This document shows positions 1 to 64,000 of a stretch of DNA of 64,000 bases, piece after piece. The notes beneath the pieces are model-generated. The model had not been told where the DNA came from. It saw only the letters and a list, made by a program, of their open reading frames with translations, and ran no database searches. The translations under genes and the position numbers were made by a program. Where the stretch lies: positions 70,003-134,002 of the forward strand of contig JAGDVY010000040.1 in NCBI GenBank assembly GCA_023255875.1, given 5' to 3'. Origin of the DNA: Hydrogenobacter sp. (GTDB lineage Bacteria > Aquificota > Aquificia > Aquificales > Aquificaceae). The stretch's first letter is position 1, and each line of letters begins with the position of its first letter.

Positions 1-1095
1 TACCACCGTAGGCTCAAGCAGAGCTTTACTTTCTGCACACGCGATACCACCCCTTATGAGTTTGGCACCTTCTCTTACAGCCTCGCTGAGCCACTCTTGA
101 ACCCTTTCTACCTCCGAAGGGCTTATCATGGGACCTACATCTGTATCCTCTTGCATAGGGTCTCCCACCTTCAGGTTATCTACTGCGGACTTGAGCTTTG
201 ACAGATAAAGGTCAAAGACATCTTCGTGCACAAATACCCTCTGAATGGATATACAAACCTGCCCTGCTATGGCGTACCCACCCTGGATCGTTTTTGCTAC
301 CGCTTTGTCTATGTCTCCATCTTTGTGTAAGACCAAAGCTGAGTTAGAGCCCAGCTCAAGAACTACCTTCTTTATACCTGCCTGTCTTGTGATGATCTCT
401 CCCACCTTTCTACTGCCTGTAAAGGAAACTACTCTGACAGCTGGATGCGTTGTCATTGCCTTTCCTACATCACCATAACCCGGAAGGACGCTTATAGCAG
501 ATGCTGGAATGCCAGCAGACACCAAAAGCTCACCCAACATAAGGGGAGTGATGGGAGTCCTTTCAGAAGGTTTGAGAATTACCGCATTTCCTGCTGCCAA
601 AGCAGGAGCAACTTTATGCATAGAGAGGTTCAGAGGGAAGTTAAAGGGAGTGATAGCAGAAACTATACCAACAGGTTGTCTTATATAAAAGCCCACCTTT
701 CCTTTACCGTTGGGATGAGCGTCCAAAGGCAGTACCTCTCCACCTATCCTTTTTGCTTCTTCCGCAGAGAATATGAGCGTTTGCACCGCCCTTTGGACTT
801 CCACCCTTGCTTCCCTTATGGTTTTTCCCACCTCCAGGACAAGCATTCTTGCAAACTCTTCTGCCCTCTCTTGGAGCATCTGCGCTGCTCTCATAAGTAT
901 GCTGTAGCGCTCATAAGAAGTAAGGGAAGAGAGCTGTTTAAAACCTTCCTTTGCCAACTCTACCGCCTTATACACATGATCCTCTGATGCCTTAGACACC
1001 CTACCTACTGTCTCGCCAGTATAGGGATATACCACATCTATCTTCTCCTGGCTTTCCACATACCTTCCGCCCAAAAGAATACCCTTTTCTACCAT
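1..1095 (-). CDS. Aldehyde dehydrogenase family protein (3' end runs off the window)
   Basis: Hand translation from ATG at 1095 gives MVEKGILLGGRYVESQEKIDVVYPYTGE, then FTGS, ELGSNSA and catalytic AGQVCISIQR. Not in the ORF track because there is no stop in the window. Confidence 0.9.
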   Translation of the reverse strand, partial: MVEKGILLGGRYVESQEKIDVVYPYTGETVGRVSKASEDHVYKAVELAKEGFKQLSSLTSYERYSILMRAAQMLQERAEEFARMLVLEVGKTIREARVEVQRAVQTLIFSAEEAKRIGGEVLPLDAHPNGKGKVGFYIRQPVGIVSAITPFNFPLNLSMHKVAPALAAGNAVILKPSERTPITPLMLGELLVSAGIPASAISVLPGYGDVGKAMTTHPAVRVVSFTGSRKVGEIITRQAGIKKVVLELGSNSALVLHKDGDIDKAVAKTIQGGYAIAGQVCISIQRVFVHEDVFDLYLSKLKSAVDNLKVGDPMQEDTDVGPMISPSEVERVQEWLSEAVREGAKLIRGGIACAESKALLEPTVV

Positions 1096-1128
1096 AGGTT
1101 TTATTTTAAGTTAAATTGAAGATCATAC

Positions 1129-1321
1129 AGTGAGAAATTCTAGACCGTCAAATAATTGCTTATAAAGTAATGCAACACATATAAGAAAACGAGAGAAAAA
1201 CTAAGGCAGGAAGAAACTCAAAAGTCTTCGTTGCCCAAATAACTCCTTTGCATACTTATGCTTTTGGGATATAGCTTCTTTAGAAAAAAGAAGGTTTTGG
1301 CAATTTAACTAGTTTCTCACT
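1129..1321. mobile_element. MITE-like element, family A (193 bp)
   Basis: Ends AGTGAGAAATTC ... TAGTTTCTCACT are inverted repeats; the right ~60 bp match 8890-8950 in reverse orientation. Confidence 0.55.
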
Positions 1322-1352
1322 TAGCGTGTGTTTATAAGTATAATATAAACTT

Positions 1353-2102
1353 ATGGCAGGACACAGTCATTGGGCTCAAATAAAGCACAAAAAGGCTAAG
1401 GTAGATGCCCAAAGAGGTAGGCTTTTTAGCAAGATTATTAGGGAGATAACTGTTGCGGTCAGAGAAGGAGGTCCAAACCCAGAGTCTAACCCAAGGCTTA
1501 GAACCGCTATAGAGAACGCAAAAAGAGCAAATATGCCTGCGGAAACTATAGAGAGAGCAATAAAGAAAGGTACTGGAGAGCTTGGAGGTGAGGCTTACGA
1601 AGAGGTCCTTTATGAGGGATACGGTCCAGGTGGTGTTGCCATAATGGTGCTTACCGCTACTGATAACAGAAATAGAACTACCGCAGAGATAAGGCATGTC
1701 TTTTCTAAGTATGGGGGAAATCTTGGCTCTTCGGGTTGTGTATCCTACATGTTTGAAAGGGTGGGATATATAGAAATTCCCAAAGAGAGCATCTCTGAAG
1801 AGGAGCTATACGAAAAGGCTATAGAGGCAGGTGCGGAAGACATCCAAACAGGAGAGACCCATTACATAGTATACACAAAGCCAGAAGACCTGTACAGCGT
1901 CAAAGACGCTTTGGTCAAAGCAGGCATAACGGTAGAAAACGCCAGTATAAACTACAAACCTTTAAGCACCGTTCAGATAACAGATCCAGAAACAGCCAAA
2001 AAGCTCATAAAACTGCTCGATGCCTTAGATGACCTTGATGATGTACAATCGGTCATATCCAACTTTGATATACCAGAAGAGGTTTTGAGGGAGTCTTCGT
2101 GA
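1353..2102 (+). CDS. yebC: YebC/PmpR family transcriptional/translational regulator
   Basis: MAGHSHWAQIKHKK start; YEGYGPGGVA motif. Confidence 0.95.
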   Translation: MAGHSHWAQIKHKKAKVDAQRGRLFSKIIREITVAVREGGPNPESNPRLRTAIENAKRANMPAETIERAIKKGTGELGGEAYEEVLYEGYGPGGVAIMVLTATDNRNRTTAEIRHVFSKYGGNLGSSGCVSYMFERVGYIEIPKESISEEELYEKAIEAGAEDIQTGETHYIVYTKPEDLYSVKDALVKAGITVENASINYKPLSTVQITDPETAKKLIKLLDALDDLDDVQSVISNFDIPEEVLRESS

Positions 2103-2324
2103 TTAGCCTATCTTGTTCTTGTTAGGAGTGTGTTCTAACGAAATTAAGAATTCTTTTTTCCTTCTTTTTAGCAACTCTTAACAAGAGAAAGCCATAAAAA
2201 TGCTATTTTTTGGGAGGTCTTTTGTCAGAGATTTCTCTTCTTTGAGAAGTGTTTTAGGCTCGGGGGACTGGTATAGCAAACATGGTTAGCTCCTTTTCAG
2301 AGTGGATGGGCGACCAAGGTCTTG

Positions 2325-3158
2325 TTAATCAAGGCTTTGAGAATTATTAAACACTCTGAATAGCCTAAGTATATCCTCTACAGGGAGCTTTTTTAGATTT
2401 TCAATCCCATATGGGTTTTCTACGTACGGGACTCCAATGGTGTCTTCCTTTAGAGAACTGCACTTATTGATCACCTTATAAACTCTAAAGTTTTGCAAAT
2501 GCTTTTGGATACTATCAGCTTCCTGTGCAGACAACTTATCTTCGTTCATAACCGCAAAAATAACCGCTTTTTCTTTTAGCACCTTCATAAGCTTTTCCAC
2601 CCTGTCCTTTCTGTCTCTTATCAATTCCAAGAGGTTATCTTTTCTTCCCATAAAGTTTTCAAGTTTCTGTCTTTCTTGTGCCACCTTTTCAAGAAAGGAA
2701 AACCATTTTTCTATAGAGTGCATAGTATAAAAGAGTCTCACCATCTGACCTGTGGGAGCACTATCTATCACTATAAATTCAAAATTCCCATCAAAGTAGT
2801 CCACCAAGCGATCAAGTAAGGCGGTCTCCAAAGCGGTAGGTGAATGTTTGAGCTGTTTTGCATACTCTTCAAGGGCGGAGCTTAGTGTGGGGATCATCTC
2901 TTTTATGACAGATAGGGCTTTCTTTGTGTATTCTTCTACAAGATCCTCTGCGGAAAGTTCCTCCACATACAGGTTCTCTGTTATTTTGCAAAGTCCATGA
3001 CCTATATCTCTTTGAAGTATGCCAGAGAGGGAATGCGCTGGGTCTATAGAAACTAATAAAACCTTGTGGTCTTCTGATAACCTCAAAGCTGTGGCACAGG
3101 CTAAAGTGCTTTTGCCAACACCACCTTTACCACCAAAAAGTGCTACCCTTAACAGCAT
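2325..3158 (-). CDS. ArsA/GET3-family ATPase (single domain)
   Basis: GGKGGVGKST Walker A, SIDPAHSL, DSAPTG motifs. Confidence 0.88.
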   Translation of the reverse strand: MLLRVALFGGKGGVGKSTLACATALRLSEDHKVLLVSIDPAHSLSGILQRDIGHGLCKITENLYVEELSAEDLVEEYTKKALSVIKEMIPTLSSALEEYAKQLKHSPTALETALLDRLVDYFDGNFEFIVIDSAPTGQMVRLFYTMHSIEKWFSFLEKVAQERQKLENFMGRKDNLLELIRDRKDRVEKLMKVLKEKAVIFAVMNEDKLSAQEADSIQKHLQNFRVYKVINKCSSLKEDTIGVPYVENPYGIENLKKLPVEDILRLFRVFNNSQSLD

Positions 3159-3403
3159 GGGAATATGTCAAAGCCACTTTTTTCTATACCTATGCTCCTG
3201 TGCCAAAGGTGGAACTCCTCAAGTAGGTACGGATAAAGATCAAGGGTATAGATACCTAAGGGGTTGTCAAGGCCAAAGTACTCTGTAAAAAGGAAGAAAA
3301 GGAGGTGGTCCCTTAGGTAAGAATGGGACACCTCCACAGGTTTTTTAAAGTGTAGTTCAACAAAGCCTAAAAGGTTAGACTTTATTTTAGAGAAAGGATC
3401 CAC
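3149..3403 (-). CDS. Small protein ending Cys-Cys-stop (cory-CC-star-like)
   Basis: 84 aa, FGLDNPL..YTLDLYPYLLEEFH.WHR.IG..PCC*; stop overlaps the ArsA start. Confidence 0.65.
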   Translation of the reverse strand: MDPFSKIKSNLLGFVELHFKKPVEVSHSYLRDHLLFFLFTEYFGLDNPLGIYTLDLYPYLLEEFHLWHRSIGIEKSGFDIFPCC

Positions 3404-3858
3404 TGAGCCAGTTCCTTTGCTTCCTCATCTGTCACGTTCTGTGGAGGCATGGGTACTTGTCCCCAATTTCCTGCTCCTCCATTCTTAATTTTCTTGGCAA
3501 GCTCATCAACAGCTCCTGGCTGACCTGCGTACTTTTTAGCAATATCTTTGTACGCTGGTCCAACCTTTTTGGTATTTATGTCGTGACATGCATAACAGCC
3601 CTTTTGCTGAGCCAAAGCAGTCATGTCCTTAGCAGGTCCTTGAGACTTTTGCTCTTTTTGTTCTGCAGGCTTTTGTTCACCAGAAGGTTTGGCTGGTTGC
3701 TCTTGATTTTGCTGTTCAGGTTGAGATGGCTGTGCAGGTTGCGCTGATTGCTCAGGTTGTGCAGGTTGCGCTGGCTGTTCTGCAGGTTGCTGTTCTTTCT
3801 TTTCACAAGAAGCAAGAAGGGCAAGGCTAAGAACTCCGCTTAAAAGTACTCTCTTCAT
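3382..3858 (-). CDS. Lipid-anchored monoheme cytochrome c (c551/c552 type) with Pro/Gln-rich linker
   Basis: SD GGAGG before MKRVLL; lipobox LLASC; heme motif CYACH; axial Met in VPMPPQ. Confidence 0.9.
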   Translation of the reverse strand: MKRVLLSGVLSLALLASCEKKEQQPAEQPAQPAQPEQSAQPAQPSQPEQQNQEQPAKPSGEQKPAEQKEQKSQGPAKDMTALAQQKGCYACHDINTKKVGPAYKDIAKKYAGQPGAVDELAKKIKNGGAGNWGQVPMPPQNVTDEEAKELAQWILSLK

Positions 3859-3950
3859 ACCTATTACCTCCAAAAGATATTTAAGTGACATAAATAATTA
3901 TATGCGAAAAAAAGATGAAATTTTTATGAACAGGCTTTATAATTGATGTG

Positions 3951-4400
3951 ATGATGGACATAAGGGAGATAATGGAAGTTTTACCGCACAGGTATCCCCT
4001 TCTTCTTGCAGATAAGATACTTGAGATAGAACTAGGAAAGCGTATAGTTGGGCTAAAGAACGTTTCAGCTAATGAACCTTACTTTCAGGGACACTTCCCG
4101 GGATTTCCCCTAATGCCGGGTGTGTATATCCTTGAAGCTATGGCTCAGGTAGGTGGAATTCTCATGATAAAGTCTCTTGGCTTGGAGATAGGCAAGTACG
4201 CTGTTGTTTTTGCTGGTATAGATGAGGCAAGGTTCAAAAAGCCCGTATATCCAGGAGATCAGCTAATTCTTGAGCTGGAGGTGATATCCCTCAAAAAGAC
4301 TCTCTCCAAGATGAAGGGTAAGGCTACTGTTGATGGTCAAATTGTAGCGGAAGCCATCCTTTACGCAGCAGCAAGAGAGCTAAAAGACCTAAAGAGATAA
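3951..4400 (+). CDS. fabZ: 3-hydroxyacyl-ACP dehydratase
   Basis: [24 protein letters not shown]; start may be 3948, 3951 or 3954. Confidence 0.97.
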
Positions 4401-5036
4401 TTTCTTTGAGCTTATGCAAAAGAAACCGCCCTCTTTCCAAAAGCCTTCCCTTATTTCTTCAGTCTTTATAGGTTTCTCATCTTGAGGCTCTTCAAGCAAG
4501 GTTGTATATACCTTATCAATACTAAAACCAGTTTCTTTTAGCATGCTGGCAAGTTGATAGTAAGAATAAAATTTAGCGTTTTTGTAAATGGGATGTCCTT
4601 TTTTAGCTTTGTCCATGTAAAACTCTGCCCAAGGGCTTTCAGAAAGCACAAGTCCCAGTAACAAAGAACCATCAGTTTTGAGCACTCTGTTAGCTTCCTT
4701 TAAAGAAGTGATAGGATCTTCAAAAAAGCACAGAGAAACTACTATGATAACCTCATCAAAGGCTTTCTCTTTAAAAGGTAGGGCTTCTGCCTTCCCTAAC
4801 ACTCCATATACACCTCTTCTTATAGCCATTTTAAGTAATTCTTTTGAGGTATCCACTCCATAACGCACACCCAAAGCAGAAGCAAAACGTCCGCTTCCTA
4901 CCCCTATCTCCAAGGAATTCTTGGGTGTTTCAAGAAGTTTTCTGAGGCATTCAAGTTCCAGTTTATAGGCAGATTTCCCAAAGGGCTTTTCGTACCAGAG
5001 GTCATACGCTTGTGCGTACTCATCAAATATCAGCAT
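4389..5036 (-). CDS. Class I SAM-dependent methyltransferase
   Basis: [10 protein letters not shown] motif I; AEALPF..FD motif. Confidence 0.85.
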
Positions 5037-5892
5037 TTTTTAACCCCATGTTTTGTTCGTAAGCTTGCAAAGTGTTTAAAAGTAGAGCTGTTATAGTCAT
5101 TGGACCTACTCCACCCGGTACAGGAGTTATGGCACTTGCTTTGTGTTTTACGCTATCAAAATCCACATCTCCCACCACTTTATCTCCCAATTTGGATATT
5201 CCCACATCTATCACAACAGCACCCTCTTTTACCATGTCCCCTTTTATGAGATGTGGCACACCAGTTGCTGATATAAGTATATCTGCTCTCTTAGTGTATG
5301 CTGTTATATCCTTTGTGTGTATGTGGCACACAGACACTGTTGCATCCCTCCAAAGCATCAAAAGCGCCAAAGGTCTGCCTACTATAAATCCAGCACCTAC
5401 TATAACTACATCTTTACCTTTGAGGTCTATATGGTAGTGTTTCAAAAGTAAGTCTATACCCAAGGGTGTGCATGGTATAAACCCTCCCTCTATGCGGGCA
5501 ATGAGCTTTCCCATATTCTCTGGGTGAAAGCCGTCCACATCTTTTCTTGGAGATATGGAAAGTATAACTTCCTGCTGGGATATGTGAGCAGGTAGTGGTA
5601 GCTGAACTAATATACCATCTACCGTCTCTTCACTGTTGAGGTATGCTATCAAGTCAAGGAGTTCTGGTGCTGTAGTGTTTTCAGGAAGATGATAAAGAAT
5701 TGATCTTATACCTACCTTTTGGCATGCTTTTTGTTTGTTTTTGACATATATATGACTTGCGGGATCGTTACCTACCAAGACTACAGCCAAGGCGGGTTCT
5801 CTGTATCCTTTTGAAGTTATAGCTTTTACCCTTTTACTTATCTCTTCTCTTATGTTTTCTGATAGAGCCTTCCCATCTAAAAGGAGAGTCAT
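5023..5892 (-). CDS. folD: Bifunctional methylene-THF dehydrogenase/cyclohydrolase
   Basis: KDVDGFHP, PCTP, TPVPGGVGPMT. Confidence 0.97.
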   Translation of the reverse strand: MTLLLDGKALSENIREEISKRVKAITSKGYREPALAVVLVGNDPASHIYVKNKQKACQKVGIRSILYHLPENTTAPELLDLIAYLNSEETVDGILVQLPLPAHISQQEVILSISPRKDVDGFHPENMGKLIARIEGGFIPCTPLGIDLLLKHYHIDLKGKDVVIVGAGFIVGRPLALLMLWRDATVSVCHIHTKDITAYTKRADILISATGVPHLIKGDMVKEGAVVIDVGISKLGDKVVGDVDFDSVKHKASAITPVPGGVGPMTITALLLNTLQAYEQNMGLKNADI

Positions 5893-5922
5893 CGCTTTTA
5901 TAAATGATTATAACAAGAAGCC

Positions 5923-6597
5923 TTACAAAAGTCCTCCCTCTTTCATAGAAAAGTAACTAGATGTAGTGACTATAACATGATCAAGAAGTTCAAACCCCAA
6001 AAGCTGACATGCATCTTTTATTCTTTTGGTAAACTCTAAGTCCGCTTTTGAGGGTTTTGGTTGTCCCATAGGGTGGCTATGAGCCAGTATGATAGAGTGG
6101 CAAGCACTCTTTACCGCTCCGTAAAGTACATCTTTTGGGTCTGCAAATACAGAGTTCATTCTACCTATAGCTACCGTTTCGTAGCTTATAAGGGTGTTAG
6201 AAGGACTAAGATACAGTGCCCAAAGATGTTCTCTTCTGTTATCCATCTTATCCTTGAGAAATTTATAGACATCTTGGGGGGTGTTTATAACCACATGAGA
6301 GTAGGGTTCATATATGCGCCTGCTTAGTTCAAATATAGCTTTTATTTGGCAAGCCTTTGCTTCTCCTATGCCTTCTATCTCCTTTATAATCTCATCAACG
6401 CTCATGTCTTTTAGTCTTTCCCAACCGAGTCTAACTATCTTCCTTGAAAGGGAAAGCACATCGTCCTTTTTTGTTCCAAAACCTAATATGATTGCTATTA
6501 ATTCTTCATCAGAGAGTGCATCAACACCTAAGGTTCTGAGTTTCTCTCTTGGTCTTAGCTCTTGAGGTATCTCCTTAAGCTTTCTGCTCCTGTACAT
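5923..6597 (-). CDS. radC: RadC-like JAB domain protein
   Basis: RPREKL, GIGEAKA HhH, HSHPMG..PSKAD, LLDHVIV. Confidence 0.92.
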   Translation of the reverse strand: MYRSRKLKEIPQELRPREKLRTLGVDALSDEELIAIILGFGTKKDDVLSLSRKIVRLGWERLKDMSVDEIIKEIEGIGEAKACQIKAIFELSRRIYEPYSHVVINTPQDVYKFLKDKMDNRREHLWALYLSPSNTLISYETVAIGRMNSVFADPKDVLYGAVKSACHSIILAHSHPMGQPKPSKADLEFTKRIKDACQLLGFELLDHVIVTTSSYFSMKEGGLL

Positions 6598-7813
6598 ATT
6601 TTTCCACCATCAGTTTTTTCACCTTCCTGCCGTCAGATTGTATAACTACGAACTTTAGCCCACAACAGATAATTACCTCACCTTTATGGGGTATCCTCTT
6701 TAGCTGGTATATTATAAAACCTCCTAAAGTTAAATAAGGTCCATCGGGAAACTTTATACCCGCTACCTTTTCAAACTCGTGCTTATCAACCATACCATCA
6801 ACGATCCATTTCTCCTTCTCTATTTCCTTTATGGGTTCTTCTGACTGGATGAGACTGTCACCAATTTGGCCCAAAACTTCCCTTACTATATCATCAAAGG
6901 TAACTATACCCAGTATGATACCCCTTTCGTCCACCACAAGACCCATGTGTGCGCTACTTTTCCTAAAGGTTTCAAGAGCATCCTGCAGAGTTGTAAACTC
7001 AGAGAATATGGCAAGAGGTTTTATAAACTCTTTGATGGGCGCTGAAGGAGGATTGTCTATTATATCAAACATATCCACATAACCTGTTATGTCATCAACC
7101 CTTTTTCTATAGACAGGTAGCTTGGTAAAACCGCTTTCCTTCATCCTTTGGAGAGCCTGTCCTACTGTAGAAACCTCGTCTATCATAACCACCTCATATA
7201 TGGGTCTTACCACTTCTGAAAGAGTGCTCTCTTTGAGTGCCAGAAGTTTAACAGCGGTTTTTATCCTTTCATCCTGAAGCTCTATCTCTTCTAAAAGCTT
7301 CATTACGTCTGACTTGCTTAGCTTTTCTGAATGCCTGCTTTTGAAAAACTCTGTAAGTAATCTACTTACCTTTTTTGAAAAGATAAGAAGAGGAAAAGTT
7401 ACCATTTTGAGCTTGCTAAGATACCACAGGCTTGGTATCAAGAGCTTGTCTGCGTGCTTTTGAAAAACACTTTTGGGGATTAACTCTCCAAACACAAGAG
7501 TGAAGATTACAAGACTTATAGAAACAAAGACTTCATATCCTTTTATATAAGGGATATAGTCTGAGAGTGTGATGACCGCCATGGTGTAAAAGGTGCTGGC
7601 AAAGACTATGCTTACTGTGTATCCCAACATGGAAAGGGTGATGTACTCTTCTGGGTTTTCGTGAAAGTCCTTCAAAAATCCGTACCCTGTTTTTCTATAG
7701 AGTGTTAACACCTTGCTCCTGTCAGTGCTTATAAGGACGATTTCTGCACCTGCAAAAATTCCTTCAAAGATCACAAAAAACAGAACACCAAGTATAAAAC
7801 CTAACGCTTCCAT
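6575..7813 (-). CDS. Hemolysin/CNNM-family protein (DUF21-CBS-CorC)
   Basis: FAGAEIVL, LVFGELIPKS, tandem CBS domains, TLGGFI C-terminal domain. Confidence 0.9.
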   Translation of the reverse strand: MEALGFILGVLFFVIFEGIFAGAEIVLISTDRSKVLTLYRKTGYGFLKDFHENPEEYITLSMLGYTVSIVFASTFYTMAVITLSDYIPYIKGYEVFVSISLVIFTLVFGELIPKSVFQKHADKLLIPSLWYLSKLKMVTFPLLIFSKKVSRLLTEFFKSRHSEKLSKSDVMKLLEEIELQDERIKTAVKLLALKESTLSEVVRPIYEVVMIDEVSTVGQALQRMKESGFTKLPVYRKRVDDITGYVDMFDIIDNPPSAPIKEFIKPLAIFSEFTTLQDALETFRKSSAHMGLVVDERGIILGIVTFDDIVREVLGQIGDSLIQSEEPIKEIEKEKWIVDGMVDKHEFEKVAGIKFPDGPYLTLGGFIIYQLKRIPHKGEVIICCGLKFVVIQSDGRKVKKLMVEKYVQEQKA

Positions 7814-8616
7814 CCTATTAGCACTCTGTCCTGACCTGCGTAATCTTTAAAAATATCCACTCTGAAACCTTTTTCCGCAAAGAGTTTTCTTAGAATAGAG
7901 CCCTGGTCATGCCCTATTTCTAATGCAAAAAAGCCACCGTCCTTTATAAACCTTCTTACCTCCTTAGCAAAGCGTTCGTAAAACTCATAACCCTTTTCCC
8001 CTCCTATAAGAGAAATCCAACCCTCAAGTCTTACACCTTTTGGTAAATTTTCCCACTCTCTTTGAGGTATGTAAGGTGGATTAGAAACTACAAAGTCAAA
8101 CACCATACCCTCCACCGGTTCAAACATATCTCCTTTTCTTAGTATAAGTCTTTGCTCCACCTTGTGGAGTTTTGCGTTTTCCTTGGCAAGCTCTAAAGCT
8201 ATATCCTGTACATCATCTGCATACATGATAAGATTTTTCCTTTCTAAGAGCAATGTTATAGATATGCACCCTGTTCCAATACCTATTTCAAAGCCCACGT
8301 ACTCTCCATTGGCGGGAATAAGCTCAAGGACCTTCTCACAGAGCAATTCCGTCTCTGGTCTTGGAATTAACACGCCTTCTTTTACCTTAAAAGTTCTTCC
8401 ATAAAAGTCCCACTCTCCCAAGATGTACTGAAGAGGGTAACCTTCTTCAAGGAGTTTCAGAGACTTAAGATACTCTTCCTCTATATCCTTAGATACCTCC
8501 CTGTCTTCAATAAAGTATATATCACTTGGTTTTACCTTCAGGAGGTGTGCCAGAAGGAGCTGTCTTTCCCGAAGGGACGCCTTGCTGGCTACTTTCAGAA
8601 GATCTTTGAGTTTCAT
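7801..8616 (-). CDS. prmC: Release factor glutamine methyltransferase
   Basis: PLQYILG, LIPRPETE, GTGCI, NPPY. Confidence 0.95.
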   Translation of the reverse strand: MKLKDLLKVASKASLRERQLLLAHLLKVKPSDIYFIEDREVSKDIEEEYLKSLKLLEEGYPLQYILGEWDFYGRTFKVKEGVLIPRPETELLCEKVLELIPANGEYVGFEIGIGTGCISITLLLERKNLIMYADDVQDIALELAKENAKLHKVEQRLILRKGDMFEPVEGMVFDFVVSNPPYIPQREWENLPKGVRLEGWISLIGGEKGYEFYERFAKEVRRFIKDGGFFALEIGHDQGSILRKLFAEKGFRVDIFKDYAGQDRVLIGWKR

Positions 8617-8860
8617 CTTTTATGAGAGAGCCTTTCTTTGAAGGATTCGTAAGGGCAAGAAGCAAAGCCAAAAGCATAAAAGAAAAGCCAAGCCAATAAG
8701 TGAATTTAGTAAGTATGGTATCCACACCACCTGGACCGAAAACACCTTGACCCATTCCACCAAAAGCAGTTCCCACATCTCCCCTACTTCTCTGAAGAAG
8801 TACCACAACTATGAGCAATATAGAGATTATGATAAATAGCACAAGTAAAAGGTAGTACAT
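8522..8860 (-). CDS. secG: Preprotein translocase subunit SecG
   Basis: VLLQRSRGDVGTAFGG and LTKFT motifs; two TM helices; ATG at 8860 preferred. Confidence 0.93.
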   Translation of the reverse strand: MYYLLLVLFIIISILLIVVVLLQRSRGDVGTAFGGMGQGVFGPGGVDTILTKFTYWLGFSFMLLALLLALTNPSKKGSLIKDETQRSSESSQQGVPSGKTAPSGTPPEGKTK

Positions 8861-8893
8861 AGTTGAAATATTATACAATACAACAATATGCTA

Positions 8894-8968
8894 AGTGAGA
8901 AACTAGTTACATGCCAAAACCTTTTTTTCTAAAGAAGCTATATCCTAAAGTATTCAGAATTTCTCACT
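8894..8968. mobile_element. MITE-like element, family A (75 bp, shorter copy)
   Basis: AGTGAGAAACTA ... GAATTTCTCACT; both ends and ~60 bp of interior match 1129-1321 inverted. Confidence 0.55.
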
Positions 8969-9003
8969 CGGCGTTTTAAAAAGTGTTATAATATACTACT
9001 GTA

Positions 9004-9078
9004 GCGGGCGTAGCTCAGTGGTGGAGCGGCTGCTTGCCATGCAGCAGGTCGCGGGTTCGAGTCCCGTCGCCCGCTCCA
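9004..9078 (+). tRNA. tRNA-Gly(GCC)
   Basis: Acceptor GCGGGCG/CGCCCGC, anticodon arm GCTGC-TTGCCAT-GCAGC, GGTTCGAGTCC, encoded CCA. Confidence 0.97.
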
Positions 9079-9106
9079 TACTCAAAGGTGTGATAAAATT
9101 AAGAAA

Positions 9107-9793
9107 ATGCAAAAAGGCAAAAACTGGCTTATTGAACTCATTGCGGTAATAGTTATAGTGCTCTTACTCAGAGCTTTTGTAGTTCAGGCTTACAACATTC
9201 CTTCAGGCTCTATGAAACCTACCCTTTTGGTTGGTGATTTTATACTTGTAAACAAGTTAGTTTATAGTATCTCGGAACCCAAAAGGGGAGACATTGTAGT
9301 TTTTAAGTGGCCTGTAAATCCCAATATAGACTTTATAAAGAGGATAATAGGTATGCCTGGAGATGTGATAGAGGTTAGAGATTATCAAGTCTATATAAAC
9401 GGGAAGCCTTTGGCACTGAGGTTTATAGGCGAACAGTATGAAGATGGCAATAGAAAGCTCATTTACGAAGAGATTCTTCCCAATGGTGTAAAACATAAGA
9501 TAGCCTTGTATGCAGACCCTATAATACCTCGCAGAGATGTACCTCCCACTAAGATACCTCCAGGAAATTACTTTGTTATGGGAGATAACCGCGATAACAG
9601 TGAGGATAGTAGGTACTGGGGTTTTGTACCAAGGGAAAACATAGTGGGTAAGGCTTTTGTCATATACTTTTCGGGAGATATACCACCTCTTGAAAGCACA
9701 GATGTAAACATCTTTACAGGATTTAAACAGCTATTCTTAGCTCTTTTGAATCCACGCTTAGATCGTATAGGCAAGCCTCTTATAGATCAATAG
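9107..9793 (+). CDS. lepB: Signal peptidase I
   Basis: PSGSMKPTL (catalytic Ser), FIKRIIG (Lys), GDNRDNSEDSRYWG. Confidence 0.97.
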   Translation: MQKGKNWLIELIAVIVIVLLLRAFVVQAYNIPSGSMKPTLLVGDFILVNKLVYSISEPKRGDIVVFKWPVNPNIDFIKRIIGMPGDVIEVRDYQVYINGKPLALRFIGEQYEDGNRKLIYEEILPNGVKHKIALYADPIIPRRDVPPTKIPPGNYFVMGDNRDNSEDSRYWGFVPRENIVGKAFVIYFSGDIPPLESTDVNIFTGFKQLFLALLNPRLDRIGKPLIDQ

Positions 9794-11462
9794 CAATACC
9801 TTTGTGTAATAGCTCACTAATAGCGCGTTTAATAAGGACAGGATCAAAACCTGCAGAACGCATACTTGCTATAAAGAGACTTGGTAATGCGTTGGCATGT
9901 ATTAGCGTGTCCTTTATGGTACCATCCTCAAAGTACATATACTTTTCAAGTTCAGCTTTTATTTTCAAAAATCCATCTTCATTCATATTCGCAATAATTT
10001 GGTTTAAAGCTTGTATATAAAAACTTTTGTCAGGAGCAGATGGAATATCTATGCCAATCTTCATAGTCTTAAGAGAATTAAGAGCCATACGGAAGGCATT
10101 TTCACTGAGAGGATTTCCCCATGCTGGAAAGACTTTACTTATTCGCAAACCTTCCAACACTTCAAGGGCGTTATACACCGCTTTTGAACAGGGCATGCTA
10201 AGAGAAGCGTACAGGACCACATCCTCTATATTGGGATCTTCAGAAAGAGAAAACTCCTCTGGCGTGCGCAAGGAACTAAAAAGATGAGAAGTAAATAAAA
10301 AGCCCGTTCCTTCCTCGTAGAGGGCAAAGGTCCCTTTATAGGGTACAAAAGGTATGGGTAAGATACGAAGCACATCACCCGTTGACAGCTTTATTTTCAT
10401 ACCTGGGAGGTTCTCTACAAGCCTTATGCGGGACATGGGAACACCAGACTTATTTAGCCATTTGGCTACATTCATAGATGTTATAACTTGAAGCTTAGGG
10501 CTACTTTGAAGCATACTGAGAATAGTGGCGCATTCATGAGCTCCAGAATCAAGCAGGACAACCGCTTTTATTATGTCTATAGTGCTTAAAATCTCTTCTA
10601 TTTTCGCCTTTACCTGAGCATAATCCTCAAGTGTGCCTGTGTTTATAAGTATAGGAATTTTTACATCCTCCCTTTCGTATATACGAAGATACACATTGGA
10701 GTGGAGCAAGAACTTGCTATCTTGCACACCTACCCAGAAAAGTCCCTTCCCAAGCTCAACAGGTTGTGTAAGGTCTGCCTTCTTGGGTAAAGAAACTGGT
10801 TTTTGCACTTTATCCTGAGTAAGTATAGCAGTTTCTGAAAACAGTTTCCTGAAGAACTCTTCAGTATTTGAGGAGCCTTCCTCAGGATAGCTTTTTCCAG
10901 CGTAAGGAAAGAGCTCTATCCTTATATCATCAAAAACAAGTATATCTTTAATATCCTCTATAGGACAGCTTGTCCCAACGATTTGTCCTTCTTTTATGTA
11001 AATACTACAGCTTTTTTCAGAAGCTTTAAGACTCATAATAGAAGATATACCACGCCTAAGGAGGTGCAAAAGAAGATTTACAGGACCAATTAGAGGTAAA
11101 TGCTTTGGATCAGTCTCTCCTCTGTTTAACCACACTGCCTTTGTGAGAAGGTCAAGAGGATTAAAGGGAAGGAGAATAAAGTTAAGGTCAGTAAAACCCA
11201 AAGCTTTTAGTTTTTCTGCATCCTCATACTTATCTATGAAAAACACAGGTATAGGAAACTTCCCCGCTTTGATGGTTTCTAACCAAAAGTTCAGGTGCTT
11301 AAGCTCCATAAGGATTATATCAAAGGAAGTAGCATCAAGAAGCTCCCTTGCCTTTTGCTCATCCAACGCTACAAGAAGTTTATGACCAGTCACATCAAAA
11401 ATGTCGCTTATAAGAGAAAAAAACTTTCTGTTTTCATCTATCAAGAGAAACCTTATACCCAT
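9780..11462 (-). CDS. Multidomain protein: receiver-like + PATAN/DUF4388-like + MBL-fold (ODP/FprA-like) domain
   Basis: N-terminal FLLIDE..DIILME receiver pattern; IYIKEGQIV segment; LFWVG..SNVYL..ILINTG MBL-fold pattern with degenerate metal ligands. Confidence 0.65.
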   Translation of the reverse strand: MGIRFLLIDENRKFFSLISDIFDVTGHKLLVALDEQKARELLDATSFDIILMELKHLNFWLETIKAGKFPIPVFFIDKYEDAEKLKALGFTDLNFILLPFNPLDLLTKAVWLNRGETDPKHLPLIGPVNLLLHLLRRGISSIMSLKASEKSCSIYIKEGQIVGTSCPIEDIKDILVFDDIRIELFPYAGKSYPEEGSSNTEEFFRKLFSETAILTQDKVQKPVSLPKKADLTQPVELGKGLFWVGVQDSKFLLHSNVYLRIYEREDVKIPILINTGTLEDYAQVKAKIEEILSTIDIIKAVVLLDSGAHECATILSMLQSSPKLQVITSMNVAKWLNKSGVPMSRIRLVENLPGMKIKLSTGDVLRILPIPFVPYKGTFALYEEGTGFLFTSHLFSSLRTPEEFSLSEDPNIEDVVLYASLSMPCSKAVYNALEVLEGLRISKVFPAWGNPLSENAFRMALNSLKTMKIGIDIPSAPDKSFYIQALNQIIANMNEDGFLKIKAELEKYMYFEDGTIKDTLIHANALPSLFIASMRSAGFDPVLIKRAISELLHKGIAIDL

Positions 11463-11710
11463 TAATAGACCTCCTTTTTCTTGGATGCCACCTCAAGCAG
11501 TTTCAGCTGATCCTTGAGTATGTTTAAGGATTGGACAACCATAAAAAAGGCATGTTCCACGTTTATAAGAGCGGACTGAAAGGAAAGGTCATCTGTGAGA
11601 AGTCTTAACTCCCTAAACTTTCTGTAATATTCATCAAGCTCTGTTCCAAAATCTAAGATGCTTTTTATAACCTCTTGGGATAATTTTAAAGCCTCTCCCT
11701 TTGTGTCCAT
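11462..11710 (-). CDS. Hypothetical helical protein
   Basis: 82-aa ORF, stop/start coupled to both neighbours, typical codon usage. Confidence 0.7.
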   Translation of the reverse strand: MDTKGEALKLSQEVIKSILDFGTELDEYYRKFRELRLLTDDLSFQSALINVEHAFFMVVQSLNILKDQLKLLEVASKKKEVY

Positions 11711-12057
11711 ATGTTTCCTATCTCCTCACCTTCCTTTCTTGGCATATTATACCTGCTGAAAAGAATAGATTCAAGTTTTTTAAAGTCTAAAGGTTCAAGT
11801 CCTTCAAAAACAAGCACATCAAGATCTTCATTTTTTTCATACCTTACACAAACATCCGCTTTATTTTCAAAAGCAAATACATCACCTCCGCCAGCCATGA
11901 ATCCCGTGCTAAGTGCCATAATTAAAAAGTTAAGATGGCTAACGCACATGGTGGGTTTGCGTATTTCCTTGTCTATGCTAAGAAGGGTACAAAGGGCAAG
12001 TCCTACGCGAAAAAGATTTTCCCCAGTAAAAGGATAAATGCCTCTCTTTCCTAACAT
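11686..12057 (-). CDS. Hypothetical protein resembling phosphohexomutase domain I
   Basis: LGKRGI..FT.ENLFRVGLAL and MALSTGFMAGGGDV resemble the PGM/PMM N-terminus; SD AGGAG before ATG 12057. Confidence 0.55.
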   Translation of the reverse strand: MLGKRGIYPFTGENLFRVGLALCTLLSIDKEIRKPTMCVSHLNFLIMALSTGFMAGGGDVFAFENKADVCVRYEKNEDLDVLVFEGLEPLDFKKLESILFSRYNMPRKEGEEIGNIWTQRERL

Positions 12058-12067
12058 TTTGTTCTCC

Positions 12068-12853
12068 TTAAATAGGCTCTCCGACAGCATCTTCTACCAC
12101 CTTTTCTATCTTCTCTATTGGGGTTAAATGTTTGCCTGCAAGAACAAAAAACTCTTCGTTTCCCTTTGAGCCTTTGGGCTTGGACTTTATCACACCTCCT
12201 ACATTAAAACCAAGTTCCTGCAAATGCTTGCACACTTTCAAAACCGCATATGCCTTGTCTTTTGGATCTCTTACTATTCCCTTTTTTACTTTCTCAGGAG
12301 TAAGCTCAAATTGGGGTTTTACAAGAATGAGCGCTATCCCATCTTCTTTGAGAAATTTAAGCACATGCGAGAGTATCTTGGTCAAGGATATAAAGGATAC
12401 ATCTACTGTTATGAGATCCACTTTTTGAGGTATGTGATCTTCTGTGAGGCTTCTTGCATCTGTCTCTTCGTATAGAATTACTCTTGGATCTTTGCGAAGC
12501 TTTATATCCATCTGAGCCCTTCCCACATCTACCGCATAAACCTTTAAAGCACCTCTTTGCAAAAGACAGTCAGTAAAGCCTCCTGTTGATGAACCCACAT
12601 CAAGAGCGACAAGGCCTTTTACATCTACCTTAAAGCGCTCCAATGCGTGTTCCAGCTTGTACCCTCCCCGAGAGACATACCTCATAGTTTCTTTGACTTC
12701 TATCCTTTGTCCTTCCTTTACCAAAAAGCCCGGTTTATCCACAATATGACCATCAACAACTACCAGACCTGACATTATAAGAGCTTGTGCCTTTTCACGC
12801 GAGCTTGCAAAACCAAGTTCAAGAAGCTTTTTATCCAGCCTCTCGCGAGGCAT
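12068..12853 (-). CDS. tlyA: TlyA family RNA methyltransferase
   Basis: S4 domain, YVSRGGYKL, DVGSSTGGFTD, DVSFISL, LVKPQFE. Confidence 0.95.
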   Translation of the reverse strand: MPRERLDKKLLELGFASSREKAQALIMSGLVVVDGHIVDKPGFLVKEGQRIEVKETMRYVSRGGYKLEHALERFKVDVKGLVALDVGSSTGGFTDCLLQRGALKVYAVDVGRAQMDIKLRKDPRVILYEETDARSLTEDHIPQKVDLITVDVSFISLTKILSHVLKFLKEDGIALILVKPQFELTPEKVKKGIVRDPKDKAYAVLKVCKHLQELGFNVGGVIKSKPKGSKGNEEFFVLAGKHLTPIEKIEKVVEDAVGEPI

Positions 12854-13092
12854 TAGAGTTTCAGAAGATACTTTATAAGGTATATCAAAAAGATAAGTAC
12901 CATAGGAGAGAAATCAAGGCCATTGATAGGCTTGATCACGGACCTTATGGGTTCAAGCATGGGAGAAACAATGCGATCTGTAAATGCATAAAGTTTGCTG
13001 TTTCTAAGGGAAGGGAACCAAGAAGCCAAAGCATGGAAAACTATTACCAGTATGAGAATATCCAAAAGTAGGGATAAAATACCTTTCATCAC
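12853..13092 (-). CDS. yggT: YggT family membrane protein
   Basis: [24 protein letters not shown]. Confidence 0.9.
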
Positions 13093-13445
13093 TCTACAAA
13101 CTCAAGTATAGCAAGCTCACAACCGTCTCCTATACGCCTAAAGGGAAGCTTTATGATCCTTGTGTATCCACCGTTTCTTCCTTCGTATCTGGGTGCTATG
13201 TCCTCAAAGAGCTTTCTTATAGCTTCTTTGTTGGGCAATATGGCTAAGGCTCTCCTCCTTGATGCAAGGTCTCCTTTTTTTGCCAAGGTTATGAGCTTTT
13301 CTGCTAAGGGTCTTACCGCCTTTGCCTTCTGCAGGGATGTTTCTATCCTCTCTTCCTTTATAAGAGCAAGCAGAAGCGATCTGTATAGAGCCAACCTCTG
13401 TTCTTTAGTTCTGTCAAAGTGTTTCTTCTTAACCTTGTGTCTCAT
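13089..13445 (-). CDS. rplQ: 50S ribosomal protein L17
   Basis: [20 protein letters not shown]. Confidence 0.98.
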
Positions 13446-13448
13446 AAC

Positions 13449-14399
13449 TTACCTCCTGCTTTCTATGTCCATACCTAAGTATAATCCCATCTGCTTTAGG
13501 GCTTCCTTTATTTCGTTTATAGCTTTTCTTCCTATGTTCTTGGTGCTCTTGAGGTCTTCCTCGGAGAGTTTGACCAGATCCCCTATGGTGTTTATACCCA
13601 TCCTCTTTATGGAATTGAGCGCTCTTTGGGACACATCAAGCTCTTCTACTGGAAGACTGAGCTTTTCCAAAAACTCATCTATTACTACGGGCTCTTCTGT
13701 TACAGGCAATTCGTAGGATATGTGTTCTAAGATTGAGAAGTGCTTCATAAGTATGGATACTGCTTCTTTTACCACCTCTTCTGGTGTCTTTGTTCCGTCC
13801 GTGTAGACTTCCATTATGAGTTTATCGTAATCGCTCCTTTTTTCTACCCTTGTCTTTTCAACCTTGAAGCTAACCTGACGAACGGGGGAAAAGTCTGCGT
13901 CCACAAGTATCCAGCCTATCTCACCTATAACTTCCATCTCTTCGGTGGGCAAGTATCCAAAGCCTCTTTCTATCTTTATCTCCATATGAAGCTCTTTGTT
14001 GGGGTCAGTTATGGTTGCTATCTTTTGATCAGGGTTTACTACTTCCACGTGAGGTGGAAGCGCTATATCCCTTGCAGTTATTACTCCCTCACCGCTCTTT
14101 TTCAGGTATAGGGTTTCCACATCGCCTTCCTTTAGGTTAAACCTAACTTTCTTGAGGTTGGCTATAATCTCAAGCACATCCTCTTGAATACCTTCTATGG
14201 CAGAAAACTCATGATATACACCGTAGATCTTTACCGCTGTTATGGCAGTGCCCTGAATGGAAGAAAGAAGGGTCCTTCTGAGGGAATTACCTAAGGTAAT
14301 ACCAAAGCCACGCTCTAAGGGTTCTACCACAAACCTTCCATAAGTTCTATCTCTCTCTTCCCAATAAACCTTAGAAGGAAAAAGAAACTCTCTTTGCAT
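13449..14399 (-). CDS. rpoA: RNA polymerase alpha subunit
   Basis: EPLERGFGITLGNSLRRTLLSS; alpha-CTD. Confidence 0.98.
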   Translation of the reverse strand: MQREFLFPSKVYWEERDRTYGRFVVEPLERGFGITLGNSLRRTLLSSIQGTAITAVKIYGVYHEFSAIEGIQEDVLEIIANLKKVRFNLKEGDVETLYLKKSGEGVITARDIALPPHVEVVNPDQKIATITDPNKELHMEIKIERGFGYLPTEEMEVIGEIGWILVDADFSPVRQVSFKVEKTRVEKRSDYDKLIMEVYTDGTKTPEEVVKEAVSILMKHFSILEHISYELPVTEEPVVIDEFLEKLSLPVEELDVSQRALNSIKRMGINTIGDLVKLSEEDLKSTKNIGRKAINEIKEALKQMGLYLGMDIESRR

Positions 14400-14411
14400 A
14401 ATAGGACCTCC

Positions 14412-15041
14412 TTAGACTCTTGAGTAGAACTCAATAACGTACTGCAAGTTAATGGGAATTTCAAGTTGGACATCTTTAGGAAGGTCAATTACCTTTCCTC
14501 TGAAATTCTCCTTATCCAGTTCTAACCAAGGTGGCACACTTCTTGGGTCCACATTTTCTATGTTTTCTCTAAACTGAGGCACATCCCTTGAGCTGGGCTT
14601 TAGCTCTATGATGTCTCCCACATTCACACGGTAGGATGGTATGTCTACCTTTTTCCCATTTACCAGTATGTGTCCATGTGATACCATCTGCCTTGCTTGT
14701 CTTCTTGTTGAAGCCATGCCAAGTCTGTAGACTACATTGTCAAGCCTTCTTTCAAGAAGCTGAAGCAGGACTTGTCCTGTATTACCCTTTGCCTTGGAAG
14801 CTTCTTCAAAGTATCTCTTGAACTGCTTTTCCCTTATACCACCATAGAGGAACTTGAGCTTTTGTTTTTCCATAAGGCGGAGTCCATACTCTGTGAGCTT
14901 TCTCTTCCTTCCCTTAACCCTACCGTGCTGACCTGGTGGAAAGTTTCTTCTTGATAGTATTTTACCTGCGCTTTTTTTACCAGAAACTACAACTCCAAAC
15001 CTTCTGTCTATTCTACACCATGGTCCTATGTACCTACCCAT
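14412..15041 (-). CDS. rpsD: 30S ribosomal protein S4
   Basis: MGRYIGP, PPGQHG, LERRLDNVVYRLG; SD GAGGAGG before ATG 15041. Confidence 0.98.
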   Translation of the reverse strand: MGRYIGPWCRIDRRFGVVVSGKKSAGKILSRRNFPPGQHGRVKGRKRKLTEYGLRLMEKQKLKFLYGGIREKQFKRYFEEASKAKGNTGQVLLQLLERRLDNVVYRLGMASTRRQARQMVSHGHILVNGKKVDIPSYRVNVGDIIELKPSSRDVPQFRENIENVDPRSVPPWLELDKENFRGKVIDLPKDVQLEIPINLQYVIEFYSRV

Positions 15042-15042
15042 C

Positions 15043-15432
15043 TTATACCCTCCTCTTAGCAGGTGGCCTACATCCGTTGTGAGGTATTGGAGTGACATCT
15101 CTTATGAGCTTTATCTTGAGGCCAGAAGCATATATGGCTCTCAGAGCGGATTCTCTTCCTGCACCTGCGCCCTTTATTCTCACCTCTACTTCCTGAAGAC
15201 CATACTCCTGCATGGCTCTTTTGGCAGCCTTTTGTGCTGCAAGCTGTGCAGCATAAGGAGTACTCTTCCTTGTTCCTTTAAAACCTACAGTACCGCCACT
15301 TTCCCAAACTAGTGTGTTTCCTTGCATATCCGTTATGGTTACTATGGTGTTATTAAAAGTGCTAAGTATATGCACTATACCCTGTGTTACAGTTCTTTTT
15401 TGCTTTTTAGCTTGTCCTTTCTTCTTAGCCAT
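15043..15432 (-). CDS. rpsK: 30S ribosomal protein S11
   Basis: [25 protein letters not shown]. Confidence 0.98.
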
Positions 15433-15442
15433 CAGAAACCTC

Positions 15443-15823
15443 CTATTTAACTACTTTCTTCCTAGTACCACCTACAGTTTTTCTTTTACCTTTTCTAGTT
15501 CTTGCATTGGTCCTAGTTTGTTGCCCTCTTACAGGTAAGCCTTTAGCGTGTCTTAGTCCTCTGTAACAACCCATGTCTATAAGCCTCTTTATGTTCATCT
15601 GCACCTCTCTTCTGAGATCGCCCTCTACTTTGTAGTTTTGTTCTATGAACCTTCTTATGGTGTTTAGCTCCTCAGGAGTTAACTCACCAAGCCTTTTAGT
15701 ACAAGGAATACCTGTCTTTTCGCATATCTCTTTAGCTCTTGACCAACCTATGCCATAAAGGTAAGTCAATGCAACCTCTAACTTTTTGTGATCAGGAAGA
15801 TCAACACCTGCTATTCTTGCCAT
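15443..15823 (-). CDS. rpsM: 30S ribosomal protein S13
   Basis: [27 protein letters not shown]. Confidence 0.98.
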
Positions 15824-15834
15824 AACTTACCTCC

Positions 15835-15951
15835 TTAAGAACCTTGCCTCTGCTTATGCTTTGGATTCTCACATATAACCATAATCCTTCCTTTTCTTCT
15901 TATGATTTTGCATTTGGCACACATAGGCTTTACAGATGGCCTTACCTTCAT
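15835..15951 (-). CDS. rpmJ: 50S ribosomal protein L36 (Zn-binding type)
   Basis: Below the ORF-track cutoff; hand translation [38 protein letters not shown]. Confidence 0.97.
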
Positions 15952-15963
15952 CACGCACCTCCT

Positions 15964-16203
15964 TTATACCCTATAAACTATCCTGCCTCTGGTAAGATCG
16001 TAAGGTGATAGCTCCACTTTGACCCTGTCTCCTGGCAGTATCCTTATAAAGTGAACGCGCATTTTACCAGACACATGAGCCAAAACTTCGTGCCCTGTGT
16101 CCAGCTTTACTCGGAACATGGCATTAGGCAGAGCTTCTGTCACTGTACCCTCAAGCACTATTCCTTTTTCTTTGTACTGATGATCGTCCTTTTTCTTACC
16201 CAT
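15964..16203 (-). CDS. infA: Translation initiation factor IF-1
   Basis: [28 protein letters not shown]. Confidence 0.98.
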
Positions 16204-16981
16204 TTCTAAACTCCGTAAGCACCATAGGTCCGTCTTTGGTTATAGCTACAGTGTACTCAAAGTGAGCGGATGGGCTTTTGTCTGCTGTATGGACAGTCCA
16301 ACCATCTCCATCAAGCATCGTGTCCTCTGTCCCCAAAGCAAACATGGGTTCAATGGCTACTACCATTCCCTGTCTTAACTTTACATCTCTTTTATCCAGG
16401 TCCTTTAAGTTGTTGGGTATGAAAGGTTCCTCGTGCACTCTTCTGCCAATGCCATGACCACCAAGACCTCTGACAGGATACACACCGTACTTTTGGGCGG
16501 TGCTATGTATTGCGCGCGTTATATCACTTACCCATCTTCCTGGCACACACATCTTAACAGCCTCTTCCAAAGCCTCTTTTGTAGCCTTCAAGAGCATCTC
16601 CTCCTTCTGTCCTACCTTACCAACAGCTACAGTTATAGCGGAATCTCCTGCGTATCCATCTATTATAGCACCAAAATCCAAACTTACCAAGTCCCCCTCT
16701 TTTATGATCTGATCCTTTTTGGGAAGTCCATGAACTACTGCGGAATTTATAGATACGCATATGGCTGCAGGATAAGGAGTCTTACTAAAGGGAGGTCTGT
16801 AGTTTAGAAACGCAGGACGAGCACCTCTCTTTTTACTTTCCTCTCTTGCTATCATATCTATGTCGTAAGTGGAGATGCCCGGCTTTATCTGTTCTGCAAC
16901 TCTTTGTAATACCTCCACTACCACAAGACACGCTTTCCTAATCTTCTCTATCTCTTTAAGAGAGTAAAGCTCAACGTTCAT
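16196..16981 (-). CDS. map: Methionine aminopeptidase type I
   Basis: [27 protein letters not shown]. Confidence 0.97.
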
Positions 16982-17612
16982 CCTTTAGTGCCTTTTTGAT
17001 CTCTTCATGTAGCTCTTCTATGCTCTTGCGAGCGTCCAATCTGATCAATTTATTCTCTTTTTCATAAAAGTCAATAAGCTCTGCAGTCTGCTTTCTGTAG
17101 ACCTCAAGCCTCTTTCTTACTACTTCTTCTTTATCATCTTCTCTTTGAATGAGCTTTGTGCCACATATATCACAAGTTTCATCATCTTTTGGTGGGTTAA
17201 ACTTTATGTGATACACCGCACCGCACTTGGGGCATATCCGTCTGCCGGATAATCTCTCTACTATGTAGTCATCTTCTATTTCAAAGAAAAACACTTTATC
17301 CACACTTCTGTTGTATTTGCTGAGCATATCTTCCAAAGCCTTGGCTTGCTGTAGAGTTCTTGGAAACCCATCAAGTATTACGTTTTCTTCATGTGATACT
17401 TCTTCTTCTACCATGGCTATTACCAACTCGTCAGGGACTAACTCTCCTCTGTCCATATACTCTTTGGCTTTCAGTCCCAAAGGCGTTTGTTTTTCTACTG
17501 CAGACCTTAGCATGTCTCCTGTTGATACGTGTTTGAGTTTTAGTTCTTGAGATATGAGCTTAGCTTGTGTCCCTTTTCCTGCACCGGGAGGACCCAAAAA
17601 TACCACTATCAT
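16971..17612 (-). CDS. adk: Adenylate kinase (Zn-lid)
   Basis: GPPGAGKGTQA, LDGFPR, CPKC..CDIC. Confidence 0.98.
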   Translation of the reverse strand: MIVVFLGPPGAGKGTQAKLISQELKLKHVSTGDMLRSAVEKQTPLGLKAKEYMDRGELVPDELVIAMVEEEVSHEENVILDGFPRTLQQAKALEDMLSKYNRSVDKVFFFEIEDDYIVERLSGRRICPKCGAVYHIKFNPPKDDETCDICGTKLIQREDDKEEVVRKRLEVYRKQTAELIDFYEKENKLIRLDARKSIEELHEEIKKALKDER

Positions 17613-18907
17613 GATCTTCTCCTTCTCATGTATCCTGCGTACTTTTTCTGTATCATCTGCGTTTCTATCTTATTGAGGGTGTCAAGAGCTACACCCACAA
17701 CTATTAAAGCTGTTGTACCACCAAAGTAGAAGGGTACTTTTAACCACAGGCTGATGAATATGGGTATTATGGCTACCACGCTTAGGAATATGGCACCTAC
17801 AAAGGCGAGCCTGTTTATGATACCTTCCAAGAGTTTTTGGGTGTCTTGACCAGGTCTAACTCCAGGCACAAAGGCACCTGCTTTTTTGAGGTTATCCGCA
17901 ACATCTACCGGATTTATAAGTACAGCAGTGTAAAAGTAAGTGAAGAAGATTATGAAAAGCACATAGAGAAAGTTATAGAAAGGTGTTGTTGGATTAAAGG
18001 CATCGTGCAAAAGGCGTGCTATAGGATGGTTTATAAACCCTAATACGGTAGAAGGTATTATGAGCAAGGATTGGGCAAAGATGATGGGTATCACACCAGC
18101 AGGGTTTATTTTTATAGGAAGGTAAGTGGAACCTCCTGCCAATTCCTGCCTCCCTATCTGTCTTCTGGGATACTGTATGGGAATCCTTCTTTCTGCTTCT
18201 TGCATAAACACTATACCCACTATGACCCCTATGACAAAGATTATGGCACCAACGAATGCAAAGGGTGAGAGGTCTCCGTTTCTGAGCATTTCAAAGACTC
18301 GTATAGAAGCGTTGGGAAAGTTAGCCACTATACCAGCAAATATAAGTAAAGACATGCCATTTCCTATACCCTTTTCTGTTATCCTGTCTCCTACCCAAAC
18401 TAAAAACATGGTGGAAGACACAAGGGCTATTATGGTGGTAAGAGTGAAAAGTATCCCACCTTCTGGGACCACGGGAAATCCGCGAGGTGATACCTGATTT
18501 TGAAGCCACACAGATATACCCAAGGCCTGCACAAAGGCGACAAGTACAGTCAGATATCTCGTGTATTGGTTTATCTTGTACCTTCCATAATCACCTTCTT
18601 CTTTGGCAAGCCTTTGAAGCTCTGGTATGGCAACGGTGAGAAGTTGCATCATGATGGATGCGGAAATGTAGGGCATGACACCAAGAGCAAAAAGGGTCAT
18701 ACGTCCAAGGTTTCCACCAGAAAATATGTCATAAAGGTAAAAAATGGTACCTTGAAAGCTCTTAAAAAAGTCTTCCAGAGCGGTAGTGTCTATACCCGGA
18801 AGGGGTATATGGCTACCTAACCTGTATATGGCAAGCATAAAAAGGGTATAGATAAGTCTGTTTCTGAAGTCTTCAATGGAGAAGAGTTGCCTTATGTACT
18901 CTACCAC
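17609..18907 (-). CDS. secY: Preprotein translocase subunit SecY
   Basis: [27 protein letters not shown]. Confidence 0.98.
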
Positions 18908-19350
18908 TCTATAACCTCACAAGTACCACCTGCTTTTTCTATCTTCTCCTTTGCACTTGAGGAAAAGGCATGAGCTTTTACCGTAAACTTTTTAGTAAGC
19001 TCTCCATCACCCAATATTTTGACGGGCATGTTCTTTTTGACAAGCCCCTTATCGTAGAGTTTTTCGGGTGTGATCTCTTCACCTTCTGAGAAGTACTTTT
19101 CAAGGGTTTTTACATTGACAACGGAATAAACTACCCTGTTGGGACTGTTGAATCCCCTTTTGGGTATTCTTTTGTGAAGGGGTGTTTGTCCTCCTTCAAA
19201 CCAAGAGGGTAGTTTTCTGTCTCCTGACCTACTTTTTTGTCCTTTGTGTCCTTTACCACAAGTTTTACCATGTCCAGAACCTATACCTCTACCTACTCTC
19301 TTTTTCTCTTTTACCGCTCCTTCGTTGGGTGCAAGCTCATGAAGCTTCAT
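18901..19350 (-). CDS. rplO: 50S ribosomal protein L15
   Basis: [28 protein letters not shown]. Confidence 0.98.
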
Positions 19351-19362
19351 GTTTTTCCTCCT

Positions 19363-19779
19363 TTAAAAAGGTAATTCGTCATCTTCTGAGTTCCAAAGCT
19401 TTTCATCCACATTTTGTTCCTCTGGTATGACCTCTTCTTCGGGTGTTTCATCAAGCCTGGGTTTGTTTATTATCCTTACAGATTCCGCTATTATCCTCAC
19501 TTTACTTTGCACCTTTCCTTCTCTATCAGTCCATCTTTCTTGACTGAGTCTTCCCTCTATAACCACTGTATAGCCTTTGGATATCCTTGTGCTTAAACTT
19601 TCAGCAAGCTTACCGTAAGCCTTCACATCAAAAAAATGGCTCTCCTCTCTCCAATCATCACCTACCTTATAGCGCCTGTTGTATGCTATGGAAAACTCCG
19701 TTGTCTGGCTTCCAGATGGCAGATACCTAACTACGGGATCTCTGGTGAGCCTTCCTATGATGAGTACTTTATTGAGCAT
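19363..19779 (-). CDS. ssb: Single-stranded DNA-binding protein
   Basis: NKVLIIGRLTRDP; acidic DDELPF tail. Confidence 0.97.
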   Translation of the reverse strand: MLNKVLIIGRLTRDPVVRYLPSGSQTTEFSIAYNRRYKVGDDWREESHFFDVKAYGKLAESLSTRISKGYTVVIEGRLSQERWTDREGKVQSKVRIIAESVRIINKPRLDETPEEEVIPEEQNVDEKLWNSEDDELPF

Positions 19780-20098
19780 CTTTTTTCTCCTTAACGTGGA
19801 AATTGAGCCACCTTATAATATCATCGCTTATCTTGTAGTAGAAGTCAAGCTCGTTGGGTAGTTGCGGATTTGTGGACCTTATGCGCAGAATAAAGTACCT
19901 GCCGTGTTGAAAGTTCTTTATAGGGTATGCGAGCTTTTTTAGTCCCCAGTCTTCTTCGTGAAGGATCTCTCCCCCTTTCTTTTGGATGGTGTCTCTGATC
20001 TCCTGAAGCTTTCTTTGTACTTCCTCTTCAGTTAGCGTAGGTTTAAGGACAAACACGCTTTCATAATGTCTTACAGTCTCATAATACCTCTTTGCCAT
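19769..20098 (-). CDS. rpsF: 30S ribosomal protein S6
   Basis: RHYESVFVL, WGLKKLAYPI, IIRWL. Confidence 0.97.
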   Translation of the reverse strand: MAKRYYETVRHYESVFVLKPTLTEEEVQRKLQEIRDTIQKKGGEILHEEDWGLKKLAYPIKNFQHGRYFILRIRSTNPQLPNELDFYYKISDDIIRWLNFHVKEKKDAQ

Positions 20099-20150
20099 CT
20101 TCTACCTCCTGGACTTTTAGGTCCCTACCCTTATGGTAGGAACGAGGTAT
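20099..20150 (-). promoter_or_regulatory. Structured rpsF 5' leader (candidate ribosomal-protein autoregulatory RNA)
   Basis: Extended -10 (TGATATAAT, core at 20157-20162); ACCUC can pair with the SD GAGGU, enclosing CCUACC/GGUAGG and GGAC/GUCC hairpins. Confidence 0.55.
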
Positions 20151-20168
20151 GTAATTATTATATCACCC

Positions 20169-20495
20169 TTAACTTGCCTTTGCACCTTCTTTGACTTCTC
20201 TATCTGGCACTATGAGGGACAGTTTTTCACCATCAGAGAGCGCAAGCACCATACCTTGAGATTCTATACCCATGATCTTTCTGGGCTTTAGGTTAGCTAA
20301 GATGAGTATGCTTTTGCCTATTAGTTCCTCAGGTGCGTAGTGCTTGGCAATACCTGCTACCAGCGTGCGCTCCTCTTCTCCAAGAGAGACCCTGAGCTTT
20401 AGGAGTTTTTCAGAGCCTTCTATCCTCTCTGCGGATAGCACTTTAGCCAATCTTATGTCCAATTTAAGAAAATCCTCTATGCCTATGAGTTCCAT
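20169..20495 (-). CDS. Stand-alone tRNA-binding OB-fold protein (Trbp111 / MetRS C-terminal domain)
   Basis: IGIEDFLKLDIR, KLLKL, VAGIA, ANLKPRKIMGIESQGM. Confidence 0.92.
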   Translation of the reverse strand: MELIGIEDFLKLDIRLAKVLSAERIEGSEKLLKLRVSLGEEERTLVAGIAKHYAPEELIGKSILILANLKPRKIMGIESQGMVLALSDGEKLSLIVPDREVKEGAKAS

Positions 20496-20501
20496 GATTT
20501 T

Positions 20502-21356
20502 TTATTTGACACACTTGTTGTCATCTTCCGTTTCTATTTTAACAGCGGTCAGGCTTGTAGCTGTTGCAGGGTCTTGCTGAACTTTTACTTCAAGGCACAT
20601 ACCTTGCTTTATCTGACTTAAGCACTGGCTTTCATAGTAATCTACATGGTTTATCTCGCATTTGGTAGCTGGAGTTAGATTAACTGTATAAATCTTACCC
20701 ATCCATGTGCCTGTAAAGCTTATATCGCTTGTAATATTCTGCACCGTCAGGTATATTTCGTTTCCCTTGTCTCCCATTTCTTGAGGGGTCAGTGGCTTCA
20801 TTTTTACTTCATACACCTGCCAAGGGTTTGTGTTTGTGTTTACTTCAAACTCCTTTAATACAAAGTCAATAACAAGCTTACCCATAGAAAAGGGTTGTAC
20901 AATGCCATTGAACCTAATGTAGCATTTCTGAGTATCACACCGCACCGTGTTGGGTTTGTTGGGTTTTTCGTCCATTGGTGTAAATACAGCCTGGTATTAT
21001 ATGTTACTGGAATCTGTTATGGTAAGATTCTTGTCCATAACCACCTCAAGCCTGTTGTAAGTGCCTTGCGGGATGTTAGCGGTTGTAATGTACTGAAGAA
21101 CACCCTTTAGTTTTGCAAGGTCTGTTTGTAGCCCTTGCTGACTTGTAAAGAGATTCACCTTCTTCTGACAATTGTTGTCAGAACACAGGTTTACCTCGTA
21201 AACTTTGACCAATACAGAAGGATAATTGCTCATATCATCGGTAAAATATACAGATATAGAAGAGTTAGATGAAGTACCGCTACCACCACCTCCACCACCA
21301 CCGCAAGATACCAAAAAAGCACCCAAAACTAAAGCACCTGCCAAAACCTTTTTCAT
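20502..21356 (-). pseudogene. DUF4382-like lipoprotein interrupted by one in-frame TAA (20997-20999)
   Basis: ORFs 20997-21356 and 20502-20975 are in the same frame: AAC ATA TAA TAC CAG GCT GTA TTT ACA CCA ATG; lipobox LVSC, VYFTDD motif. Confidence 0.75.
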
Positions 21357-21380
21357 TTCTCTTATCTCCCTGGAGAACTA

Positions 21381-21408
21381 ATTATAATAATGGGTTAAGT
21401 AAAGTCAA
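21381..21408 (-). promoter_or_regulatory. Sigma70-type promoter for the lipoprotein gene
   Basis: TTGACT-16 nt-TATAAT on the minus strand. Confidence 0.55.
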
Positions 21409-21418
21409 GTATTTTAGG

Positions 21419-21437
21419 GAGGCTGTTTGAAAAATAG
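21419..21437 (+). repeat. Solo end of repeat family B
   Basis: GAGGCTGTTTGAAAAATAG; the CTGTTTGAAAAAT core is also at 34427, 45875 and (inverted) 45967-45979. Confidence 0.45.
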
Positions 21438-21454
21438 GTTTTGAGGATAAGGGC

Positions 21455-22624
21455 ATGGCTGATCACTTGCTTGTATCTTTTATAGGCAAGGCTACAAAAA
21501 GCAAGGAAGAGGGAACGGGCTACCAAAAGATAACCTACAGGTTTGAAGATGGAAGCACTTATGAAAGCTCCTTCTTCACCGTAGCCATCCACAGATACCT
21601 AAAAGAGAAACAGAACATAAAGCCTGATCTGCTTATAGTGGGCACAAACGGTTCTACTTGGGGTGAGCTCTTCCAACTTTCCGAAAGTGAGCGGGTTTTT
21701 GAGATAGCCAGGAGCTTAGAAGAAGGTTTTGACCACGAGAAACTAAAACTGCTAGAAGAGATCCTCTCTGAGGAGTTGGGCGTTAGAGTAAGACTGCTAT
21801 CAGTAGAGGACAAACCACCAAGAGTTTTTGAAATAGCAAAGGAGACCTTCAACATCCTTAGCACCGCAAACTACAAAGAGGTGTTCCTTGACATAACCCA
21901 CGCTTATAGGTATATGCCTTACTCTGTTTTGAGCGCTTTTGTGATTTATAAGAGCCTTAGGAACTTCAAACTGAGGATATTCTACGGCTTTTTGGAACAC
22001 GGGCGCAGGGAAGACCCAAAGCCAGTCTATGAGCTCACGGACATATCCCACCTTTTAGACATCTCAAATGCGGTGTCTCTCATTACTTCCACAGGAGATT
22101 TTAGGGCTTACTACGACAAGCTTGGTGCGGGAGACATTGCCCAAAAAGCCTACTACAAAATAGAAACTAATCAACAACCACGCGCCGAGTTAAAGGAGCT
22201 CATGGAGTTTAAACCACCAGATCAGTACGATACACTGCACAAGGAGATAAACCGTCTGATATCAGAGCTTAACAAAGATTACCTGGACGAGCGAATGGTC
22301 AGCAGGGCAAAGTTCTTCGCAGACAGGGGTCAGTACCTAAAGGCTATAGTACTGCTTTATGAGGCTTTTATGGTGCTTGCTTGCAGAAAACAGAATAGAC
22401 AAGACTGCAACAAATACAAAACCAGAGAAGAGATAAGGGACCAGCTTAGAAATAATGAGAAGTTTGAGTTTTTGAGCCACCTAAGAAACGTCATAGTACA
22501 TGGCAGTCAGCCAGAGGGTAAGTATGGAGGAAAGATACAGCGCATACTTGGCTCAGAAGAAGAGCTCAAAAAAGTGTTTGATGAGTACATAAGCTACTAT
22601 AACCAGCTCAGGAAGGAACTATGA
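21455..22624 (+). CDS. csx1: Csx1/Csm6-family CARF-HEPN ribonuclease (TM1812/DxTHG type)
   Basis: LLVSFIG..YQKITYRF..S.FF, LLIVGT.GS.W, DITHAYRYMP (DxTH), C-terminal HEPN RNVIVH (Rx4H). Confidence 0.85.
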   Translation: MADHLLVSFIGKATKSKEEGTGYQKITYRFEDGSTYESSFFTVAIHRYLKEKQNIKPDLLIVGTNGSTWGELFQLSESERVFEIARSLEEGFDHEKLKLLEEILSEELGVRVRLLSVEDKPPRVFEIAKETFNILSTANYKEVFLDITHAYRYMPYSVLSAFVIYKSLRNFKLRIFYGFLEHGRREDPKPVYELTDISHLLDISNAVSLITSTGDFRAYYDKLGAGDIAQKAYYKIETNQQPRAELKELMEFKPPDQYDTLHKEINRLISELNKDYLDERMVSRAKFFADRGQYLKAIVLLYEAFMVLACRKQNRQDCNKYKTREEIRDQLRNNEKFEFLSHLRNVIVHGSQPEGKYGGKIQRILGSEEELKKVFDEYISYYNQLRKEL

Positions 22625-23406
22625 GCTTAAAGTCTTACAGAACAATAAGGACCTTGTTGGGAGAGTTCAGTCTATTGGATGTAGTGTCCATTACTGTATT
22701 TTTTGGAGCGCTACCTGAGGTTTTGTTCTCGTTAATTGACTTCTTCCTTCAGGGAGAAGGGAACTCTCTAAAAAGGGCTGGGCTTTTGGCTTTGATAACC
22801 GCTGTAGCACTCGCGTACATTTCTGTGAGGTACAAAAAGCTAAAGGAGTTCTTTGAGGAGAGAGATTACCAAGTTGAGGAAGTTTTACCTTCTGCTCAGA
22901 GAGTTTTTATAACCGCCCTTAGCCTTCCAAAGCTGTCAGAAGAAGAGCTTTTGGACATAAAGCATAAGAAAAGCTTAAAGGAAATACGAGAAAAGTATGG
23001 GAAAAATTTTACTTGGATACCTTACCTTGAAACCATAGAAGACCTAAGGAGTAAAGCAAAGCTGGAAAAGATAGTGGTGATACCTTCAGAGCAGTCCAAA
23101 AATTACTACAAGCACTTTGAGAAGATGGTAAATGAGCTATTTGGAGGCTTGAGTGTAGAGCAGTTTGGACCTGCCAATTACGATGACTTTGATGACATCC
23201 AAAAGGCTATGAGGAGTGCATTAAAAGAACTCCAAAGTCGGGGCTACAAGAAAAGTGAGATCATTGTAGGTATAACTGGGGGGACTTCCGCTTTCAGCGT
23301 TGTTGCCTCTGCTCTTACTCTACCTTCAAAAATGGCACTATCCTATTACACACAGAATGCTAAAAAGATAGTTTATGTAAATATTGAGCCAGTTGAGAAC
23401 GAATGA
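22621..23406 (+). CDS. Two-TM plus CARF-like domain protein (Cam1-like membrane effector)
   Basis: Two N-terminal hydrophobic helices; WIPYLETI, VVIPSEQS, NYDDFDDI, IIVGITGGTSAFS CARF-type motifs; ATGA overlap with csx1. Confidence 0.7.
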   Translation: MSLKSYRTIRTLLGEFSLLDVVSITVFFGALPEVLFSLIDFFLQGEGNSLKRAGLLALITAVALAYISVRYKKLKEFFEERDYQVEEVLPSAQRVFITALSLPKLSEEELLDIKHKKSLKEIREKYGKNFTWIPYLETIEDLRSKAKLEKIVVIPSEQSKNYYKHFEKMVNELFGGLSVEQFGPANYDDFDDIQKAMRSALKELQSRGYKKSEIIVGITGGTSAFSVVASALTLPSKMALSYYTQNAKKIVYVNIEPVENE

Positions 23407-23456
23407 GGTCAGAAAATTGAGCGTGAGGGGGTTATAAGATATTGAGGAGGTAGATC

Positions 23457-23600
23457 ATGAAAAAACTTTTTGCTGTTGCGTTAGCGGTATCTCTGTATGG
23501 CTGTCAGGAAGCCAACCAAGTGGATAACTCAGAGCTGTGCGTGGTGAATGACTTTAGGCTCATTTTAACCATAGGATCATTTACAACAAAAGTGGTGTAG
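23457..23600 (+). CDS. Small lipoprotein (47 aa), possibly a frameshifted remnant
   Basis: SD GAGGAGG, MKKLFAVALAVSLYGC lipobox; an alternative frame continues to TAA at 23629. Confidence 0.5.
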   Translation: MKKLFAVALAVSLYGCQEANQVDNSELCVVNDFRLILTIGSFTTKVV

Positions 23601-23672
23601 TGTGTGTATACACCGCACAGAGAAACTAAAAGCTTCTAAAACAAGAGAAAAAATAAAGTAAGGAGGTAAGCC

Positions 23673-23918
23673 ATGCTGTGGTTTATTCTTGCAATTTTAG
23701 ACTTTCTGGGTCTTTGGAGGTTTGGCAGGTCTTCTAATTCTTCTGATCTTGATAGTTTCCATTCCCACAGTAATGACTGTGATATAGACAGAGCCATGTA
23801 CGATCCTTCTTGTCCTTTGTACTGGAGCTTCCATGATACAGATAGTTTTTCTTCCTCTTGGAATGGTATGGATAGTTTTTCTTCTTTTTGGGATAATCAC
23901 TCAACGGATATCTTATAA
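23673..23918 (+). CDS. Small Asp/Ser-rich protein with N-terminal hydrophobic helix
   Basis: SD AAGGAGG; internal 30-nt tandem duplication (DSFSSSW/DSFSSFW). Confidence 0.6.
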   Translation: MLWFILAILDFLGLWRFGRSSNSSDLDSFHSHSNDCDIDRAMYDPSCPLYWSFHDTDSFSSSWNGMDSFSSFWDNHSTDIL

Positions 23919-23928
23919 TGATTAACTT

Positions 23929-26208
23929 ATGGAGATCACAATAGTCCCAATAGAAGAAGAGGTAAAGCAGTCCTATATAGACTATGCTATGTCCGTCATA
24001 GTGGGGCGGGCTATTCCTGATGCTCGCGATGGACTAAAGCCTGTCCAAAGAAGGATACTCTATGCTATGTATCAGATGAACCTAACACCTGATAAACCTT
24101 TTGTAAAGAGCGCAAGAATAGTAGGGACAGTACTGGGATACTACCACCCTCACGGAGATCAGGCGGTTTATGAAGCTTTAGTTAGGATGGCTCAGGACTT
24201 TAATATGAGGTATCCCCTTATAACGGGGCAGGGAAACTTTGGTTCTATAGACGGTGATCCTCCCGCAGCTATGAGGTATTCAGAGGCAAAACTTTCCAAG
24301 GTAGCCATAAAACTCCTTGAGGACATAGAGGAGGATACCGTTGATTTTGTACCTAACTTTGACGGTTCTACCTTAGAGCCATCAGTTCTGCCTTCCAAAT
24401 TTCCCAATATGCTCTGCAATGGCTCTACGGGTATAGCGGTAGGATTAGCCACTTCCATACCACCCCATAACCTCAAAGAGGTTTGTGAGGCTCTAATAGA
24501 GCTTGCAAAGAACCCAGATATATCAACAGAAGAGATAATGAAACACATAAAAGGTCCAGATTTTCCCACAGGTGGCATCATAGAGAACTACTCTGAGCTT
24601 ATTGAGTACTATCACACAGGAAAGGGACATGTAAGGATAAGGGCAAAGGCTCACATAGAAAAACTGCAAGGAGGAAGAGAGCAAATAGTCATAACAGAAA
24701 TACCCTATCAGGTAAATAAGGCAGAACTCATAAAGAGAATGGCAGAGCTCGTAAGGGAGGGAAAGCTAAAAGAGATATCCGATATAAGGGACGAATCTGA
24801 CAAGGAAGGCATAAGGATAGTTGTGGAGCTAAAGAGAGATGCAGACGCTCAAAAGGTATTAGAAAAACTCTACAAATACACAGCCTTACGGAAAAACTTT
24901 CCCATAAACTTTGTGGTGCTTATAGACAACGAACCCAAACAGGTAGGTATAAAAGGGCTCTTGCAAGAATTCCTAAGACACAGGCTTGAGGTAATTCTCA
25001 GAAGGTCTAAACATTACTTGAGGAAGGCAGAGGATAGACTGCACATAGTGGAAGGGCTACTCATCGCTATAAGACATATGGATCAAGTAATACAAGATAT
25101 AAGAAGCTCCCAGGACACAGCGCAGGCAAGGGAAAAACTCATGCAAAAGTACTCTCTTAGTGAAAAGCAAGCGGATGCGGTACTTGATATGAGACTCCAA
25201 AGGCTCACATCTCTTGAAAGCAAAAAGCTTGAAGAAGAAAAAGAGGAACTTATGCAAAAAATAGATTACTACAAAAAGCTCATAGCCAGTGAGGAAGAGA
25301 GAATAAAGGTGTTTATACAAGAGATGGAAGAGATATCAAAAGAGTTTCCTTCCCCAAGAAGGAGTTTTGTTCTTGGATCTGAAGAAGATAAAGTGGGACA
25401 GCTTACGGTAGTCATATATTCCAACGGAAAGATTGCACCCCTTGAAGAGTTGCAGGAAGAGGAAGTGGTCAATGTATTGGATGTTCCCTTTGATGAAGGA
25501 CTATTTATGGTATCCAACAAAGGTAGAGTTTATTGGATAGCGGGTTCTCAGGCTCTTCAGGGAAGTAAAGTGTCCTTTAAGGAAGAGGACGAAAGTATCG
25601 TAGGTGCTTTTGTGAGGTCCCAAGCAAGTGATCGCATTATTCTGATAACCAAGTTGGGATATGTGAAAAAGATACCTATCGTGGACTTTGAGTACAAAGC
25701 TCAAGGTATGTCCATAATAAAGTTTTCTGAAGAAGAGGATCAAGTGATCAGAGTTCTGCAGTCTCCAGAGGAAGGCGATCTTTTGCTATTCACTCAGAAG
25801 GGTAAGTGGCTTAGGTTTCCTATAAAGGATATTCCTCCGGCTACTGTGGGCTCCAAAGGTGTTATAGGTATAAGGTTTGAGGGAACAGATACAGTCAAAG
25901 GAGCAAGAGCTCTAAGGGACTATCCGTACCTTGTGCTCATAACAGAAAAGGGTAGTGTCAGGAAGGTAAGTTTAAATGAGATACCAGTTAAAAGCAGAGG
26001 TTCCAAAGGAATGCGCCTTTTGATACACACAAAAAGTAAGCTTGTGGATGTGGTACCCATAAGAGAAAGCGCGGAAGTTATGGTAGTGACCCAAAAGGGA
26101 AAGGTCTTTTACGATAAGCTTGAGGAGAGCCAAATACCTTTTAAAGAAGTGCCTCGTTGGGACATAGGTGAGGACATCATAACAAGGATCGTAATAAAAA
26201 AGGCATAA
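23929..26208 (+). CDS. gyrA: Type IIA topoisomerase A subunit (GyrA/ParC-like)
   Basis: [29 protein letters not shown] active-site Tyr, beta-pinwheel CTD repeats. Confidence 0.95.
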
Positions 26209-27466
26209 GCGGAACTCCAGCAAGGAGCTTCCACCAATTTTTTAAAAAGTAAAGCATAGGTGCGGATAAAAGGGTTATAAAAATAGCTTCTTTTACAGAA
26301 AGGGGTGTGTTTAATGTAAAGCTCATATAAGACAGTAAGCTCACAGAAGATAGTATGGCTTTACCTAAGTACTCAAGGGGAAAAGAGGGAAGGCTGAAAA
26401 AAGTCAGAAGTTCCAAAATTCCGTAAGCGGTAAAAGGTACAAAAAGAATTCCCACTATGGGTGTAAAGATAACACTAGTTGGTGTTGTCAGAGAAAAGGT
26501 GGAAACTATACTTGCAGTGCCCAAAAAAGCAAAAAAACTACTCCAAAAAGATAAAAAGATGGGATGAAAGCGCTCTGGCACAGAGCTTTTTATATCATCT
26601 ATGTTTGTGCCAGAGAGTATTAGGTAAAGCGTGGCAATAAAGGATAGCCAAAAGGAGTAGGATGTTAAATATTCTGGGTAAAGGAAGAGTATTACAGAAC
26701 CTGAAAAGAAAAGCAAACTTAGGTAATCGGGTCTTCTATCCAAGAGCCTTATTAGTATGGCAAAGAGTAGCATTAGATAAGCTCTCAAGACGGGTGGGTC
26801 CATGGGAACTATAAAAAAAGCGTACCAACTGACCCCAAAGAGCGCAAGAAAAAAGCCATATATGCCCGGCAGTAAATACCTTAGTATTAGTGCTATTAGT
26901 GTCAGGTGAAAGCCAGAAACAACCAAGATGTGTAAAAGTCCTGTACGCCAAAAAGAAGCTTGATATTCAAAGGACATAACATCCTGAGAAGCACCAAAAA
27001 GATAAGAAAGCAAAAGAGCCTCAACATCTTTATCCTCTATCTTCTCTTCCATTCTTTTTATGAGCTTATCCCTTTGAGTTTCTCCCAACAATATGATCTT
27101 CTTTACATCTTTCCAGCTTGATGATATAAAAATCCTTCCGTTATGAACCTTTACGTGTCCAAAGACCTCAAAACTTTTTGATGGAATGTCCTCCGCACCA
27201 AAGAGTGTAAGGTATCCTATCTTGCCATATAACTCAGGAATTTCTCCATCCAAGAGCCTTACCTTAACCTTTATTCCCCTATCATCCGCTTGTGGCACAC
27301 CTTCTACAAACACAACCAATGATCCACTGCCAAGATCATCTGATAAATACTCCTCCTCTTTTTCTACTCTAAGAAAGCTTACCAAAAGAGCTAAGAAGAA
27401 AAGTAGAAGATGTTTAATGTGTCTTGCTTTTAGGATGTTCTCAAAATAGACCATTTCTGAGGGCAT
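26177..27466 (-). CDS. comEC: ComEC/Rec2 family competence membrane protein
   Basis: [24 protein letters not shown]; no MBL C-terminal domain. Confidence 0.88.
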
Positions 27467-28058
27467 CTACAAATTCAATCATCTTTTTGTGATCCTTTAC
27501 ACCTGGACTTACTTCTATACCAGAGGAAACATCAACCGCATAGGGATTTACCCTTTTTACTGCGTGGATCACATTACTTGGGTTTAGTCCTCCCGATAGA
27601 AAAACGCGAAATCCCTCCTTTACAAATTTTTCCGCTATTTTCCAATCAAAAGTCTTTCCTGTTCCACCGTAGGCTTTCTCTGAGTATGTGTCCAAAAGGA
27701 TGGCATAGGCAGATTGCCACTCTTGGTCTATATGCAATTCACCTTTGACTCTAAAGGCTTTTATAACTCTACTTATTCCTATCTTTTTTGCAAACTCAAG
27801 ACTTTCCTCTCCATGAAGTTGGACCAAATCTATACCCATATCAAGGGCTTTTTTGACCTCTTCATACTCAGGATTTACCATAACACCTACCTTTTTAACA
27901 CCGCTTCCTGCACTATGCACCAATTCCTTTAACTCATCAAAGCTTACAAACCGTGGGCTTTTTGGGAAGAGCACAAAACCTATGTAATCAACACCTAAAG
28001 ATAGGGCTTTTTCTACATCCTCACACCTTTTTAGTCCGCAGAACTTAACTTTGACCAT
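27441..28058 (-). CDS. trpF: Phosphoribosylanthranilate isomerase
   Basis: VKFCGL, QLHGEE, GGTGKTFDW, LSGGLNP, DVSSGIE. Confidence 0.97.
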   Translation of the reverse strand: MVKVKFCGLKRCEDVEKALSLGVDYIGFVLFPKSPRFVSFDELKELVHSAGSGVKKVGVMVNPEYEEVKKALDMGIDLVQLHGEESLEFAKKIGISRVIKAFRVKGELHIDQEWQSAYAILLDTYSEKAYGGTGKTFDWKIAEKFVKEGFRVFLSGGLNPSNVIHAVKRVNPYAVDVSSGIEVSPGVKDHKKMIEFVDALRNGLF

Positions 28059-28710
28059 AAAAGAGATCCCTAAGTTTTACCATCTGTTCAAGATGTATCT
28101 GACCTTCTGCCACTTGTTTGTCTATAAAGGCGTAGGATATTACAGATCCAAACACAAACCCAGCTAATCGGGAAATGCTTCCCACCTTCCCCATGGAGAT
28201 GAGTATTTTTTCTCCTTCCTCCTCCTTTCCTATGCATAAAAGCTCCGCTACATCTTTGTAGGAGTTGGCTTTGACAGCAATCTTGACTATATCCGCACCC
28301 CATCGCCGTGCGGATCTAAAGACCTCCCTGAGTATCCATTTGGGTGGTGTAGCAGAAAAGTTGTGATAAGAGATTATAAGCTTTCTGTTGTGGGCTTTTA
28401 CTACATCTCTAACCTTTGACAAGATGCTGAGTGAAGATAATTCCACATCTGTGTAATCACTGATGGGTGATAACTCCCGAAAGAGCTCCTCACGGTTTTC
28501 TACTTTTCTGCCACCCTCTTCTTCACTCCTTATGGTAAGGATGGTCATAAGACCTACAGAGTGGGCTTTTTCTATGAGCTTGCGAACATGATCCACCTGT
28601 GTGTTTTCAAACATATCCACTCTGAGCTCCACTATGTCCGCTCCTAAGGTTTTGCACTCCTCCAAGCGCCTATCAAACTCTGCGTCAGTTAGTGGTACAG
28701 CTATTAGCAT
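28045..28710 (-). CDS. aroD: Type I 3-dehydroquinate dehydratase
   Basis: ADIVELRVD, TIRSEEEGG, ISYHNF, DIVKIA, ISMG..G.ISR. Confidence 0.93.
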   Translation of the reverse strand: MLIAVPLTDAEFDRRLEECKTLGADIVELRVDMFENTQVDHVRKLIEKAHSVGLMTILTIRSEEEGGRKVENREELFRELSPISDYTDVELSSLSILSKVRDVVKAHNRKLIISYHNFSATPPKWILREVFRSARRWGADIVKIAVKANSYKDVAELLCIGKEEEGEKILISMGKVGSISRLAGFVFGSVISYAFIDKQVAEGQIHLEQMVKLRDLFYGQS

Positions 28711-29909
28711 GATGATTTTTTAACCCTCGCTAAGGTCTTTAGAGGTAAGCCAAAGACCTTTGTAAAACCAGCACCAGCCCTGTGGTCAAAAGCATCCCTT
28801 TCGGAATATGTGGCAAGCTCTTCCACATAAAGAGAGTTGGGTGAGCTCCTTGAAGCTATCGTCACAGAACCTTTATACAGCTTTAGTTTAACGCTTCCTG
28901 TGACACACTTTGCTACTGTGGAAACAAAGGCATCTAAGGCTTCTCTTAGAGGAGAAAACCAAAGTCCTTCATACACCAGCTTGGCATACTCATGGGGTAT
29001 ATGGCTTAAAAAGTAGTGGAAGGTAAACCTATCTGTGGTAAGAGATAAAAGTTCTCTGTAAGCGGTATAAAGAAGTGTAGCACCTGGTGCTTCGTAAACT
29101 TCCCTACTTTTTATACCTACCAGCCTGTTTTCAACCATGTCTATCCTTCCTATGCCGTGCCTTCCTCCTATAACGTTTAGGTCAAGGATAAGCTGGCTTA
29201 AAAGCTCGTATCTCTTTCCATTTATCGCTACAGGTGTGCCCTCCTCAAAGGTTATTTCCACATACTCCTCCTCATCTGGTGCTTTCTTGGGAGAGACAGT
29301 CCATTCAAAGGCATCTTCGGGTGGTTCTTCAAGCAGGTCCTCTATGGGACCACACTCTATGGAAACTCCCCACAGATTCTTATCTATGGAGTAAGGTTTT
29401 TCTTTTGTTATCTTTACGGGTATTTGGTGTTTGATGGCGTACTCTACCTCTTCTTCACGAGATCTGAACTCCCACTCTCTAACGGGCGCTATTACCTCAA
29501 TGTTGGGATTCAAAGCCCATGCGGACACCTCAAACCTCACCTGATCGTTGCCTTTTCCCGTAGAACCATGAGCTATGTAATCCGCACCAAACTTTTCCGC
29601 GTACTGAATAAGCTTTTTGGATATCAGAGGTCTTGAAAGAGAAGCGCTAAGGGGATATTTGCCTTCATACAGAGCCAAAGCCCTGAGAGTAGGAAGACAG
29701 TAATCTCTAGCAAACTCTTCTTTGAGGTCCTCTACTATGGCATCTACCGCTCCAGAAGATTTTGCCTTTTGGGGGATATCGCTTAGTTCCTCTCCCTGTC
29801 CCACATCTGCGGTGTAGGTGATAACTTCGTATCCCTTTTGTGTGAGCCACCTTACCATTACGGAGGTGTCCAATCCACCTGAATAAGCCAAAATAACCCT
29901 CTTTGCCAT
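28704..29909 (-). CDS. argG: Argininosuccinate synthase
   Basis: LAYSGGLDTS, HGSTGKGNDQVRF, ENRLVGIKSRE. Confidence 0.98.
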   Translation of the reverse strand: MAKRVILAYSGGLDTSVMVRWLTQKGYEVITYTADVGQGEELSDIPQKAKSSGAVDAIVEDLKEEFARDYCLPTLRALALYEGKYPLSASLSRPLISKKLIQYAEKFGADYIAHGSTGKGNDQVRFEVSAWALNPNIEVIAPVREWEFRSREEEVEYAIKHQIPVKITKEKPYSIDKNLWGVSIECGPIEDLLEEPPEDAFEWTVSPKKAPDEEEYVEITFEEGTPVAINGKRYELLSQLILDLNVIGGRHGIGRIDMVENRLVGIKSREVYEAPGATLLYTAYRELLSLTTDRFTFHYFLSHIPHEYAKLVYEGLWFSPLREALDAFVSTVAKCVTGSVKLKLYKGSVTIASRSSPNSLYVEELATYSERDAFDHRAGAGFTKVFGLPLKTLARVKKSSC

Positions 29910-29939
29910 ACACAAAATTATAACTATATTTAAGAGTTT

Positions 29940-31040
29940 ATGGGTCTGAGTGTAGGTATAGTAGGATTACCTAACGTGGGCAAGTCCACGCTTTTTAATG
30001 CCATCACTCAATCCGCCAAGGCTCAAGCAGCTAACTACCCTTTTTGCACCATCGAACCCAATGTGGGAGTGGTGGCAGTACCTGATGAAAGGCTACAGCA
30101 AATAGCAAAGATGGAAAAGTCTAAAAAGATAACGCCCACATTTATTGAGTTTGTGGACATAGCGGGGCTTGTGCGCAATGCCAGTAAAGGTGAAGGTCTT
30201 GGCAATCAGTTTTTGGCTCACATAAGAGAGGTGGACGCTATAGCTATGGTGTTAAGATGCTTTGAAAACCCGGATATAGTTCATGTGGAAGGTAGTGTGG
30301 ACCCAATACGGGATGCGCAGATAATAGACTTAGAGCTCATAGCTAAAGATTTAGAAACCGTTAGCAAAAGGATAGAAAAGGTGGAGAAACTCGCAAAGCT
30401 TGGGGACAAAAAAGCCAAAGAAGAACTTGAAAAACTCCTGCAATTGAAAGAGATCCTTGAGAATTTAGAACCCATCAGAAAACACACCGAACTCCCAGAA
30501 GATACTTTGGAATATGCAAAGAAGACCCTTTTCCTGCTTACTACCAAGCCTGTGCTGTATGTGGCAAATGTGGACGAAGAAGGTCTAAGTGGAAATGCGT
30601 ATGTAAAGCAGGTGATGGATTATGCTAAAAAGGAAAAAGCTCCCGTGGTTGTCATATGTGCCAAGCTTGAGGCTGAACTTATAGAGCTCCCTGAGGAAGA
30701 AAAACTGCAGATGCTTAACGCTTACGGACTTGATGAGCCAGGTCTGAACAAGTTAGTCAGAGAAAGCTATGCCCTGCTTGACCTTATAACCTTCTTTACC
30801 GCTGGTGAGAAAGAGACAAGGGCATGGACGATAAAGAAGGGTACAAAAGCGCCCCAGGCCGCTGGAAAGATCCACTCGGACTTTGAGAGAGGCTTTATAG
30901 CTGCTGAGGTAATAAACTATGAAGAGTACATAAAGGTAGGTTCTATGAGCAAGGCAAAGGAGCTTGGCCTTGTAAGGCTTGAAGGCAAGGATTACCAAAT
31001 AAGAGATGGTGATATAGTGTATTTTAGGTTTAACGTGTGA
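29940..31040 (+). CDS. ychF: Redox-regulated ATPase YchF
   Basis: [39 protein letters not shown]. Confidence 0.98.
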
Positions 31041-32073
31041 GTTCTTCTAAGGCAGAGAAAAAGCTTTTCATGATGGCATTCCTTGAAAACTTTCTTTCGT
31101 AAAGATCCCTTGAATTTTTGGATAGCTTTTCCCATTCTTTCACCGCCCTTTTGAGCTTATCAATCAAGTCTTTTGTGTCCCCAGCACGAAACACAAAACC
31201 ATTGTAGCCTTCTTCTACAGCTTCTTTGATCCCGCCCACATCTGAAACCACTAAGGCACATCCACAAGCAAGAGCCTCTATGGCAACCCTTGAAAAAGCT
31301 TCTGTTTCTCTTGATGGTATCACACATATATGCGCCCTTTTGTAGTATTCCTCAACTTTTGGAGTGTATCCTACCGCCCTGATCCTCTTTTCCAAACCCT
31401 TTTGCACTATGTATGAGTCTATTGCTTTTCTTAGACTACCATCGCCCACTATCCACGCTTTGAGGTTAATCTCAGTCTTTGCAAGCTCCTCAAGAGCTTC
31501 CAAAAAGTCCATCACTCCCTTTCCCTGATCCAGCTTTCCCACAAAGAGTATTTCCACTGTATCCTTTTGCTTTTCTGTGTAAAAAAACCTCTCCTCATCC
31601 ACTATGTTGTAAACTACCCTTATTTTTTCCTTGGGTACGCCCTCCTGCACAAGATTTTCTTTGACCTTTTGGCTTACCGCAAGAAACATATCCACATAAG
31701 GAAACACAAACCTTCTTACCATCCACTGCTTCATTCTCTCCATGTGTCTGAAAAAGACCACTTTTGTATTTGCAAACTTACCTGCAAGGAGGGCATTAAC
31801 GTACTCTTTTCCGTTGTTGGCTATCAAAAAGTCTGGTTTTTCCCTTTTTATAATGCGCGCAAGTCTTATAGTGCTTGTAAGAGCCAAACTGTTGGGAAAA
31901 CTTGCGTAGTACTTCTTTACATCATGCACATGTCTGTCCACATAAGAGTTTTTGGCACAAACCAAAAGCACATGCAGGCCTTCCTTTACAAGTTCTTTTA
32001 TCATCTGCACCGTGTGTATTTCAGTGCCCCCAAAATTGGGATTTGGATTTCCATTGAGCCAAACTATCTTCAT
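31030..32073 (-). CDS. GT4 family glycosyltransferase
   Basis: [32 protein letters not shown]. Confidence 0.9.
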
Positions 32074-32747
32074 AGCACAACCTTAAACAAAAACTTAGGG
32101 AGAAAGTCATTTCCAAATACCGTGATCCTTCTTATCTCAAAAAGGTTAGGACTTTCCAAAACAGAGCCGTGTTTTGTGGTAAAAGCCATAAGATAGCCAG
32201 CCTCTGCCACCATATCCCTAACTTCTTGGTTATAGTCTCCGTAAGGATAACAAAAGGTTTTTACTTCTACTCCCAGCTTGTCCTCAAGGATTTTTTTTGA
32301 GTCTTCTATCTCTCTTCTTGCGGTTTCTTTGGGTATCTGAGAGAGGTACGGATGCGTCAGACTGTGCGAGCCTATCTCTATGCCTGCACTCACAAGCTCC
32401 CTGAGGTGTTGCCAATCCATTAGGGTTTTTTTCACCATTAGCTTTTGGTAATCCCACTCGTTGAACCTACCCACAAGACCAGCAGGCACAAAGACAAGCG
32501 CAGGTATTCCTTCCTGCTTTAAGAAAGGAAAGGCATTTTCCCAAAAGTCTAGATACGCATCATCAAAGGTAAGAAGCACACCTCTGCCTTTTGGACTTTT
32601 AAGCAGGTCATCGCTTCTTAAAAATTCGTATCCCAAAAGTTTAAGAGCTTTTATCTGCTTCCTAAAGTCTTGTGGCTTGACATACAAAGTTTTGAGTTTT
32701 GCGGATTTTGGTGGTGTTCCTATGTTGTGGTAGGTGAGCACTTTCAT
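32070..32747 (-). CDS. Polysaccharide deacetylase (CE4)
   Basis: LTYH, LTFDDAY, EIGSHSLTH, FCYPYG. Confidence 0.92.
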   Translation of the reverse strand: MKVLTYHNIGTPPKSAKLKTLYVKPQDFRKQIKALKLLGYEFLRSDDLLKSPKGRGVLLTFDDAYLDFWENAFPFLKQEGIPALVFVPAGLVGRFNEWDYQKLMVKKTLMDWQHLRELVSAGIEIGSHSLTHPYLSQIPKETARREIEDSKKILEDKLGVEVKTFCYPYGDYNQEVRDMVAEAGYLMAFTTKHGSVLESPNLFEIRRITVFGNDFLPKFLFKVVL

Positions 32748-32756
32748 ACTTATCCA

Positions 32757-33914
32757 TCAACCGTAGGCAGTTTCATAAAGCCTGTATATGTCTTCTGGTG
32801 TAGGTTCTACAGGGTTTAGCTGGAAAGAGTGCCATGAAAGCATGCAAACATCTTCCGTTAGTTTTTCTATGCTTTCCTTTTTAACACCAAGGGATCTAAG
32901 GCTTGGGGTTAGATCTACGCTTTTCAGAAGATTTAGTACCGCATCTACCGCTTTTGATGCCTTTCTTTCATACCCCATCGCTTCCGCAAAAAGTTCGTAC
33001 TTTTCTGGGTTTCCTCCGTAGTTGAACTCGGTTATGACAACCGCCAAGGCAGCAAGACCTTCTCCATGAGCCACATTAGGATAGTGAGCGGATACAGGAT
33101 GTTCCATAGCGTGTATGAGAGCCACTCTCTTTTTGTCTATGGCAATACCTGCAAGCATAGATGCATAACTCATCATCTCTCTGGCTTTCATGTTCTCGGG
33201 GTCTTTCACCGCTATAGGTAGCCACTCCTTTATTATTCTGATAGCTCTTATAGCAAGCTCATCTGCCATAGGGTTATACGCTCTGTTAGTAAAGGATTCA
33301 AGAGCGTGTATAAAAGCGTCTATACCTGTGATGGCAGTAAGGCGCGGGGACATGGTTTTTGTAAGTGCTGGGTCCACAATAGCCACCTTTGGATAATTAA
33401 GTGAGTGTGAAATAACAAGCTTTTCCTTTCTAATGGGATTAGATATTACAGAGTACCTATTTACTTCGCTACCTGTGCCAGCGGTTGTGGGTATGCATAT
33501 AACCGGTCTGTTCAAGAAAGGGATAAGCCTTGGTCCTTCTGGATAATTCACATAATCCCATGCGTATCCTTCGTTAGAAGAGACTATAGATACAGCCTTT
33601 GCCACATCCAAAGAACTTCCACCACCAAGACCTATAATAAAATCCACCTTTTCTTTTACAGCTATCTGACTTGCCTCATTTACCTGCTTATCTGTAGGAT
33701 TGGGCTCTATACCATCAAAAATTAGGATGTCCCTTATACCTGCTCTTTCAAGGGATTCCACTACCCTATCAAGAGCACCACTTTCCTTTGCACTTTTCCT
33801 TCCGGTAATTATCATAGCCTTAAAGCCAAAACGCCTGGCTATATTTCCTACCTTTTCCACACTGCCTGTACCAAAGATGATCTCTACCGGAAGGTAGAAA
33901 TCAAAGGTGTTCAT
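32757..33914 (-). CDS. Iron-containing alcohol dehydrogenase
   Basis: GGGSSLDVAK, PTTAGTGSE, DAFIHALE, HAMEH, AHG. Confidence 0.93.
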   Translation of the reverse strand: MNTFDFYLPVEIIFGTGSVEKVGNIARRFGFKAMIITGRKSAKESGALDRVVESLERAGIRDILIFDGIEPNPTDKQVNEASQIAVKEKVDFIIGLGGGSSLDVAKAVSIVSSNEGYAWDYVNYPEGPRLIPFLNRPVICIPTTAGTGSEVNRYSVISNPIRKEKLVISHSLNYPKVAIVDPALTKTMSPRLTAITGIDAFIHALESFTNRAYNPMADELAIRAIRIIKEWLPIAVKDPENMKAREMMSYASMLAGIAIDKKRVALIHAMEHPVSAHYPNVAHGEGLAALAVVITEFNYGGNPEKYELFAEAMGYERKASKAVDAVLNLLKSVDLTPSLRSLGVKKESIEKLTEDVCMLSWHSFQLNPVEPTPEDIYRLYETAYG

Positions 33915-34354
33915 GCTTCAGTTATGTCTTCTCTTTGTATTTCCATCTCCTCAGGTATAGTAGCGTCAAAGGTAATAGCAGGATATGTGGGAGCTATACC
34001 TTCTTCTTCTACCTTTTCTGCGCAGTGAGCGTGATAGCGCGTCCAAGGTATGGCTTGCAATCTCTCAATGGGAATCTCCTCACCGCAGTATTCACATATA
34101 CCGTAAGTTCCCGCATCCATCTTCTGCAGTGCATAATCTATTTCTCTAAGTAAGAAAATCTCTCTGGTAGATAGGTTGTCCAAAAGTTCCTGAGTGTAAG
34201 TCATTTGGCTAATATCCTCAAGGTCTCCGGGCTCTTTTACCTCTTCCCCTATTCTCGCTTGCGTATCTTCTTTTTTGCGATACCTTTCTAAGATTTTAGC
34301 TTTCTCTTCAAGCAATTTAGCTCTGAGGCTTTCAAGTACTTCTTTTGGAAGCAT
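33911..34354 (-). CDS. DksA/TraR family protein
   Basis: Coiled coil with GDLED tip, GTYGICEYCGEEIP.ERL..P, second ligand pair HAHC. Confidence 0.88.
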   Translation of the reverse strand: MLPKEVLESLRAKLLEEKAKILERYRKKEDTQARIGEEVKEPGDLEDISQMTYTQELLDNLSTREIFLLREIDYALQKMDAGTYGICEYCGEEIPIERLQAIPWTRYHAHCAEKVEEEGIAPTYPAITFDATIPEEMEIQREDITEA

Positions 34355-34426
34355 ACCTTCCTACCTCCTTTATTTTAAAGCTTTAAAATATAACCTGCAC
34401 TAAGATTAAGTCAAGCTCTGCCAAGT

Positions 34427-34452
34427 CTGTTTGAAAAATAGCAAAAGAGCTT
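34427..34452 (+). repeat. Partial copy of repeat family B
   Basis: CTGTTTGAAAAATAGCAAAAGAGCTT matches 45875-45900 at 25 of 26 nt. Confidence 0.6.
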
Positions 34453-34460
34453 AAAAACTC

Positions 34461-34489
34461 TTGACATAGGAATTTTTGTGTGTTAAGAT
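34461..34489 (+). promoter_or_regulatory. Sigma70-type promoter of the porin gene
   Basis: TTGACA-17 nt-TAAGAT. Confidence 0.6.
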
Positions 34490-34524
34490 ATAACTTATCA
34501 AATTCTTTAAAGGAGGGTAATAAC

Positions 34525-35889
34525 ATGAGGAAAAGCCTCTTGGCAATGGCAGCCCTGATGGGAGCAACAGTTTTGCCTTCTCAGGGAGCAGTCATCAGAG
34601 TTGACGAAGATACCTTTGCCAACGTGGGACTAAAGCTCCAAATATGGGCACAGCACTTGGGGAAGACAAGGAGCAAAGTTGATACTACTGGTAAGTTTCC
34701 TAATCTTCCTTCTAATTATAATGAGAAAAACTACACCGACTTCTCCATCAACAATGCCAGGATTTACTTCAACGGTCAAGTGAATAAGCTGATCCAATTT
34801 GGTGCAAACTTGGACTTTCATGTTCACGATGTGAGGGGTAGTAATAATAATGTATTGTCTGGTAGAACTTTCCACCAAGGAACAGCAACATCAAGAGTTA
34901 ACGACGCCTTCATAAACTTCAAATTCATGGAAGAGTTCCAGATCATGGCAGGTCTCTACAGGCTACCCTTTAGCAGAGCATCACTAACAGACGAATACAC
35001 ATACCTTATTCCTACTGGATATGGCTATAGTGTCAGAAGTGATATCTCTAAGATAACGGTAGAGGATAAGAATAATAATATAAAAGACGAATACTATCTA
35101 TCCCCTCGTAATGCGTTTTTACCCTTTACCATAGGGTCTAACGTAGACAACCCTTACAGGGATGCAGGTCTTACCGTATGGGGTAATATAGCGGACGGCA
35201 TGATCAAGTATCAGCTTGGCATCTTTGATGGAAGCTTTGACCATACTAATAGTGTTTCGGGTGTAAAGGACAACCTTGCCTTCTCTGGAAGGATACAGTT
35301 CACACCCACCATGCTGGGCTTCAAGGGTGAAAAGGGCTATACCCTTGCTGACACTTACCTTGGAAAGCAAAATGTCCTCACCATAGGTCTTGGCTACAAT
35401 ACCCAAAAGTGGGATGATGACAGTGGAAACTCAGGCACCGCAAAGGCGTGGACAGTGGACGTCATGTGGGAGCAAAAGTTTGGAGACATAGTACCCAACC
35501 TCCAGCTTGGCTACATAGACAGGAAGGATATGCCTATGGTATATGTATATACAGATCCTAAACAAAACCAACCAGAAATAAAAGTATATAAAGTCAAAGA
35601 CAAAGCTTACTATGTACAGGCTCAGCTCCTCTACGATCAAGTGGTTGGAATAGGAAAGCCTGCCCTTGCCATAAGGTACGAAAAGCTTGATGACAGGTCA
35701 CCTGCTAATATGGACACCCACAGAACTGGTGTGTTCTTCAACTACTACATAAAGGGTCAGGACGCCAAGATTCAATTGGGTGTTGATGTTGTAAATCTCA
35801 AGAACAAGGCCGTTTATAAAGACGGCGATGATTATTATAAAGAGAAGAACTACACTGACTGGACATTGGCACTTCAAGTTCAGTTCTAA
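34525..35889 (+). CDS. Outer-membrane porin (OprO/P- or ExtI-like beta-barrel)
   Basis: SD GGAGG before ATG 34525, signal peptide, alternating beta-strands, C-terminal WTLALQVQF. Confidence 0.8.
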   Translation: MRKSLLAMAALMGATVLPSQGAVIRVDEDTFANVGLKLQIWAQHLGKTRSKVDTTGKFPNLPSNYNEKNYTDFSINNARIYFNGQVNKLIQFGANLDFHVHDVRGSNNNVLSGRTFHQGTATSRVNDAFINFKFMEEFQIMAGLYRLPFSRASLTDEYTYLIPTGYGYSVRSDISKITVEDKNNNIKDEYYLSPRNAFLPFTIGSNVDNPYRDAGLTVWGNIADGMIKYQLGIFDGSFDHTNSVSGVKDNLAFSGRIQFTPTMLGFKGEKGYTLADTYLGKQNVLTIGLGYNTQKWDDDSGNSGTAKAWTVDVMWEQKFGDIVPNLQLGYIDRKDMPMVYVYTDPKQNQPEIKVYKVKDKAYYVQAQLLYDQVVGIGKPALAIRYEKLDDRSPANMDTHRTGVFFNYYIKGQDAKIQLGVDVVNLKNKAVYKDGDDYYKEKNYTDWTLALQVQF

Positions 35890-35909
35890 GCTATCTTAGA
35901 ACTCCCTTA

Positions 35910-35934
35910 GCCCCGCAGGTTGCGGGGTTTTTTT
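35910..35934 (+). terminator. Rho-independent terminator
   Basis: GCCCCGC-AGGTT-GCGGGGT hairpin followed by a T run. Confidence 0.85.
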
Positions 35935-35978
35935 ATTTTTCTTTCATTTTTAATGCCTAAGGCATATCTTATAAATTC

Positions 35979-36824
35979 ATGCTATACAAGGAGCTAACTC
36001 GGCAGACTCAGGAAGACATAAAAAGGTACTTTCAAGAGAAGGACTATATGGTCATAGCGGTTCCAAGGCACGAAGCCATAAGGGTCTATACCCTTAGAGC
36101 CACACAAAGTGTAGAAACCGCAAGAAGGATACACGGTCTTGACAGAGAAAGAGCGGAGGTTTTAGGGTATGCGCTCTTGTCCGCCTTACTACTTACTTCT
36201 TTGCTTAAGCACGCCACAAACCAAAAGGTGCTTTTAAAACTGAACCTTCATGATGGAGTTGTGGTTGCAGAAGCAGATGCAATGGGAAGGGTAAGGGGTT
36301 TTGTTGAGGGAAGTTTGGAAAAACCTTGGACAGGCACTCTTACTGTGGTGAAAGAGCTGAGACTTGGCACACCCTACACAAGCGTAGTTCCCATAGTGAG
36401 CGATAACCTAAAGGACAACTTGCTTTATTACTTTGAACAGTCCGAACAGATAAAAACCGCCTTGGACATGTTTATAGCTTTTGATGAGGAAGGAAAGGTA
36501 AAGATGGCAAGCGCTTATCTTTTACAGGCATTGGGTGGAGCGGAAGAGCCATCCATCACCTTTGTTGAGGAAAGTATGAGAAGGTCCGTTGATATGGGAG
36601 CAAGACCAGAGGATATGGCACTTAGTATCCTTGAGGGTAAAGAACCAAGGCTTATAGGACTCAAAGAGATAGAGTATTACTGTCCGTGCAACGAAGAGAT
36701 AGCTAGAGCAAGCCTTTTCTTGCTTGAAGAGGAGGAGCTTGAGGAGATACTAAGCGATGGTCCTGCGGAAGTAGTTTGTAAGTTCTGCGGTAGGATTTAT
36801 CGCTTTACCAAAGATATGCTATAA
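35979..36824 (+). CDS. hslO: Hsp33 redox chaperone
   Basis: YFEQSEQI; C-terminal CPC..CKFC zinc motif. Confidence 0.92.
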   Translation: MLYKELTRQTQEDIKRYFQEKDYMVIAVPRHEAIRVYTLRATQSVETARRIHGLDRERAEVLGYALLSALLLTSLLKHATNQKVLLKLNLHDGVVVAEADAMGRVRGFVEGSLEKPWTGTLTVVKELRLGTPYTSVVPIVSDNLKDNLLYYFEQSEQIKTALDMFIAFDEEGKVKMASAYLLQALGGAEEPSITFVEESMRRSVDMGARPEDMALSILEGKEPRLIGLKEIEYYCPCNEEIARASLFLLEEEELEEILSDGPAEVVCKFCGRIYRFTKDML

Positions 36825-36853
36825 TAATCTAACATTGGGTGTGAAACAGTGGC

Positions 36854-36882
36854 TTGATTTTTTAATTAAGTTTGGTTATACT
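36854..36882 (+). promoter_or_regulatory. Sigma70-type promoter of rpsB-tsf-pyrH
   Basis: TTGATT-17 nt-TATACT. Confidence 0.55.
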
Positions 36883-36888
36883 CAATCT

Positions 36889-37103
36889 ACTATGAACAAA
36901 GCATTAATCTTGGCGTGTAAGACAAAATCCAAGCCCTATATGGGTGAGGATACTCCTGCAAGGTTTCCGTCCCTGCAGGTGCTTACACGCCTAAGACTTG
37001 TTAAGGCTTTCTACCTTAAGCTAAAGGGTTTGCTTAAATGCGTAAGTGCGGATAAGATGGTTAGGAAAAATGGGACGGTGGCAAAACCCAAGGAGGTTAT
37101 AGT
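36889..37103 (+). promoter_or_regulatory. Long structured rpsB 5' leader
   Basis: CCTGCA/TGCAGG, CCGTCCC/GGGACGG and GCTTAC(A)CGC/GCGTAAGT complementarities. Confidence 0.45.
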
Positions 37104-37934
37104 ATGGCAGTGATTTCTATGAGAGATCTGCTTGAGGCAGGTGTACACTTTGGACACTCCAAAGGTAGATGGAATCCCAAAATGGCACCTTTTCTTTATG
37201 GTGTCAGGAACGGGATACACATCATTGATCTCAACAAGACAGTGATCTATCTGGAACAGGCTTATAACTTTGTTGCGGACAGAGTGGCAGAAGGTGCAGA
37301 GATACTCTTTGTAGGCACAAAAAAACAGGCAAAGGATGTCATAAAAGAGGAGGCAGAAAGAGCTGGAGTGCCATATGTAAATGAGAGATGGGTAGGAGGT
37401 CTTCTTACCAACTTCAGAACCGTCAAAAAGAGCATTCTCAAACTGAAAACCTTTGAGAGAATGGAAGCGGAAGGAGTTTTTGATGTTTTGCCCAAAAAAG
37501 AAGTGCGTATGATGAAAAGAAAGATGGAGCGCTTAAGGAAGCTATACGGCGGTATCCTAAACATGGAGAGAATCCCTGACATTATTTGGATAGTAGATAC
37601 AGTAAGGGAACACATAGCGGTGCAAGAAGCCAAAAAGCTGGGTATCACCGTAGTAGCCATAGCGGACTCCAACTGTGATCCAGATGTGATAGATTACCCT
37701 GTGCCTGGCAATGATGATGCTATAAAATCCATAAAGCTTCTCACTTCCAAGATAGCAGATGCGGTTATAGAAGGAAAGCAAAGAAGAGAAAGACTTGGAG
37801 AAGGAGCACCTGTAGAGGTGGTAAGAAGGAGAGTTATCACCGTAGAGGAAGAGGAAAAGGCTCTCTTTGAGAAAGCTATGGAGATGTCCGAAAAGTACGA
37901 ATACATAGACAAGGGTGCAGAAGAAGTAGAATAA
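37104..37934 (+). CDS. rpsB: 30S ribosomal protein S2
   Basis: [29 protein letters not shown]. Confidence 0.98.
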
Positions 37935-37947
37935 CGGAGGTGAAAAA

Positions 37948-39526
<1,579 letters not shown>

Positions 39527-39563
39527 GAAAAGAGAATAATACCCACAAATCTCTGTCTGAGTG

Positions 39564-40307
39564 TTAAAGAACTGCCTCATTTTTCCTCCTTGAGGTTATC
39601 ATGTGTTGCAGTAAGAAAAGGAGAGCAAATATTCCTAAAGCTGTAAGAGATGCGGAAAGTCTGTCCAAAGCTAATCCTCCATTGGGTTTGGTGAGAAAGT
39701 CTCCAAAAGTAGCTCCAAAAGGTCTTGTAAATATAAAGGCTATCCAAAAGAGGATATCATCGTAGCCCTTTATTAGGAAGTGAAGTAGTGCGGTAATGCC
39801 TATTATGGCAAGGGTTAGCATGGATGCGCTCAAAAAGTGAAGTCCCATGTTGTCAGTGAGGAAATCTCCAAAAGCTGTGCCCAAGGAGTTGGAAAATAGG
39901 ACAGCTGTCCAGAATAGGTATTCTTTAAAAGAGTCATTCATAGGGTGTATGTGAAGGCTTTTGTACTTAGCGTACCAAAGACCAAGTGTGATAGCAAGGC
40001 ACGAGAAAAGAAGCAGACTTCCCTTTAAGTATCCTAAGTGGAAGGTCCTGTCTATCATGTCTGAGATTTCTGTGCCCACGGTGGTGGTGGAGATAATAAG
40101 AAGCCAGAAAAGTAGAGCGTTATATCCTTTCACTACTTTGGCATAAAGAAACATAGCCAGTAAAAAAATGCTTGCGGTTATGCCAAAACTAACTCTGTAG
40201 CCAAGGTTAAGAGACATGGAAAGATAGTCTCCAAACATCTCTCCTAGCGTAGTAGCCACTATCTTCATAAGCCAAAAAAACAGCGTGATCTGAGGTATCT
40301 TATCCAT
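39564..40307 (-). CDS. COG4705 / DUF347-repeat membrane protein
   Basis: KIPQIT.FFW..KI.ATT.GE..GD; repeated FW.A..F...LG...GDF; SD GGAGG. Confidence 0.85.
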   Translation of the reverse strand: MDKIPQITLFFWLMKIVATTLGEMFGDYLSMSLNLGYRVSFGITASIFLLAMFLYAKVVKGYNALLFWLLIISTTTVGTEISDMIDRTFHLGYLKGSLLLFSCLAITLGLWYAKYKSLHIHPMNDSFKEYLFWTAVLFSNSLGTAFGDFLTDNMGLHFLSASMLTLAIIGITALLHFLIKGYDDILFWIAFIFTRPFGATFGDFLTKPNGGLALDRLSASLTALGIFALLFLLQHMITSRRKNEAVL

Positions 40308-40354
40308 CTCAAAACCTCCTTTTAAAGAGCGCCCCGCATGGGGCACAAAAATAA

Positions 40355-40654
40355 TCAATCTTCCTCCGCATCTTCTTCGTCCTTTTCCACCTTTACCACC
40401 TTACCGTTTTGTGCATCCACCTTTACATCGTGGATTTCAGAGCCTTTGGCGATCTTAACCCCATACACGAGCTTTCCATCCTCATCTTCCAGTTCGTAGC
40501 CTAACACATTACCCTGAACGGAAGACTTAGCGATGTTGATGGCTTCCTGCGGGCTTATGCGCGCATCCGCAGGATTAGGGATCTTACCCTCTTCCGCAAG
40601 GGCAAAAGAGAAGACTGCCACCGCTGTGGCTCCTGCCAAAAGCAATTTCCTCAT
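40355..40654 (-). CDS. Secreted PepSY-domain protein
   Basis: SD GGAGG, signal peptide, ISPQEAINIA, ELEDEDGKLVY.V, VDAQNGKV. Confidence 0.88.
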   Translation of the reverse strand: MRKLLLAGATAVAVFSFALAEEGKIPNPADARISPQEAINIAKSSVQGNVLGYELEDEDGKLVYGVKIAKGSEIHDVKVDAQNGKVVKVEKDEEDAEED

Positions 40655-40700
40655 GGCTACACCTCCTTGAAAGTATTTGTGATTATGATAGGGACTCAAT

Positions 40701-40738
40701 ATTAACCTTGACTTAAAGGTATCTGAACACAAGCTTAA
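40701..40738 (-). promoter_or_regulatory. Four phased direct repeats (OmpR/PmrA-type operator)
   Basis: Minus strand TTAAG-N6-TTCAG-N6-TTAAG-N6-TTAAT, exact 11-bp period, upstream of a -10-like TATCATAAT. Confidence 0.65.
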
Positions 40739-42033
40739 AAATTTTTGGTACAGACTTCCACAGAAGTTCCTTTATTGGGAATACTGTGTATGTGCATGTG
40801 CCAACCCATTATCTGCACTATAGCCCTACTTATACTTAGTCCAAGTCCTGATCCTTCCTCTTGCTTTGCCTGTTCAGACCTATAAAAAGGCTCAAAAACT
40901 CTCTTAAGATCCTCTTCAGATATTCCAATGCCTTGATCTTCTATAACAAGACATGCATCACGCTTATATATGCGTATAGTCCCACCAGTAAAGCTGTACT
41001 TTATAGCGTTTTCTATCAGGTTGCTAAGGAGTGAGCGTACAAGCTCATAATCACCTTCAACTTCAAAGCTATCTTGAAAGATCTCTACCTTTAAATTTTT
41101 ACTTTTCACCAATTGACTAAACTCTTCCAAAATGTCCATAACCAAATCTCTCAATTCAAGTTTTTCTTTCCTAAGTTCCACACTTTGCGCTTCTAATCTG
41201 TAAAGTAGTAGAAGCTTTTCTATAGTCTTAGTGGCTCTATCTACAGCATCCCTGATGCTAAGCAAAAACTCCCGCATCTCAACTGGTTTTCTGTGTTTTG
41301 ACAAAGCTAAATCTGCTGATGTTCGTATTATAGATAAAGGAGTTTTAAGCTCGTGAGAAAGATGGTAGAAGAAGAACTTTTGAGTGTTAAGATATGTGCT
41401 TAGTCGCTCTACCAAGCGGTTATAGGATTCCACTATGGGCTTTAGTTCAGAAGGTACGCGCTCATCTAAAGCTTCAAGTTTGGTAGGATCACTTTCTTTT
41501 ATCCTCTGAGCAAGCCTTCTTACTACTCTAAAAGAAAGATGCCATAGAGGATAAGCTATTAAAGTGTATAAAGACAAAAGGGTAAACCAACCTACAATAA
41601 ATTTTCTAGAAAACTCCTCAGAAAGGGCTCTTTTATCACTTATGTCTTTGTAAACCACTATATAGTAATTACTGTACTTATTACCGTAGCCAGCAAACTG
41701 CCTACCATTAATCTCAAAAAGGAAAAGTCCATACCCTGAAGGAAAATTAAGCACACTTTTGTCGGGTTGAAGCTCCACAGGTTTTCCATCTTTTAGAACT
41801 TTTAGGAAATTACCCGTGCCTTTGCGGAAGTTTACCATGATCTCCTCATCGTACTGAAAATCTTCTTCTTGCACCAAAGAAGCTACAGACTGCCACATAA
41901 CAGACAATGAGGAGTTTATCTCTTGTGTTATTACACTCTTTAGCGCTAATTGCGTAAAAAAGTAAACAAGAAAGAAAGCACTGAAAAAAAGTAGAAGAAA
42001 AACGAGATAAACTCGTAAAAATAGACTTTTCAT
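40735..42033 (-). CDS. Sensor histidine kinase (2 TM, HisKA-HATPase)
   Basis: SHELKTPL, NLIENAIKY, DQGIGI, GSGLGL. Confidence 0.95.
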   Translation of the reverse strand: MKSLFLRVYLVFLLLFFSAFFLVYFFTQLALKSVITQEINSSLSVMWQSVASLVQEEDFQYDEEIMVNFRKGTGNFLKVLKDGKPVELQPDKSVLNFPSGYGLFLFEINGRQFAGYGNKYSNYYIVVYKDISDKRALSEEFSRKFIVGWFTLLSLYTLIAYPLWHLSFRVVRRLAQRIKESDPTKLEALDERVPSELKPIVESYNRLVERLSTYLNTQKFFFYHLSHELKTPLSIIRTSADLALSKHRKPVEMREFLLSIRDAVDRATKTIEKLLLLYRLEAQSVELRKEKLELRDLVMDILEEFSQLVKSKNLKVEIFQDSFEVEGDYELVRSLLSNLIENAIKYSFTGGTIRIYKRDACLVIEDQGIGISEEDLKRVFEPFYRSEQAKQEEGSGLGLSISRAIVQIMGWHMHIHSIPNKGTSVEVCTKNF

Positions 42034-42692
42034 ATCTTAAGAATGTACCCTAATCCCTTTACCGTTTTTATATATCTACCATGGGGGTCTATCTTTTTTC
42101 TCAGCCTACTTATCAACACTTCTATAACATTACTATCTGGTACATCTTCCCATCCGTATAACTTTTGAGCTATGTAGGTTTTAGACATTATTTTGTTGGA
42201 ATTTAAAGCAAGAAGCATGAGAAGTTTCAGCTCCATACCCGTAAGATCTAACTCTTGTCCTTTGAACTCTACTCTTTGTTTCACTATATCTATGCTCACA
42301 TCGCCAAAAGTTATAATACCTTGTGTTATGCTATACTGACGTCTTATCAAAGCTTTTATTCTTGCTACGAGTTCTTCAAAAGCAAAAGGTTTGGCAAGAT
42401 AGTCATCAGCTCCAGCGTTTAGTCCTTTTACTTTATCTTCTACAGAACCCTTGGCAGTGAGTATCAGGACAGGGGTATTTATGCCTTGCTTCCTTAGGCT
42501 CTCAAGAAGCTTTAGTCCATCTTGTTTTGGTAGCATTAAGTCAAGGATGATTACTTCATAAGAATTTTCCTTTGCATACTCTTGGGCTATAAGTCCATCA
42601 GAAACCCAATCAACTAAAAACCCTTCCTCTTCTAATCCTTTTTTGAGAAGTCTTCCTAAGGCTTTATCATCTTCTACTAATAAAAGCCTCAT
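42030..42692 (-). CDS. OmpR-family response regulator
   Basis: LLVEDD, ILDLMLP, GADDYLAKPF, TVKGLGY. Confidence 0.96.
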   Translation of the reverse strand: MRLLLVEDDKALGRLLKKGLEEEGFLVDWVSDGLIAQEYAKENSYEVIILDLMLPKQDGLKLLESLRKQGINTPVLILTAKGSVEDKVKGLNAGADDYLAKPFAFEELVARIKALIRRQYSITQGIITFGDVSIDIVKQRVEFKGQELDLTGMELKLLMLLALNSNKIMSKTYIAQKLYGWEDVPDSNVIEVLISRLRKKIDPHGRYIKTVKGLGYILKI

Positions 42693-42711
42693 AACGTTTT
42701 AATTTTAAGCC

Positions 42712-42740
42712 TTGAATTTCGCAAAGAAAAATGTTATAAT
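42712..42740 (+). promoter_or_regulatory. Sigma70-type promoter of the GT4-GT2 pair
   Basis: TTGAAT-17 nt-TATAAT. Confidence 0.55.
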
Positions 42741-42776
42741 TATTAATAAGCTACCTGACAGGTCTTTTTTGAGACC

Positions 42777-43907
42777 ATGAGGGTAGCACAGGTAGGTCCC
42801 CTCATTTACCAGATACCTCCAGAAAAGTACGGAGGCACCGAACTCGTAGTTTATAACATCATAAAAGGTCTAAAAGAAGAAGGTGTAGAATGCACACTTT
42901 TTGCCTCGGAAGGTTCAAAAGTAGAGGGTCAAGTGATACCCATATGTCCTCCTCTTGGTTGGAAAGATGAGCAGAAAATCGCTTACTATGAATATTTAGA
43001 AGCTTGTCATGTACTTTCAAGACAGGAAGAATTTGACATCATACACATCCATTTTTACCCACACAACCCCCAATGGTTCTTTTCACTACCTCTTTTCAAA
43101 AAGCCAGTGATCTTTACTATACACTCTTTGTTGGAAGGTTTTTCCAGACTCTATAGAAAGTTTCCTCACTTGGCACATGCACCTATGGTATCCATATCCA
43201 ACAACCAAAGAGAACCTTTACCCTTTGCTAATTACATAGCAACAGTTTACAACGGTATAGATGTAAAGCTATTTCCCTTTCAGGATAAAAAGGAAGATTT
43301 TTTGGTATTCATAGGAAGATCCACCTACGAAAAAGGTGTTGCGGAAGCTATACAGATAGCTAAAATTCTCGGAAAAAAGCTCTATCTGATAGTAAAAGTA
43401 GATACACCACAAGAAGAAGAGTATTTCTCAAAATACATAAAGCCTCACGTAGATGGCAAAAACATAGTTTTTCTTGGAGAGTTGAGTTTTGAAGAAAAGG
43501 TAGAGTACTTGAGTAAGGCATCTGCCTTTATATTCCCTATGCAATGGAGAGAGCCCTTTGGTTTAGTTATGATAGAAGCTATGGCTTGTGGTACACCTGT
43601 TTTTGTTGCGGACAGAGGTTCTGCAAAAGAGGTAGTTCTTCATGAAAAAACAGGTGTTTTGATAAAGGCAAGGAAAAAACCACGCTTTATGGACCAAGAT
43701 CTCATACAGGCTTTTGTAAAGGCATATAAAAAGTATGCAGACAAAATAGATCCCAAAGATTGTAGGAAACACGTTGAAGAAAACTTCACTTATCAGAAGA
43801 TGGCAAAAGGCTACCTACAGGCCTATCAAATAGTCATTGAAAACTGGGAAACCATAAGACAGAAGATACTTCACAATAGCCCATCTTTAATACTTACCAA
43901 ACTTTAG
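42777..43907 (+). CDS. GT4 family glycosyltransferase
   Basis: IPPEKYGGTE, EPFGLVMIEAMACGTPV. Confidence 0.92.
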   Translation: MRVAQVGPLIYQIPPEKYGGTELVVYNIIKGLKEEGVECTLFASEGSKVEGQVIPICPPLGWKDEQKIAYYEYLEACHVLSRQEEFDIIHIHFYPHNPQWFFSLPLFKKPVIFTIHSLLEGFSRLYRKFPHLAHAPMVSISNNQREPLPFANYIATVYNGIDVKLFPFQDKKEDFLVFIGRSTYEKGVAEAIQIAKILGKKLYLIVKVDTPQEEEYFSKYIKPHVDGKNIVFLGELSFEEKVEYLSKASAFIFPMQWREPFGLVMIEAMACGTPVFVADRGSAKEVVLHEKTGVLIKARKKPRFMDQDLIQAFVKAYKKYADKIDPKDCRKHVEENFTYQKMAKGYLQAYQIVIENWETIRQKILHNSPSLILTKL

Positions 43908-43939
43908 TAACCACTCTAAAAACTCTTAGAGGTAAACAC

Positions 43940-45274
43940 ATGGAATGGATATTCTTTATACTTGGCTTATTGCCTTATTTCTTGGAAATGTACTTTTTGA
44001 GGTACGCGCTTATGTATAAAAAACCAGAACCAAAAAAACTTGTTTATGAGCCCTTTGTGAGCATACATGTACCTATACACAAAGAGCCCCCAGATGTAGT
44101 AATAAGCACCCTTGAAAGCTTAAAAAAACAAGAGTATGAAAACTACGAAGTACTTGTTCTTGTTAATAATACGCCTGAGGAAGTCCTTAGAAAGCCTATA
44201 AAAGACTACTGTGAAAAAGAAAGCGGGATTTTTAAGTATCACTATATAGAGACTGCAGGCTATAAAGGAGGCACACTTAACAAAGCCATGAGCTTATCCC
44301 ATCCCAAAGCAGAAATAATAGGAGTGGTTGATAGCGATTATCGTGTATGCCCAGATTTTATAAGAAAAGGCGTCTCTTATTTTAAGGACAAAATAGCCAT
44401 TGTGCAGTTTCCTCAAGATTACAGAGACTTTCCAGAAACGCTTTTTTACAAAGCTATGTATCTATCCTACAGATACTTCTTTGCGGTAATAATGAGAATG
44501 TGTCATGTTTTGGGAGCGGTCGCTTTTATGGGAACAGTGGGCTTTATAAGAAAAGAATCCATAAAAGAAACAGGCAAGTGGAGTGAGCAGATAATAACAG
44601 AAGACAGTGAGATGGGTCTTAGAATGAATTTAAAAGGATTTAAAGGCATATACGTAGATGAAGGTGTGGGAAAAGGCTTTATGCCCTTTACGTGGTTCTC
44701 TTGTAGAAAACAAAGATTCAGATGGGCTTATGGGAATGCTCAAACTTTGCTAAAACACTTTACTGCTTTGGCTTTCACAAAGAACCTAAACTTTAAACAG
44801 AAAGTAGCTTTCTTTATACAGAACACCGTTTGGCACACTCCTCTTATCTACTCTTTGATATTTAACTACATAGGTGGATTTCTAAGTTTTTTAGGTGCAG
44901 GCTTATTAACAGGCTTTTTAGTTTCAAGGCTTTATAGCTTTCTTTGGATTTTCAGAAAGATAGATAGGCTAACCTTTTCTGAATCTGTCTTAGCTTTAGT
45001 GTTTTATTTCTCGCTGTTTTTCCCAATGAGTTATGCACCTATAAGAGTTTTAGTGCCCGTTGAGGTATCCTTTTATAGAACTCCAAAATCTAAAGAAGAG
45101 GAAAGGCCACTCTATATTGGTGAGATAGCACTACTCTCTCTAACTATTGCTGAACTCTTAATGTGCACAACTGAAAGAAGATGGTTGGGCATTTATACAT
45201 GTCTTTTGTCTATACTACTCTTTTTGTGCTTTTTGTGGGTTTATAGGCAGTCTAAGATTTCTAACCTCCCATGA
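43940..45274 (+). CDS. Processive GT2 glycosyltransferase (NdvB/CesA-like core)
   Basis: SIHVPIHKEPP, VVDSDY, TED, QRFRW (QxxRW), several C-terminal TMs. Confidence 0.88.
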   Translation: MEWIFFILGLLPYFLEMYFLRYALMYKKPEPKKLVYEPFVSIHVPIHKEPPDVVISTLESLKKQEYENYEVLVLVNNTPEEVLRKPIKDYCEKESGIFKYHYIETAGYKGGTLNKAMSLSHPKAEIIGVVDSDYRVCPDFIRKGVSYFKDKIAIVQFPQDYRDFPETLFYKAMYLSYRYFFAVIMRMCHVLGAVAFMGTVGFIRKESIKETGKWSEQIITEDSEMGLRMNLKGFKGIYVDEGVGKGFMPFTWFSCRKQRFRWAYGNAQTLLKHFTALAFTKNLNFKQKVAFFIQNTVWHTPLIYSLIFNYIGGFLSFLGAGLLTGFLVSRLYSFLWIFRKIDRLTFSESVLALVFYFSLFFPMSYAPIRVLVPVEVSFYRTPKSKEEERPLYIGEIALLSLTIAELLMCTTERRWLGIYTCLLSILLFLCFLWVYRQSKISNLP

Positions 45275-45815
45275 TCTCCCTTTCTTTTGCTTCTGTCAGC
45301 TGATTTATTTGCTCTATGTACTTATCTGTAAGTTTTTGAAGCTTTTCTAAACCTCTCTTTATTTCGTCTTCTGATATACCTTCAAGATCTTCTATGGTTT
45401 CTTTTGCATCTTTGCGGATGTTTCTTACTGCTACCCTCGCTTCTTCAGCCATTTTGTGCAGGAGTTTTACCAGCTCCTTTCTTCTCTCCTCCGTGAGAGG
45501 TGGTAATGTGATCCTAATGGTATTTCCCTGCCTTTGGGGGTTTAGGTTTAGCTCTTCCATTATGGCTTTTTCTATGTTGGATACCGCGTTGCTATCCCAG
45601 ACCTGCACAACTATTTGGTTAGGTTCTGGTACAGATATATTACCTAACTGTTTGAGGGGAACTTTTGATCCGTAGTACTCCACTTTTAGCTCTTCCACAA
45701 GTGATGTAGTTGCCCTTCCCGTCCTTAGCCCTGCTATCTCATTTTTGAAGTGTTCCACGCTCTTTTTCATATCCTTTTCCATCTCATTGAGTATGTCCTC
45801 TATCTCCTTTACCAT
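45261..45815 (-). CDS. frr: Ribosome recycling factor
   Basis: LRTGRA, EARVAVRNIR; SD GGAGG before ATG 45815. Confidence 0.97.
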   Translation of the reverse strand: MVKEIEDILNEMEKDMKKSVEHFKNEIAGLRTGRATTSLVEELKVEYYGSKVPLKQLGNISVPEPNQIVVQVWDSNAVSNIEKAIMEELNLNPQRQGNTIRITLPPLTEERRKELVKLLHKMAEEARVAVRNIRKDAKETIEDLEGISEDEIKRGLEKLQKLTDKYIEQINQLTEAKEREIMGG

Positions 45816-45874
45816 GACTTTTACCTCCTTTAGGTGAGGACCTTCTGCAAAATTAAAATTATAACAGCTTGAGA

Positions 45875-45979
45875 CTGTTTGAAAAATAGCAAAAAAGCTT
45901 CTTACAATAATACCCAAAACAAGAGGAGGGCTATTTTTAGAAATCAAGTTCTGTCAATGCTCTGGGATTTTTCAAACAG
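45875..45979. mobile_element. MITE-like element, family B (105 bp)
   Basis: Perfect 13-bp inverted repeats CTGTTTGAAAAAT / ATTTTTCAAACAG; ends recur at 21423 and 34427. Confidence 0.55.
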
Positions 45980-45992
45980 CTTTTATATGAAC

Positions 45993-46021
45993 TTGACATT
46001 TGTCTGGAGATCCTATATAAT
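45993..46021 (+). promoter_or_regulatory. Consensus sigma70 promoter for tRNA-Glu (and possibly gyrB)
   Basis: TTGACA-17 nt-TATAAT. Confidence 0.8.
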
Positions 46022-46036
46022 AATTCTATGAAGTGA

Positions 46037-49278
<3,242 letters not shown>

Positions 49279-49279
49279 G

Positions 49280-49948
49280 ATGGGGAAGCTTTATGTAGTT
49301 GCCACTCCTATAGGAAACCTCAAAGACATAACTCTAAGAGCTCTTGAGGTACTCAAAGAGGTAAATTTCATAGCCTGCGAAGACACAAGAAGGACAAGCA
49401 TTCTTCTTAACCACTTTAATATAGAGGGAAAGAAATTGCTATCTTATTACGAACCAAAAGAGAGCGTCCAAGTTCCTAAGATAATAAAGCTACTTGAGAG
49501 GGAAGATGTGGCACTTATAACAGATGCAGGCACTCCCACCATCTCCGATCCCGGTTATAAACTCATTAAGGCTTGTATAGAAAAAGGTATTCAGGTGGAG
49601 GTGATCCCAGGACCCAGCGCAGTGCTCACCGCTTTGGTGGGCTCTGGCTTACCCACAGACAGATTTCTTTTTGTAGGATTTTTACCAAGAAAGGGCCTTG
49701 CAGGCTTCTTTGAAGATATAAAAAAGTGCGAAGATACTACCATCATAGCCTTTGAATCTCCTAATCGTATATTAAAGAGCCTTGAGGTTATGAAGGAAGT
49801 ATATACAGATGACCTTCCTGTTTGTGTTGCAAGAGAACTGACCAAACTACACGAAGAGTTTATTAGAGGCAAGCTGTCTGAGGTGTATAACCAGCTCTCT
49901 TCAAGGGGAGAAATAAAAGGGGAAATAGTGCTTCTTTGGAGGCAGTAG
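49280..49948 (+). CDS. rsmI: 16S rRNA C1402 2'-O-methyltransferase
   Basis: LYVVATPIGNLKDITLRA, ACEDTR, DAGTPTISDPG, RELTKLHEE. Confidence 0.96.
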   Translation: MGKLYVVATPIGNLKDITLRALEVLKEVNFIACEDTRRTSILLNHFNIEGKKLLSYYEPKESVQVPKIIKLLEREDVALITDAGTPTISDPGYKLIKACIEKGIQVEVIPGPSAVLTALVGSGLPTDRFLFVGFLPRKGLAGFFEDIKKCEDTTIIAFESPNRILKSLEVMKEVYTDDLPVCVARELTKLHEEFIRGKLSEVYNQLSSRGEIKGEIVLLWRQ

Positions 49949-49951
49949 AAG

Positions 49952-50608
49952 GTGTTTTATGTGCTACCCTCCAGCAAAAAACAGTCAAAGATGAAAGGTA
50001 GCTACCAAGATTATAAAGATGAAAGATTTGCATCGCTATATCCAAAAGCAAAAGAGCTCATGCGTTGCTTTGATGTAAAAGAGGAGTTTCTACCTCTTTT
50101 TTTGAGGTATAAAAATAAGTTCTGGGATAGTTTAGAGTATTGGGTGCTTCCTCCAGCAGTACAGGCTAGGATAAAGGAAAGATCTGTAGTTTTGAGTCCT
50201 CTTTTGGGACTTGCATCTGTGGAAAGCCCTATGCCTGCATATAGTCTTGATTGGAAAAGTATTTGCCAAGGTAAAACCCTCAGAGAATACTGGAAAGAAG
50301 ATATAAAAAAACTGAGCAGAGAGCTCTTTGAAGGTAAAACGGTTTTTCTCTTTGTGGGAAAACAGGAGGAGAGCCTTCTTGACCTTTCTACAGCTTCCCA
50401 GATTGTGGTTTTTGAGTATTACAAAGCTCAGCAAAAGGTGAAAAATCCTTTGCCCCACAGAGCATACACCCTTCGCTATATAGCAGAAAGGGACCTAAGC
50501 CTTGATGAGCTCTCTAAGATAAACTTTTACGACTATAAGGTGGAAAAGATAGAGTCCTCGGGAAAGAAGATCAAGGTCCTGCTTAGAAGTGAGGGAAGAT
50601 ACATATAA
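49952..50608 (+). CDS. YaaA/DUF328-like protein
   Basis: LPSSKKQ, VLSPLLGL..P.Y.LDW, L.EYW. Confidence 0.65.
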   Translation: MFYVLPSSKKQSKMKGSYQDYKDERFASLYPKAKELMRCFDVKEEFLPLFLRYKNKFWDSLEYWVLPPAVQARIKERSVVLSPLLGLASVESPMPAYSLDWKSICQGKTLREYWKEDIKKLSRELFEGKTVFLFVGKQEESLLDLSTASQIVVFEYYKAQQKVKNPLPHRAYTLRYIAERDLSLDELSKINFYDYKVEKIESSGKKIKVLLRSEGRYI

Positions 50609-50628
50609 TTTAAGCAAGGAGGTTTAAG

Positions 50629-51633
50629 ATGGACAGCAAAGAGAAGTTTATTATAGATTTGGGAGAGAAAGTCATCAGAGGAGAGCACATCACAAGAGAA
50701 GAAGCCCTTGAAGTTTTGAGACTTCCTGATGAATACATAGCCCTGCTTGTTTATGTGGCACAAAAGGTAAAGAATGCCTTTTTTCCTTCTAACAGCGTGG
50801 AGTTTTGCTCCATAATAAACGCAAAAAGTGGAGCTTGCTCGGAGGACTGTAAGTTCTGCGCTCAGTCTAAGTTCTATAAGACGCCCATAAATATATACTC
50901 TTTAGTGCCCAAAGAGGAAATAATAGAGGGTGCTTACAGGGGTGTTGAGTTTGGTGCCAACAGGTACTGCGTAGTGCTCAGCGGTAAAAAGGCAACACCT
51001 CAGGAGGTGGAAAAGATAGCACAGGCTGTTGAGGAGATAAAACACAGAGAGAAACTACCTATAAATGTATGCGTGTCTGCCGGCACTCTTGATGAGGAGG
51101 ACCTCCTTAGGCTAAAATCTGCTGGTGTAAAAAGGATCAATCACAACCTTGAAACTTCCGAAAGGTTCTTCCCAAACATAGTAAGCACTCATACTTGGAG
51201 GGAGCGCTATGAGACTATAAAACGTATCAAGTCTGTGGGACTCTCCGCGTGCTGTGGTGGTATATTTGGTATGGGTGAGACAGACCAAGACAGGGTTGAC
51301 CTTGCTTTAACTTACAGAGAGCTGGGTGTGGACTCCATACCTCTAAACTTTCTTATGCCTATAGAAGGCACACCCATGCAAAACGCTCCTGGAATTGGTC
51401 CTTTAGAAGCTCTCAAAGTTATAGCTATGTTCAGACTTACAAACCCCAAAGCAGAGCTAAGGCTGTGTGGAGGAAGAGAGCAAACTCTCAGGGACTTTCA
51501 CGGGATGGCAGTCCTTATGACCAACGCTATGATGGTGGGTGGGTATTTAACACGCGCAGGAAGGGACATAAAGAAGGACTATCAACTGCTTAGAGACCTC
51601 AAAGCGGAAAGACTTCAAAAAGTTCTTGAATGA
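50629..51633 (+). CDS. bioB: Biotin synthase
   Basis: NAKSGACSEDCKFCAQS, NHNLET, CCGGIFGMGE, GGRE. Confidence 0.96.
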   Translation: MDSKEKFIIDLGEKVIRGEHITREEALEVLRLPDEYIALLVYVAQKVKNAFFPSNSVEFCSIINAKSGACSEDCKFCAQSKFYKTPINIYSLVPKEEIIEGAYRGVEFGANRYCVVLSGKKATPQEVEKIAQAVEEIKHREKLPINVCVSAGTLDEEDLLRLKSAGVKRINHNLETSERFFPNIVSTHTWRERYETIKRIKSVGLSACCGGIFGMGETDQDRVDLALTYRELGVDSIPLNFLMPIEGTPMQNAPGIGPLEALKVIAMFRLTNPKAELRLCGGREQTLRDFHGMAVLMTNAMMVGGYLTRAGRDIKKDYQLLRDLKAERLQKVLE

Positions 51634-52238
51634 TAGAAGTAAGGACTGGCTTTGAAAATATGAAGATAGACCAGGATAATCTTTTAGCCCTTGAGGAAGG
51701 AAGAGGTAAGCCCGTAAAAAGGATATACATGTGGAGTGAACCCACAATAAGTATAGGTTATTCACAAAAACCCAGAGAGTTTAGCGTGCCTGTGGTAAAA
51801 AGACCCACAGGTGGTGGCGCACTACTACACGGATGGGACATATCCTTTTCCATCGTTGATTACAAAAGCAACTGGGGAAAAAGCTTTTCAGAGATATACA
51901 AAAAGCTAAGCCAAAGGTTGGCGGATGCTTTTGGTTCTATGGGTGTGTCTGTAGAGATATGCAAAAACAAGGGAGTTCAAGGTGATAGTTATTACTGCTT
52001 CTTTTTTCCTAGTTTAGGAGAGCTGACGGTAAATGGGAGAAAGCTTGTGGCATGTGCCATGAGAACCCTCAAAAGGGCTTTCCTTTTGCATGGTAGTGTA
52101 TTCTTGGACTTGGACTACGCTATGGCAAGCAAGATAATAGGTGTGCCAGAAGATGAGCTAAGAAGGCGCATAGTGTGTGCTCAAGAGTTGGGTCTTTCAA
52201 AGGAAGATGTTTTACAGGTGCTTAGTCAAGGCTTATAA
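51630..52238 (+). CDS. Lipoate-protein ligase / octanoyltransferase family
   Basis: [34 protein letters not shown]. Confidence 0.88.
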
Positions 52239-52246
52239 TTAATCTT

Positions 52247-54460
52247 ATGGGCAAAGTAAGATTACAAGATGTAGCAAGAGAGTTAGGCAAAAGCGTAAAG
52301 GACGTGAAGGAGCTTCTAAGAGCTTACGGTATAGAAAAATCCAACTTTTCTCATCTTGATGAGGAAGAACTGCAGATCATATATGATAACCTTGGCGTAG
52401 AAAAAGAAGAAGAAAAACAAGAAAAGACACAAGAAACCAAAAAGGAAAATAAGGATCAAAAACAACCTAAAAAGGAAAAGGAATCAGTTAAGTCAGAAAA
52501 ACCAAAGGCAGGTTTAAAGAAAGAGTCAAAACCAGTGCCTAAAGCACCACCACCACCTCCACCTTCAGAAGTTAAAGAGCAGAAAGTTGAGGAAAGAACC
52601 AAAAAAGAGGCTGTAGCTGAGAAGAAGATGGATAAAGAAGAACAACAGGCACTCAAAAAGCTTGAGCAACACATAGAGAAAAAGAAAAAGGAAGAAAAGA
52701 AGGAAGAGGAAATAAAGATAGTTGAAATACCGCAGATTATCACCGTTAGAGAGCTTGCAGAGCTATTAAAAGTTCCACCCAATCAGGTCATGGCAGAGCT
52801 CCTCAAAAAAGGCATACTTGCCACCATAAACCAGACTATACCAGCGGAAGTGGCTGTGTCCATAGCGGAAAGCATGGGATTTCTTGCGGAAATAAAGAGC
52901 ATAGAAGAAAAGATAGATCAAGAGGAAGAAGAAGAGCCATCAGAAAACCTTCAACCAAGGCCTCCTGTTGTAGTGGTAATGGGGCATGTGGATCACGGAA
53001 AAACCACGCTTCTTGATGCGGTACGCAAAACCAACGTGGCGGAAAGGGAAAAGGGAGGAATAACCCAGCACATTGGCGCATCTGTTGTAGAGCTTCCAGA
53101 CGGAAGAAAAATAACCTTTTTGGACACACCAGGACACGAAGCTTTTACTTCTCTGAGAGCAAGGGGCGCACAGGTCACAGACATAGCGGTGCTTGTAGTT
53201 GCTGCAGATGATGGTGTAATGCCACAGACGATAGAAGCCATAAATCACGCAAGAGCGTTTAATCTGCCCATAATAGTGGCGGTTAACAAGATAGACAAAC
53301 CAGGTGCTGATCCCCAAAAGGTGAGGCGAGAGCTTGCAGAACTTGGACTAATACCCGAAGAGTGGGGAGGAGACACCATATTTGTTGATGTATCTGCAAA
53401 AACAGGTCAGAACATAGACCAGCTTCTTGAATACATACTGCTGTTGGCGGAGATACTTGAACTCAAAGCTGATCCCACCAAGAGAGCCAAAGGCACCATC
53501 ATAGAATCCAAAGTGGACAAACAGAAAGGAATAGTGGCAACAGTTTTAATTCAGGAGGGCACTCTTCACGTAGGGGATATCTTTGTTGCAGGCACTACCT
53601 ACGGAAGAGTCAGAGCCATGATAGATGATAAAGGTAGAAGGCTCAAGTCCGCAGGACCCTCAACACCCGTAGAGGTTTTGGGTTTTGAGGACCTACCTAT
53701 GGCAGGAGACACTTTCAAGGTAGTACCCGATGAGAAGACCGCAAGGCAGATAGCAGAAGCAAGAAGAATACAAAAGGAACAGTTGGAAAAGGTATCAAGA
53801 GGTTTGGTGCTTGAGGAGATCTTTAAAAAGATTCAAGAAGGAGAGCTAAAAGAACTCAAGCTTATAGTAAAGACAGATACAGTGGGCTCCTTGGAAGCTA
53901 TAAAGAAGGCTCTTTCTGAAATACCTCAGCAGGAGGTAGGTATAAGGATCATACACGGCGATGTAGGTGGTATAACAGAAAATGACATTATGCTTGCAAA
54001 AGCCAGTTCCGCTATAGTAATAGGCTTTAACACAAGGCCCGATGTAAAAGCTAAGGAGGCTGCAGAAAGGGAAAAGGTAGATGTAAGGCTCTATGGCATT
54101 ATCTATGAGCTTATAGATGATATTAAGAAAGCTCTTAAGGGTATGCTAAAACCTGTAGAGAAAGAGGTAGTGCTTGGTTCTGCAGAAGTCAGAGCGGTCT
54201 TTAAGATAAAGTCTGTGGGAAATGTGGCAGGTTGCTATGTGCTTGAAGGCAAAATGGTCAGAAATGCAAGGGCAAGGCTTATAAGAAACGGTGTGGTCAT
54301 ATACGATGGTAAAATAGAAAGTCTAAAGAGATTCAAGGAAGATGTGCAGGAAGTAGCAAAAGGCTACGAATGCGGTATAAAGCTAAAAGATTACAACGAT
54401 ATAAAGGTGGGTGATGTGATAGAATGCTACGAGATAAAGTTAGAACAACCACAACTCTGA
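52247..54460 (+). CDS. infB: Translation initiation factor IF-2
   Basis: [29 protein letters not shown]. Confidence 0.98.
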
Positions 54461-55080
54461 GCATAAACGAGATATACCCCACCATTCAAGGAGAGGGATT
54501 CCTCGCAGGAAGTCCATGCCTTATGGTGCGATTTCAAGGTTGCAACTTAAGGTGTCCGTGGTGTGATCAGCCTACCGCCTTAGTATTTAAAAACCCAAAC
54601 ACAGAACTCTCTACTCTCTTGGAAGAAATAAGGAGTTATCCTCACAAACACATAGTGCTCACAGGTGGAGAACCTTTGGCACAACCCAACCTTCACCTCT
54701 TAGTTTACGAGCTTGTCCAAGAAGATTATTTTGTGCAGATAGAAACCAACGGCACGCTCTGGAACGAAAACTTAAAAGCGGTAGAGGATCATATACACAT
54801 AACATGCTCACCAAAGGAGGTAGCAAACTGGTATGTGCATCCTTCTGTGCTCAGGAACGCTAAAGAGTTAAAATTTGTTGTTGATGAGAGCTTTTCCTCT
54901 CATGTTCTAAAAAGAAGTGAGTTCTTACCTTTCCTTGAAAAGGGTCTGGTGGTGCTACAACCAGAAGGCAACAAAGAAAAGTTTTTACAAAAAGCCCTGA
55001 AAATACAAACAGACCTGCTTAAAGAGGGATACACCCTCAGAGTAATACCTCAACTTCACAAACTTATTGGCTTAAAGTGA
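54424..55080 (+). CDS. queE: 7-carboxy-7-deazaguanine synthase (radical SAM)
   Basis: [32 protein letters not shown]; start uncertain. Confidence 0.9.
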
Positions 55081-56248
55081 GTTTATTTTCTGTGGGGAAA
55101 AAGTAATTCACTATAGCCTTGTAGATGGCACGGGCAAACTTATCCTGAAAGTCCTTATCAGCCATAAGAAGCGCCTCATCAGGATTAGTTATAAAACCCG
55201 TTTCTATAAGCACAGAAGGAATGCCCGGAGTTTTAAGTACCGCAAAACCAGCCCTCTGTATTCCCTTAAACTGCACCTCCCTTCCCAACTCTTTTGCAAT
55301 ACTCTTGGCTATTTTTTCACCAAAAGATACACTCTCGTAGAGTGTTACATCCATAGCAAGGTCTGCAAGCACCTTTTTGACACTGATGGGAACATCTGCA
55401 GTACCAAGCACTAACTTAGCGTAGCTGTCGTTGTTTATTATCTGGTGCTTTTTCTTTTGTGCTGCCTCAGAGGATATGGCAAAAACATAAGTGCCCCTTG
55501 CGTGATGAGATATACCTTGTGGAGACGCATTGGCATGTATGCTTATAAAAAGGTCCGCTCTGTTTCTTAAGGCGATGTTCGCTCTTTCATGAAGTGGTAT
55601 AAAAGTATCATCTTTTCTTGTCATGATCACTTTAAACCTACCATCTTGTGATAGATACTCTGCTAACCTTTTAGCTATGGCTAAGTTTATGTCTTTTTCT
55701 TTTATGCTTCTGTATCCTATAGCTCCTGGATCATGCCCACCGTGTCCCGCATCTATCACTATAGTCCTTCTCTGCGTGATGATCACGTTCTTTTTGCGCT
55801 CGCTTATTACTTTCTCTTTAGCTCCTGCATCGTACTGTATAATTTTTAGCACCTTGGGATCAAGAATAGCCAATAGGGCATCATCGTTATTTTCTTCCTG
55901 TTTTTCTACCCTTTTGAACACATCTATGACTATCCTGAAGGGATCTTCTAAGGAAAAGGCTTTCACGCTTGAAAAGTCCCTTTCAAAAACTATCCTTGTA
56001 CCCCAGGGATGCTTGCCTAAGCGATAATTTATACCTTTTGGAACTTTTAAAGCAAAGTCCTCATGAGAGAGAATATCCACCACTATCCTCTTTGGGTCTT
56101 CAAGTAGCACCACTCTATAATCCACTCTCTTGCCAAAATCCAAAACTATCCTTTCTTTTTCTGGATAGCTCCCGTACCTTACGCTTATGACCTGTCCAAA
56201 AGAGATGGCAAGAAGGAGACTAAAAATTACCAAAATCTTCTGGTACAT
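55064..56248 (-). CDS. N-acetylmuramoyl-L-alanine amidase (AMIN + Amidase_3)
   Basis: IDAGHGGHDPGA, EKDINL, FISIHANA, SVLIETGF. Confidence 0.94.
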   Translation of the reverse strand: MYQKILVIFSLLLAISFGQVISVRYGSYPEKERIVLDFGKRVDYRVVLLEDPKRIVVDILSHEDFALKVPKGINYRLGKHPWGTRIVFERDFSSVKAFSLEDPFRIVIDVFKRVEKQEENNDDALLAILDPKVLKIIQYDAGAKEKVISERKKNVIITQRRTIVIDAGHGGHDPGAIGYRSIKEKDINLAIAKRLAEYLSQDGRFKVIMTRKDDTFIPLHERANIALRNRADLFISIHANASPQGISHHARGTYVFAISSEAAQKKKHQIINNDSYAKLVLGTADVPISVKKVLADLAMDVTLYESVSFGEKIAKSIAKELGREVQFKGIQRAGFAVLKTPGIPSVLIETGFITNPDEALLMADKDFQDKFARAIYKAIVNYFFPTENKLTLSQ

Positions 56249-57875
56249 GCACCTCCTCCTCTACCTCTTCCTTCCTTGTTGCCCAAGCTGGTATTGGAAA
56301 CCTAAACACTAAGGGAGTAGGTATGTCTGGTTGGTACATGATCATAGTGCCCTTTTTTAGCATTATAGCTCTTTGTCTAAAATTGCCTATGAGAAACTCA
56401 TACTCTTTGCTCATTACCTCACTGCTGTCCATTCTACCCACTACCTTTACCGCGGAGTTTGCTATCACTCTCTTTTCTATCTCGCTGGCTGTCTGCTGAG
56501 CACCTATTAGGATAACACCCAAGCTTCTACCCCTTTCTGCTATGTCAAGGATAATGTCCTTTATGGGACTCCAGCCATCTTTTGGCGCGTACTTATTTAG
56601 CTCGTCAAGCACCACAAAGATTTTAGGATAGGCTCTTGAGGTTTCTTCCTTCTCTCTAAAGACCTTTCTCAGGATGGCACCCACAACAAACATCTTTGCT
56701 ATACTGTGGAGTCCGCTTATGTCTATTACGGAGAGCTTATGATCCTGCCATCTTATGGGTGAGCTCCCTTGACTTTGGACAAATCTCCTTATGTAGGTTT
56801 TGGCTCTGTGAAACCTTCTCATAAAAGCGTATGTGGTCTGAAGCTGTGCATCTCCAAACCAACCTTTGTAGAGTTCTGAGCTTTTGTTTCTCTCTTTGTC
56901 CTGAATAGCTTCTTCAAAGATCTTCTCAAGAGCGTCCAAGTCCTCTATATCCCTACCATAATCGTCTATTACCCTGCCCTCTGGACTGTTTTTGGCAAGG
57001 GTGTATAGTTTATTAGCTACTTTGTCTATAGTGTAGTTTATGTTGGACATGCCCTCTTCGCCTTCAACAAACATGAACTTCAAGAGTCCCTCCTCTGCAA
57101 ACTCCCTCATACTCCAGTAGAAAGGCACTACCTTTTCATCAACCCTTTCGCAATCAGGCACATCAGGGTTTTTCTCATCAGGTGGAACATAAAAGATCAC
57201 ATCTTTGAAAGGCTCGGGCTTTAGTCCCAATTTCTGCCAAGCCTCTTTATCTTCTTGTGAAAGATTCTTATTTTTCTTATCTATCCATAAGAGGTCTTTA
57301 CCTTTTACATTAAAAACCATGCCGTGAATGTCCTTTTTATCGTCCGCTTTGTTAATGATGGAGTAGAGTAGAAACATGGCATAAGAAGTCTTAGTGGCTA
57401 TTCCCGACATGCCAGAGATGCTAACATGTGCCCCCTCTTTACCGTTGATAAAGTGATAGTTTATATAAACGGGTTCTCCACTGCGGGTAAGGCCTGCAGG
57501 TATCTTTGCTTTCATCTGATCATAGTAGAGTGCCTTTTCAAAGTGAGGTCCTACCGCTCTGTATACCTTATCTCCTGGTGCTGGTGGCATAAATAGTTCG
57601 GGCTCTATCCTTGTTACGCTCACCTTTGCGGTGTAGGCTATCTCTACAGGTATGATACCATCAGTGGCAAGGCGCGCATCATACACAGAATCCGCACCTT
57701 CAAGGAACTTCTGTACCTCTTGGACAATACCGTAAAAGATCACCTTTTGGTTTCCTGCCATTGATTCCACATACACCACATGATCAAGCTCAAGTATATG
57801 CCCTTCGCTCACACCTATCCAAAACTCAAGGGGAGATATGGGTTTAGTACCAAGAACTATACCTATGGGTTCCAT
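56220..57875 (-). CDS. herA: HerA/FtsK-family ATPase (HAS barrel + DUF87)
   Basis: [20 protein letters not shown] Walker A variant, [23 protein letters not shown]. Confidence 0.8.
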
Positions 57876-58777
57876 CCATACACCTCCCTGAGTATCTCTT
57901 CTGCGCCCTTGTGGAGAAGCTCCCTTGCCAGCTCTGCACCTAACTTTTCTGCGGAGTTTATGTTTGCACTTTTCATACCTTCTATAAATTTAATTCCCTC
58001 AAGATCAGAAACAAAGCCTCTTATGAATATCCTATCACCTTCTACCCAAGAGTAGGCACCTATTGGCACTTGGCAACCACCTTGGAGTTCCCTGAGGAAA
58101 GCTCTCTCGCACTCCGCCCTTGCCCTGCTTTCTGGATGGTCAAGCTCTTTCACTACCTGCCAAACATCTTGGTCATCTTCCCTTATCTCTATAGCTAAAG
58201 AACCTTGTCCTACCGCTGGAATAAAGTCCTCAAGCACTTGTGTTATTTTATCTTCCATACCCATTCTTTTTACACCTGCGTAAGCCAATATAATAGCATC
58301 GTAAAGTCCTTCCTGAAGCTTTCTGATCCGTGTATCCACATTTCCTCTGAGGTTTTCCACCCTTAGGTCTCTTCTCCTTCTCTTTACTTGAACCTGCCTC
58401 CTAAGGGAAGATGTGCCTATCTTGGCATCTTGGGGTAGCTCTTCAAAGGGTATACCCTTTGAGGATATTAGCACATCAAAGGGATTTTCCCTTTCCGTTA
58501 TGGCACCTATAGTGAGACCCTCAGGTAGCGTCATGGGAACGTCCTTTAGGGAATGGACCGCCAGGTCTATCTCTTTTCGCATAAGCGCTTCTTCTATCTC
58601 TTTTACGAAAAGCCCCTTACCTCCTATCTTGGCAAGGGGTACATCTTGAATTTTGTCTCCTGAGGTGGTTATGAGCACCAGCTCCACTTGGTGTCCTTTC
58701 TTTTCAAGTTTTTCTTTGATAAAGTTAGCCTGCCATAGAGCGAGCTTGCTCTTTCTTGTTCCTATCCTAAGCTTCAT
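57863..58777 (-). CDS. hemC: Porphobilinogen deaminase
   Basis: [41 protein letters not shown]. Confidence 0.98.
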
Positions 58778-58781
58778 AGTA

Positions 58782-59321
58782 TCATTTTAGCGTATGCCTT
58801 TTGGGTTTTATGTGAGTGGAGTAGAAGTTTTTACCGTGAAAGAGTATGTATCTTACCTTCTTTGGCTTTAGCTTACCTCTTAGGTAATGCTTTTGAACCA
58901 CCAAGCCTAAAAGCAGGGCATGATCCGGAAAGTCCAATACCTCTATCTTTTTGCATTCGTATATAAGAAGAGAGCCAAGGATCATAAAGGATTCTACTGA
59001 CTTGCCTTTGATGGGTTTTAGTTTGGTGAGTTCCCACTTATTTACCTCGTTTCCGTGGGTCTTTCCTATCAGGTGCGCTTCTTTTAAAAACTCGTAGGGT
59101 AGGAAATTCACGGTAAAGTCCTCGCTCTGTTGGAGCAGTTGGTAGCTATAGTTGTCCTTTTGGACGCTTACTGCGTACAAAAAGGGATTTCTGTTGATGG
59201 GAGTGTGATGGGATACGGTAAAAGGATTGTCCTTTACACACACCACCGCCACGGGCCTTGGCACGTATCCATAAGTGTAGCCTTCTTCCGGAAGACTAAC
59301 GTAAGCCTCTTCAAACTCCAT
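58782..59321 (-). CDS. Flavin reductase-like (FMN-binding split barrel) protein
   Basis: PRPVAVV, FTVNF, G.T.G..VNKW, ECK, DHALLLG. Confidence 0.8.
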
Positions 59322-59322
59322 C

Positions 59323-60678
59323 TTAAAGCTCCTCCACACGCCTTATGTATGCAGACATATCAAAGCGTTCCTTTAGGGACTTTGGGCTCATGTATCGGAC
59401 TTTGCCCATTACTTTTCTTTCGGGCCATGGTCTATCAAAGTTCCCAAAGCACCAAGATATGGAAGAATAACCGTTAGGGTCCCTACCATCAAGAGCGTAC
59501 TTGTCATTAAGGTAGCAGGCTATATCAAAGGCATCTTTGGGATGGGATGTCCACTCTATGAGCCTCTTTGCCCAGTACATCCGCATGTAGGTGTGTATTT
59601 TGCCTTTTTTTAGAAGCTCTTTTTGGGCACTGTTCCAGTAAGGATCGTGGGTCTTTGCAAACTCTAACTCTTCAATAGTGTATATGTGTTCCCTTGGGTC
59701 TTTCGTATGATCTTCTAACGTTTCCTTTGCCCATCGGGGGAGTCCTTCGTAAGAGTTGTAAAAGGGATTATACCAGCAGAAGTTGCGCGCAAGCTCGCGC
59801 CAAATTATGAGCTCGTTGAAGAAGGCTTGCACATTGGGATCATCTGCAGGATAAAACTTTAGCACCTCAAGAGCTACATAGATGGGAGATACCTGTCCAA
59901 AGTGAAGGTATGGACTAAGGTCTGATGTCATTTCATATGCAGGATCGTTTCTCTTTTCTTTGTAGTGGGGTAGCTTGTTTTCTATAAAGTCTCTGAGCCT
60001 TCTTTTGGCTTGGTCTGTGCCACCCTCATAAAAGCGCTCTACAGTGCTTACACTTTTGTCTATTTGCAAAAGATCAAGGAGGTCATCAACCTTTTCTGTA
60101 TCAAGCCCTTCTAAATCCATATGGTCTGACCTGACCAAAGGGTCTATCCTCTCCACAGGCTTTAGGAAGTTTTCCAAAAGACCCTCCAACTTCTTTCTGT
60201 ACATAAAGGCATAAGGTATTGACTTATCAGACACAAGACTTATGGGCACTACCACATCGCTTTCTACCACATACACAGGAATGTCCAAAAGGTTTGCGAG
60301 CTTTTCTCTCCAGCGCCTTTGGGTCCTCAGGTAGTTTTTGTCGCATACCACCAAGACCGCAGACTTTGAGAGCTCCATGCATCCTTCCACAAAGGTTTTT
60401 TTCCTTATGAGAAACTTTATGCCTCTTTGGGTTATCTGTTTTTTGGTCTTTAGGATGCCTTCCAGCATAAAGCGGTAGTATCTTGCATTAGAAAACTTGT
60501 AGCGATCCGTTATAAAAAAAGCTACCACCAAAGGCTTTTTGTAGCGATTTGCCATCATCACAGCAAACTCAAGGGCGTGGTTAAACTCCTCCCTCTGAGA
60601 TGCCTCCATGCAGTAGAGCACATATTTTCCAGATAGGTTTTCTGATGCACCATTTAGCTTCTTTAGTCTCTCTTCCAA
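59323..60678 (-). CDS. phr: Class II CPD photolyase
   Basis: SQREEFNHAL, SDLSPYLHFGQ, THDPYWNSAQ, YMRMYWAK, DGRDPNGY; TTG start. Confidence 0.93.
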   Translation of the reverse strand: MEERLKKLNGASENLSGKYVLYCMEASQREEFNHALEFAVMMANRYKKPLVVAFFITDRYKFSNARYYRFMLEGILKTKKQITQRGIKFLIRKKTFVEGCMELSKSAVLVVCDKNYLRTQRRWREKLANLLDIPVYVVESDVVVPISLVSDKSIPYAFMYRKKLEGLLENFLKPVERIDPLVRSDHMDLEGLDTEKVDDLLDLLQIDKSVSTVERFYEGGTDQAKRRLRDFIENKLPHYKEKRNDPAYEMTSDLSPYLHFGQVSPIYVALEVLKFYPADDPNVQAFFNELIIWRELARNFCWYNPFYNSYEGLPRWAKETLEDHTKDPREHIYTIEELEFAKTHDPYWNSAQKELLKKGKIHTYMRMYWAKRLIEWTSHPKDAFDIACYLNDKYALDGRDPNGYSSISWCFGNFDRPWPERKVMGKVRYMSPKSLKERFDMSAYIRRVEEL

Positions 60679-60690
60679 AACCAGTACCTC

Positions 60691-61683
60691 CTACAGGTCT
60701 ATTTCTATCCAAAAGACTGTCTGGTCATTCTCTCGCTTGTAGTATAGTCTTCCACCCACTAAGTACTCAAGCCTCCTGCGCAGATTAGTAAGCCCAGCAC
60801 CCTCTGAGATCTGATCAAAGCCCTTCCCATTGTCCCTGACCTCTATGATTGCCTTGTGGTCCTTTTTGTAGGCTTTTATATCTATCCTACCTTTGTTTCC
60901 AATGCCGTGCTTGAGAGCATTCTCCACCAACACCTGAACAGAGAGCTTTGGAACTAAAAGGGATAGCAAGTCCTCCTCTATTTGGTACTCCACCTGTATA
61001 TCGGGAAACCTCAGGCGGTATATGAATATGAAGTTCTTCACGATAGACAGCTCCTTGTCAAGAGGTATAACGCTCTCTTGGTCTATAATGTCCCTAAGGT
61101 ATCGAGAAAAAACAAGTATAGACCGTTCTGCAAGAGGAGGGTTTATATGCGCCAATTCTGCAAGGACATTCAGCGTGTTAAAAAGAAAGTGAGGATTTAT
61201 TTGGTACTCTAAGAACCTAAGCCTTGCCATTATTAGCTCCTTCTCTGTCTCTAACTTTATCCTTCTTATATTCACTATCCAGTAAAGCAGATAACCTATC
61301 ACTGAAGTCAAAAGTCCCAATATGAAAAGTCCGAGTAGGAGAACAGGCCTTTCTATGTGCATCTGAATGAGGTCAAGAACGGAGATAAGCTTATACCCCA
61401 CATATCCACCCACAGCTCCCGCAAAAAAGGAAACCAAAAGGCTCACAGCCTGCCAGTAAATCTCTGGTATGCGTCTAAGTAGGTACTTGTTGGAAAGGTT
61501 TATGAGCACATAAGAGCTTGTGAATATAGAAAGTCCCATTAGCATGCCCGCCATAAAACCATCTAAAACGCCTGCCTTCCTCCAAAAGAGAAAGAAAAAG
61601 CTTCCCAAAAGTCCTCCAAAGATCACAGAAAAGGCAAGGACCACAAACCAGTCACGGTTAGATATATCTATGTAGTACTTCAT
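60691..61683 (-). CDS. LytS/YehU-type membrane histidine kinase
   Basis: Several TM helices, QINPHFLFNTLN, QVLVENALKHG, GAGLTNL. Confidence 0.92.
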   Translation of the reverse strand: MKYYIDISNRDWFVVLAFSVIFGGLLGSFFFLFWRKAGVLDGFMAGMLMGLSIFTSSYVLINLSNKYLLRRIPEIYWQAVSLLVSFFAGAVGGYVGYKLISVLDLIQMHIERPVLLLGLFILGLLTSVIGYLLYWIVNIRRIKLETEKELIMARLRFLEYQINPHFLFNTLNVLAELAHINPPLAERSILVFSRYLRDIIDQESVIPLDKELSIVKNFIFIYRLRFPDIQVEYQIEEDLLSLLVPKLSVQVLVENALKHGIGNKGRIDIKAYKKDHKAIIEVRDNGKGFDQISEGAGLTNLRRRLEYLVGGRLYYKRENDQTVFWIEIDL

Positions 61684-63142
61684 GAAAGTCTCTCTCTATT
61701 TGCATCAGCAAGTTAAAAACGCCCAGCACCACGCCCGGATAGCCCTGCCCCGGAAACACCGAATCCCCCACCAAATACACATCCTTTATGTAGGTAAAAC
61801 CCACAGGATACCTTAGCATAGTGTATTCAAAGCGCAGAGGTATGCCTCCTACAGTGCCCTTGTATCTTTCTGTATACCTCCTAAAAGTGTGAGGAGTGCC
61901 CACCAACACAGGTGTTTTTTCAAGGTTTCTGAAGGTAGGGATGTGTTGGTAAAGTTTTTCAAGAATAAAATCCTTGAGCTTTTCCTTTCTCTCTTGGTAA
62001 TCTTCCTTGCTTTTTATGTCCTCCCACTTTTCTATCTTACAGTGAGTAGAGATGACCACAGGACGATAGCCTTGGACTGTGTCCTCTGGGTCAGCAACGG
62101 AAACAAAAAAGGAATAACTCCCTGTGTAAGGATTTTCATCTGGATGAACTATCTGATAGTGATGCTTGTCCAAAAGGTTTTGAGGGTCTTTTACACCAAA
62201 GTATAAAGTGGATGCGGACCATATCTTAGAGTAAGTTTTCCTATTTTTTTCACACGGTCCTTTATCCACACTATCATCAAAGAGATCACAAAAGTCCCAT
62301 ATGGTTCTGTTGAGTATGAGTCTTTTGGCTTCGTATGTGCCCCTGTTGGTATAAACTTTAAAGTGATCTCTCTCCTTTGATATTTTGAGTACCTTGGTTT
62401 TTCTCTTTACATTCTCGTCCTGACCCACCAAAGTGTGTAAGAATTCCGCCATGCCACCCTTCACATAATAGTTAGAAAGGTTAGTATAAGTCAGACCCAT
62501 AGAAGCAAAGGAAAAATTCACCTCGTTCCAGTAGCACTGGGTGGTCATGAGTATCTGACTGTTTAAAAACATCTGATAATCCTTTTCCACGTTTCCCAAG
62601 TAGGACCTTATGACACGCTCCGCAGAAAGAAAGTTCTCCCTAAGGGTAGACAGTAAGTATCTACTGTTCCTAAGCACGGAGGACGCAAGCTTATAACAGC
62701 TCCTTGGGTTGAAGGGAAGCACCTTATATACATGTTCCCAGTTGGTCTTAGAGGTCATCAGTATGCGTTCCCAAAGTTTTCTGTTTTCTCTGTGGTAGAA
62801 GTTGCGGTTTATCTCCTCAAAAGACCGCTCAAAATCCTTATACCTGCTTATCACCTTATCACCTACAAAAACCAGTATGGAGGGATCTATCTCTTTGATG
62901 GGCATGCGGGACTTTTCTATGCCCAGTATCTTTAGTAGGACATCAAGGGGAAGGTTATCTTCCAAACCTACCAGCGTAGAAGCACCCACATTAAAGAAAA
63001 GTCCATCGCGCTTAAAAGTTCCCGCACAACCACCCAAGTAGTCTAGCTTCTCAAAAAGCACCACACTTTTGCCCAGAGTTTTTAGTAGTAGGTAAGCTAT
63101 AGTTCCTCCTATACCACCACCAACTACTATATAGTCCAACAA
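61658..63142 (-). CDS. Phytoene desaturase / carotenoid isomerase-like FAD oxidoreductase
   Basis: VVGGGIGG, GGCAGTF..G..FNVGA, YVKGGM, LVGDSVFPGQG. Confidence 0.8.
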   Translation of the reverse strand: MLDYIVVGGGIGGTIAYLLLKTLGKSVVLFEKLDYLGGCAGTFKRDGLFFNVGASTLVGLEDNLPLDVLLKILGIEKSRMPIKEIDPSILVFVGDKVISRYKDFERSFEEINRNFYHRENRKLWERILMTSKTNWEHVYKVLPFNPRSCYKLASSVLRNSRYLLSTLRENFLSAERVIRSYLGNVEKDYQMFLNSQILMTTQCYWNEVNFSFASMGLTYTNLSNYYVKGGMAEFLHTLVGQDENVKRKTKVLKISKERDHFKVYTNRGTYEAKRLILNRTIWDFCDLFDDSVDKGPCEKNRKTYSKIWSASTLYFGVKDPQNLLDKHHYQIVHPDENPYTGSYSFFVSVADPEDTVQGYRPVVISTHCKIEKWEDIKSKEDYQERKEKLKDFILEKLYQHIPTFRNLEKTPVLVGTPHTFRRYTERYKGTVGGIPLRFEYTMLRYPVGFTYIKDVYLVGDSVFPGQGYPGVVLGVFNLLMQIERDFHEVLHRYI

Positions 63143-63144
63143 GG

Positions 63145-63885
63145 CTATAGCCCTAAGTACTCCCTCAGAGCCTTTGCCCCATCCCTGCTTGTCTTAATGG
63201 TATCGTTTATATCGTAAAAGCTTATGATAAGCTTAGACTGCTCTACGGACCTTAGCTCCTTTACTTTAAAGAGATTAACAAGATAGCTCCTATGGACCTT
63301 GAAAAAGCCCTTTGCTTTAAGGAGGTTCTCAAACTCGTAAAGCTTCTTATTAGAGAAGTACTCCCTTTCCTTTGTCCTTATGACTGTCTCTGATGCCTCT
63401 GCCTTTATGTAGTATATGTCCTCGGGCTTTATCAAAAATACCTTTCCTCCCTGCTTTATGGGGATCACAAAGCCTTGGGGGCTTTCCACCATACTCTGGA
63501 TCTGTAAAATGTTGCGCTCTTTGTCTTCTAAGTTTTTCACCTTTTCTATGGCTTTTTTGAGGTCCTCAAGTTCGTAAGGCTTGAGTATGTAATCTATAGC
63601 ATTGACCTTAAAAGCCTCCACAGCAAACTCTCCATAAGCGGTGATGAAGACTATATAGGGTCTAAGACCCTCTTGGAGTATCTCTTTAGCAAGCTCTATG
63701 CCAGTGCCATCAGATAGCCTAACATCCAAAAACACCACATCGGGCATAAGGTTCTTTATCTTTTCAAGCGCTTCTCTTTTGTTCTCCGCTTCTCCCACCA
63801 GTTCCACATGAGGAATTTCTTTGATGAGCCTTTTTAGGCGTTCCCTTGATATATACTCGTCTTCCACTATAAAAGCCTTCAACAT
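63145..63885 (-). CDS. LytTR-family response regulator
   Basis: IVEDE, VFLDVRL, FITAY, DYILKP, FFKVHRSYLVN; ATG 63885 (or GTG 63894). Confidence 0.94.
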   Translation of the reverse strand: MLKAFIVEDEYISRERLKRLIKEIPHVELVGEAENKREALEKIKNLMPDVVFLDVRLSDGTGIELAKEILQEGLRPYIVFITAYGEFAVEAFKVNAIDYILKPYELEDLKKAIEKVKNLEDKERNILQIQSMVESPQGFVIPIKQGGKVFLIKPEDIYYIKAEASETVIRTKEREYFSNKKLYEFENLLKAKGFFKVHRSYLVNLFKVKELRSVEQSKLIISFYDINDTIKTSRDGAKALREYLGL

Positions 63886-63948
63886 TCTCTCCACCTCAGG
63901 ATAAAAAGATAAAGGACAGGGGCGGGGAGGAGGAAAGGCATGCGGAGT

Positions 63949-64000
63949 TTATCTTGAACCAAACATCATGCCAAGGTAGAAGACTACAGATATGCCTATG
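63949..64000 (-). CDS. 3' end of an upstream, probably membrane, protein
   Basis: Open frame IGISVVFYLGMMFGSR* ending at 63949; too short to assign. Confidence 0.3.
   Translation of the reverse strand, partial: IGISVVFYLGMMFGSR

What the first reader, a model, noticed from the sequence alone, without database searches (positions are those of the whole stretch)
22621..23406. 2TM-CARF membrane effector (Cam1-like) in an Aquificae-like genome
Seen: two N-terminal hydrophobic helices followed by a Rossmann-like domain with CARF-type elements (WIPYLETI, VVIPSEQS, NYDDFDDI, IIVGITGGTSAFS). Established: Cam1 has this TM-TM-CARF layout, binds cA4 and depolarises the membrane during type III CRISPR immunity. 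Inference: this is a divergent, possibly thermophilic, membrane effector activated by a cyclic oligonucleotide.
Basis: partly seen in the sequence, partly recalled or inferred. Interest (0 to 1): 0.8.

Follow-up and report, generated by a model that had tools for sequence, protein, structure and literature searches.

The report
Membrane-anchored CARF sensor beside Csx1
This gene in a hot-spring Hydrogenobacter encodes a small membrane protein with a cyclic-oligoadenylate sensor (CARF) domain, a catalogued but untested type of CRISPR type III accessory effector, so it is a fairly ordinary find with a few unusual residue changes.

Summary
ORF 22621-23406(+) encodes a 261-aa protein with two N-terminal transmembrane helices and a C-terminal CARF domain. 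It matches PADLOC 'TM+CARF' (5.6e-23) and 'CARF, 2 TMs' (6.4e-18). The AF2 model has pLDDT 92.5, and its best PDB fold match is the Cam1 CARF domain.

The gene overlaps csx1 (CARF-HEPN RNase) by 4 nt (ATGA). The pair forms an orphan two-effector cassette next to gyrA. The genome's type III-A csm locus, with HD and GGDD motifs in Cas10, is on another contig with no CARF gene beside it.

- Cam1 has one TM helix, not two.
- This protein is not a Cam1 family member. Identity is 13-15% and the profile E-value is 0.0076.
- It belongs to the 2TM-CARF family described bioinformatically in 2018. That family occurs in 59 of 178 genomes of this phylum and often lies beside cas10.

The most likely function is a cOA-gated (probably cA4) membrane-perturbing effector acting alongside Csx1. 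This is inferred, not shown.

The twist is that this protein sits in a divergent subclade. It has lost family-conserved residues (D217G, K223S, W30A, H142L) yet is under purifying selection (dN/dS 0.20).

Verdict: a new member of a known kind, of low to moderate interest.

The parts
21455..22624 (+). csx1: a 389-aa CARF-HEPN RNase, the first gene of the two-gene cassette. The DxTHG-type motif is LDITHAYRYMP and the HEPN Rx4H motif is RNVIVH.
   Evidence: PADLOC CARF2--CARF_HEPN PDLC01837, E 4.3e-91, full length. NCBIfam TIGR02221 scores 90.9 bits, above its cut-off of 76.25. Pfam Csx1_CARF is above its cut-off. The motifs were read from the translation.
22610..22624 (+). Translational coupling. 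A Shine-Dalgarno-like AGGAAGGA (22610-22617) lies inside the end of csx1. The start codon of the TM-CARF gene overlaps the csx1 stop as ATGA (22621-22624).
   Evidence: Read directly from the sequence and the ORF coordinates.
22621..23406 (+). The 2TM-CARF gene (261 aa), the subject of the finding.
   Evidence: dN/dS is 0.20 against the H. hydrogenophilus ortholog. The exact protein is present in 4 metagenome assemblies.
22672..22752 (+). TM helix 1 (residues 18-44). It carries the P32-E33 equivalent of the family's conserved W-x-P-D motif. E33 is encoded at 22717-22719.
   Evidence: Hydropathy and AF2 helix 18-44. Position 33 is D or E in 43 of 48 family members, P32 is kept in 32 of 48, and W30 in 37 of 48, but W30 is Ala here.
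22759..22836 (+). TM helix 2 (residues 47-72). It continues as a stalk helix to residue 79, leading into the CARF domain.
   Evidence: Hydropathy and AF2 helix 47-79.
22867..23391 (+). CARF domain (residues 83-257). Strand beta1 ends in S101. A variable helical insert spans 102-130. VVIPS ends at S156. Then come the motif II strand and loop and a C-terminal beta-hairpin.
   Evidence: AF2 secondary structure. Foldseek hits: Cam1 CARF 8t66/8t65/8t64 at E 2.5e-5 with target-normalised TM-score 0.63-0.71, followed by Csx1-Crn2, Sso1393, Can2 and Card1. Invariant family positions S156, T219, G221 and Y242 are retained.
23269..23289 (+). CARF motif II, G217-I-T-G-G-T-S223. The family consensus is D-[IV]-T-G-G-x-K. 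The Asp is present in all 44 members outside this subclade, and the Lys aligns with the K of GGRK in Crn1 Sso2081.
   Evidence: Column counts. HMM alignment to Sso2081 DITGGRK. All other phylum members examined have D[IVM]T[GA]G..K-type motifs.

Best explanation
The gene encodes a cytoplasm-facing CARF sensor anchored in the inner membrane by an N-terminal two-helix hairpin. It is the second gene of a translationally coupled csx1-(2TM-CARF) cassette.

The proposed mechanism has four steps:
1. The genome's type III-A Csm complex, encoded on another contig, recognises an invader transcript. Its Cas10 Palm domain then makes cyclic oligoadenylate, most likely cA4.
2. The messenger diffuses and binds the CARF domains of both cassette products.
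3. Csx1 is switched on as a non-specific RNase.
4. The 2TM-CARF protein, as a dimer or tetramer, transmits ligand-induced movement through the TM2 stalk helix to the TM hairpin. This opens or disorders a membrane path lined by the conserved acidic residue of TM1 (E33). The membrane depolarises and growth stops, so the phage cannot complete its cycle.

What is shown here:
- the architecture, the fold and the family membership
- the linkage to csx1
- the presence of a cyclase-competent Cas10 in the same genome
- family-level linkage to cas10, csm and cmr operons
- purifying selection on the gene

What is inferred by analogy with Cam1, Cap1 and Chp1:
- the identity of the ligand
- the oligomeric state
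- pore formation and depolarisation
For: - **Family:** full-length matches to PADLOC 'TM+CARF', 'CARF, 2 TMs' and CARF8--CARF_TM. All 48 aligned relatives hit the same models.
- **Fold:** the AF2 model has pLDDT 92.5, with a TM hairpin plus a CARF domain. The best PDB fold hits are cA4- and cA6-bound Cam1 CARF, and all other strong hits are cOA-binding CARF domains.
- **TM1 is not a plain anchor:** G14 is kept in 39 of 48 members, W30 in 37, P32 in 32 and D/E33 in 43. This parallels the conserved pore-lining D17 of Cam1 (PMC10808066).
- **Family linkage to cas10:** 59 of 178 genomes in the phylum carry a member. In many of them it lies 0.1-6 kb from csm1 or cmr2, for example G121, G153, G168, G173, G004, G010 and G083.
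- **A recurring cassette:** the csx1 + 2TM-CARF pair appears as a unit in the window, G028:C19, G028:C4 and G019:C24.
- **Own genome:** the csm locus is cas10-csm2-csm3-csm4-csm5-cas6. Cas10 has HD (residues 15-16) and GGDD (residue 629) motifs, and no CARF gene was found among the genes flanking the locus.
- **Gene integrity:** the ATGA overlap and a Shine-Dalgarno-like sequence are present. dN/dS is 0.20. An identical protein occurs in 4 assemblies.
- **Precedents:** Cam1, Cap1 and Chp1 are all cA4-activated depolarisers.
Against: - There are no functional data of any kind.
- The protein departs from 15 of 28 family-conserved positions. These include the otherwise invariant Asp of motif II (G217), the motif II Lys (S223), W30 in TM1 and H142. 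Ligand affinity, ligand specificity or gating may therefore differ from the rest of the family, or be lost.
- The gene is not next to any cas gene or CRISPR array.
- The ortholog in H. hydrogenophilus carries a 1-nt deletion.
- No member of this exact family has been characterised experimentally in the literature I could search.
- No multimer model could be made.
Confidence: 0.68

Rival explanations
1. It is a membrane-tethered ring nuclease or cOA sink. In this reading the CARF domain has no effector role. It binds and degrades or sequesters cOA at the membrane, setting the threshold or the off-switch for the co-encoded Csx1 RNase.
For: - Apart from the TM hairpin, the protein is CARF-only, like the stand-alone Crn1 ring nucleases.
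- By sequence profile, the family's best PDB match is Crn1 Sso2081 (E 1e-4), ahead of Cam1 (0.0076). The motif D-I-T-G-G-x-K aligns with Sso2081 DITGGRK.
- The ring nucleases Sso1393 and Sis0811 are among the top fold hits.
- It is always paired with another self-sufficient effector, either Csx1 or a Card1-like nuclease.
Against: - This protein lacks the Lys of GGxK (S223) that aligns with the Sso2081 motif. From my own knowledge, that Lys is important for Crn1 catalysis.
- TM1 has a conserved G...W-x-P-D/E signature, which a passive anchor would not need.
- The best structural match is the Cam1 CARF.
- The TM-CARF proteins activated by cOA that have been studied (Cam1, Cap1, Chp1) are toxic effectors. 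The Panoptes II CARF-TM protein is also a toxic effector, with inverted regulation.
Confidence: 0.13
2. It is a decaying or ligand-blind remnant. The orphan cassette has drifted away from its cas locus, and the TM-CARF sensor no longer responds to cOA. The gene is on its way to loss.
For: - The otherwise invariant D217, and also K223, W30, H142 and Q241, are lost. Only 13 of 28 conserved positions are kept.
- No cas gene or CRISPR array was found on the 134-kb contig: the cas10 search and the array scan hit other contigs only.
- The H. hydrogenophilus ortholog has a frameshift, and truncated variants P0004 and P0005 exist in public data.
- The neighbouring lipoprotein gene is truncated in the window.
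- Synteny upstream breaks exactly at the csx1 start.
Against: - dN/dS is 0.20 over the whole gene.
- The same substitutions are shared by paralogs only 42-49% identical (P0006, P0007). This is therefore an old, maintained subclade and not recent decay.
- The reading frame is intact, with a Shine-Dalgarno-like sequence and an ATGA overlap with an intact csx1.
- An identical protein occurs in four assemblies.
- The core CARF positions S101, S156, T219, G221, S226 and Y242 are retained.
Confidence: 0.12
3. It works by inverted (guard) logic, as in type II Panoptes. A constitutively made cyclic nucleotide would keep the TM-CARF protein off, and depletion of that nucleotide by a phage sponge or ring nuclease would turn it on.
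For: - A CARF-TM effector regulated in this inverted way has been demonstrated (PMC13577387).
- The gene lies far from any cas locus.
- The ligand-binding motif is atypical.
Against: - No mCpol gene is adjacent; the neighbour is csx1. The only non-Cas10 Palm-like hit in the genome is a PAS-GGDEF protein.
- The Panoptes effector has the opposite domain order, with CARF at the N-terminus and the TM region at the C-terminus.
- Canonical members of this family sit inside csm and cmr operons.
Confidence: 0.03

Closest known systems
Membrane-associated 2TM-CARF family (Shmakov et al. 2018 'CRISPR-linked genes'; PADLOC PDLC01168 'CARF, 2 TMs', PDLC01053 'TM+CARF', PDLC01947 CARF8--CARF_TM)
   Same: - It has two N-terminal TM helices and a cytosolic canonical CARF domain, in about 250-280 aa.
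- It gives full-length profile matches.
- The family is linked to type III-A and type III-B loci.
- NCBI relatives are annotated only as 'hypothetical protein'.
   Different: - It belongs to a divergent subclade with GITGGTS in place of D-x-T-G-G-x-K and A-L-P-E in place of W-x-P-D.
- It is encoded in an orphan csx1 cassette, not inside a cas operon.
Cam1 (Nitrosococcus halophilus; Baca et al. 2024, PMC10808066)
   Same: - It is a small TM + CARF protein with no enzymatic domain.
- The Cam1 CARF is the best PDB fold match: E 2.5e-5, target-normalised TM-score 0.63-0.71.
- It has a conserved acidic residue within the TM helix.
- It often co-occurs with Csx1 (PMC11229360).
- A cA4-gated depolariser is the presumed working model.
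   Different: - Cam1 has one TM helix and 206 aa; this protein has two TM helices and 261 aa.
- Identity over the CARF domain is 13-15%.
- phmmer finds no hit, and the profile E-value is only 0.0076.
- The Cam1 cA4-contact residues could not be mapped here.
Cap1 (Parafilimonas terrae; bioRxiv 10.1101/2025.11.13.688252)
   Same: - It has two N-terminal TM helices followed by a cOA sensor.
- Cap1 forms a tetrameric pore that is opened by cA4.
   Different: - Cap1 has a non-canonical CARF-like fold that binds one cA4 per tetramer, plus a DUF4579 domain.
- This protein has a canonical CARF domain and no extra domain.
Crn1 ring nucleases (Sso2081, Sso1393, Sis0811)
   Same: - They have a CARF-only soluble part.
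- Sso2081 is the best sequence-profile match in the PDB (E 1e-4).
- The motif II region aligns.
   Different: - The ring nucleases are soluble and have no TM helices.
- This protein has Ser where the GGxK Lys stands.
Type II Panoptes CARF-TM effector (PMC13577387)
   Same: It combines a CARF domain with a TM region, and membrane perturbation is controlled by a cyclic oligoadenylate.
   Different: - The domain order is opposite.
- It is partnered with mCpol, not Csx1.
- Its ligand is cA3, which keeps it off.

Membership tests
2TM-CARF ('CARF, 2 TMs' / CARF8--CARF_TM) | Full-length match to the family profiles | tested here: met
   PDLC01053 at E 5.6e-23 (residues 7-257 on profile positions 12-210 of 212), PDLC01168 at 6.4e-18 and PDLC01947 at 6.9e-13.
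2TM-CARF ('CARF, 2 TMs' / CARF8--CARF_TM) | Two N-terminal transmembrane helices | tested here: met
   Hydropathy peaks at residues 21-39 and 53-71. AF2 helices at 18-44 and 47-79.
2TM-CARF ('CARF, 2 TMs' / CARF8--CARF_TM) | C-terminal canonical CARF fold | tested here: met
   The model has pLDDT 92.5. The top 33 Foldseek PDB hits are all CARF proteins.
2TM-CARF ('CARF, 2 TMs' / CARF8--CARF_TM) | Family signature residues: W-x-P-D in TM1 and D-x-T-G-G-x-K in motif II | tested here: not met
   The protein has A-L-P-E and G-I-T-G-G-T-S. P, E, T, G and G are kept, while W30, D217 and K223 are lost. It keeps 13 of 28 conserved positions. The same pattern appears in relatives P0006 and P0007, so it marks a subclade and does not exclude the protein from the family.
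2TM-CARF ('CARF, 2 TMs' / CARF8--CARF_TM) | Genomic association with a type III CRISPR-Cas system | tested here: inconclusive
   At family level the feature is met. For this gene, a complete type III-A locus with a GGDD Cas10 is in the same genome but on contig C2, not on the 134-kb contig C18. The immediate neighbour is csx1.
Cam1 | Single N-terminal TM helix followed by a short linker and a CARF domain (about 206 aa) | tested here: not met
   This protein has two TM helices and 261 aa. The Cam1 architecture is taken from PMC10808066.
Cam1 | Detectable sequence homology to NhCam1 | tested here: not met
   phmmer against the PDB gives no Cam1 hit at E<=10. The 48-sequence profile gives E 0.0076 over only profile positions 175-255.
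Cam1 | CARF domain structurally like that of Cam1 | tested here: met
   8t66_A at E 2.5e-5. Target-normalised TM-scores are 0.63-0.71 for 8t66, 8t65 and 8t64.
Cam1 | Conserved acidic pore-lining residue in the TM helix | tested here: inconclusive
   E33 is D or E in 43 of 48 relatives. Whether it lines a pore cannot be judged without a multimer model.
Cam1 | Binds cA4 and depolarises the membrane | not testable with these tools
   This needs ITC or EMSA and membrane-potential assays.
Cap1 | 2 TM helices + non-canonical CARF-like domain + DUF4579 | tested here: not met
   There is no DUF4579 hit in Pfam. The domain is a canonical CARF by fold, and the protein ends right after the CARF domain.
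Type II Panoptes CARF-TM | N-terminal CARF, C-terminal TM region and an adjacent mCpol cyclase | tested here: not met
   The domain order is opposite. The neighbour is csx1. The only other Palm-like hit in the genome is a PAS-GGDEF protein.
Crn1 ring nuclease | Soluble CARF-only protein with a catalytic Lys in GGxK | tested here: not met
   The protein is membrane-anchored and has S223 at the Lys position.

The most novel reading that the evidence does not exclude
The Hydrogenobacter subclade (GIT[GAS]GT[ST], no motif II Asp or Lys, no TM1 Trp) may be a re-tuned sensor. It could respond to a different messenger than the canonical DxTGGxK members, such as cA6, cA3 or a non-cOA nucleotide. Alternatively it could be gated through physical coupling to its invariable partner Csx1. 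In that case the orphan csx1-(2TM-CARF) cassette would be a self-contained two-branch module with its own specificity, not a generic Cam1 analogue.
Probability: 0.12. Interest if true: 0.6.

Novelty: new member of a known kind. Interest (0 to 1): 0.3.

Why it matters
TM-CARF proteins are a common class of predicted type III CRISPR accessory effectors. Only Cam1, Cap1 and Chp1, plus the non-CARF Csx23, have been studied, and none of them has the plain '2 TM + canonical CARF' layout seen here.

A thermostable member from Hydrogenobacter could be a good structural target for seeing how a canonical dimeric CARF domain gates a TM hairpin. Natural variants at the motif II Asp and Lys give a built-in test of which residues set ligand specificity.

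The finding also documents that in this genome the csm locus carries no effector of its own. Its apparent effectors sit in trans as a two-gene cassette. None of this overturns current understanding.

Tried and rejected
- **Single-sequence AF2** gave an unusable model (pLDDT 44). It was replaced by the alignment-based model.
- **The search for homologous proteins**, the word-index search, found only the query itself.
- **The search for related loci on genome contigs** failed four times: searches found no conserved stretch, and searches found no confirmed hit. Context was obtained through the genome search and the fetch from genomes instead.
- **tblastn against plasmids and phages** gave no match, so there is no evidence of carriage on a mobile element.
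- **Two short one-TM relatives** (P0019, P0037) were tested as possible Cam1-family bridges. Neither hits Cam1 in the PDB, so they are probably truncated 2TM members.
- **The second weak Csm1-profile hit** on contig C27 was checked as a possible mCpol. It is a PAS-PAS-GGDEF diguanylate cyclase.
- **Sample accessions** were not found in the paper library.
- **Makarova 2020**, the CARF classification paper, is not held. The 'CARF8' label therefore rests only on PADLOC model names.
- **Cam1 cA4-contact residues** (S75/N76, T97, K160, Y180/T183, F185, L189) could not be mapped onto this protein. Neither the Foldseek alignment nor the Cam1 sequence was available.
Full report
**Observation**

The ORF at 22621-23406(+) is real: ATG start, 261 codons, TGA stop.

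A Kyte-Doolittle scan gives two strong hydrophobic segments in the first 72 residues. An AlphaFold2 model built on a 48-sequence alignment has mean pLDDT 92.5 and pTM 0.81. It shows a short N-terminal amphipathic helix (3-13), a helical hairpin (18-44 and 47-79) and then a beta-alpha-beta domain (83-257). The single-sequence model was useless (pLDDT 44).

**Identity of the protein**

- Pfam sees only a sub-threshold CARF_Card1 match, and NCBIfam a sub-threshold TIGR02710 CARF match.
- PADLOC gives full-length matches to PDLC01053 'TM+CARF' (5.6e-23), PDLC01168 'CARF, 2 TMs' (6.4e-18) and PDLC01947 'CARF8--CARF_TM' (6.9e-13), followed by dozens of CARF models.
- An exhaustive HMMER search of 1.84 billion representatives found 113 relatives at E<=1e-3 but only 4 below 1e-30. 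Most are 250-290 aa with two predicted TM helices and a D-x-T-G-G-x-K motif. All 48 that I aligned hit the same PADLOC models.
- Foldseek of the model against the PDB returns the Cam1 CARF domain first: 8t66_A at E 2.5e-5, with target-normalised TM-scores of 0.63-0.71 and 13-15% identity. Csx1-Crn2, Sso1393, Can2, Sis0811, Card1, Cami1 and Cdn1 follow, all of them cOA-binding CARF domains.

**Relation to Cam1**

NhCam1 is 206 aa with one 24-residue TM helix (PMC10808066).

By sequence the relation is marginal. phmmer of the protein against the PDB finds no CARF at all. The family profile reaches Cam1 only at E 0.0076, behind the Crn1 ring nuclease Sso2081 at 1e-4.

The characterised effector with two TM helices, Cap1, has a non-canonical CARF-like domain and a DUF4579. 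Chp1 adds a HAD domain.

The plain '2 TM + CARF' family was described bioinformatically by Shmakov et al. in 2018, with the CARF domain predicted to be cytosolic and linkage to type III-A, III-B and III-D loci (bioRxiv 10.1101/270033). I found no experimental study of it. NCBI calls its members 'hypothetical protein'.

**Context in the window**

The upstream gene, 21455-22624(+), is a Csx1 CARF-HEPN RNase. It matches PDLC01837 at 4.3e-91 and TIGR02221 above the cut-off, and it has an LDITH motif and an RNVIVH HEPN motif. Its stop overlaps the TM-CARF start as ATGA, and a Shine-Dalgarno-like AGGAAGGA lies 3 nt upstream of that start. The two genes form one operon.

Upstream, on the other strand, is a DUF4382 gene. 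Downstream is a truncated small lipoprotein ORF and then gyrA. The window contains no CRISPR array and no cas gene.

**Context in the genome**

The window is C18:70003-134002 of a 1.25-Mb, 42-contig assembly that is 99.9% complete.

Contig C2 carries a complete type III-A module: cas10/csm1, csm2, csm3, csm4, csm5 and cas6. Its Cas10 has HD (residues 15-16) and GGDD (YSGGDDLF, residue 629) motifs, so cOA synthesis is plausible.

No CARF gene was found among the genes flanking that module. The neighbours are a 792-aa unknown protein, a 1013-aa helicase-like protein, hisF and mutL on one side, and PhoD and TonB-system genes on the other. CRISPR arrays lie at the ends of contigs C4 and C13.

The assembly contains no second csx1 and no second 2TM-CARF gene. 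The cassette on C18 is therefore the best candidate for the effector arm of this Csm system, acting in trans.

**Relatives**

A profile search of 178 genomes in the phylum found the family in 59 of them (43 of 114 high-quality genomes) and in 21 of 34 genera. Placing these hits against Cas10 hits and fetched loci gives three patterns:

- **Inside or beside csm operons.** G121 is 127 bp from cas10. In G153 the gene directly follows cas6. In G168 it follows a Card1-like nuclease. In G004, G035, G061 and G173 it is 0.7-6 kb away.
- **At the end of cmr operons.** A longer variant of 320-350 aa with about 4 TM helices sits a constant ~3.4 kb from cmr2 in at least ten genomes.
- **Detached from any cas10.** In the complete genomes G046, G047, G130 and G174, the gene is 140 kb to more than 1 Mb away.

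The csx1 + 2TM-CARF pair recurs as a unit in the window, G028:C19 (the ortholog), G028:C4 (a paralog: Csx1 59% and TM-CARF 47% identical) and G019:C24.

G028 is Hydrogenobacter hydrogenophilus. Other hosts include Pampinifervens florentissimum, Hydrogenivirga caldilitoris and Thermovibrio ammonificans. This confirms the Aquificota assignment.

**What is unusual about this copy**

Across the 44 relatives outside its subclade, 28 positions are at least 70% conserved. This protein keeps 13 of them.

- **Retained:** G14, L100, S101, W132, S156, S159, F166, T219, G221, S226 and Y242.
- **Changed:** W30A, D33E, M134P, P135Y, H142L, D217G (Asp in all 44 others), K223S, Q241S and others.

The Lys position aligns with the K of DITGGRK in Crn1. 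All other phylum members examined have D[IVM]T[GA]G..K-type motifs, and nearly all have W-x-P-D.

The same substitutions are shared by P0006 and P0007 (49% and 42% identical) and partly by P0008. They therefore define an old subclade and are not a sign of fresh decay.

Against the H. hydrogenophilus ortholog (95% nucleotide identity), dN/dS is 0.20. That ortholog carries a single 1-nt deletion in a T-run that splits it into 138-aa and 110-aa ORFs. This is either a very recent inactivation or a sequencing error.

The exact window protein occurs in four independent metagenome assemblies with identical neighbours.

**Mechanism**

The best-supported reading is a cOA-gated membrane effector working in parallel with Csx1. 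Csm detects a target RNA, and the Cas10 Palm domain makes cOA. cA4 is the likely species because Csx1 and the studied TM-CARF effectors Cam1, Cap1 and Chp1 use it (PMC11229360). The CARF dimer then closes on the ligand, and the TM2 stalk helix transmits the movement to the TM hairpin. The hairpin carries a conserved Pro-Asp/Glu in TM1, comparable to the pore-lining D17 of Cam1. The result is ion leak, depolarisation and growth arrest.

Only the anatomy, the family, the linkage and the selection are shown here. Ligand, oligomer and pore are inferences.

The rivals, with my confidence in each:

- A membrane-tethered ring nuclease or cOA sink (0.13). The missing Lys and the conserved TM1 signature weigh against it.
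- A ligand-blind remnant (0.12). The dN/dS value and the age of the subclade weigh against it.
- Panoptes-like inverted control (0.03). There is no mCpol, and the domain order is opposite.

**Verdict**

This is a new, somewhat divergent member of a catalogued but experimentally untouched family, and it is not a Cam1 homologue in the strict sense. Interest is 0.3.

Noticed in passing
L003:12040-17452 (own genome, contig C2:29040-34452, minus strand, directly upstream of cas10): Two large genes are co-oriented with the csm operon and abut it. One is a 792-aa protein with no Pfam or NCBIfam hit and only a weak PADLOC pAgo match (E 7e-5). The other is a 1013-aa protein with a Helicase_C domain and a weak Cas3d match. 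They could be an uncharacterised defence or accessory pair attached to the type III-A locus.
   Followed up: partly
window 23457-23600 (+): A 47-aa ORF with a lipoprotein signal peptide (MKKLFAVALAVSLYGC) and a strong GAGGAGG ribosome-binding site. It is the truncated remnant of a 97-aa gene that is intact in H. hydrogenophilus. The window copy has an internal deletion of about 93 nt and a frame change.
   Followed up: yes
L024:9626-10410 (H. hydrogenophilus, G028:C19): The ortholog of the 2TM-CARF gene carries a 1-nt deletion in a T-run at about codon 130, which splits it into 138-aa and 110-aa ORFs. The upstream csx1 is intact. A further 318-aa gene with weak similarity to a CARF4--CARF_PDDEXK nuclease region overlaps the csx1 start. 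Synteny with the window begins exactly at the csx1 start codon.
   Followed up: partly
L024:10998-13921 (H. hydrogenophilus): A fused trehalose-6-phosphate synthase/phosphatase gene (724 aa) lies between the cassette and gyrA in H. hydrogenophilus and is absent from the window. Only the first 177 codons of gyrA are found there, and the rest is not within the next 6 kb. This could be an insertion, a rearrangement or a misassembly.
   Followed up: no
e.g. L032:10015-11034 (Hydrogenivirga caldilitoris, G010:C1); also G083, G024, G087, G089, G132, G134, G138: A longer variant of the family (320-350 aa), with about 4 predicted TM helices in its representative-set relatives. Several examined copies, including the one in L032, lack the DxTGGxK motif. 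It sits at a constant ~3.4 kb from cmr2 in many Aquificota genomes and appears to be a fixed component of their type III-B operons.
   Followed up: partly
L002:1522-3033 (own genome, contig C27): A PAS-PAS-GGDEF diguanylate cyclase (503 aa). It gives a weak false-positive match to the Cas10/Csm1 profile through its Palm domain.
   Followed up: yes

What the first reader, a model, noticed from the sequence alone, without database searches (positions are those of the whole stretch)
21455..23406. Orphan two-effector cOA operon (Csx1 RNase + TM-CARF) with no cas genes or array nearby
Seen: csx1-like gene (DITH, RNVIVH) coupled by an ATGA overlap to the TM-CARF gene, between a broken lipoprotein gene and gyrA. 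No cas10, csm/cmr, cas1/2 or repeat array appears anywhere in the 64 kb. Established: cOA is diffusible, so effectors can act in trans. Inference: a stand-alone module giving RNA degradation plus membrane depolarisation, driven by a distant type III system or by a non-CRISPR cyclase. Pairing two effector types away from a Cas locus could be an undescribed arrangement.
Basis: partly seen in the sequence, partly recalled or inferred. Interest (0 to 1): 0.75.

Follow-up and report, generated by a model that had tools for sequence, protein, structure and literature searches.

The report
Detached Csx1 and membrane-CARF effector pair
Two intact signal-activated CRISPR helper genes (an RNase and a membrane protein) sit alone next to gyrA, but the same small genome has a complete type III-A CRISPR machine elsewhere that lacks helpers of its own, so this is a scattered ordinary system, not an orphan or new one.

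Summary
A 389-aa Csx1 (CARF plus HEPN, RNVIVH motif) and a 261-aa two-helix membrane CARF protein overlap by ATGA. No cas gene or CRISPR array lies in the 64-kb window.

"Orphan" fails at genome level. The 1.25-Mb, 99.9%-complete Aquificaceae genome carries one type III-A cassette on another contig: Cas10/Csm1 with HD and GGDD, Csm2-5 and Cas6. That cassette has no sensor gene beside it. At least six dispersed array sites share one repeat. A CalpL-like Lon-SAVED protease lies 21 kb from the cassette. No cas1 was found, and the only other palm-domain protein is a PAS-GGDEF enzyme.

Relatives show where the pair came from. In one metagenomic contig both families sit inside a single type III-B operon (cmr1-cmr2-cmr3-csx1-cmr4-cmr5-cmr6-TM-CARF-cas6). 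In another genus csx1 holds the same cmr3|cmr4 slot. The two gene trees agree, and the cmr-embedded copy is sister to the stand-alone pairs. Both genes are under purifying selection (dN/dS 0.16-0.21).

Best reading: these are trans-encoded, probably cA4-activated effectors driven by the resident Csm complex. Csx1 with a membrane CARF is a documented combination, and effectors encoded elsewhere have been proposed before. Interest is modest.

The parts
21455..22624 (+). csx1: CARF-HEPN ribonuclease gene (389 aa), TM1812/TIGR02221 family
   Evidence: ORF. PADLOC CARF2--CARF_HEPN 4e-91; TIGR02221 above cut-off. Foldseek best hits are Marinitoga Csx1-Crn2 with cA4 (5e-12), SSO1389, TtCsm6 and PfuCsx1. 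dN/dS 0.16 against the G002 orthologue.
21890..21901 (+). DITH (DxTHG-type CARF motif, residues 146-149)
   Evidence: TIGR02549 24.4 bits, cut-off 21; position.
22484..22501 (+). HEPN catalytic motif R-N-V-I-V-H (R344...H349)
   Evidence: R344, N345, V348, H349 and G350 are invariant in 8 orthologues; position.
22621..22624 (+). ATGA stop/start overlap that couples the two genes
   Evidence: Sequence read directly. The same overlap is present in the G002 paralogous pair.
22621..23406 (+). 2TM-CARF membrane effector gene (261 aa), Cam1-like in architecture
   Evidence: PADLOC 'TM+CARF' 6e-23 and 'CARF, 2 TMs' 6e-18. AF2 pLDDT 90. Foldseek best hit is the Cam1 CARF domain, 8t66, 4.8e-6. dN/dS 0.19-0.21.
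22672..22857 (+). Predicted transmembrane helical hairpin (helices 18-44 and 47-79). TM1 carries P32-E33, which matches the family consensus W-x-P-D.
   Evidence: AF2 secondary structure, hydropathy, family alignment.
22867..23391 (+). CARF domain of the membrane protein, with the GITGGTS loop at 23269-23289 (family consensus DITGGxK)
21357..21454 (+). 98-bp upstream intergenic region with a GAGGA ribosome-binding site about 9 nt before the ATG. No convincing plus-strand promoter was found.

Best explanation
The two genes are a co-inherited pair of type III CRISPR ancillary effectors that now lies away from the rest of the system.

**Proposed mechanism**
1. The genome's single type III-A (Csm) complex is guided by crRNAs that Cas6 processes from the dispersed arrays. 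It recognises an invader transcript.
2. The Cas10 Palm/GGDD site then makes cyclic oligoadenylate, most likely cA4.
3. This diffusible signal binds the CARF domains of Csx1 and the 2TM-CARF protein. Csx1 switches on non-specific HEPN RNase activity. The 2TM-CARF protein probably oligomerises into a membrane pore and depolarises the cell.
4. The signal probably also activates the CalpL-like Lon-SAVED protease at C2:143-1597.

**Origin.** The pair most likely came from a type III-B (cmr) operon, where both genes are embedded in relatives. It was kept after being separated from that operon, and G000 no longer has a III-B system.

**Shown here:** gene identities, motifs and folds; the presence, completeness and effector-less state of the Csm cassette; absence of another Cas10; co-inheritance; purifying selection; the embedded arrangement in relatives.

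**Inferred:** the ligand (cA4), activation in trans, pore formation, and the direction of the rearrangement.
For: **Identity and integrity of the two genes**
- Family matches.
- HEPN R-x4-H is invariant in 8 orthologues.
- Confident models, pLDDT 90 and 86.
- Best folds: Cam1 CARF for the membrane protein and cA4-binding Csx1-Crn2/Csx1/TtCsm6 for Csx1.

**A signal source exists**
- C2:22557-29031 encodes Cas6, Csm5, Csm4, Csm3, Csm2 and Cas10/Csm1.
- Cas10/Csm1 scores 1e-173 to TIGR02578. Its sequence shows 'LLHDIGK' and 'YSGGDDLF'.
- No CARF or SAVED gene lies beside the cassette. Its neighbours are PhoD on one side and a 792-aa plus 1013-aa pair on the other.
- It is the only Cas10 in a 99.9%-complete genome.

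**Arrays**
- Seventeen repeats at six contig sites. The transcribed orientation ends in ATTGAAAC.

**Relatives**
- L030 has cmr1-cas10-cmr3-csx1 (59% identical)-cmr4-cmr5-cmr6-TM-CARF (42% identical)-x-cas6.
- G036 and G024 have csx1 between cmr3 and cmr4.

**Co-inheritance and selection**
- Both trees give ((G000,G002a),G002b),L030 with 92-100% support.
- dN/dS is 0.16 for csx1 and 0.19-0.21 for TM-CARF.

**Co-occurrence with Cas10**
- All 5 genomes with this csx1 clade have Cas10.
- 15 of 17 TM-CARF genomes have Cas10, against 23 of 44 without TM-CARF (Fisher p=0.008, not corrected for phylogeny).

**Literature**
- Csx1 co-occurs with Cam1-type effectors. 133 cyclase-positive loci lack effectors, and 'effectors coded elsewhere' has been proposed (PMC11229360).
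Against:
- No convincing plus-strand promoter lies upstream.
- No cas1 was detected, so the CRISPR system cannot acquire spacers and could be decaying.
- Three spacers tried against viral contigs found nothing.
- The window clade of TM-CARF has G in place of the family's near-invariant D in the DITGGxK loop.
- The orthologous TM-CARF in G002 carries a 1-nt deletion.
- The ligand and the membrane activity are inferred from distant relatives (14-16% identity).
- The genome is in 42 contigs, so true distances are only lower bounds (at least about 65 kb from the contig geometry).
Confidence: 0.8

Rival explanations
1. The pair is a genuinely CRISPR-independent module. It would be switched on by a nucleotide made by a non-Cas10 cyclase (CBASS-type, mCpol or GGDEF-like) or by another ligand.
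For: - The pair is flanked only by housekeeping genes here and in G002.
- A PAS-GGDEF protein with a weak Cas10-palm2 hit exists at C27.
- 2 of 17 TM-CARF genomes showed no Cas10 at the threshold used.
Against: - The C27 protein is a standard PAS-PAS-GGDEF diguanylate cyclase (GGDEF 1.3e-46).
- An intact Cas10 with GGDD and no nearby sensor gene is present.
- Both families are embedded in cmr operons in relatives.
- Presence of the pair tracks Cas10 within the genus: G000 and G002 have both, while G001, G003, G005 and G006 have neither.
- One of the two exceptions (G023) has a csm5 fragment beside its TM-CARF at a contig end.
- A CD-NTase/SMODS search was not run.
Confidence: 0.05
2. The pair is a functionless relic of a lost type III-B locus that has not yet decayed. 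It is not used by the III-A system, for example because of a ligand mismatch or no expression.
For: - The sister arrangement is cmr-embedded, and G000 has no cmr genes.
- The G002 orthologue of TM-CARF has a frameshift.
- The CARF loop has a D-to-G change.
- The genome lacks cas1, and a neighbouring gene is broken.
- Expression is untested.
Against: - dN/dS is 0.16-0.21 across dS of about 0.2-0.34 since the G000/G002 split. This shows sustained purifying selection on both genes.
- All catalytic and structural motifs are intact.
- Without the pair and the CalpL-like protease, the cyclase-competent Csm cassette would have no effector at all.
- G002 keeps a second intact pair.
Confidence: 0.1
3. 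The pair is a small mobile 'effector cassette' that moves between chromosomal sites and genomes independently of cas loci. It plugs into whichever Cas10 is present. This is compatible with the best explanation for mechanism but differs on origin.
For: - G002 carries two diverged copies (62% and 49% identical) at different sites. One lies next to an IS110 transposase.
- Tandem, divergent and operon-embedded arrangements all occur.
- Flanking genes differ between G000 and G002 apart from the nearby gyrA.
Against: - No terminal repeats, integrase or att-like sites were seen around the window copy. Its intergenic flanks have no extended copies elsewhere.
- GC content matches the genome.
- The trees are also explained by vertical descent plus rearrangement.
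Confidence: 0.2

Closest known systems
Csx1 CARF-HEPN ribonucleases (TM1812/TIGR02221 family; structural relatives Marinitoga Csx1-Crn2 8Y7G, S. solfataricus SSO1389 2I71, P. furiosus Csx1 4EOG, T. thermophilus Csm6 5FSH)
   Same: - N-terminal CARF with a DxTHG motif and C-terminal HEPN with R-x4-H.
- Full-length profile matches and matching fold.
- Embedded in type III operons in relatives.
   Different: - Only 13-16% identical to any solved structure.
- No fused Crn2 ring nuclease.
- In this genome it is at least about 65 kb from cas10 or on another replicon region, and it is translationally coupled to a membrane CARF gene.
Cam1 (cOA-activated membrane protein 1, Nitrosococcus halophilus; PDB 8T64-8T66; PMC10808066)
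   Same: - A small protein with an N-terminal membrane segment and a C-terminal CARF and no enzymatic domain.
- Cam1's CARF domain is the best fold match (E 4.8e-6, TM-score 0.59-0.68 normalised to Cam1).
- An acidic residue is conserved in the membrane helix.
- Usually accompanied by another CARF effector.
   Different: - Cam1 has one 24-aa helix and 206 aa. This protein has a two-helix hairpin plus an N-terminal amphipathic helix, an extra helical insertion in the CARF domain, and 261 aa.
- Sequence similarity is marginal (profile E 0.19, 14% identity).
- The family signature is W-x-P-[D/E] in TM1, not Cam1's D17.
Catalogued but uncharacterised 2TM-CARF families (PADLOC PDLC01053 'TM+CARF', PDLC01168 'CARF, 2 TMs', CARF8--CARF_TM)
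   Same: Direct profile matches over nearly the full length (6e-23, 6e-18 and 7e-13).
   Different: No experimental data exist for these models as far as I found. The family is small, with 113 representative clusters at E<=1e-3 among 1.84 billion proteins.
Effector-less, cyclase-positive type III loci proposed to use effectors encoded elsewhere (Hoikkala et al. 2024, PMC11229360)
   Same: A Csm cassette with an intact GGDD and no CARF or SAVED gene in the locus, with the effectors elsewhere in the genome.
   Different: - That study linked effector-less loci to genomes with several type III loci. Here there is one Cas10 only, and the effectors are stand-alone rather than part of a second locus.
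- This Cas10 also has an HD domain, so it falls outside their strict 'no HD' subset.
CalpL-CalpT-CalpS (cA4-activated Lon-SAVED protease signalling). From memory, it was characterised from Sulfurihydrogenibium, another Aquificota member.
   Same: - A CalpL-like protein (PADLOC 6e-115) is present in this genome.
- It sits directly upstream of csx1/TM-CARF in G022 and of the cmr operon in G036 and G024.
   Different: - It is not part of the window.
- Its partner genes could not be confirmed, because the gene lies at a contig start with only a weak trace of an upstream homologue.

Membership tests
Csx1 (CARF-HEPN type III ancillary RNase) | N-terminal CARF domain with DxTHG-type motif | tested here: met
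   PF22230 29.4 bits (cut-off 24.7). TIGR02549 24.4 bits (cut-off 21). DITH at residue 146.
Csx1 (CARF-HEPN type III ancillary RNase) | C-terminal HEPN domain with R-x4-6-H | tested here: met
   RNVIVH at 344-349. R, N, H and the following G are invariant in 8 orthologues.
Csx1 (CARF-HEPN type III ancillary RNase) | Full-length family profile and fold | tested here: met
   PADLOC CARF2--CARF_HEPN 4e-91 over 3-385. TIGR02221 90.9 bits (cut-off 76.25). Foldseek Csx1-Crn2 5e-12, SSO1389, PfuCsx1.
Csx1 (CARF-HEPN type III ancillary RNase) | cOA-activated RNase activity | not testable with these tools
   Needs an RNase assay with and without cA4 or cA6.
Csx1 (CARF-HEPN type III ancillary RNase) | Genomic association with a type III locus | tested here: met
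   - Not adjacent in G000, G002 or G022.
- Inside cmr operons in L030, G036 and G024.
- 5 of 5 genomes with this clade have Cas10.
Cam1 | Single N-terminal transmembrane helix followed by linker and CARF (about 206 aa) | tested here: not met
   Two long helices (18-44, 47-79) form a hairpin, and the protein is 261 aa. Cam1 features are from PMC10808066.
Cam1 | Sequence homology to Cam1 beyond the generic CARF core | tested here: inconclusive
   Family profile against PDB: Cam1 E 0.19 over 47 residues. Foldseek ranks Cam1 first, but at 14% identity and close to other CARFs.
Cam1 | Conserved pore-lining acidic residue in the membrane helix | tested here: inconclusive
   The family has a conserved P-[D/E] (P32-E33 here) in TM1. 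Whether it lines a pore is unknown.
Cam1 | cA4 binding, tetrameric pore, membrane depolarisation | not testable with these tools
   Only a monomer model was possible. This needs biochemistry and membrane-potential assays.
2TM-CARF (PADLOC PDLC01053 / PDLC01168 / CARF8--CARF_TM) | Profile match over TM region plus CARF | tested here: met
   6e-23 (residues 7-257), 6e-18 (11-255) and 7e-13 (22-242).
Cap1 (2TM + CARF-like + DUF4579) | C-terminal DUF4579 domain after the CARF-like domain | tested here: not met
   No DUF4579 hit in Pfam at E<=1, and the protein ends right after the CARF. Architecture is from bioRxiv 10.1101/2025.11.13.688252.
Type III-A CRISPR-Cas system (whole genome) | Cas10/Csm1 with HD and cyclase GGDD, plus Csm2-Csm5 | tested here: met
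   TIGR02578 1e-173, with Csm2, Csm3, Csm4 and Csm5 all above cut-off. 'LLHDIGK' and 'YSGGDDLF' are read in the sequence.
Type III-A CRISPR-Cas system (whole genome) | Cas6 and CRISPR arrays | tested here: met
   Cas6_IIIa 1e-29. 17 repeats at 6 contig sites, with 10 complete spacers.
Type III-A CRISPR-Cas system (whole genome) | Adaptation module (Cas1/Cas2) | tested here: not met
   Best Cas1 hit E 0.07 at 11 bits, in a 99.9%-complete genome. Cas2 was not searched separately.
Type III-A CRISPR-Cas system (whole genome) | CARF or SAVED effector inside the locus | tested here: not met
   Genes flanking the cassette are PhoD and a 792-aa plus 1013-aa pair with no CARF or SAVED hits.

The most novel reading that the evidence does not exclude
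The effectors outlived their original complex. The csx1 and 2TM-CARF pair (and perhaps the CalpL-like protease) were born inside a type III-B operon. They were retained as a detached, co-inherited 'effector island' after the III-B complex was lost. They are now driven solely by a type III-A Cas10 encoded at least 65 kb away. This would be a natural case of cross-subtype effector adoption, in a genome where every part of the CRISPR system (complex, arrays, three effectors) is at a separate site. If the 2TM-CARF protein forms a pore, it would also be a membrane-effector class distinct from Cam1, Cap1 and Chp1.
Probability: 0.4. Interest if true: 0.45.

Novelty: new member of a known kind. Interest (0 to 1): 0.3.

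Why it matters
- **A natural test case for trans signalling.** Cyclic-oligoadenylate signalling is expected to work in trans, but it is mostly studied with effectors in the same locus. Here one cyclase-competent Csm cassette has no sensor gene beside it, and three candidate sensors are scattered elsewhere. The genome is tiny (1.25 Mb) and has no second Cas10 to confuse the picture.
- **A caution for surveys.** Locus-based surveys that score a type III system as 'effector-less' can be misled by gene dispersal. Dispersal appears common in this family: 9 of 16 TM-CARF genes are not within 10 kb of cas10.
- **An uncharacterised membrane effector.** The 2TM-CARF protein belongs to a small, experimentally untouched family. 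It could extend the Cam1/Cap1/Chp1 set of membrane-depolarising CRISPR effectors.
- **Limits.** None of this changes the current understanding of type III immunity.

Tried and rejected
**Searches that were insensitive or empty**
- The word-indexed homologue search for TM-CARF found only the protein itself.
- The first genome-contig scan with Csx1 found nothing.
- The second scan gave a single locus, an Aquificaceae MAG.
- Several homologue contigs were too short to give context.
- Rfam on 20000-24500 found nothing at E<=0.1.
- The promoter/terminator scan gave no more hits than shuffles and no plus-strand promoter upstream of csx1.
- Spacers have no self-targets. Three spacer cores found no exact match in viral contigs, and I did not go further.

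**Ideas considered and rejected**
- A non-CRISPR cyclase: the C27 candidate is a PAS-GGDEF protein.
- A Crn1 ring nuclease: none found with PF09651.
- A Can-type CARF nuclease: the PDLC01880 scan only re-found the TM-CARF gene.
- Cmr3 ancestry of the 318-aa gene upstream of csx1 in G002: no similarity to any cmr gene.

**Idea left open**
- The tandem ATGA junction could have arisen by deletion of cmr4-6 between two ATGA junctions. It is attractive because L030 has ATGA overlaps at csx1/cmr4 and cmr6/TM-CARF, but I could not test it.
Full report
**1. The observation**

The window is contig C18:70003-134002 of a 1.25-Mb, 42-contig genome that is 99.9% complete. Two plus-strand ORFs, 21455..22624 (389 aa) and 22621..23406 (261 aa), overlap by ATGA.

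The first is a full-length CARF-HEPN protein:
- PADLOC CARF2--CARF_HEPN scores 4e-91 over residues 3-385.
- TIGR02221 (cas_TM1812), the TIGR02549 DxTHG motif and PF22230 Csx1_CARF are all above their cut-offs.
- DITH is at residue 146 and RNVIVH at 344-349.

The second matches the PADLOC models 'TM+CARF' (6e-23), 'CARF, 2 TMs' (6e-18) and CARF8--CARF_TM (7e-13).

The flanks are as follows. Upstream on the other strand is a DUF4382 lipoprotein gene interrupted by one in-frame TAA. Downstream come two small ORFs with strong ribosome-binding sites, then gyrA. The window has no tandem array, no copy of the genome's CRISPR repeat and no Cas10 or Cas1 hit.

**2. The genome is not without a type III system**

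Contig C2:22557-29031 (minus strand) encodes Cas6, Csm5, Csm4, Csm3, Csm2 and an 809-aa Cas10/Csm1. Cas10/Csm1 scores 1e-173 to TIGR02578, and all the Csm subunits are above cut-off. The Cas10 sequence shows an N-terminal HD motif (LLHDIGK) and the cyclase motif YSGGDDLF.

The cassette has no CARF or SAVED gene next to it. One side is PhoD. The other is a 792-aa plus 1013-aa gene pair of unknown function.

It is the only Cas10 in the genome. The one other palm-domain hit (C27) is a PAS-PAS-GGDEF diguanylate cyclase.

A 30-nt repeat occurs 17 times at six contig sites (C1, C3, C4, C11, both ends of C13, C38). Read as GTTTGTAAGCCCACTGTGTGGGATTGAAAC, it ends in the usual ATTGAAAC tag. Most sites are at contig ends. 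The arrays whose flanks are visible lie between housekeeping genes: efp and rlpA, asd, and ileS.

Other parts of the system:
- No Cas1 was detected.
- No Crn1-type ring nuclease was detected.
- A third candidate sensor-effector lies at C2:143-1597. It is a CalpL-like Lon-SAVED protease (PADLOC 6e-115) and the only SAVED protein in the genome.

From contig geometry, the csx1 pair is at least about 65 kb from the csm cassette. The whole system is therefore scattered: complex, arrays and effectors are each in different places.

**3. The two proteins**

*Csx1.* The AF2 model (pLDDT 86) best matches Marinitoga Csx1-Crn2 bound to cA4 (5e-12). Next come SSO1389, T. thermophilus Csm6 and P. furiosus Csx1. 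R344, N345, H349 and G350 are invariant in eight orthologues.

*The membrane protein.* The model (pLDDT 90) has a short amphipathic helix, a helical hairpin (18-44 and 47-79) and a CARF domain (83-257). Its best fold match is the CARF domain of Cam1 (4.8e-6, TM-score 0.59-0.68 relative to Cam1, 14% identity). Can2, Csm6, Cdn1, Cami1 and Crn1 follow closely.

At sequence level the family profile reaches Cam1 only at E 0.19. Cam1 proper has a single 24-aa helix, 206 aa and a conserved D17 (PMC10808066). This family has two helices and a conserved W-x-P-[D/E] in TM1, which is P32-E33 here. It is therefore Cam1-like in architecture but not a Cam1 family member. It is also neither Cap1 (no DUF4579) nor Chp1 (no HAD domain or four TM helices).

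The family is small: 113 representative clusters among 1.84 billion proteins. In the window clade the near-invariant D of the DITGGxK loop is G.

**4. Relatives**

*The tandem pair recurs among 60 related genomes:*
- G002 (same genus) has an orthologous pair at 90% and 85% identity, also near a gyrA fragment. Its TM-CARF carries a single 1-nt deletion.
- G002 also has a paralogous pair at 62% and 49% identity, next to an IS110 transposase.
- G022 (another genus) has a pair at 39% and 23% identity. There a CalpL-like gene sits immediately upstream, and the csm cassette is 27 kb away.

*The embedded arrangement also occurs:*
- A metagenomic contig (L030) carries cmr1-cas10/cmr2-cmr3-csx1-cmr4-cmr5-cmr6-TM-CARF-x-cas6. 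Its csx1 is 59% and its TM-CARF 42% identical to the window genes.
- In genus g10 (G036, G024) csx1 again sits between cmr3 and cmr4, and a CalpL-like gene precedes the operon.
- In L031 the two genes are divergent neighbours.

*Phylogeny and selection.* Maximum-likelihood trees of the two proteins give the same topology, ((G000,G002a),G002b),L030, with 92-100% support. The genes are therefore co-inherited, and the closest relative of the stand-alone pairs is a cmr-embedded arrangement. dN/dS between G000 and G002 is 0.16 for csx1 and 0.19-0.21 for TM-CARF, compared with 0.03 for gyrA.

*Co-occurrence with Cas10.* All five genomes with this csx1 clade have Cas10. Of 17 genomes with a TM-CARF hit, 15 have Cas10, against 23 of 44 without a hit (one-sided Fisher p=0.008, not corrected for phylogeny). 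One of the two exceptions has a csm5 fragment beside the gene at a contig end. Seven of 16 TM-CARF genes lie within 10 kb of cas10. The other nine are 17 kb to more than 1 Mb away or on other contigs. Dispersal of this effector is therefore common in this family of bacteria. The family is Aquificaceae, judged from a named MAG whose TM-CARF is nearly identical to those of two same-family genomes.

**5. Mechanism**

The best-supported reading has three steps:
1. The resident Csm complex recognises an invader transcript.
2. Its Cas10 makes cOA.
3. The signal activates Csx1 (RNA degradation), the 2TM-CARF protein (membrane permeabilisation or depolarisation) and probably the CalpL-like protease, all in trans.

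cA4 is the likely ligand, because Csx1, Cam1 and CalpL are all cA4-type effectors in the literature and tend to co-occur (PMC11229360). This is inference. The rival readings, each with a rough probability (the fourth overlaps the best reading on mechanism, so the figures do not sum to one), are:
- a CRISPR-independent module (0.05);
- a not-yet-decayed relic (0.1);
- an independently mobile effector cassette (0.2, compatible with the mechanism).

**6. Comparison with what is known, and novelty**

Csx1 with a Cam1-type membrane CARF in one system is documented. Cam1 homologues are mostly accompanied by another CARF effector. Hoikkala et al. reported 133 cyclase-positive loci without effectors and suggested that they use effectors encoded elsewhere.

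Unverified earlier notes of this scan describe several other detached CARF modules in other lineages. That fits the view that the pattern is recurrent.

What is modestly new here:
- a clean single-Cas10 example of that scenario;
- apparent adoption of III-B-derived effectors by a III-A system;
- an uncharacterised 2TM-CARF family.

I class the finding as a new member of a known kind, with interest of about 0.3.

**7. Limits**

- The assembly is fragmented.
- Ligand and activities are inferred from relatives with 13-16% identity.
- The co-occurrence statistics are not phylogenetically corrected.
- The direction of the rearrangement (out of, rather than into, cmr operons) rests on parsimony from two embedded lineages.

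Noticed in passing
G000 contig C2:29040-34452 (L003:12041-17453, minus strand), directly upstream of cas10: Two large co-oriented genes sit between hisF and cas10. One is 792 aa with no Pfam or NCBIfam family and only a weak PADLOC pAgo hit (7e-5). The other is 1013 aa with a Helicase_C domain, a weak Cas3d hit and a PD-(D/E)xK-like N-terminal stretch by eye. They are absent from the same position in G002. This may be an uncharacterised defence pair attached to the csm cassette.
   Followed up: partly
G000 contig C2:143-1597: A CalpL-like Lon-SAVED protease (PADLOC 6e-115), 21 kb from the csm cassette at a contig start. It is the only SAVED protein in the genome. The 142 bases before it weakly resemble the C-terminus of the gene that precedes calpL-like in G036 (E 0.065), so partner genes may be lost in the assembly gap.
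   Followed up: partly
G000 contigs C1, C3, C4:5090-5330, C11, C13 (both ends), C38: CRISPR arrays with one 30-nt repeat are scattered over at least six sites between housekeeping genes. No Cas1 is detectable in the genome. In G002 the csm cassette is followed by an array and efp. In G000 the efp-side array remains but the cassette is elsewhere, which points to a rearrangement with a breakpoint at the array.
   Followed up: partly
window 20502-21356 (minus strand): A DUF4382 lipoprotein gene (signal peptide plus lipobox LVSCGGG) is interrupted by a single in-frame TAA after codon 119. The rest of the frame stays open for 165 more codons. This is either a recent pseudogene or a sequencing error.
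   Followed up: partly
window 23457-23600 and 23673-23918 (plus strand): Two small ORFs with strong ribosome-binding sites lie between TM-CARF and gyrA. One is a 47-aa putative lipoprotein (MKKLFAVALAVSLYGC...). The other is an 81-aa protein with an N-terminal hydrophobic helix and a Ser/Asp-rich tail. Neither has a Pfam family.
   Followed up: no
window 21403-21435: A 33-nt element in the csx1 upstream spacer has 85-94% identical copies on contigs C1, C30, C2 and C16. It overlaps a near-consensus promoter (TTGACT-16-TATAAT) that points to the minus-strand lipoprotein gene. It may be a shared promoter or a small repeat element.
   Followed up: no
L019 (G002 C19) 7512-8468 and 10999-13922: In the same-genus genome a 318-aa gene with a weak CARF4--CARF_PDDEXK hit (1e-6, nuclease part) overlaps the start of csx1. 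It may be a third effector that G000 lacks. Only the first 177 codons of gyrA are found next to the pair there, with an otsA/otsB fusion gene in between.
   Followed up: no
L024 (G022 C24) 5163-6759: Two genes of unknown family (258 and 281 aa) directly precede the CalpL-like gene, csx1 and TM-CARF in G022. From their position they could be CalpT/CalpS-type partners, but no family match was found.
   Followed up: no
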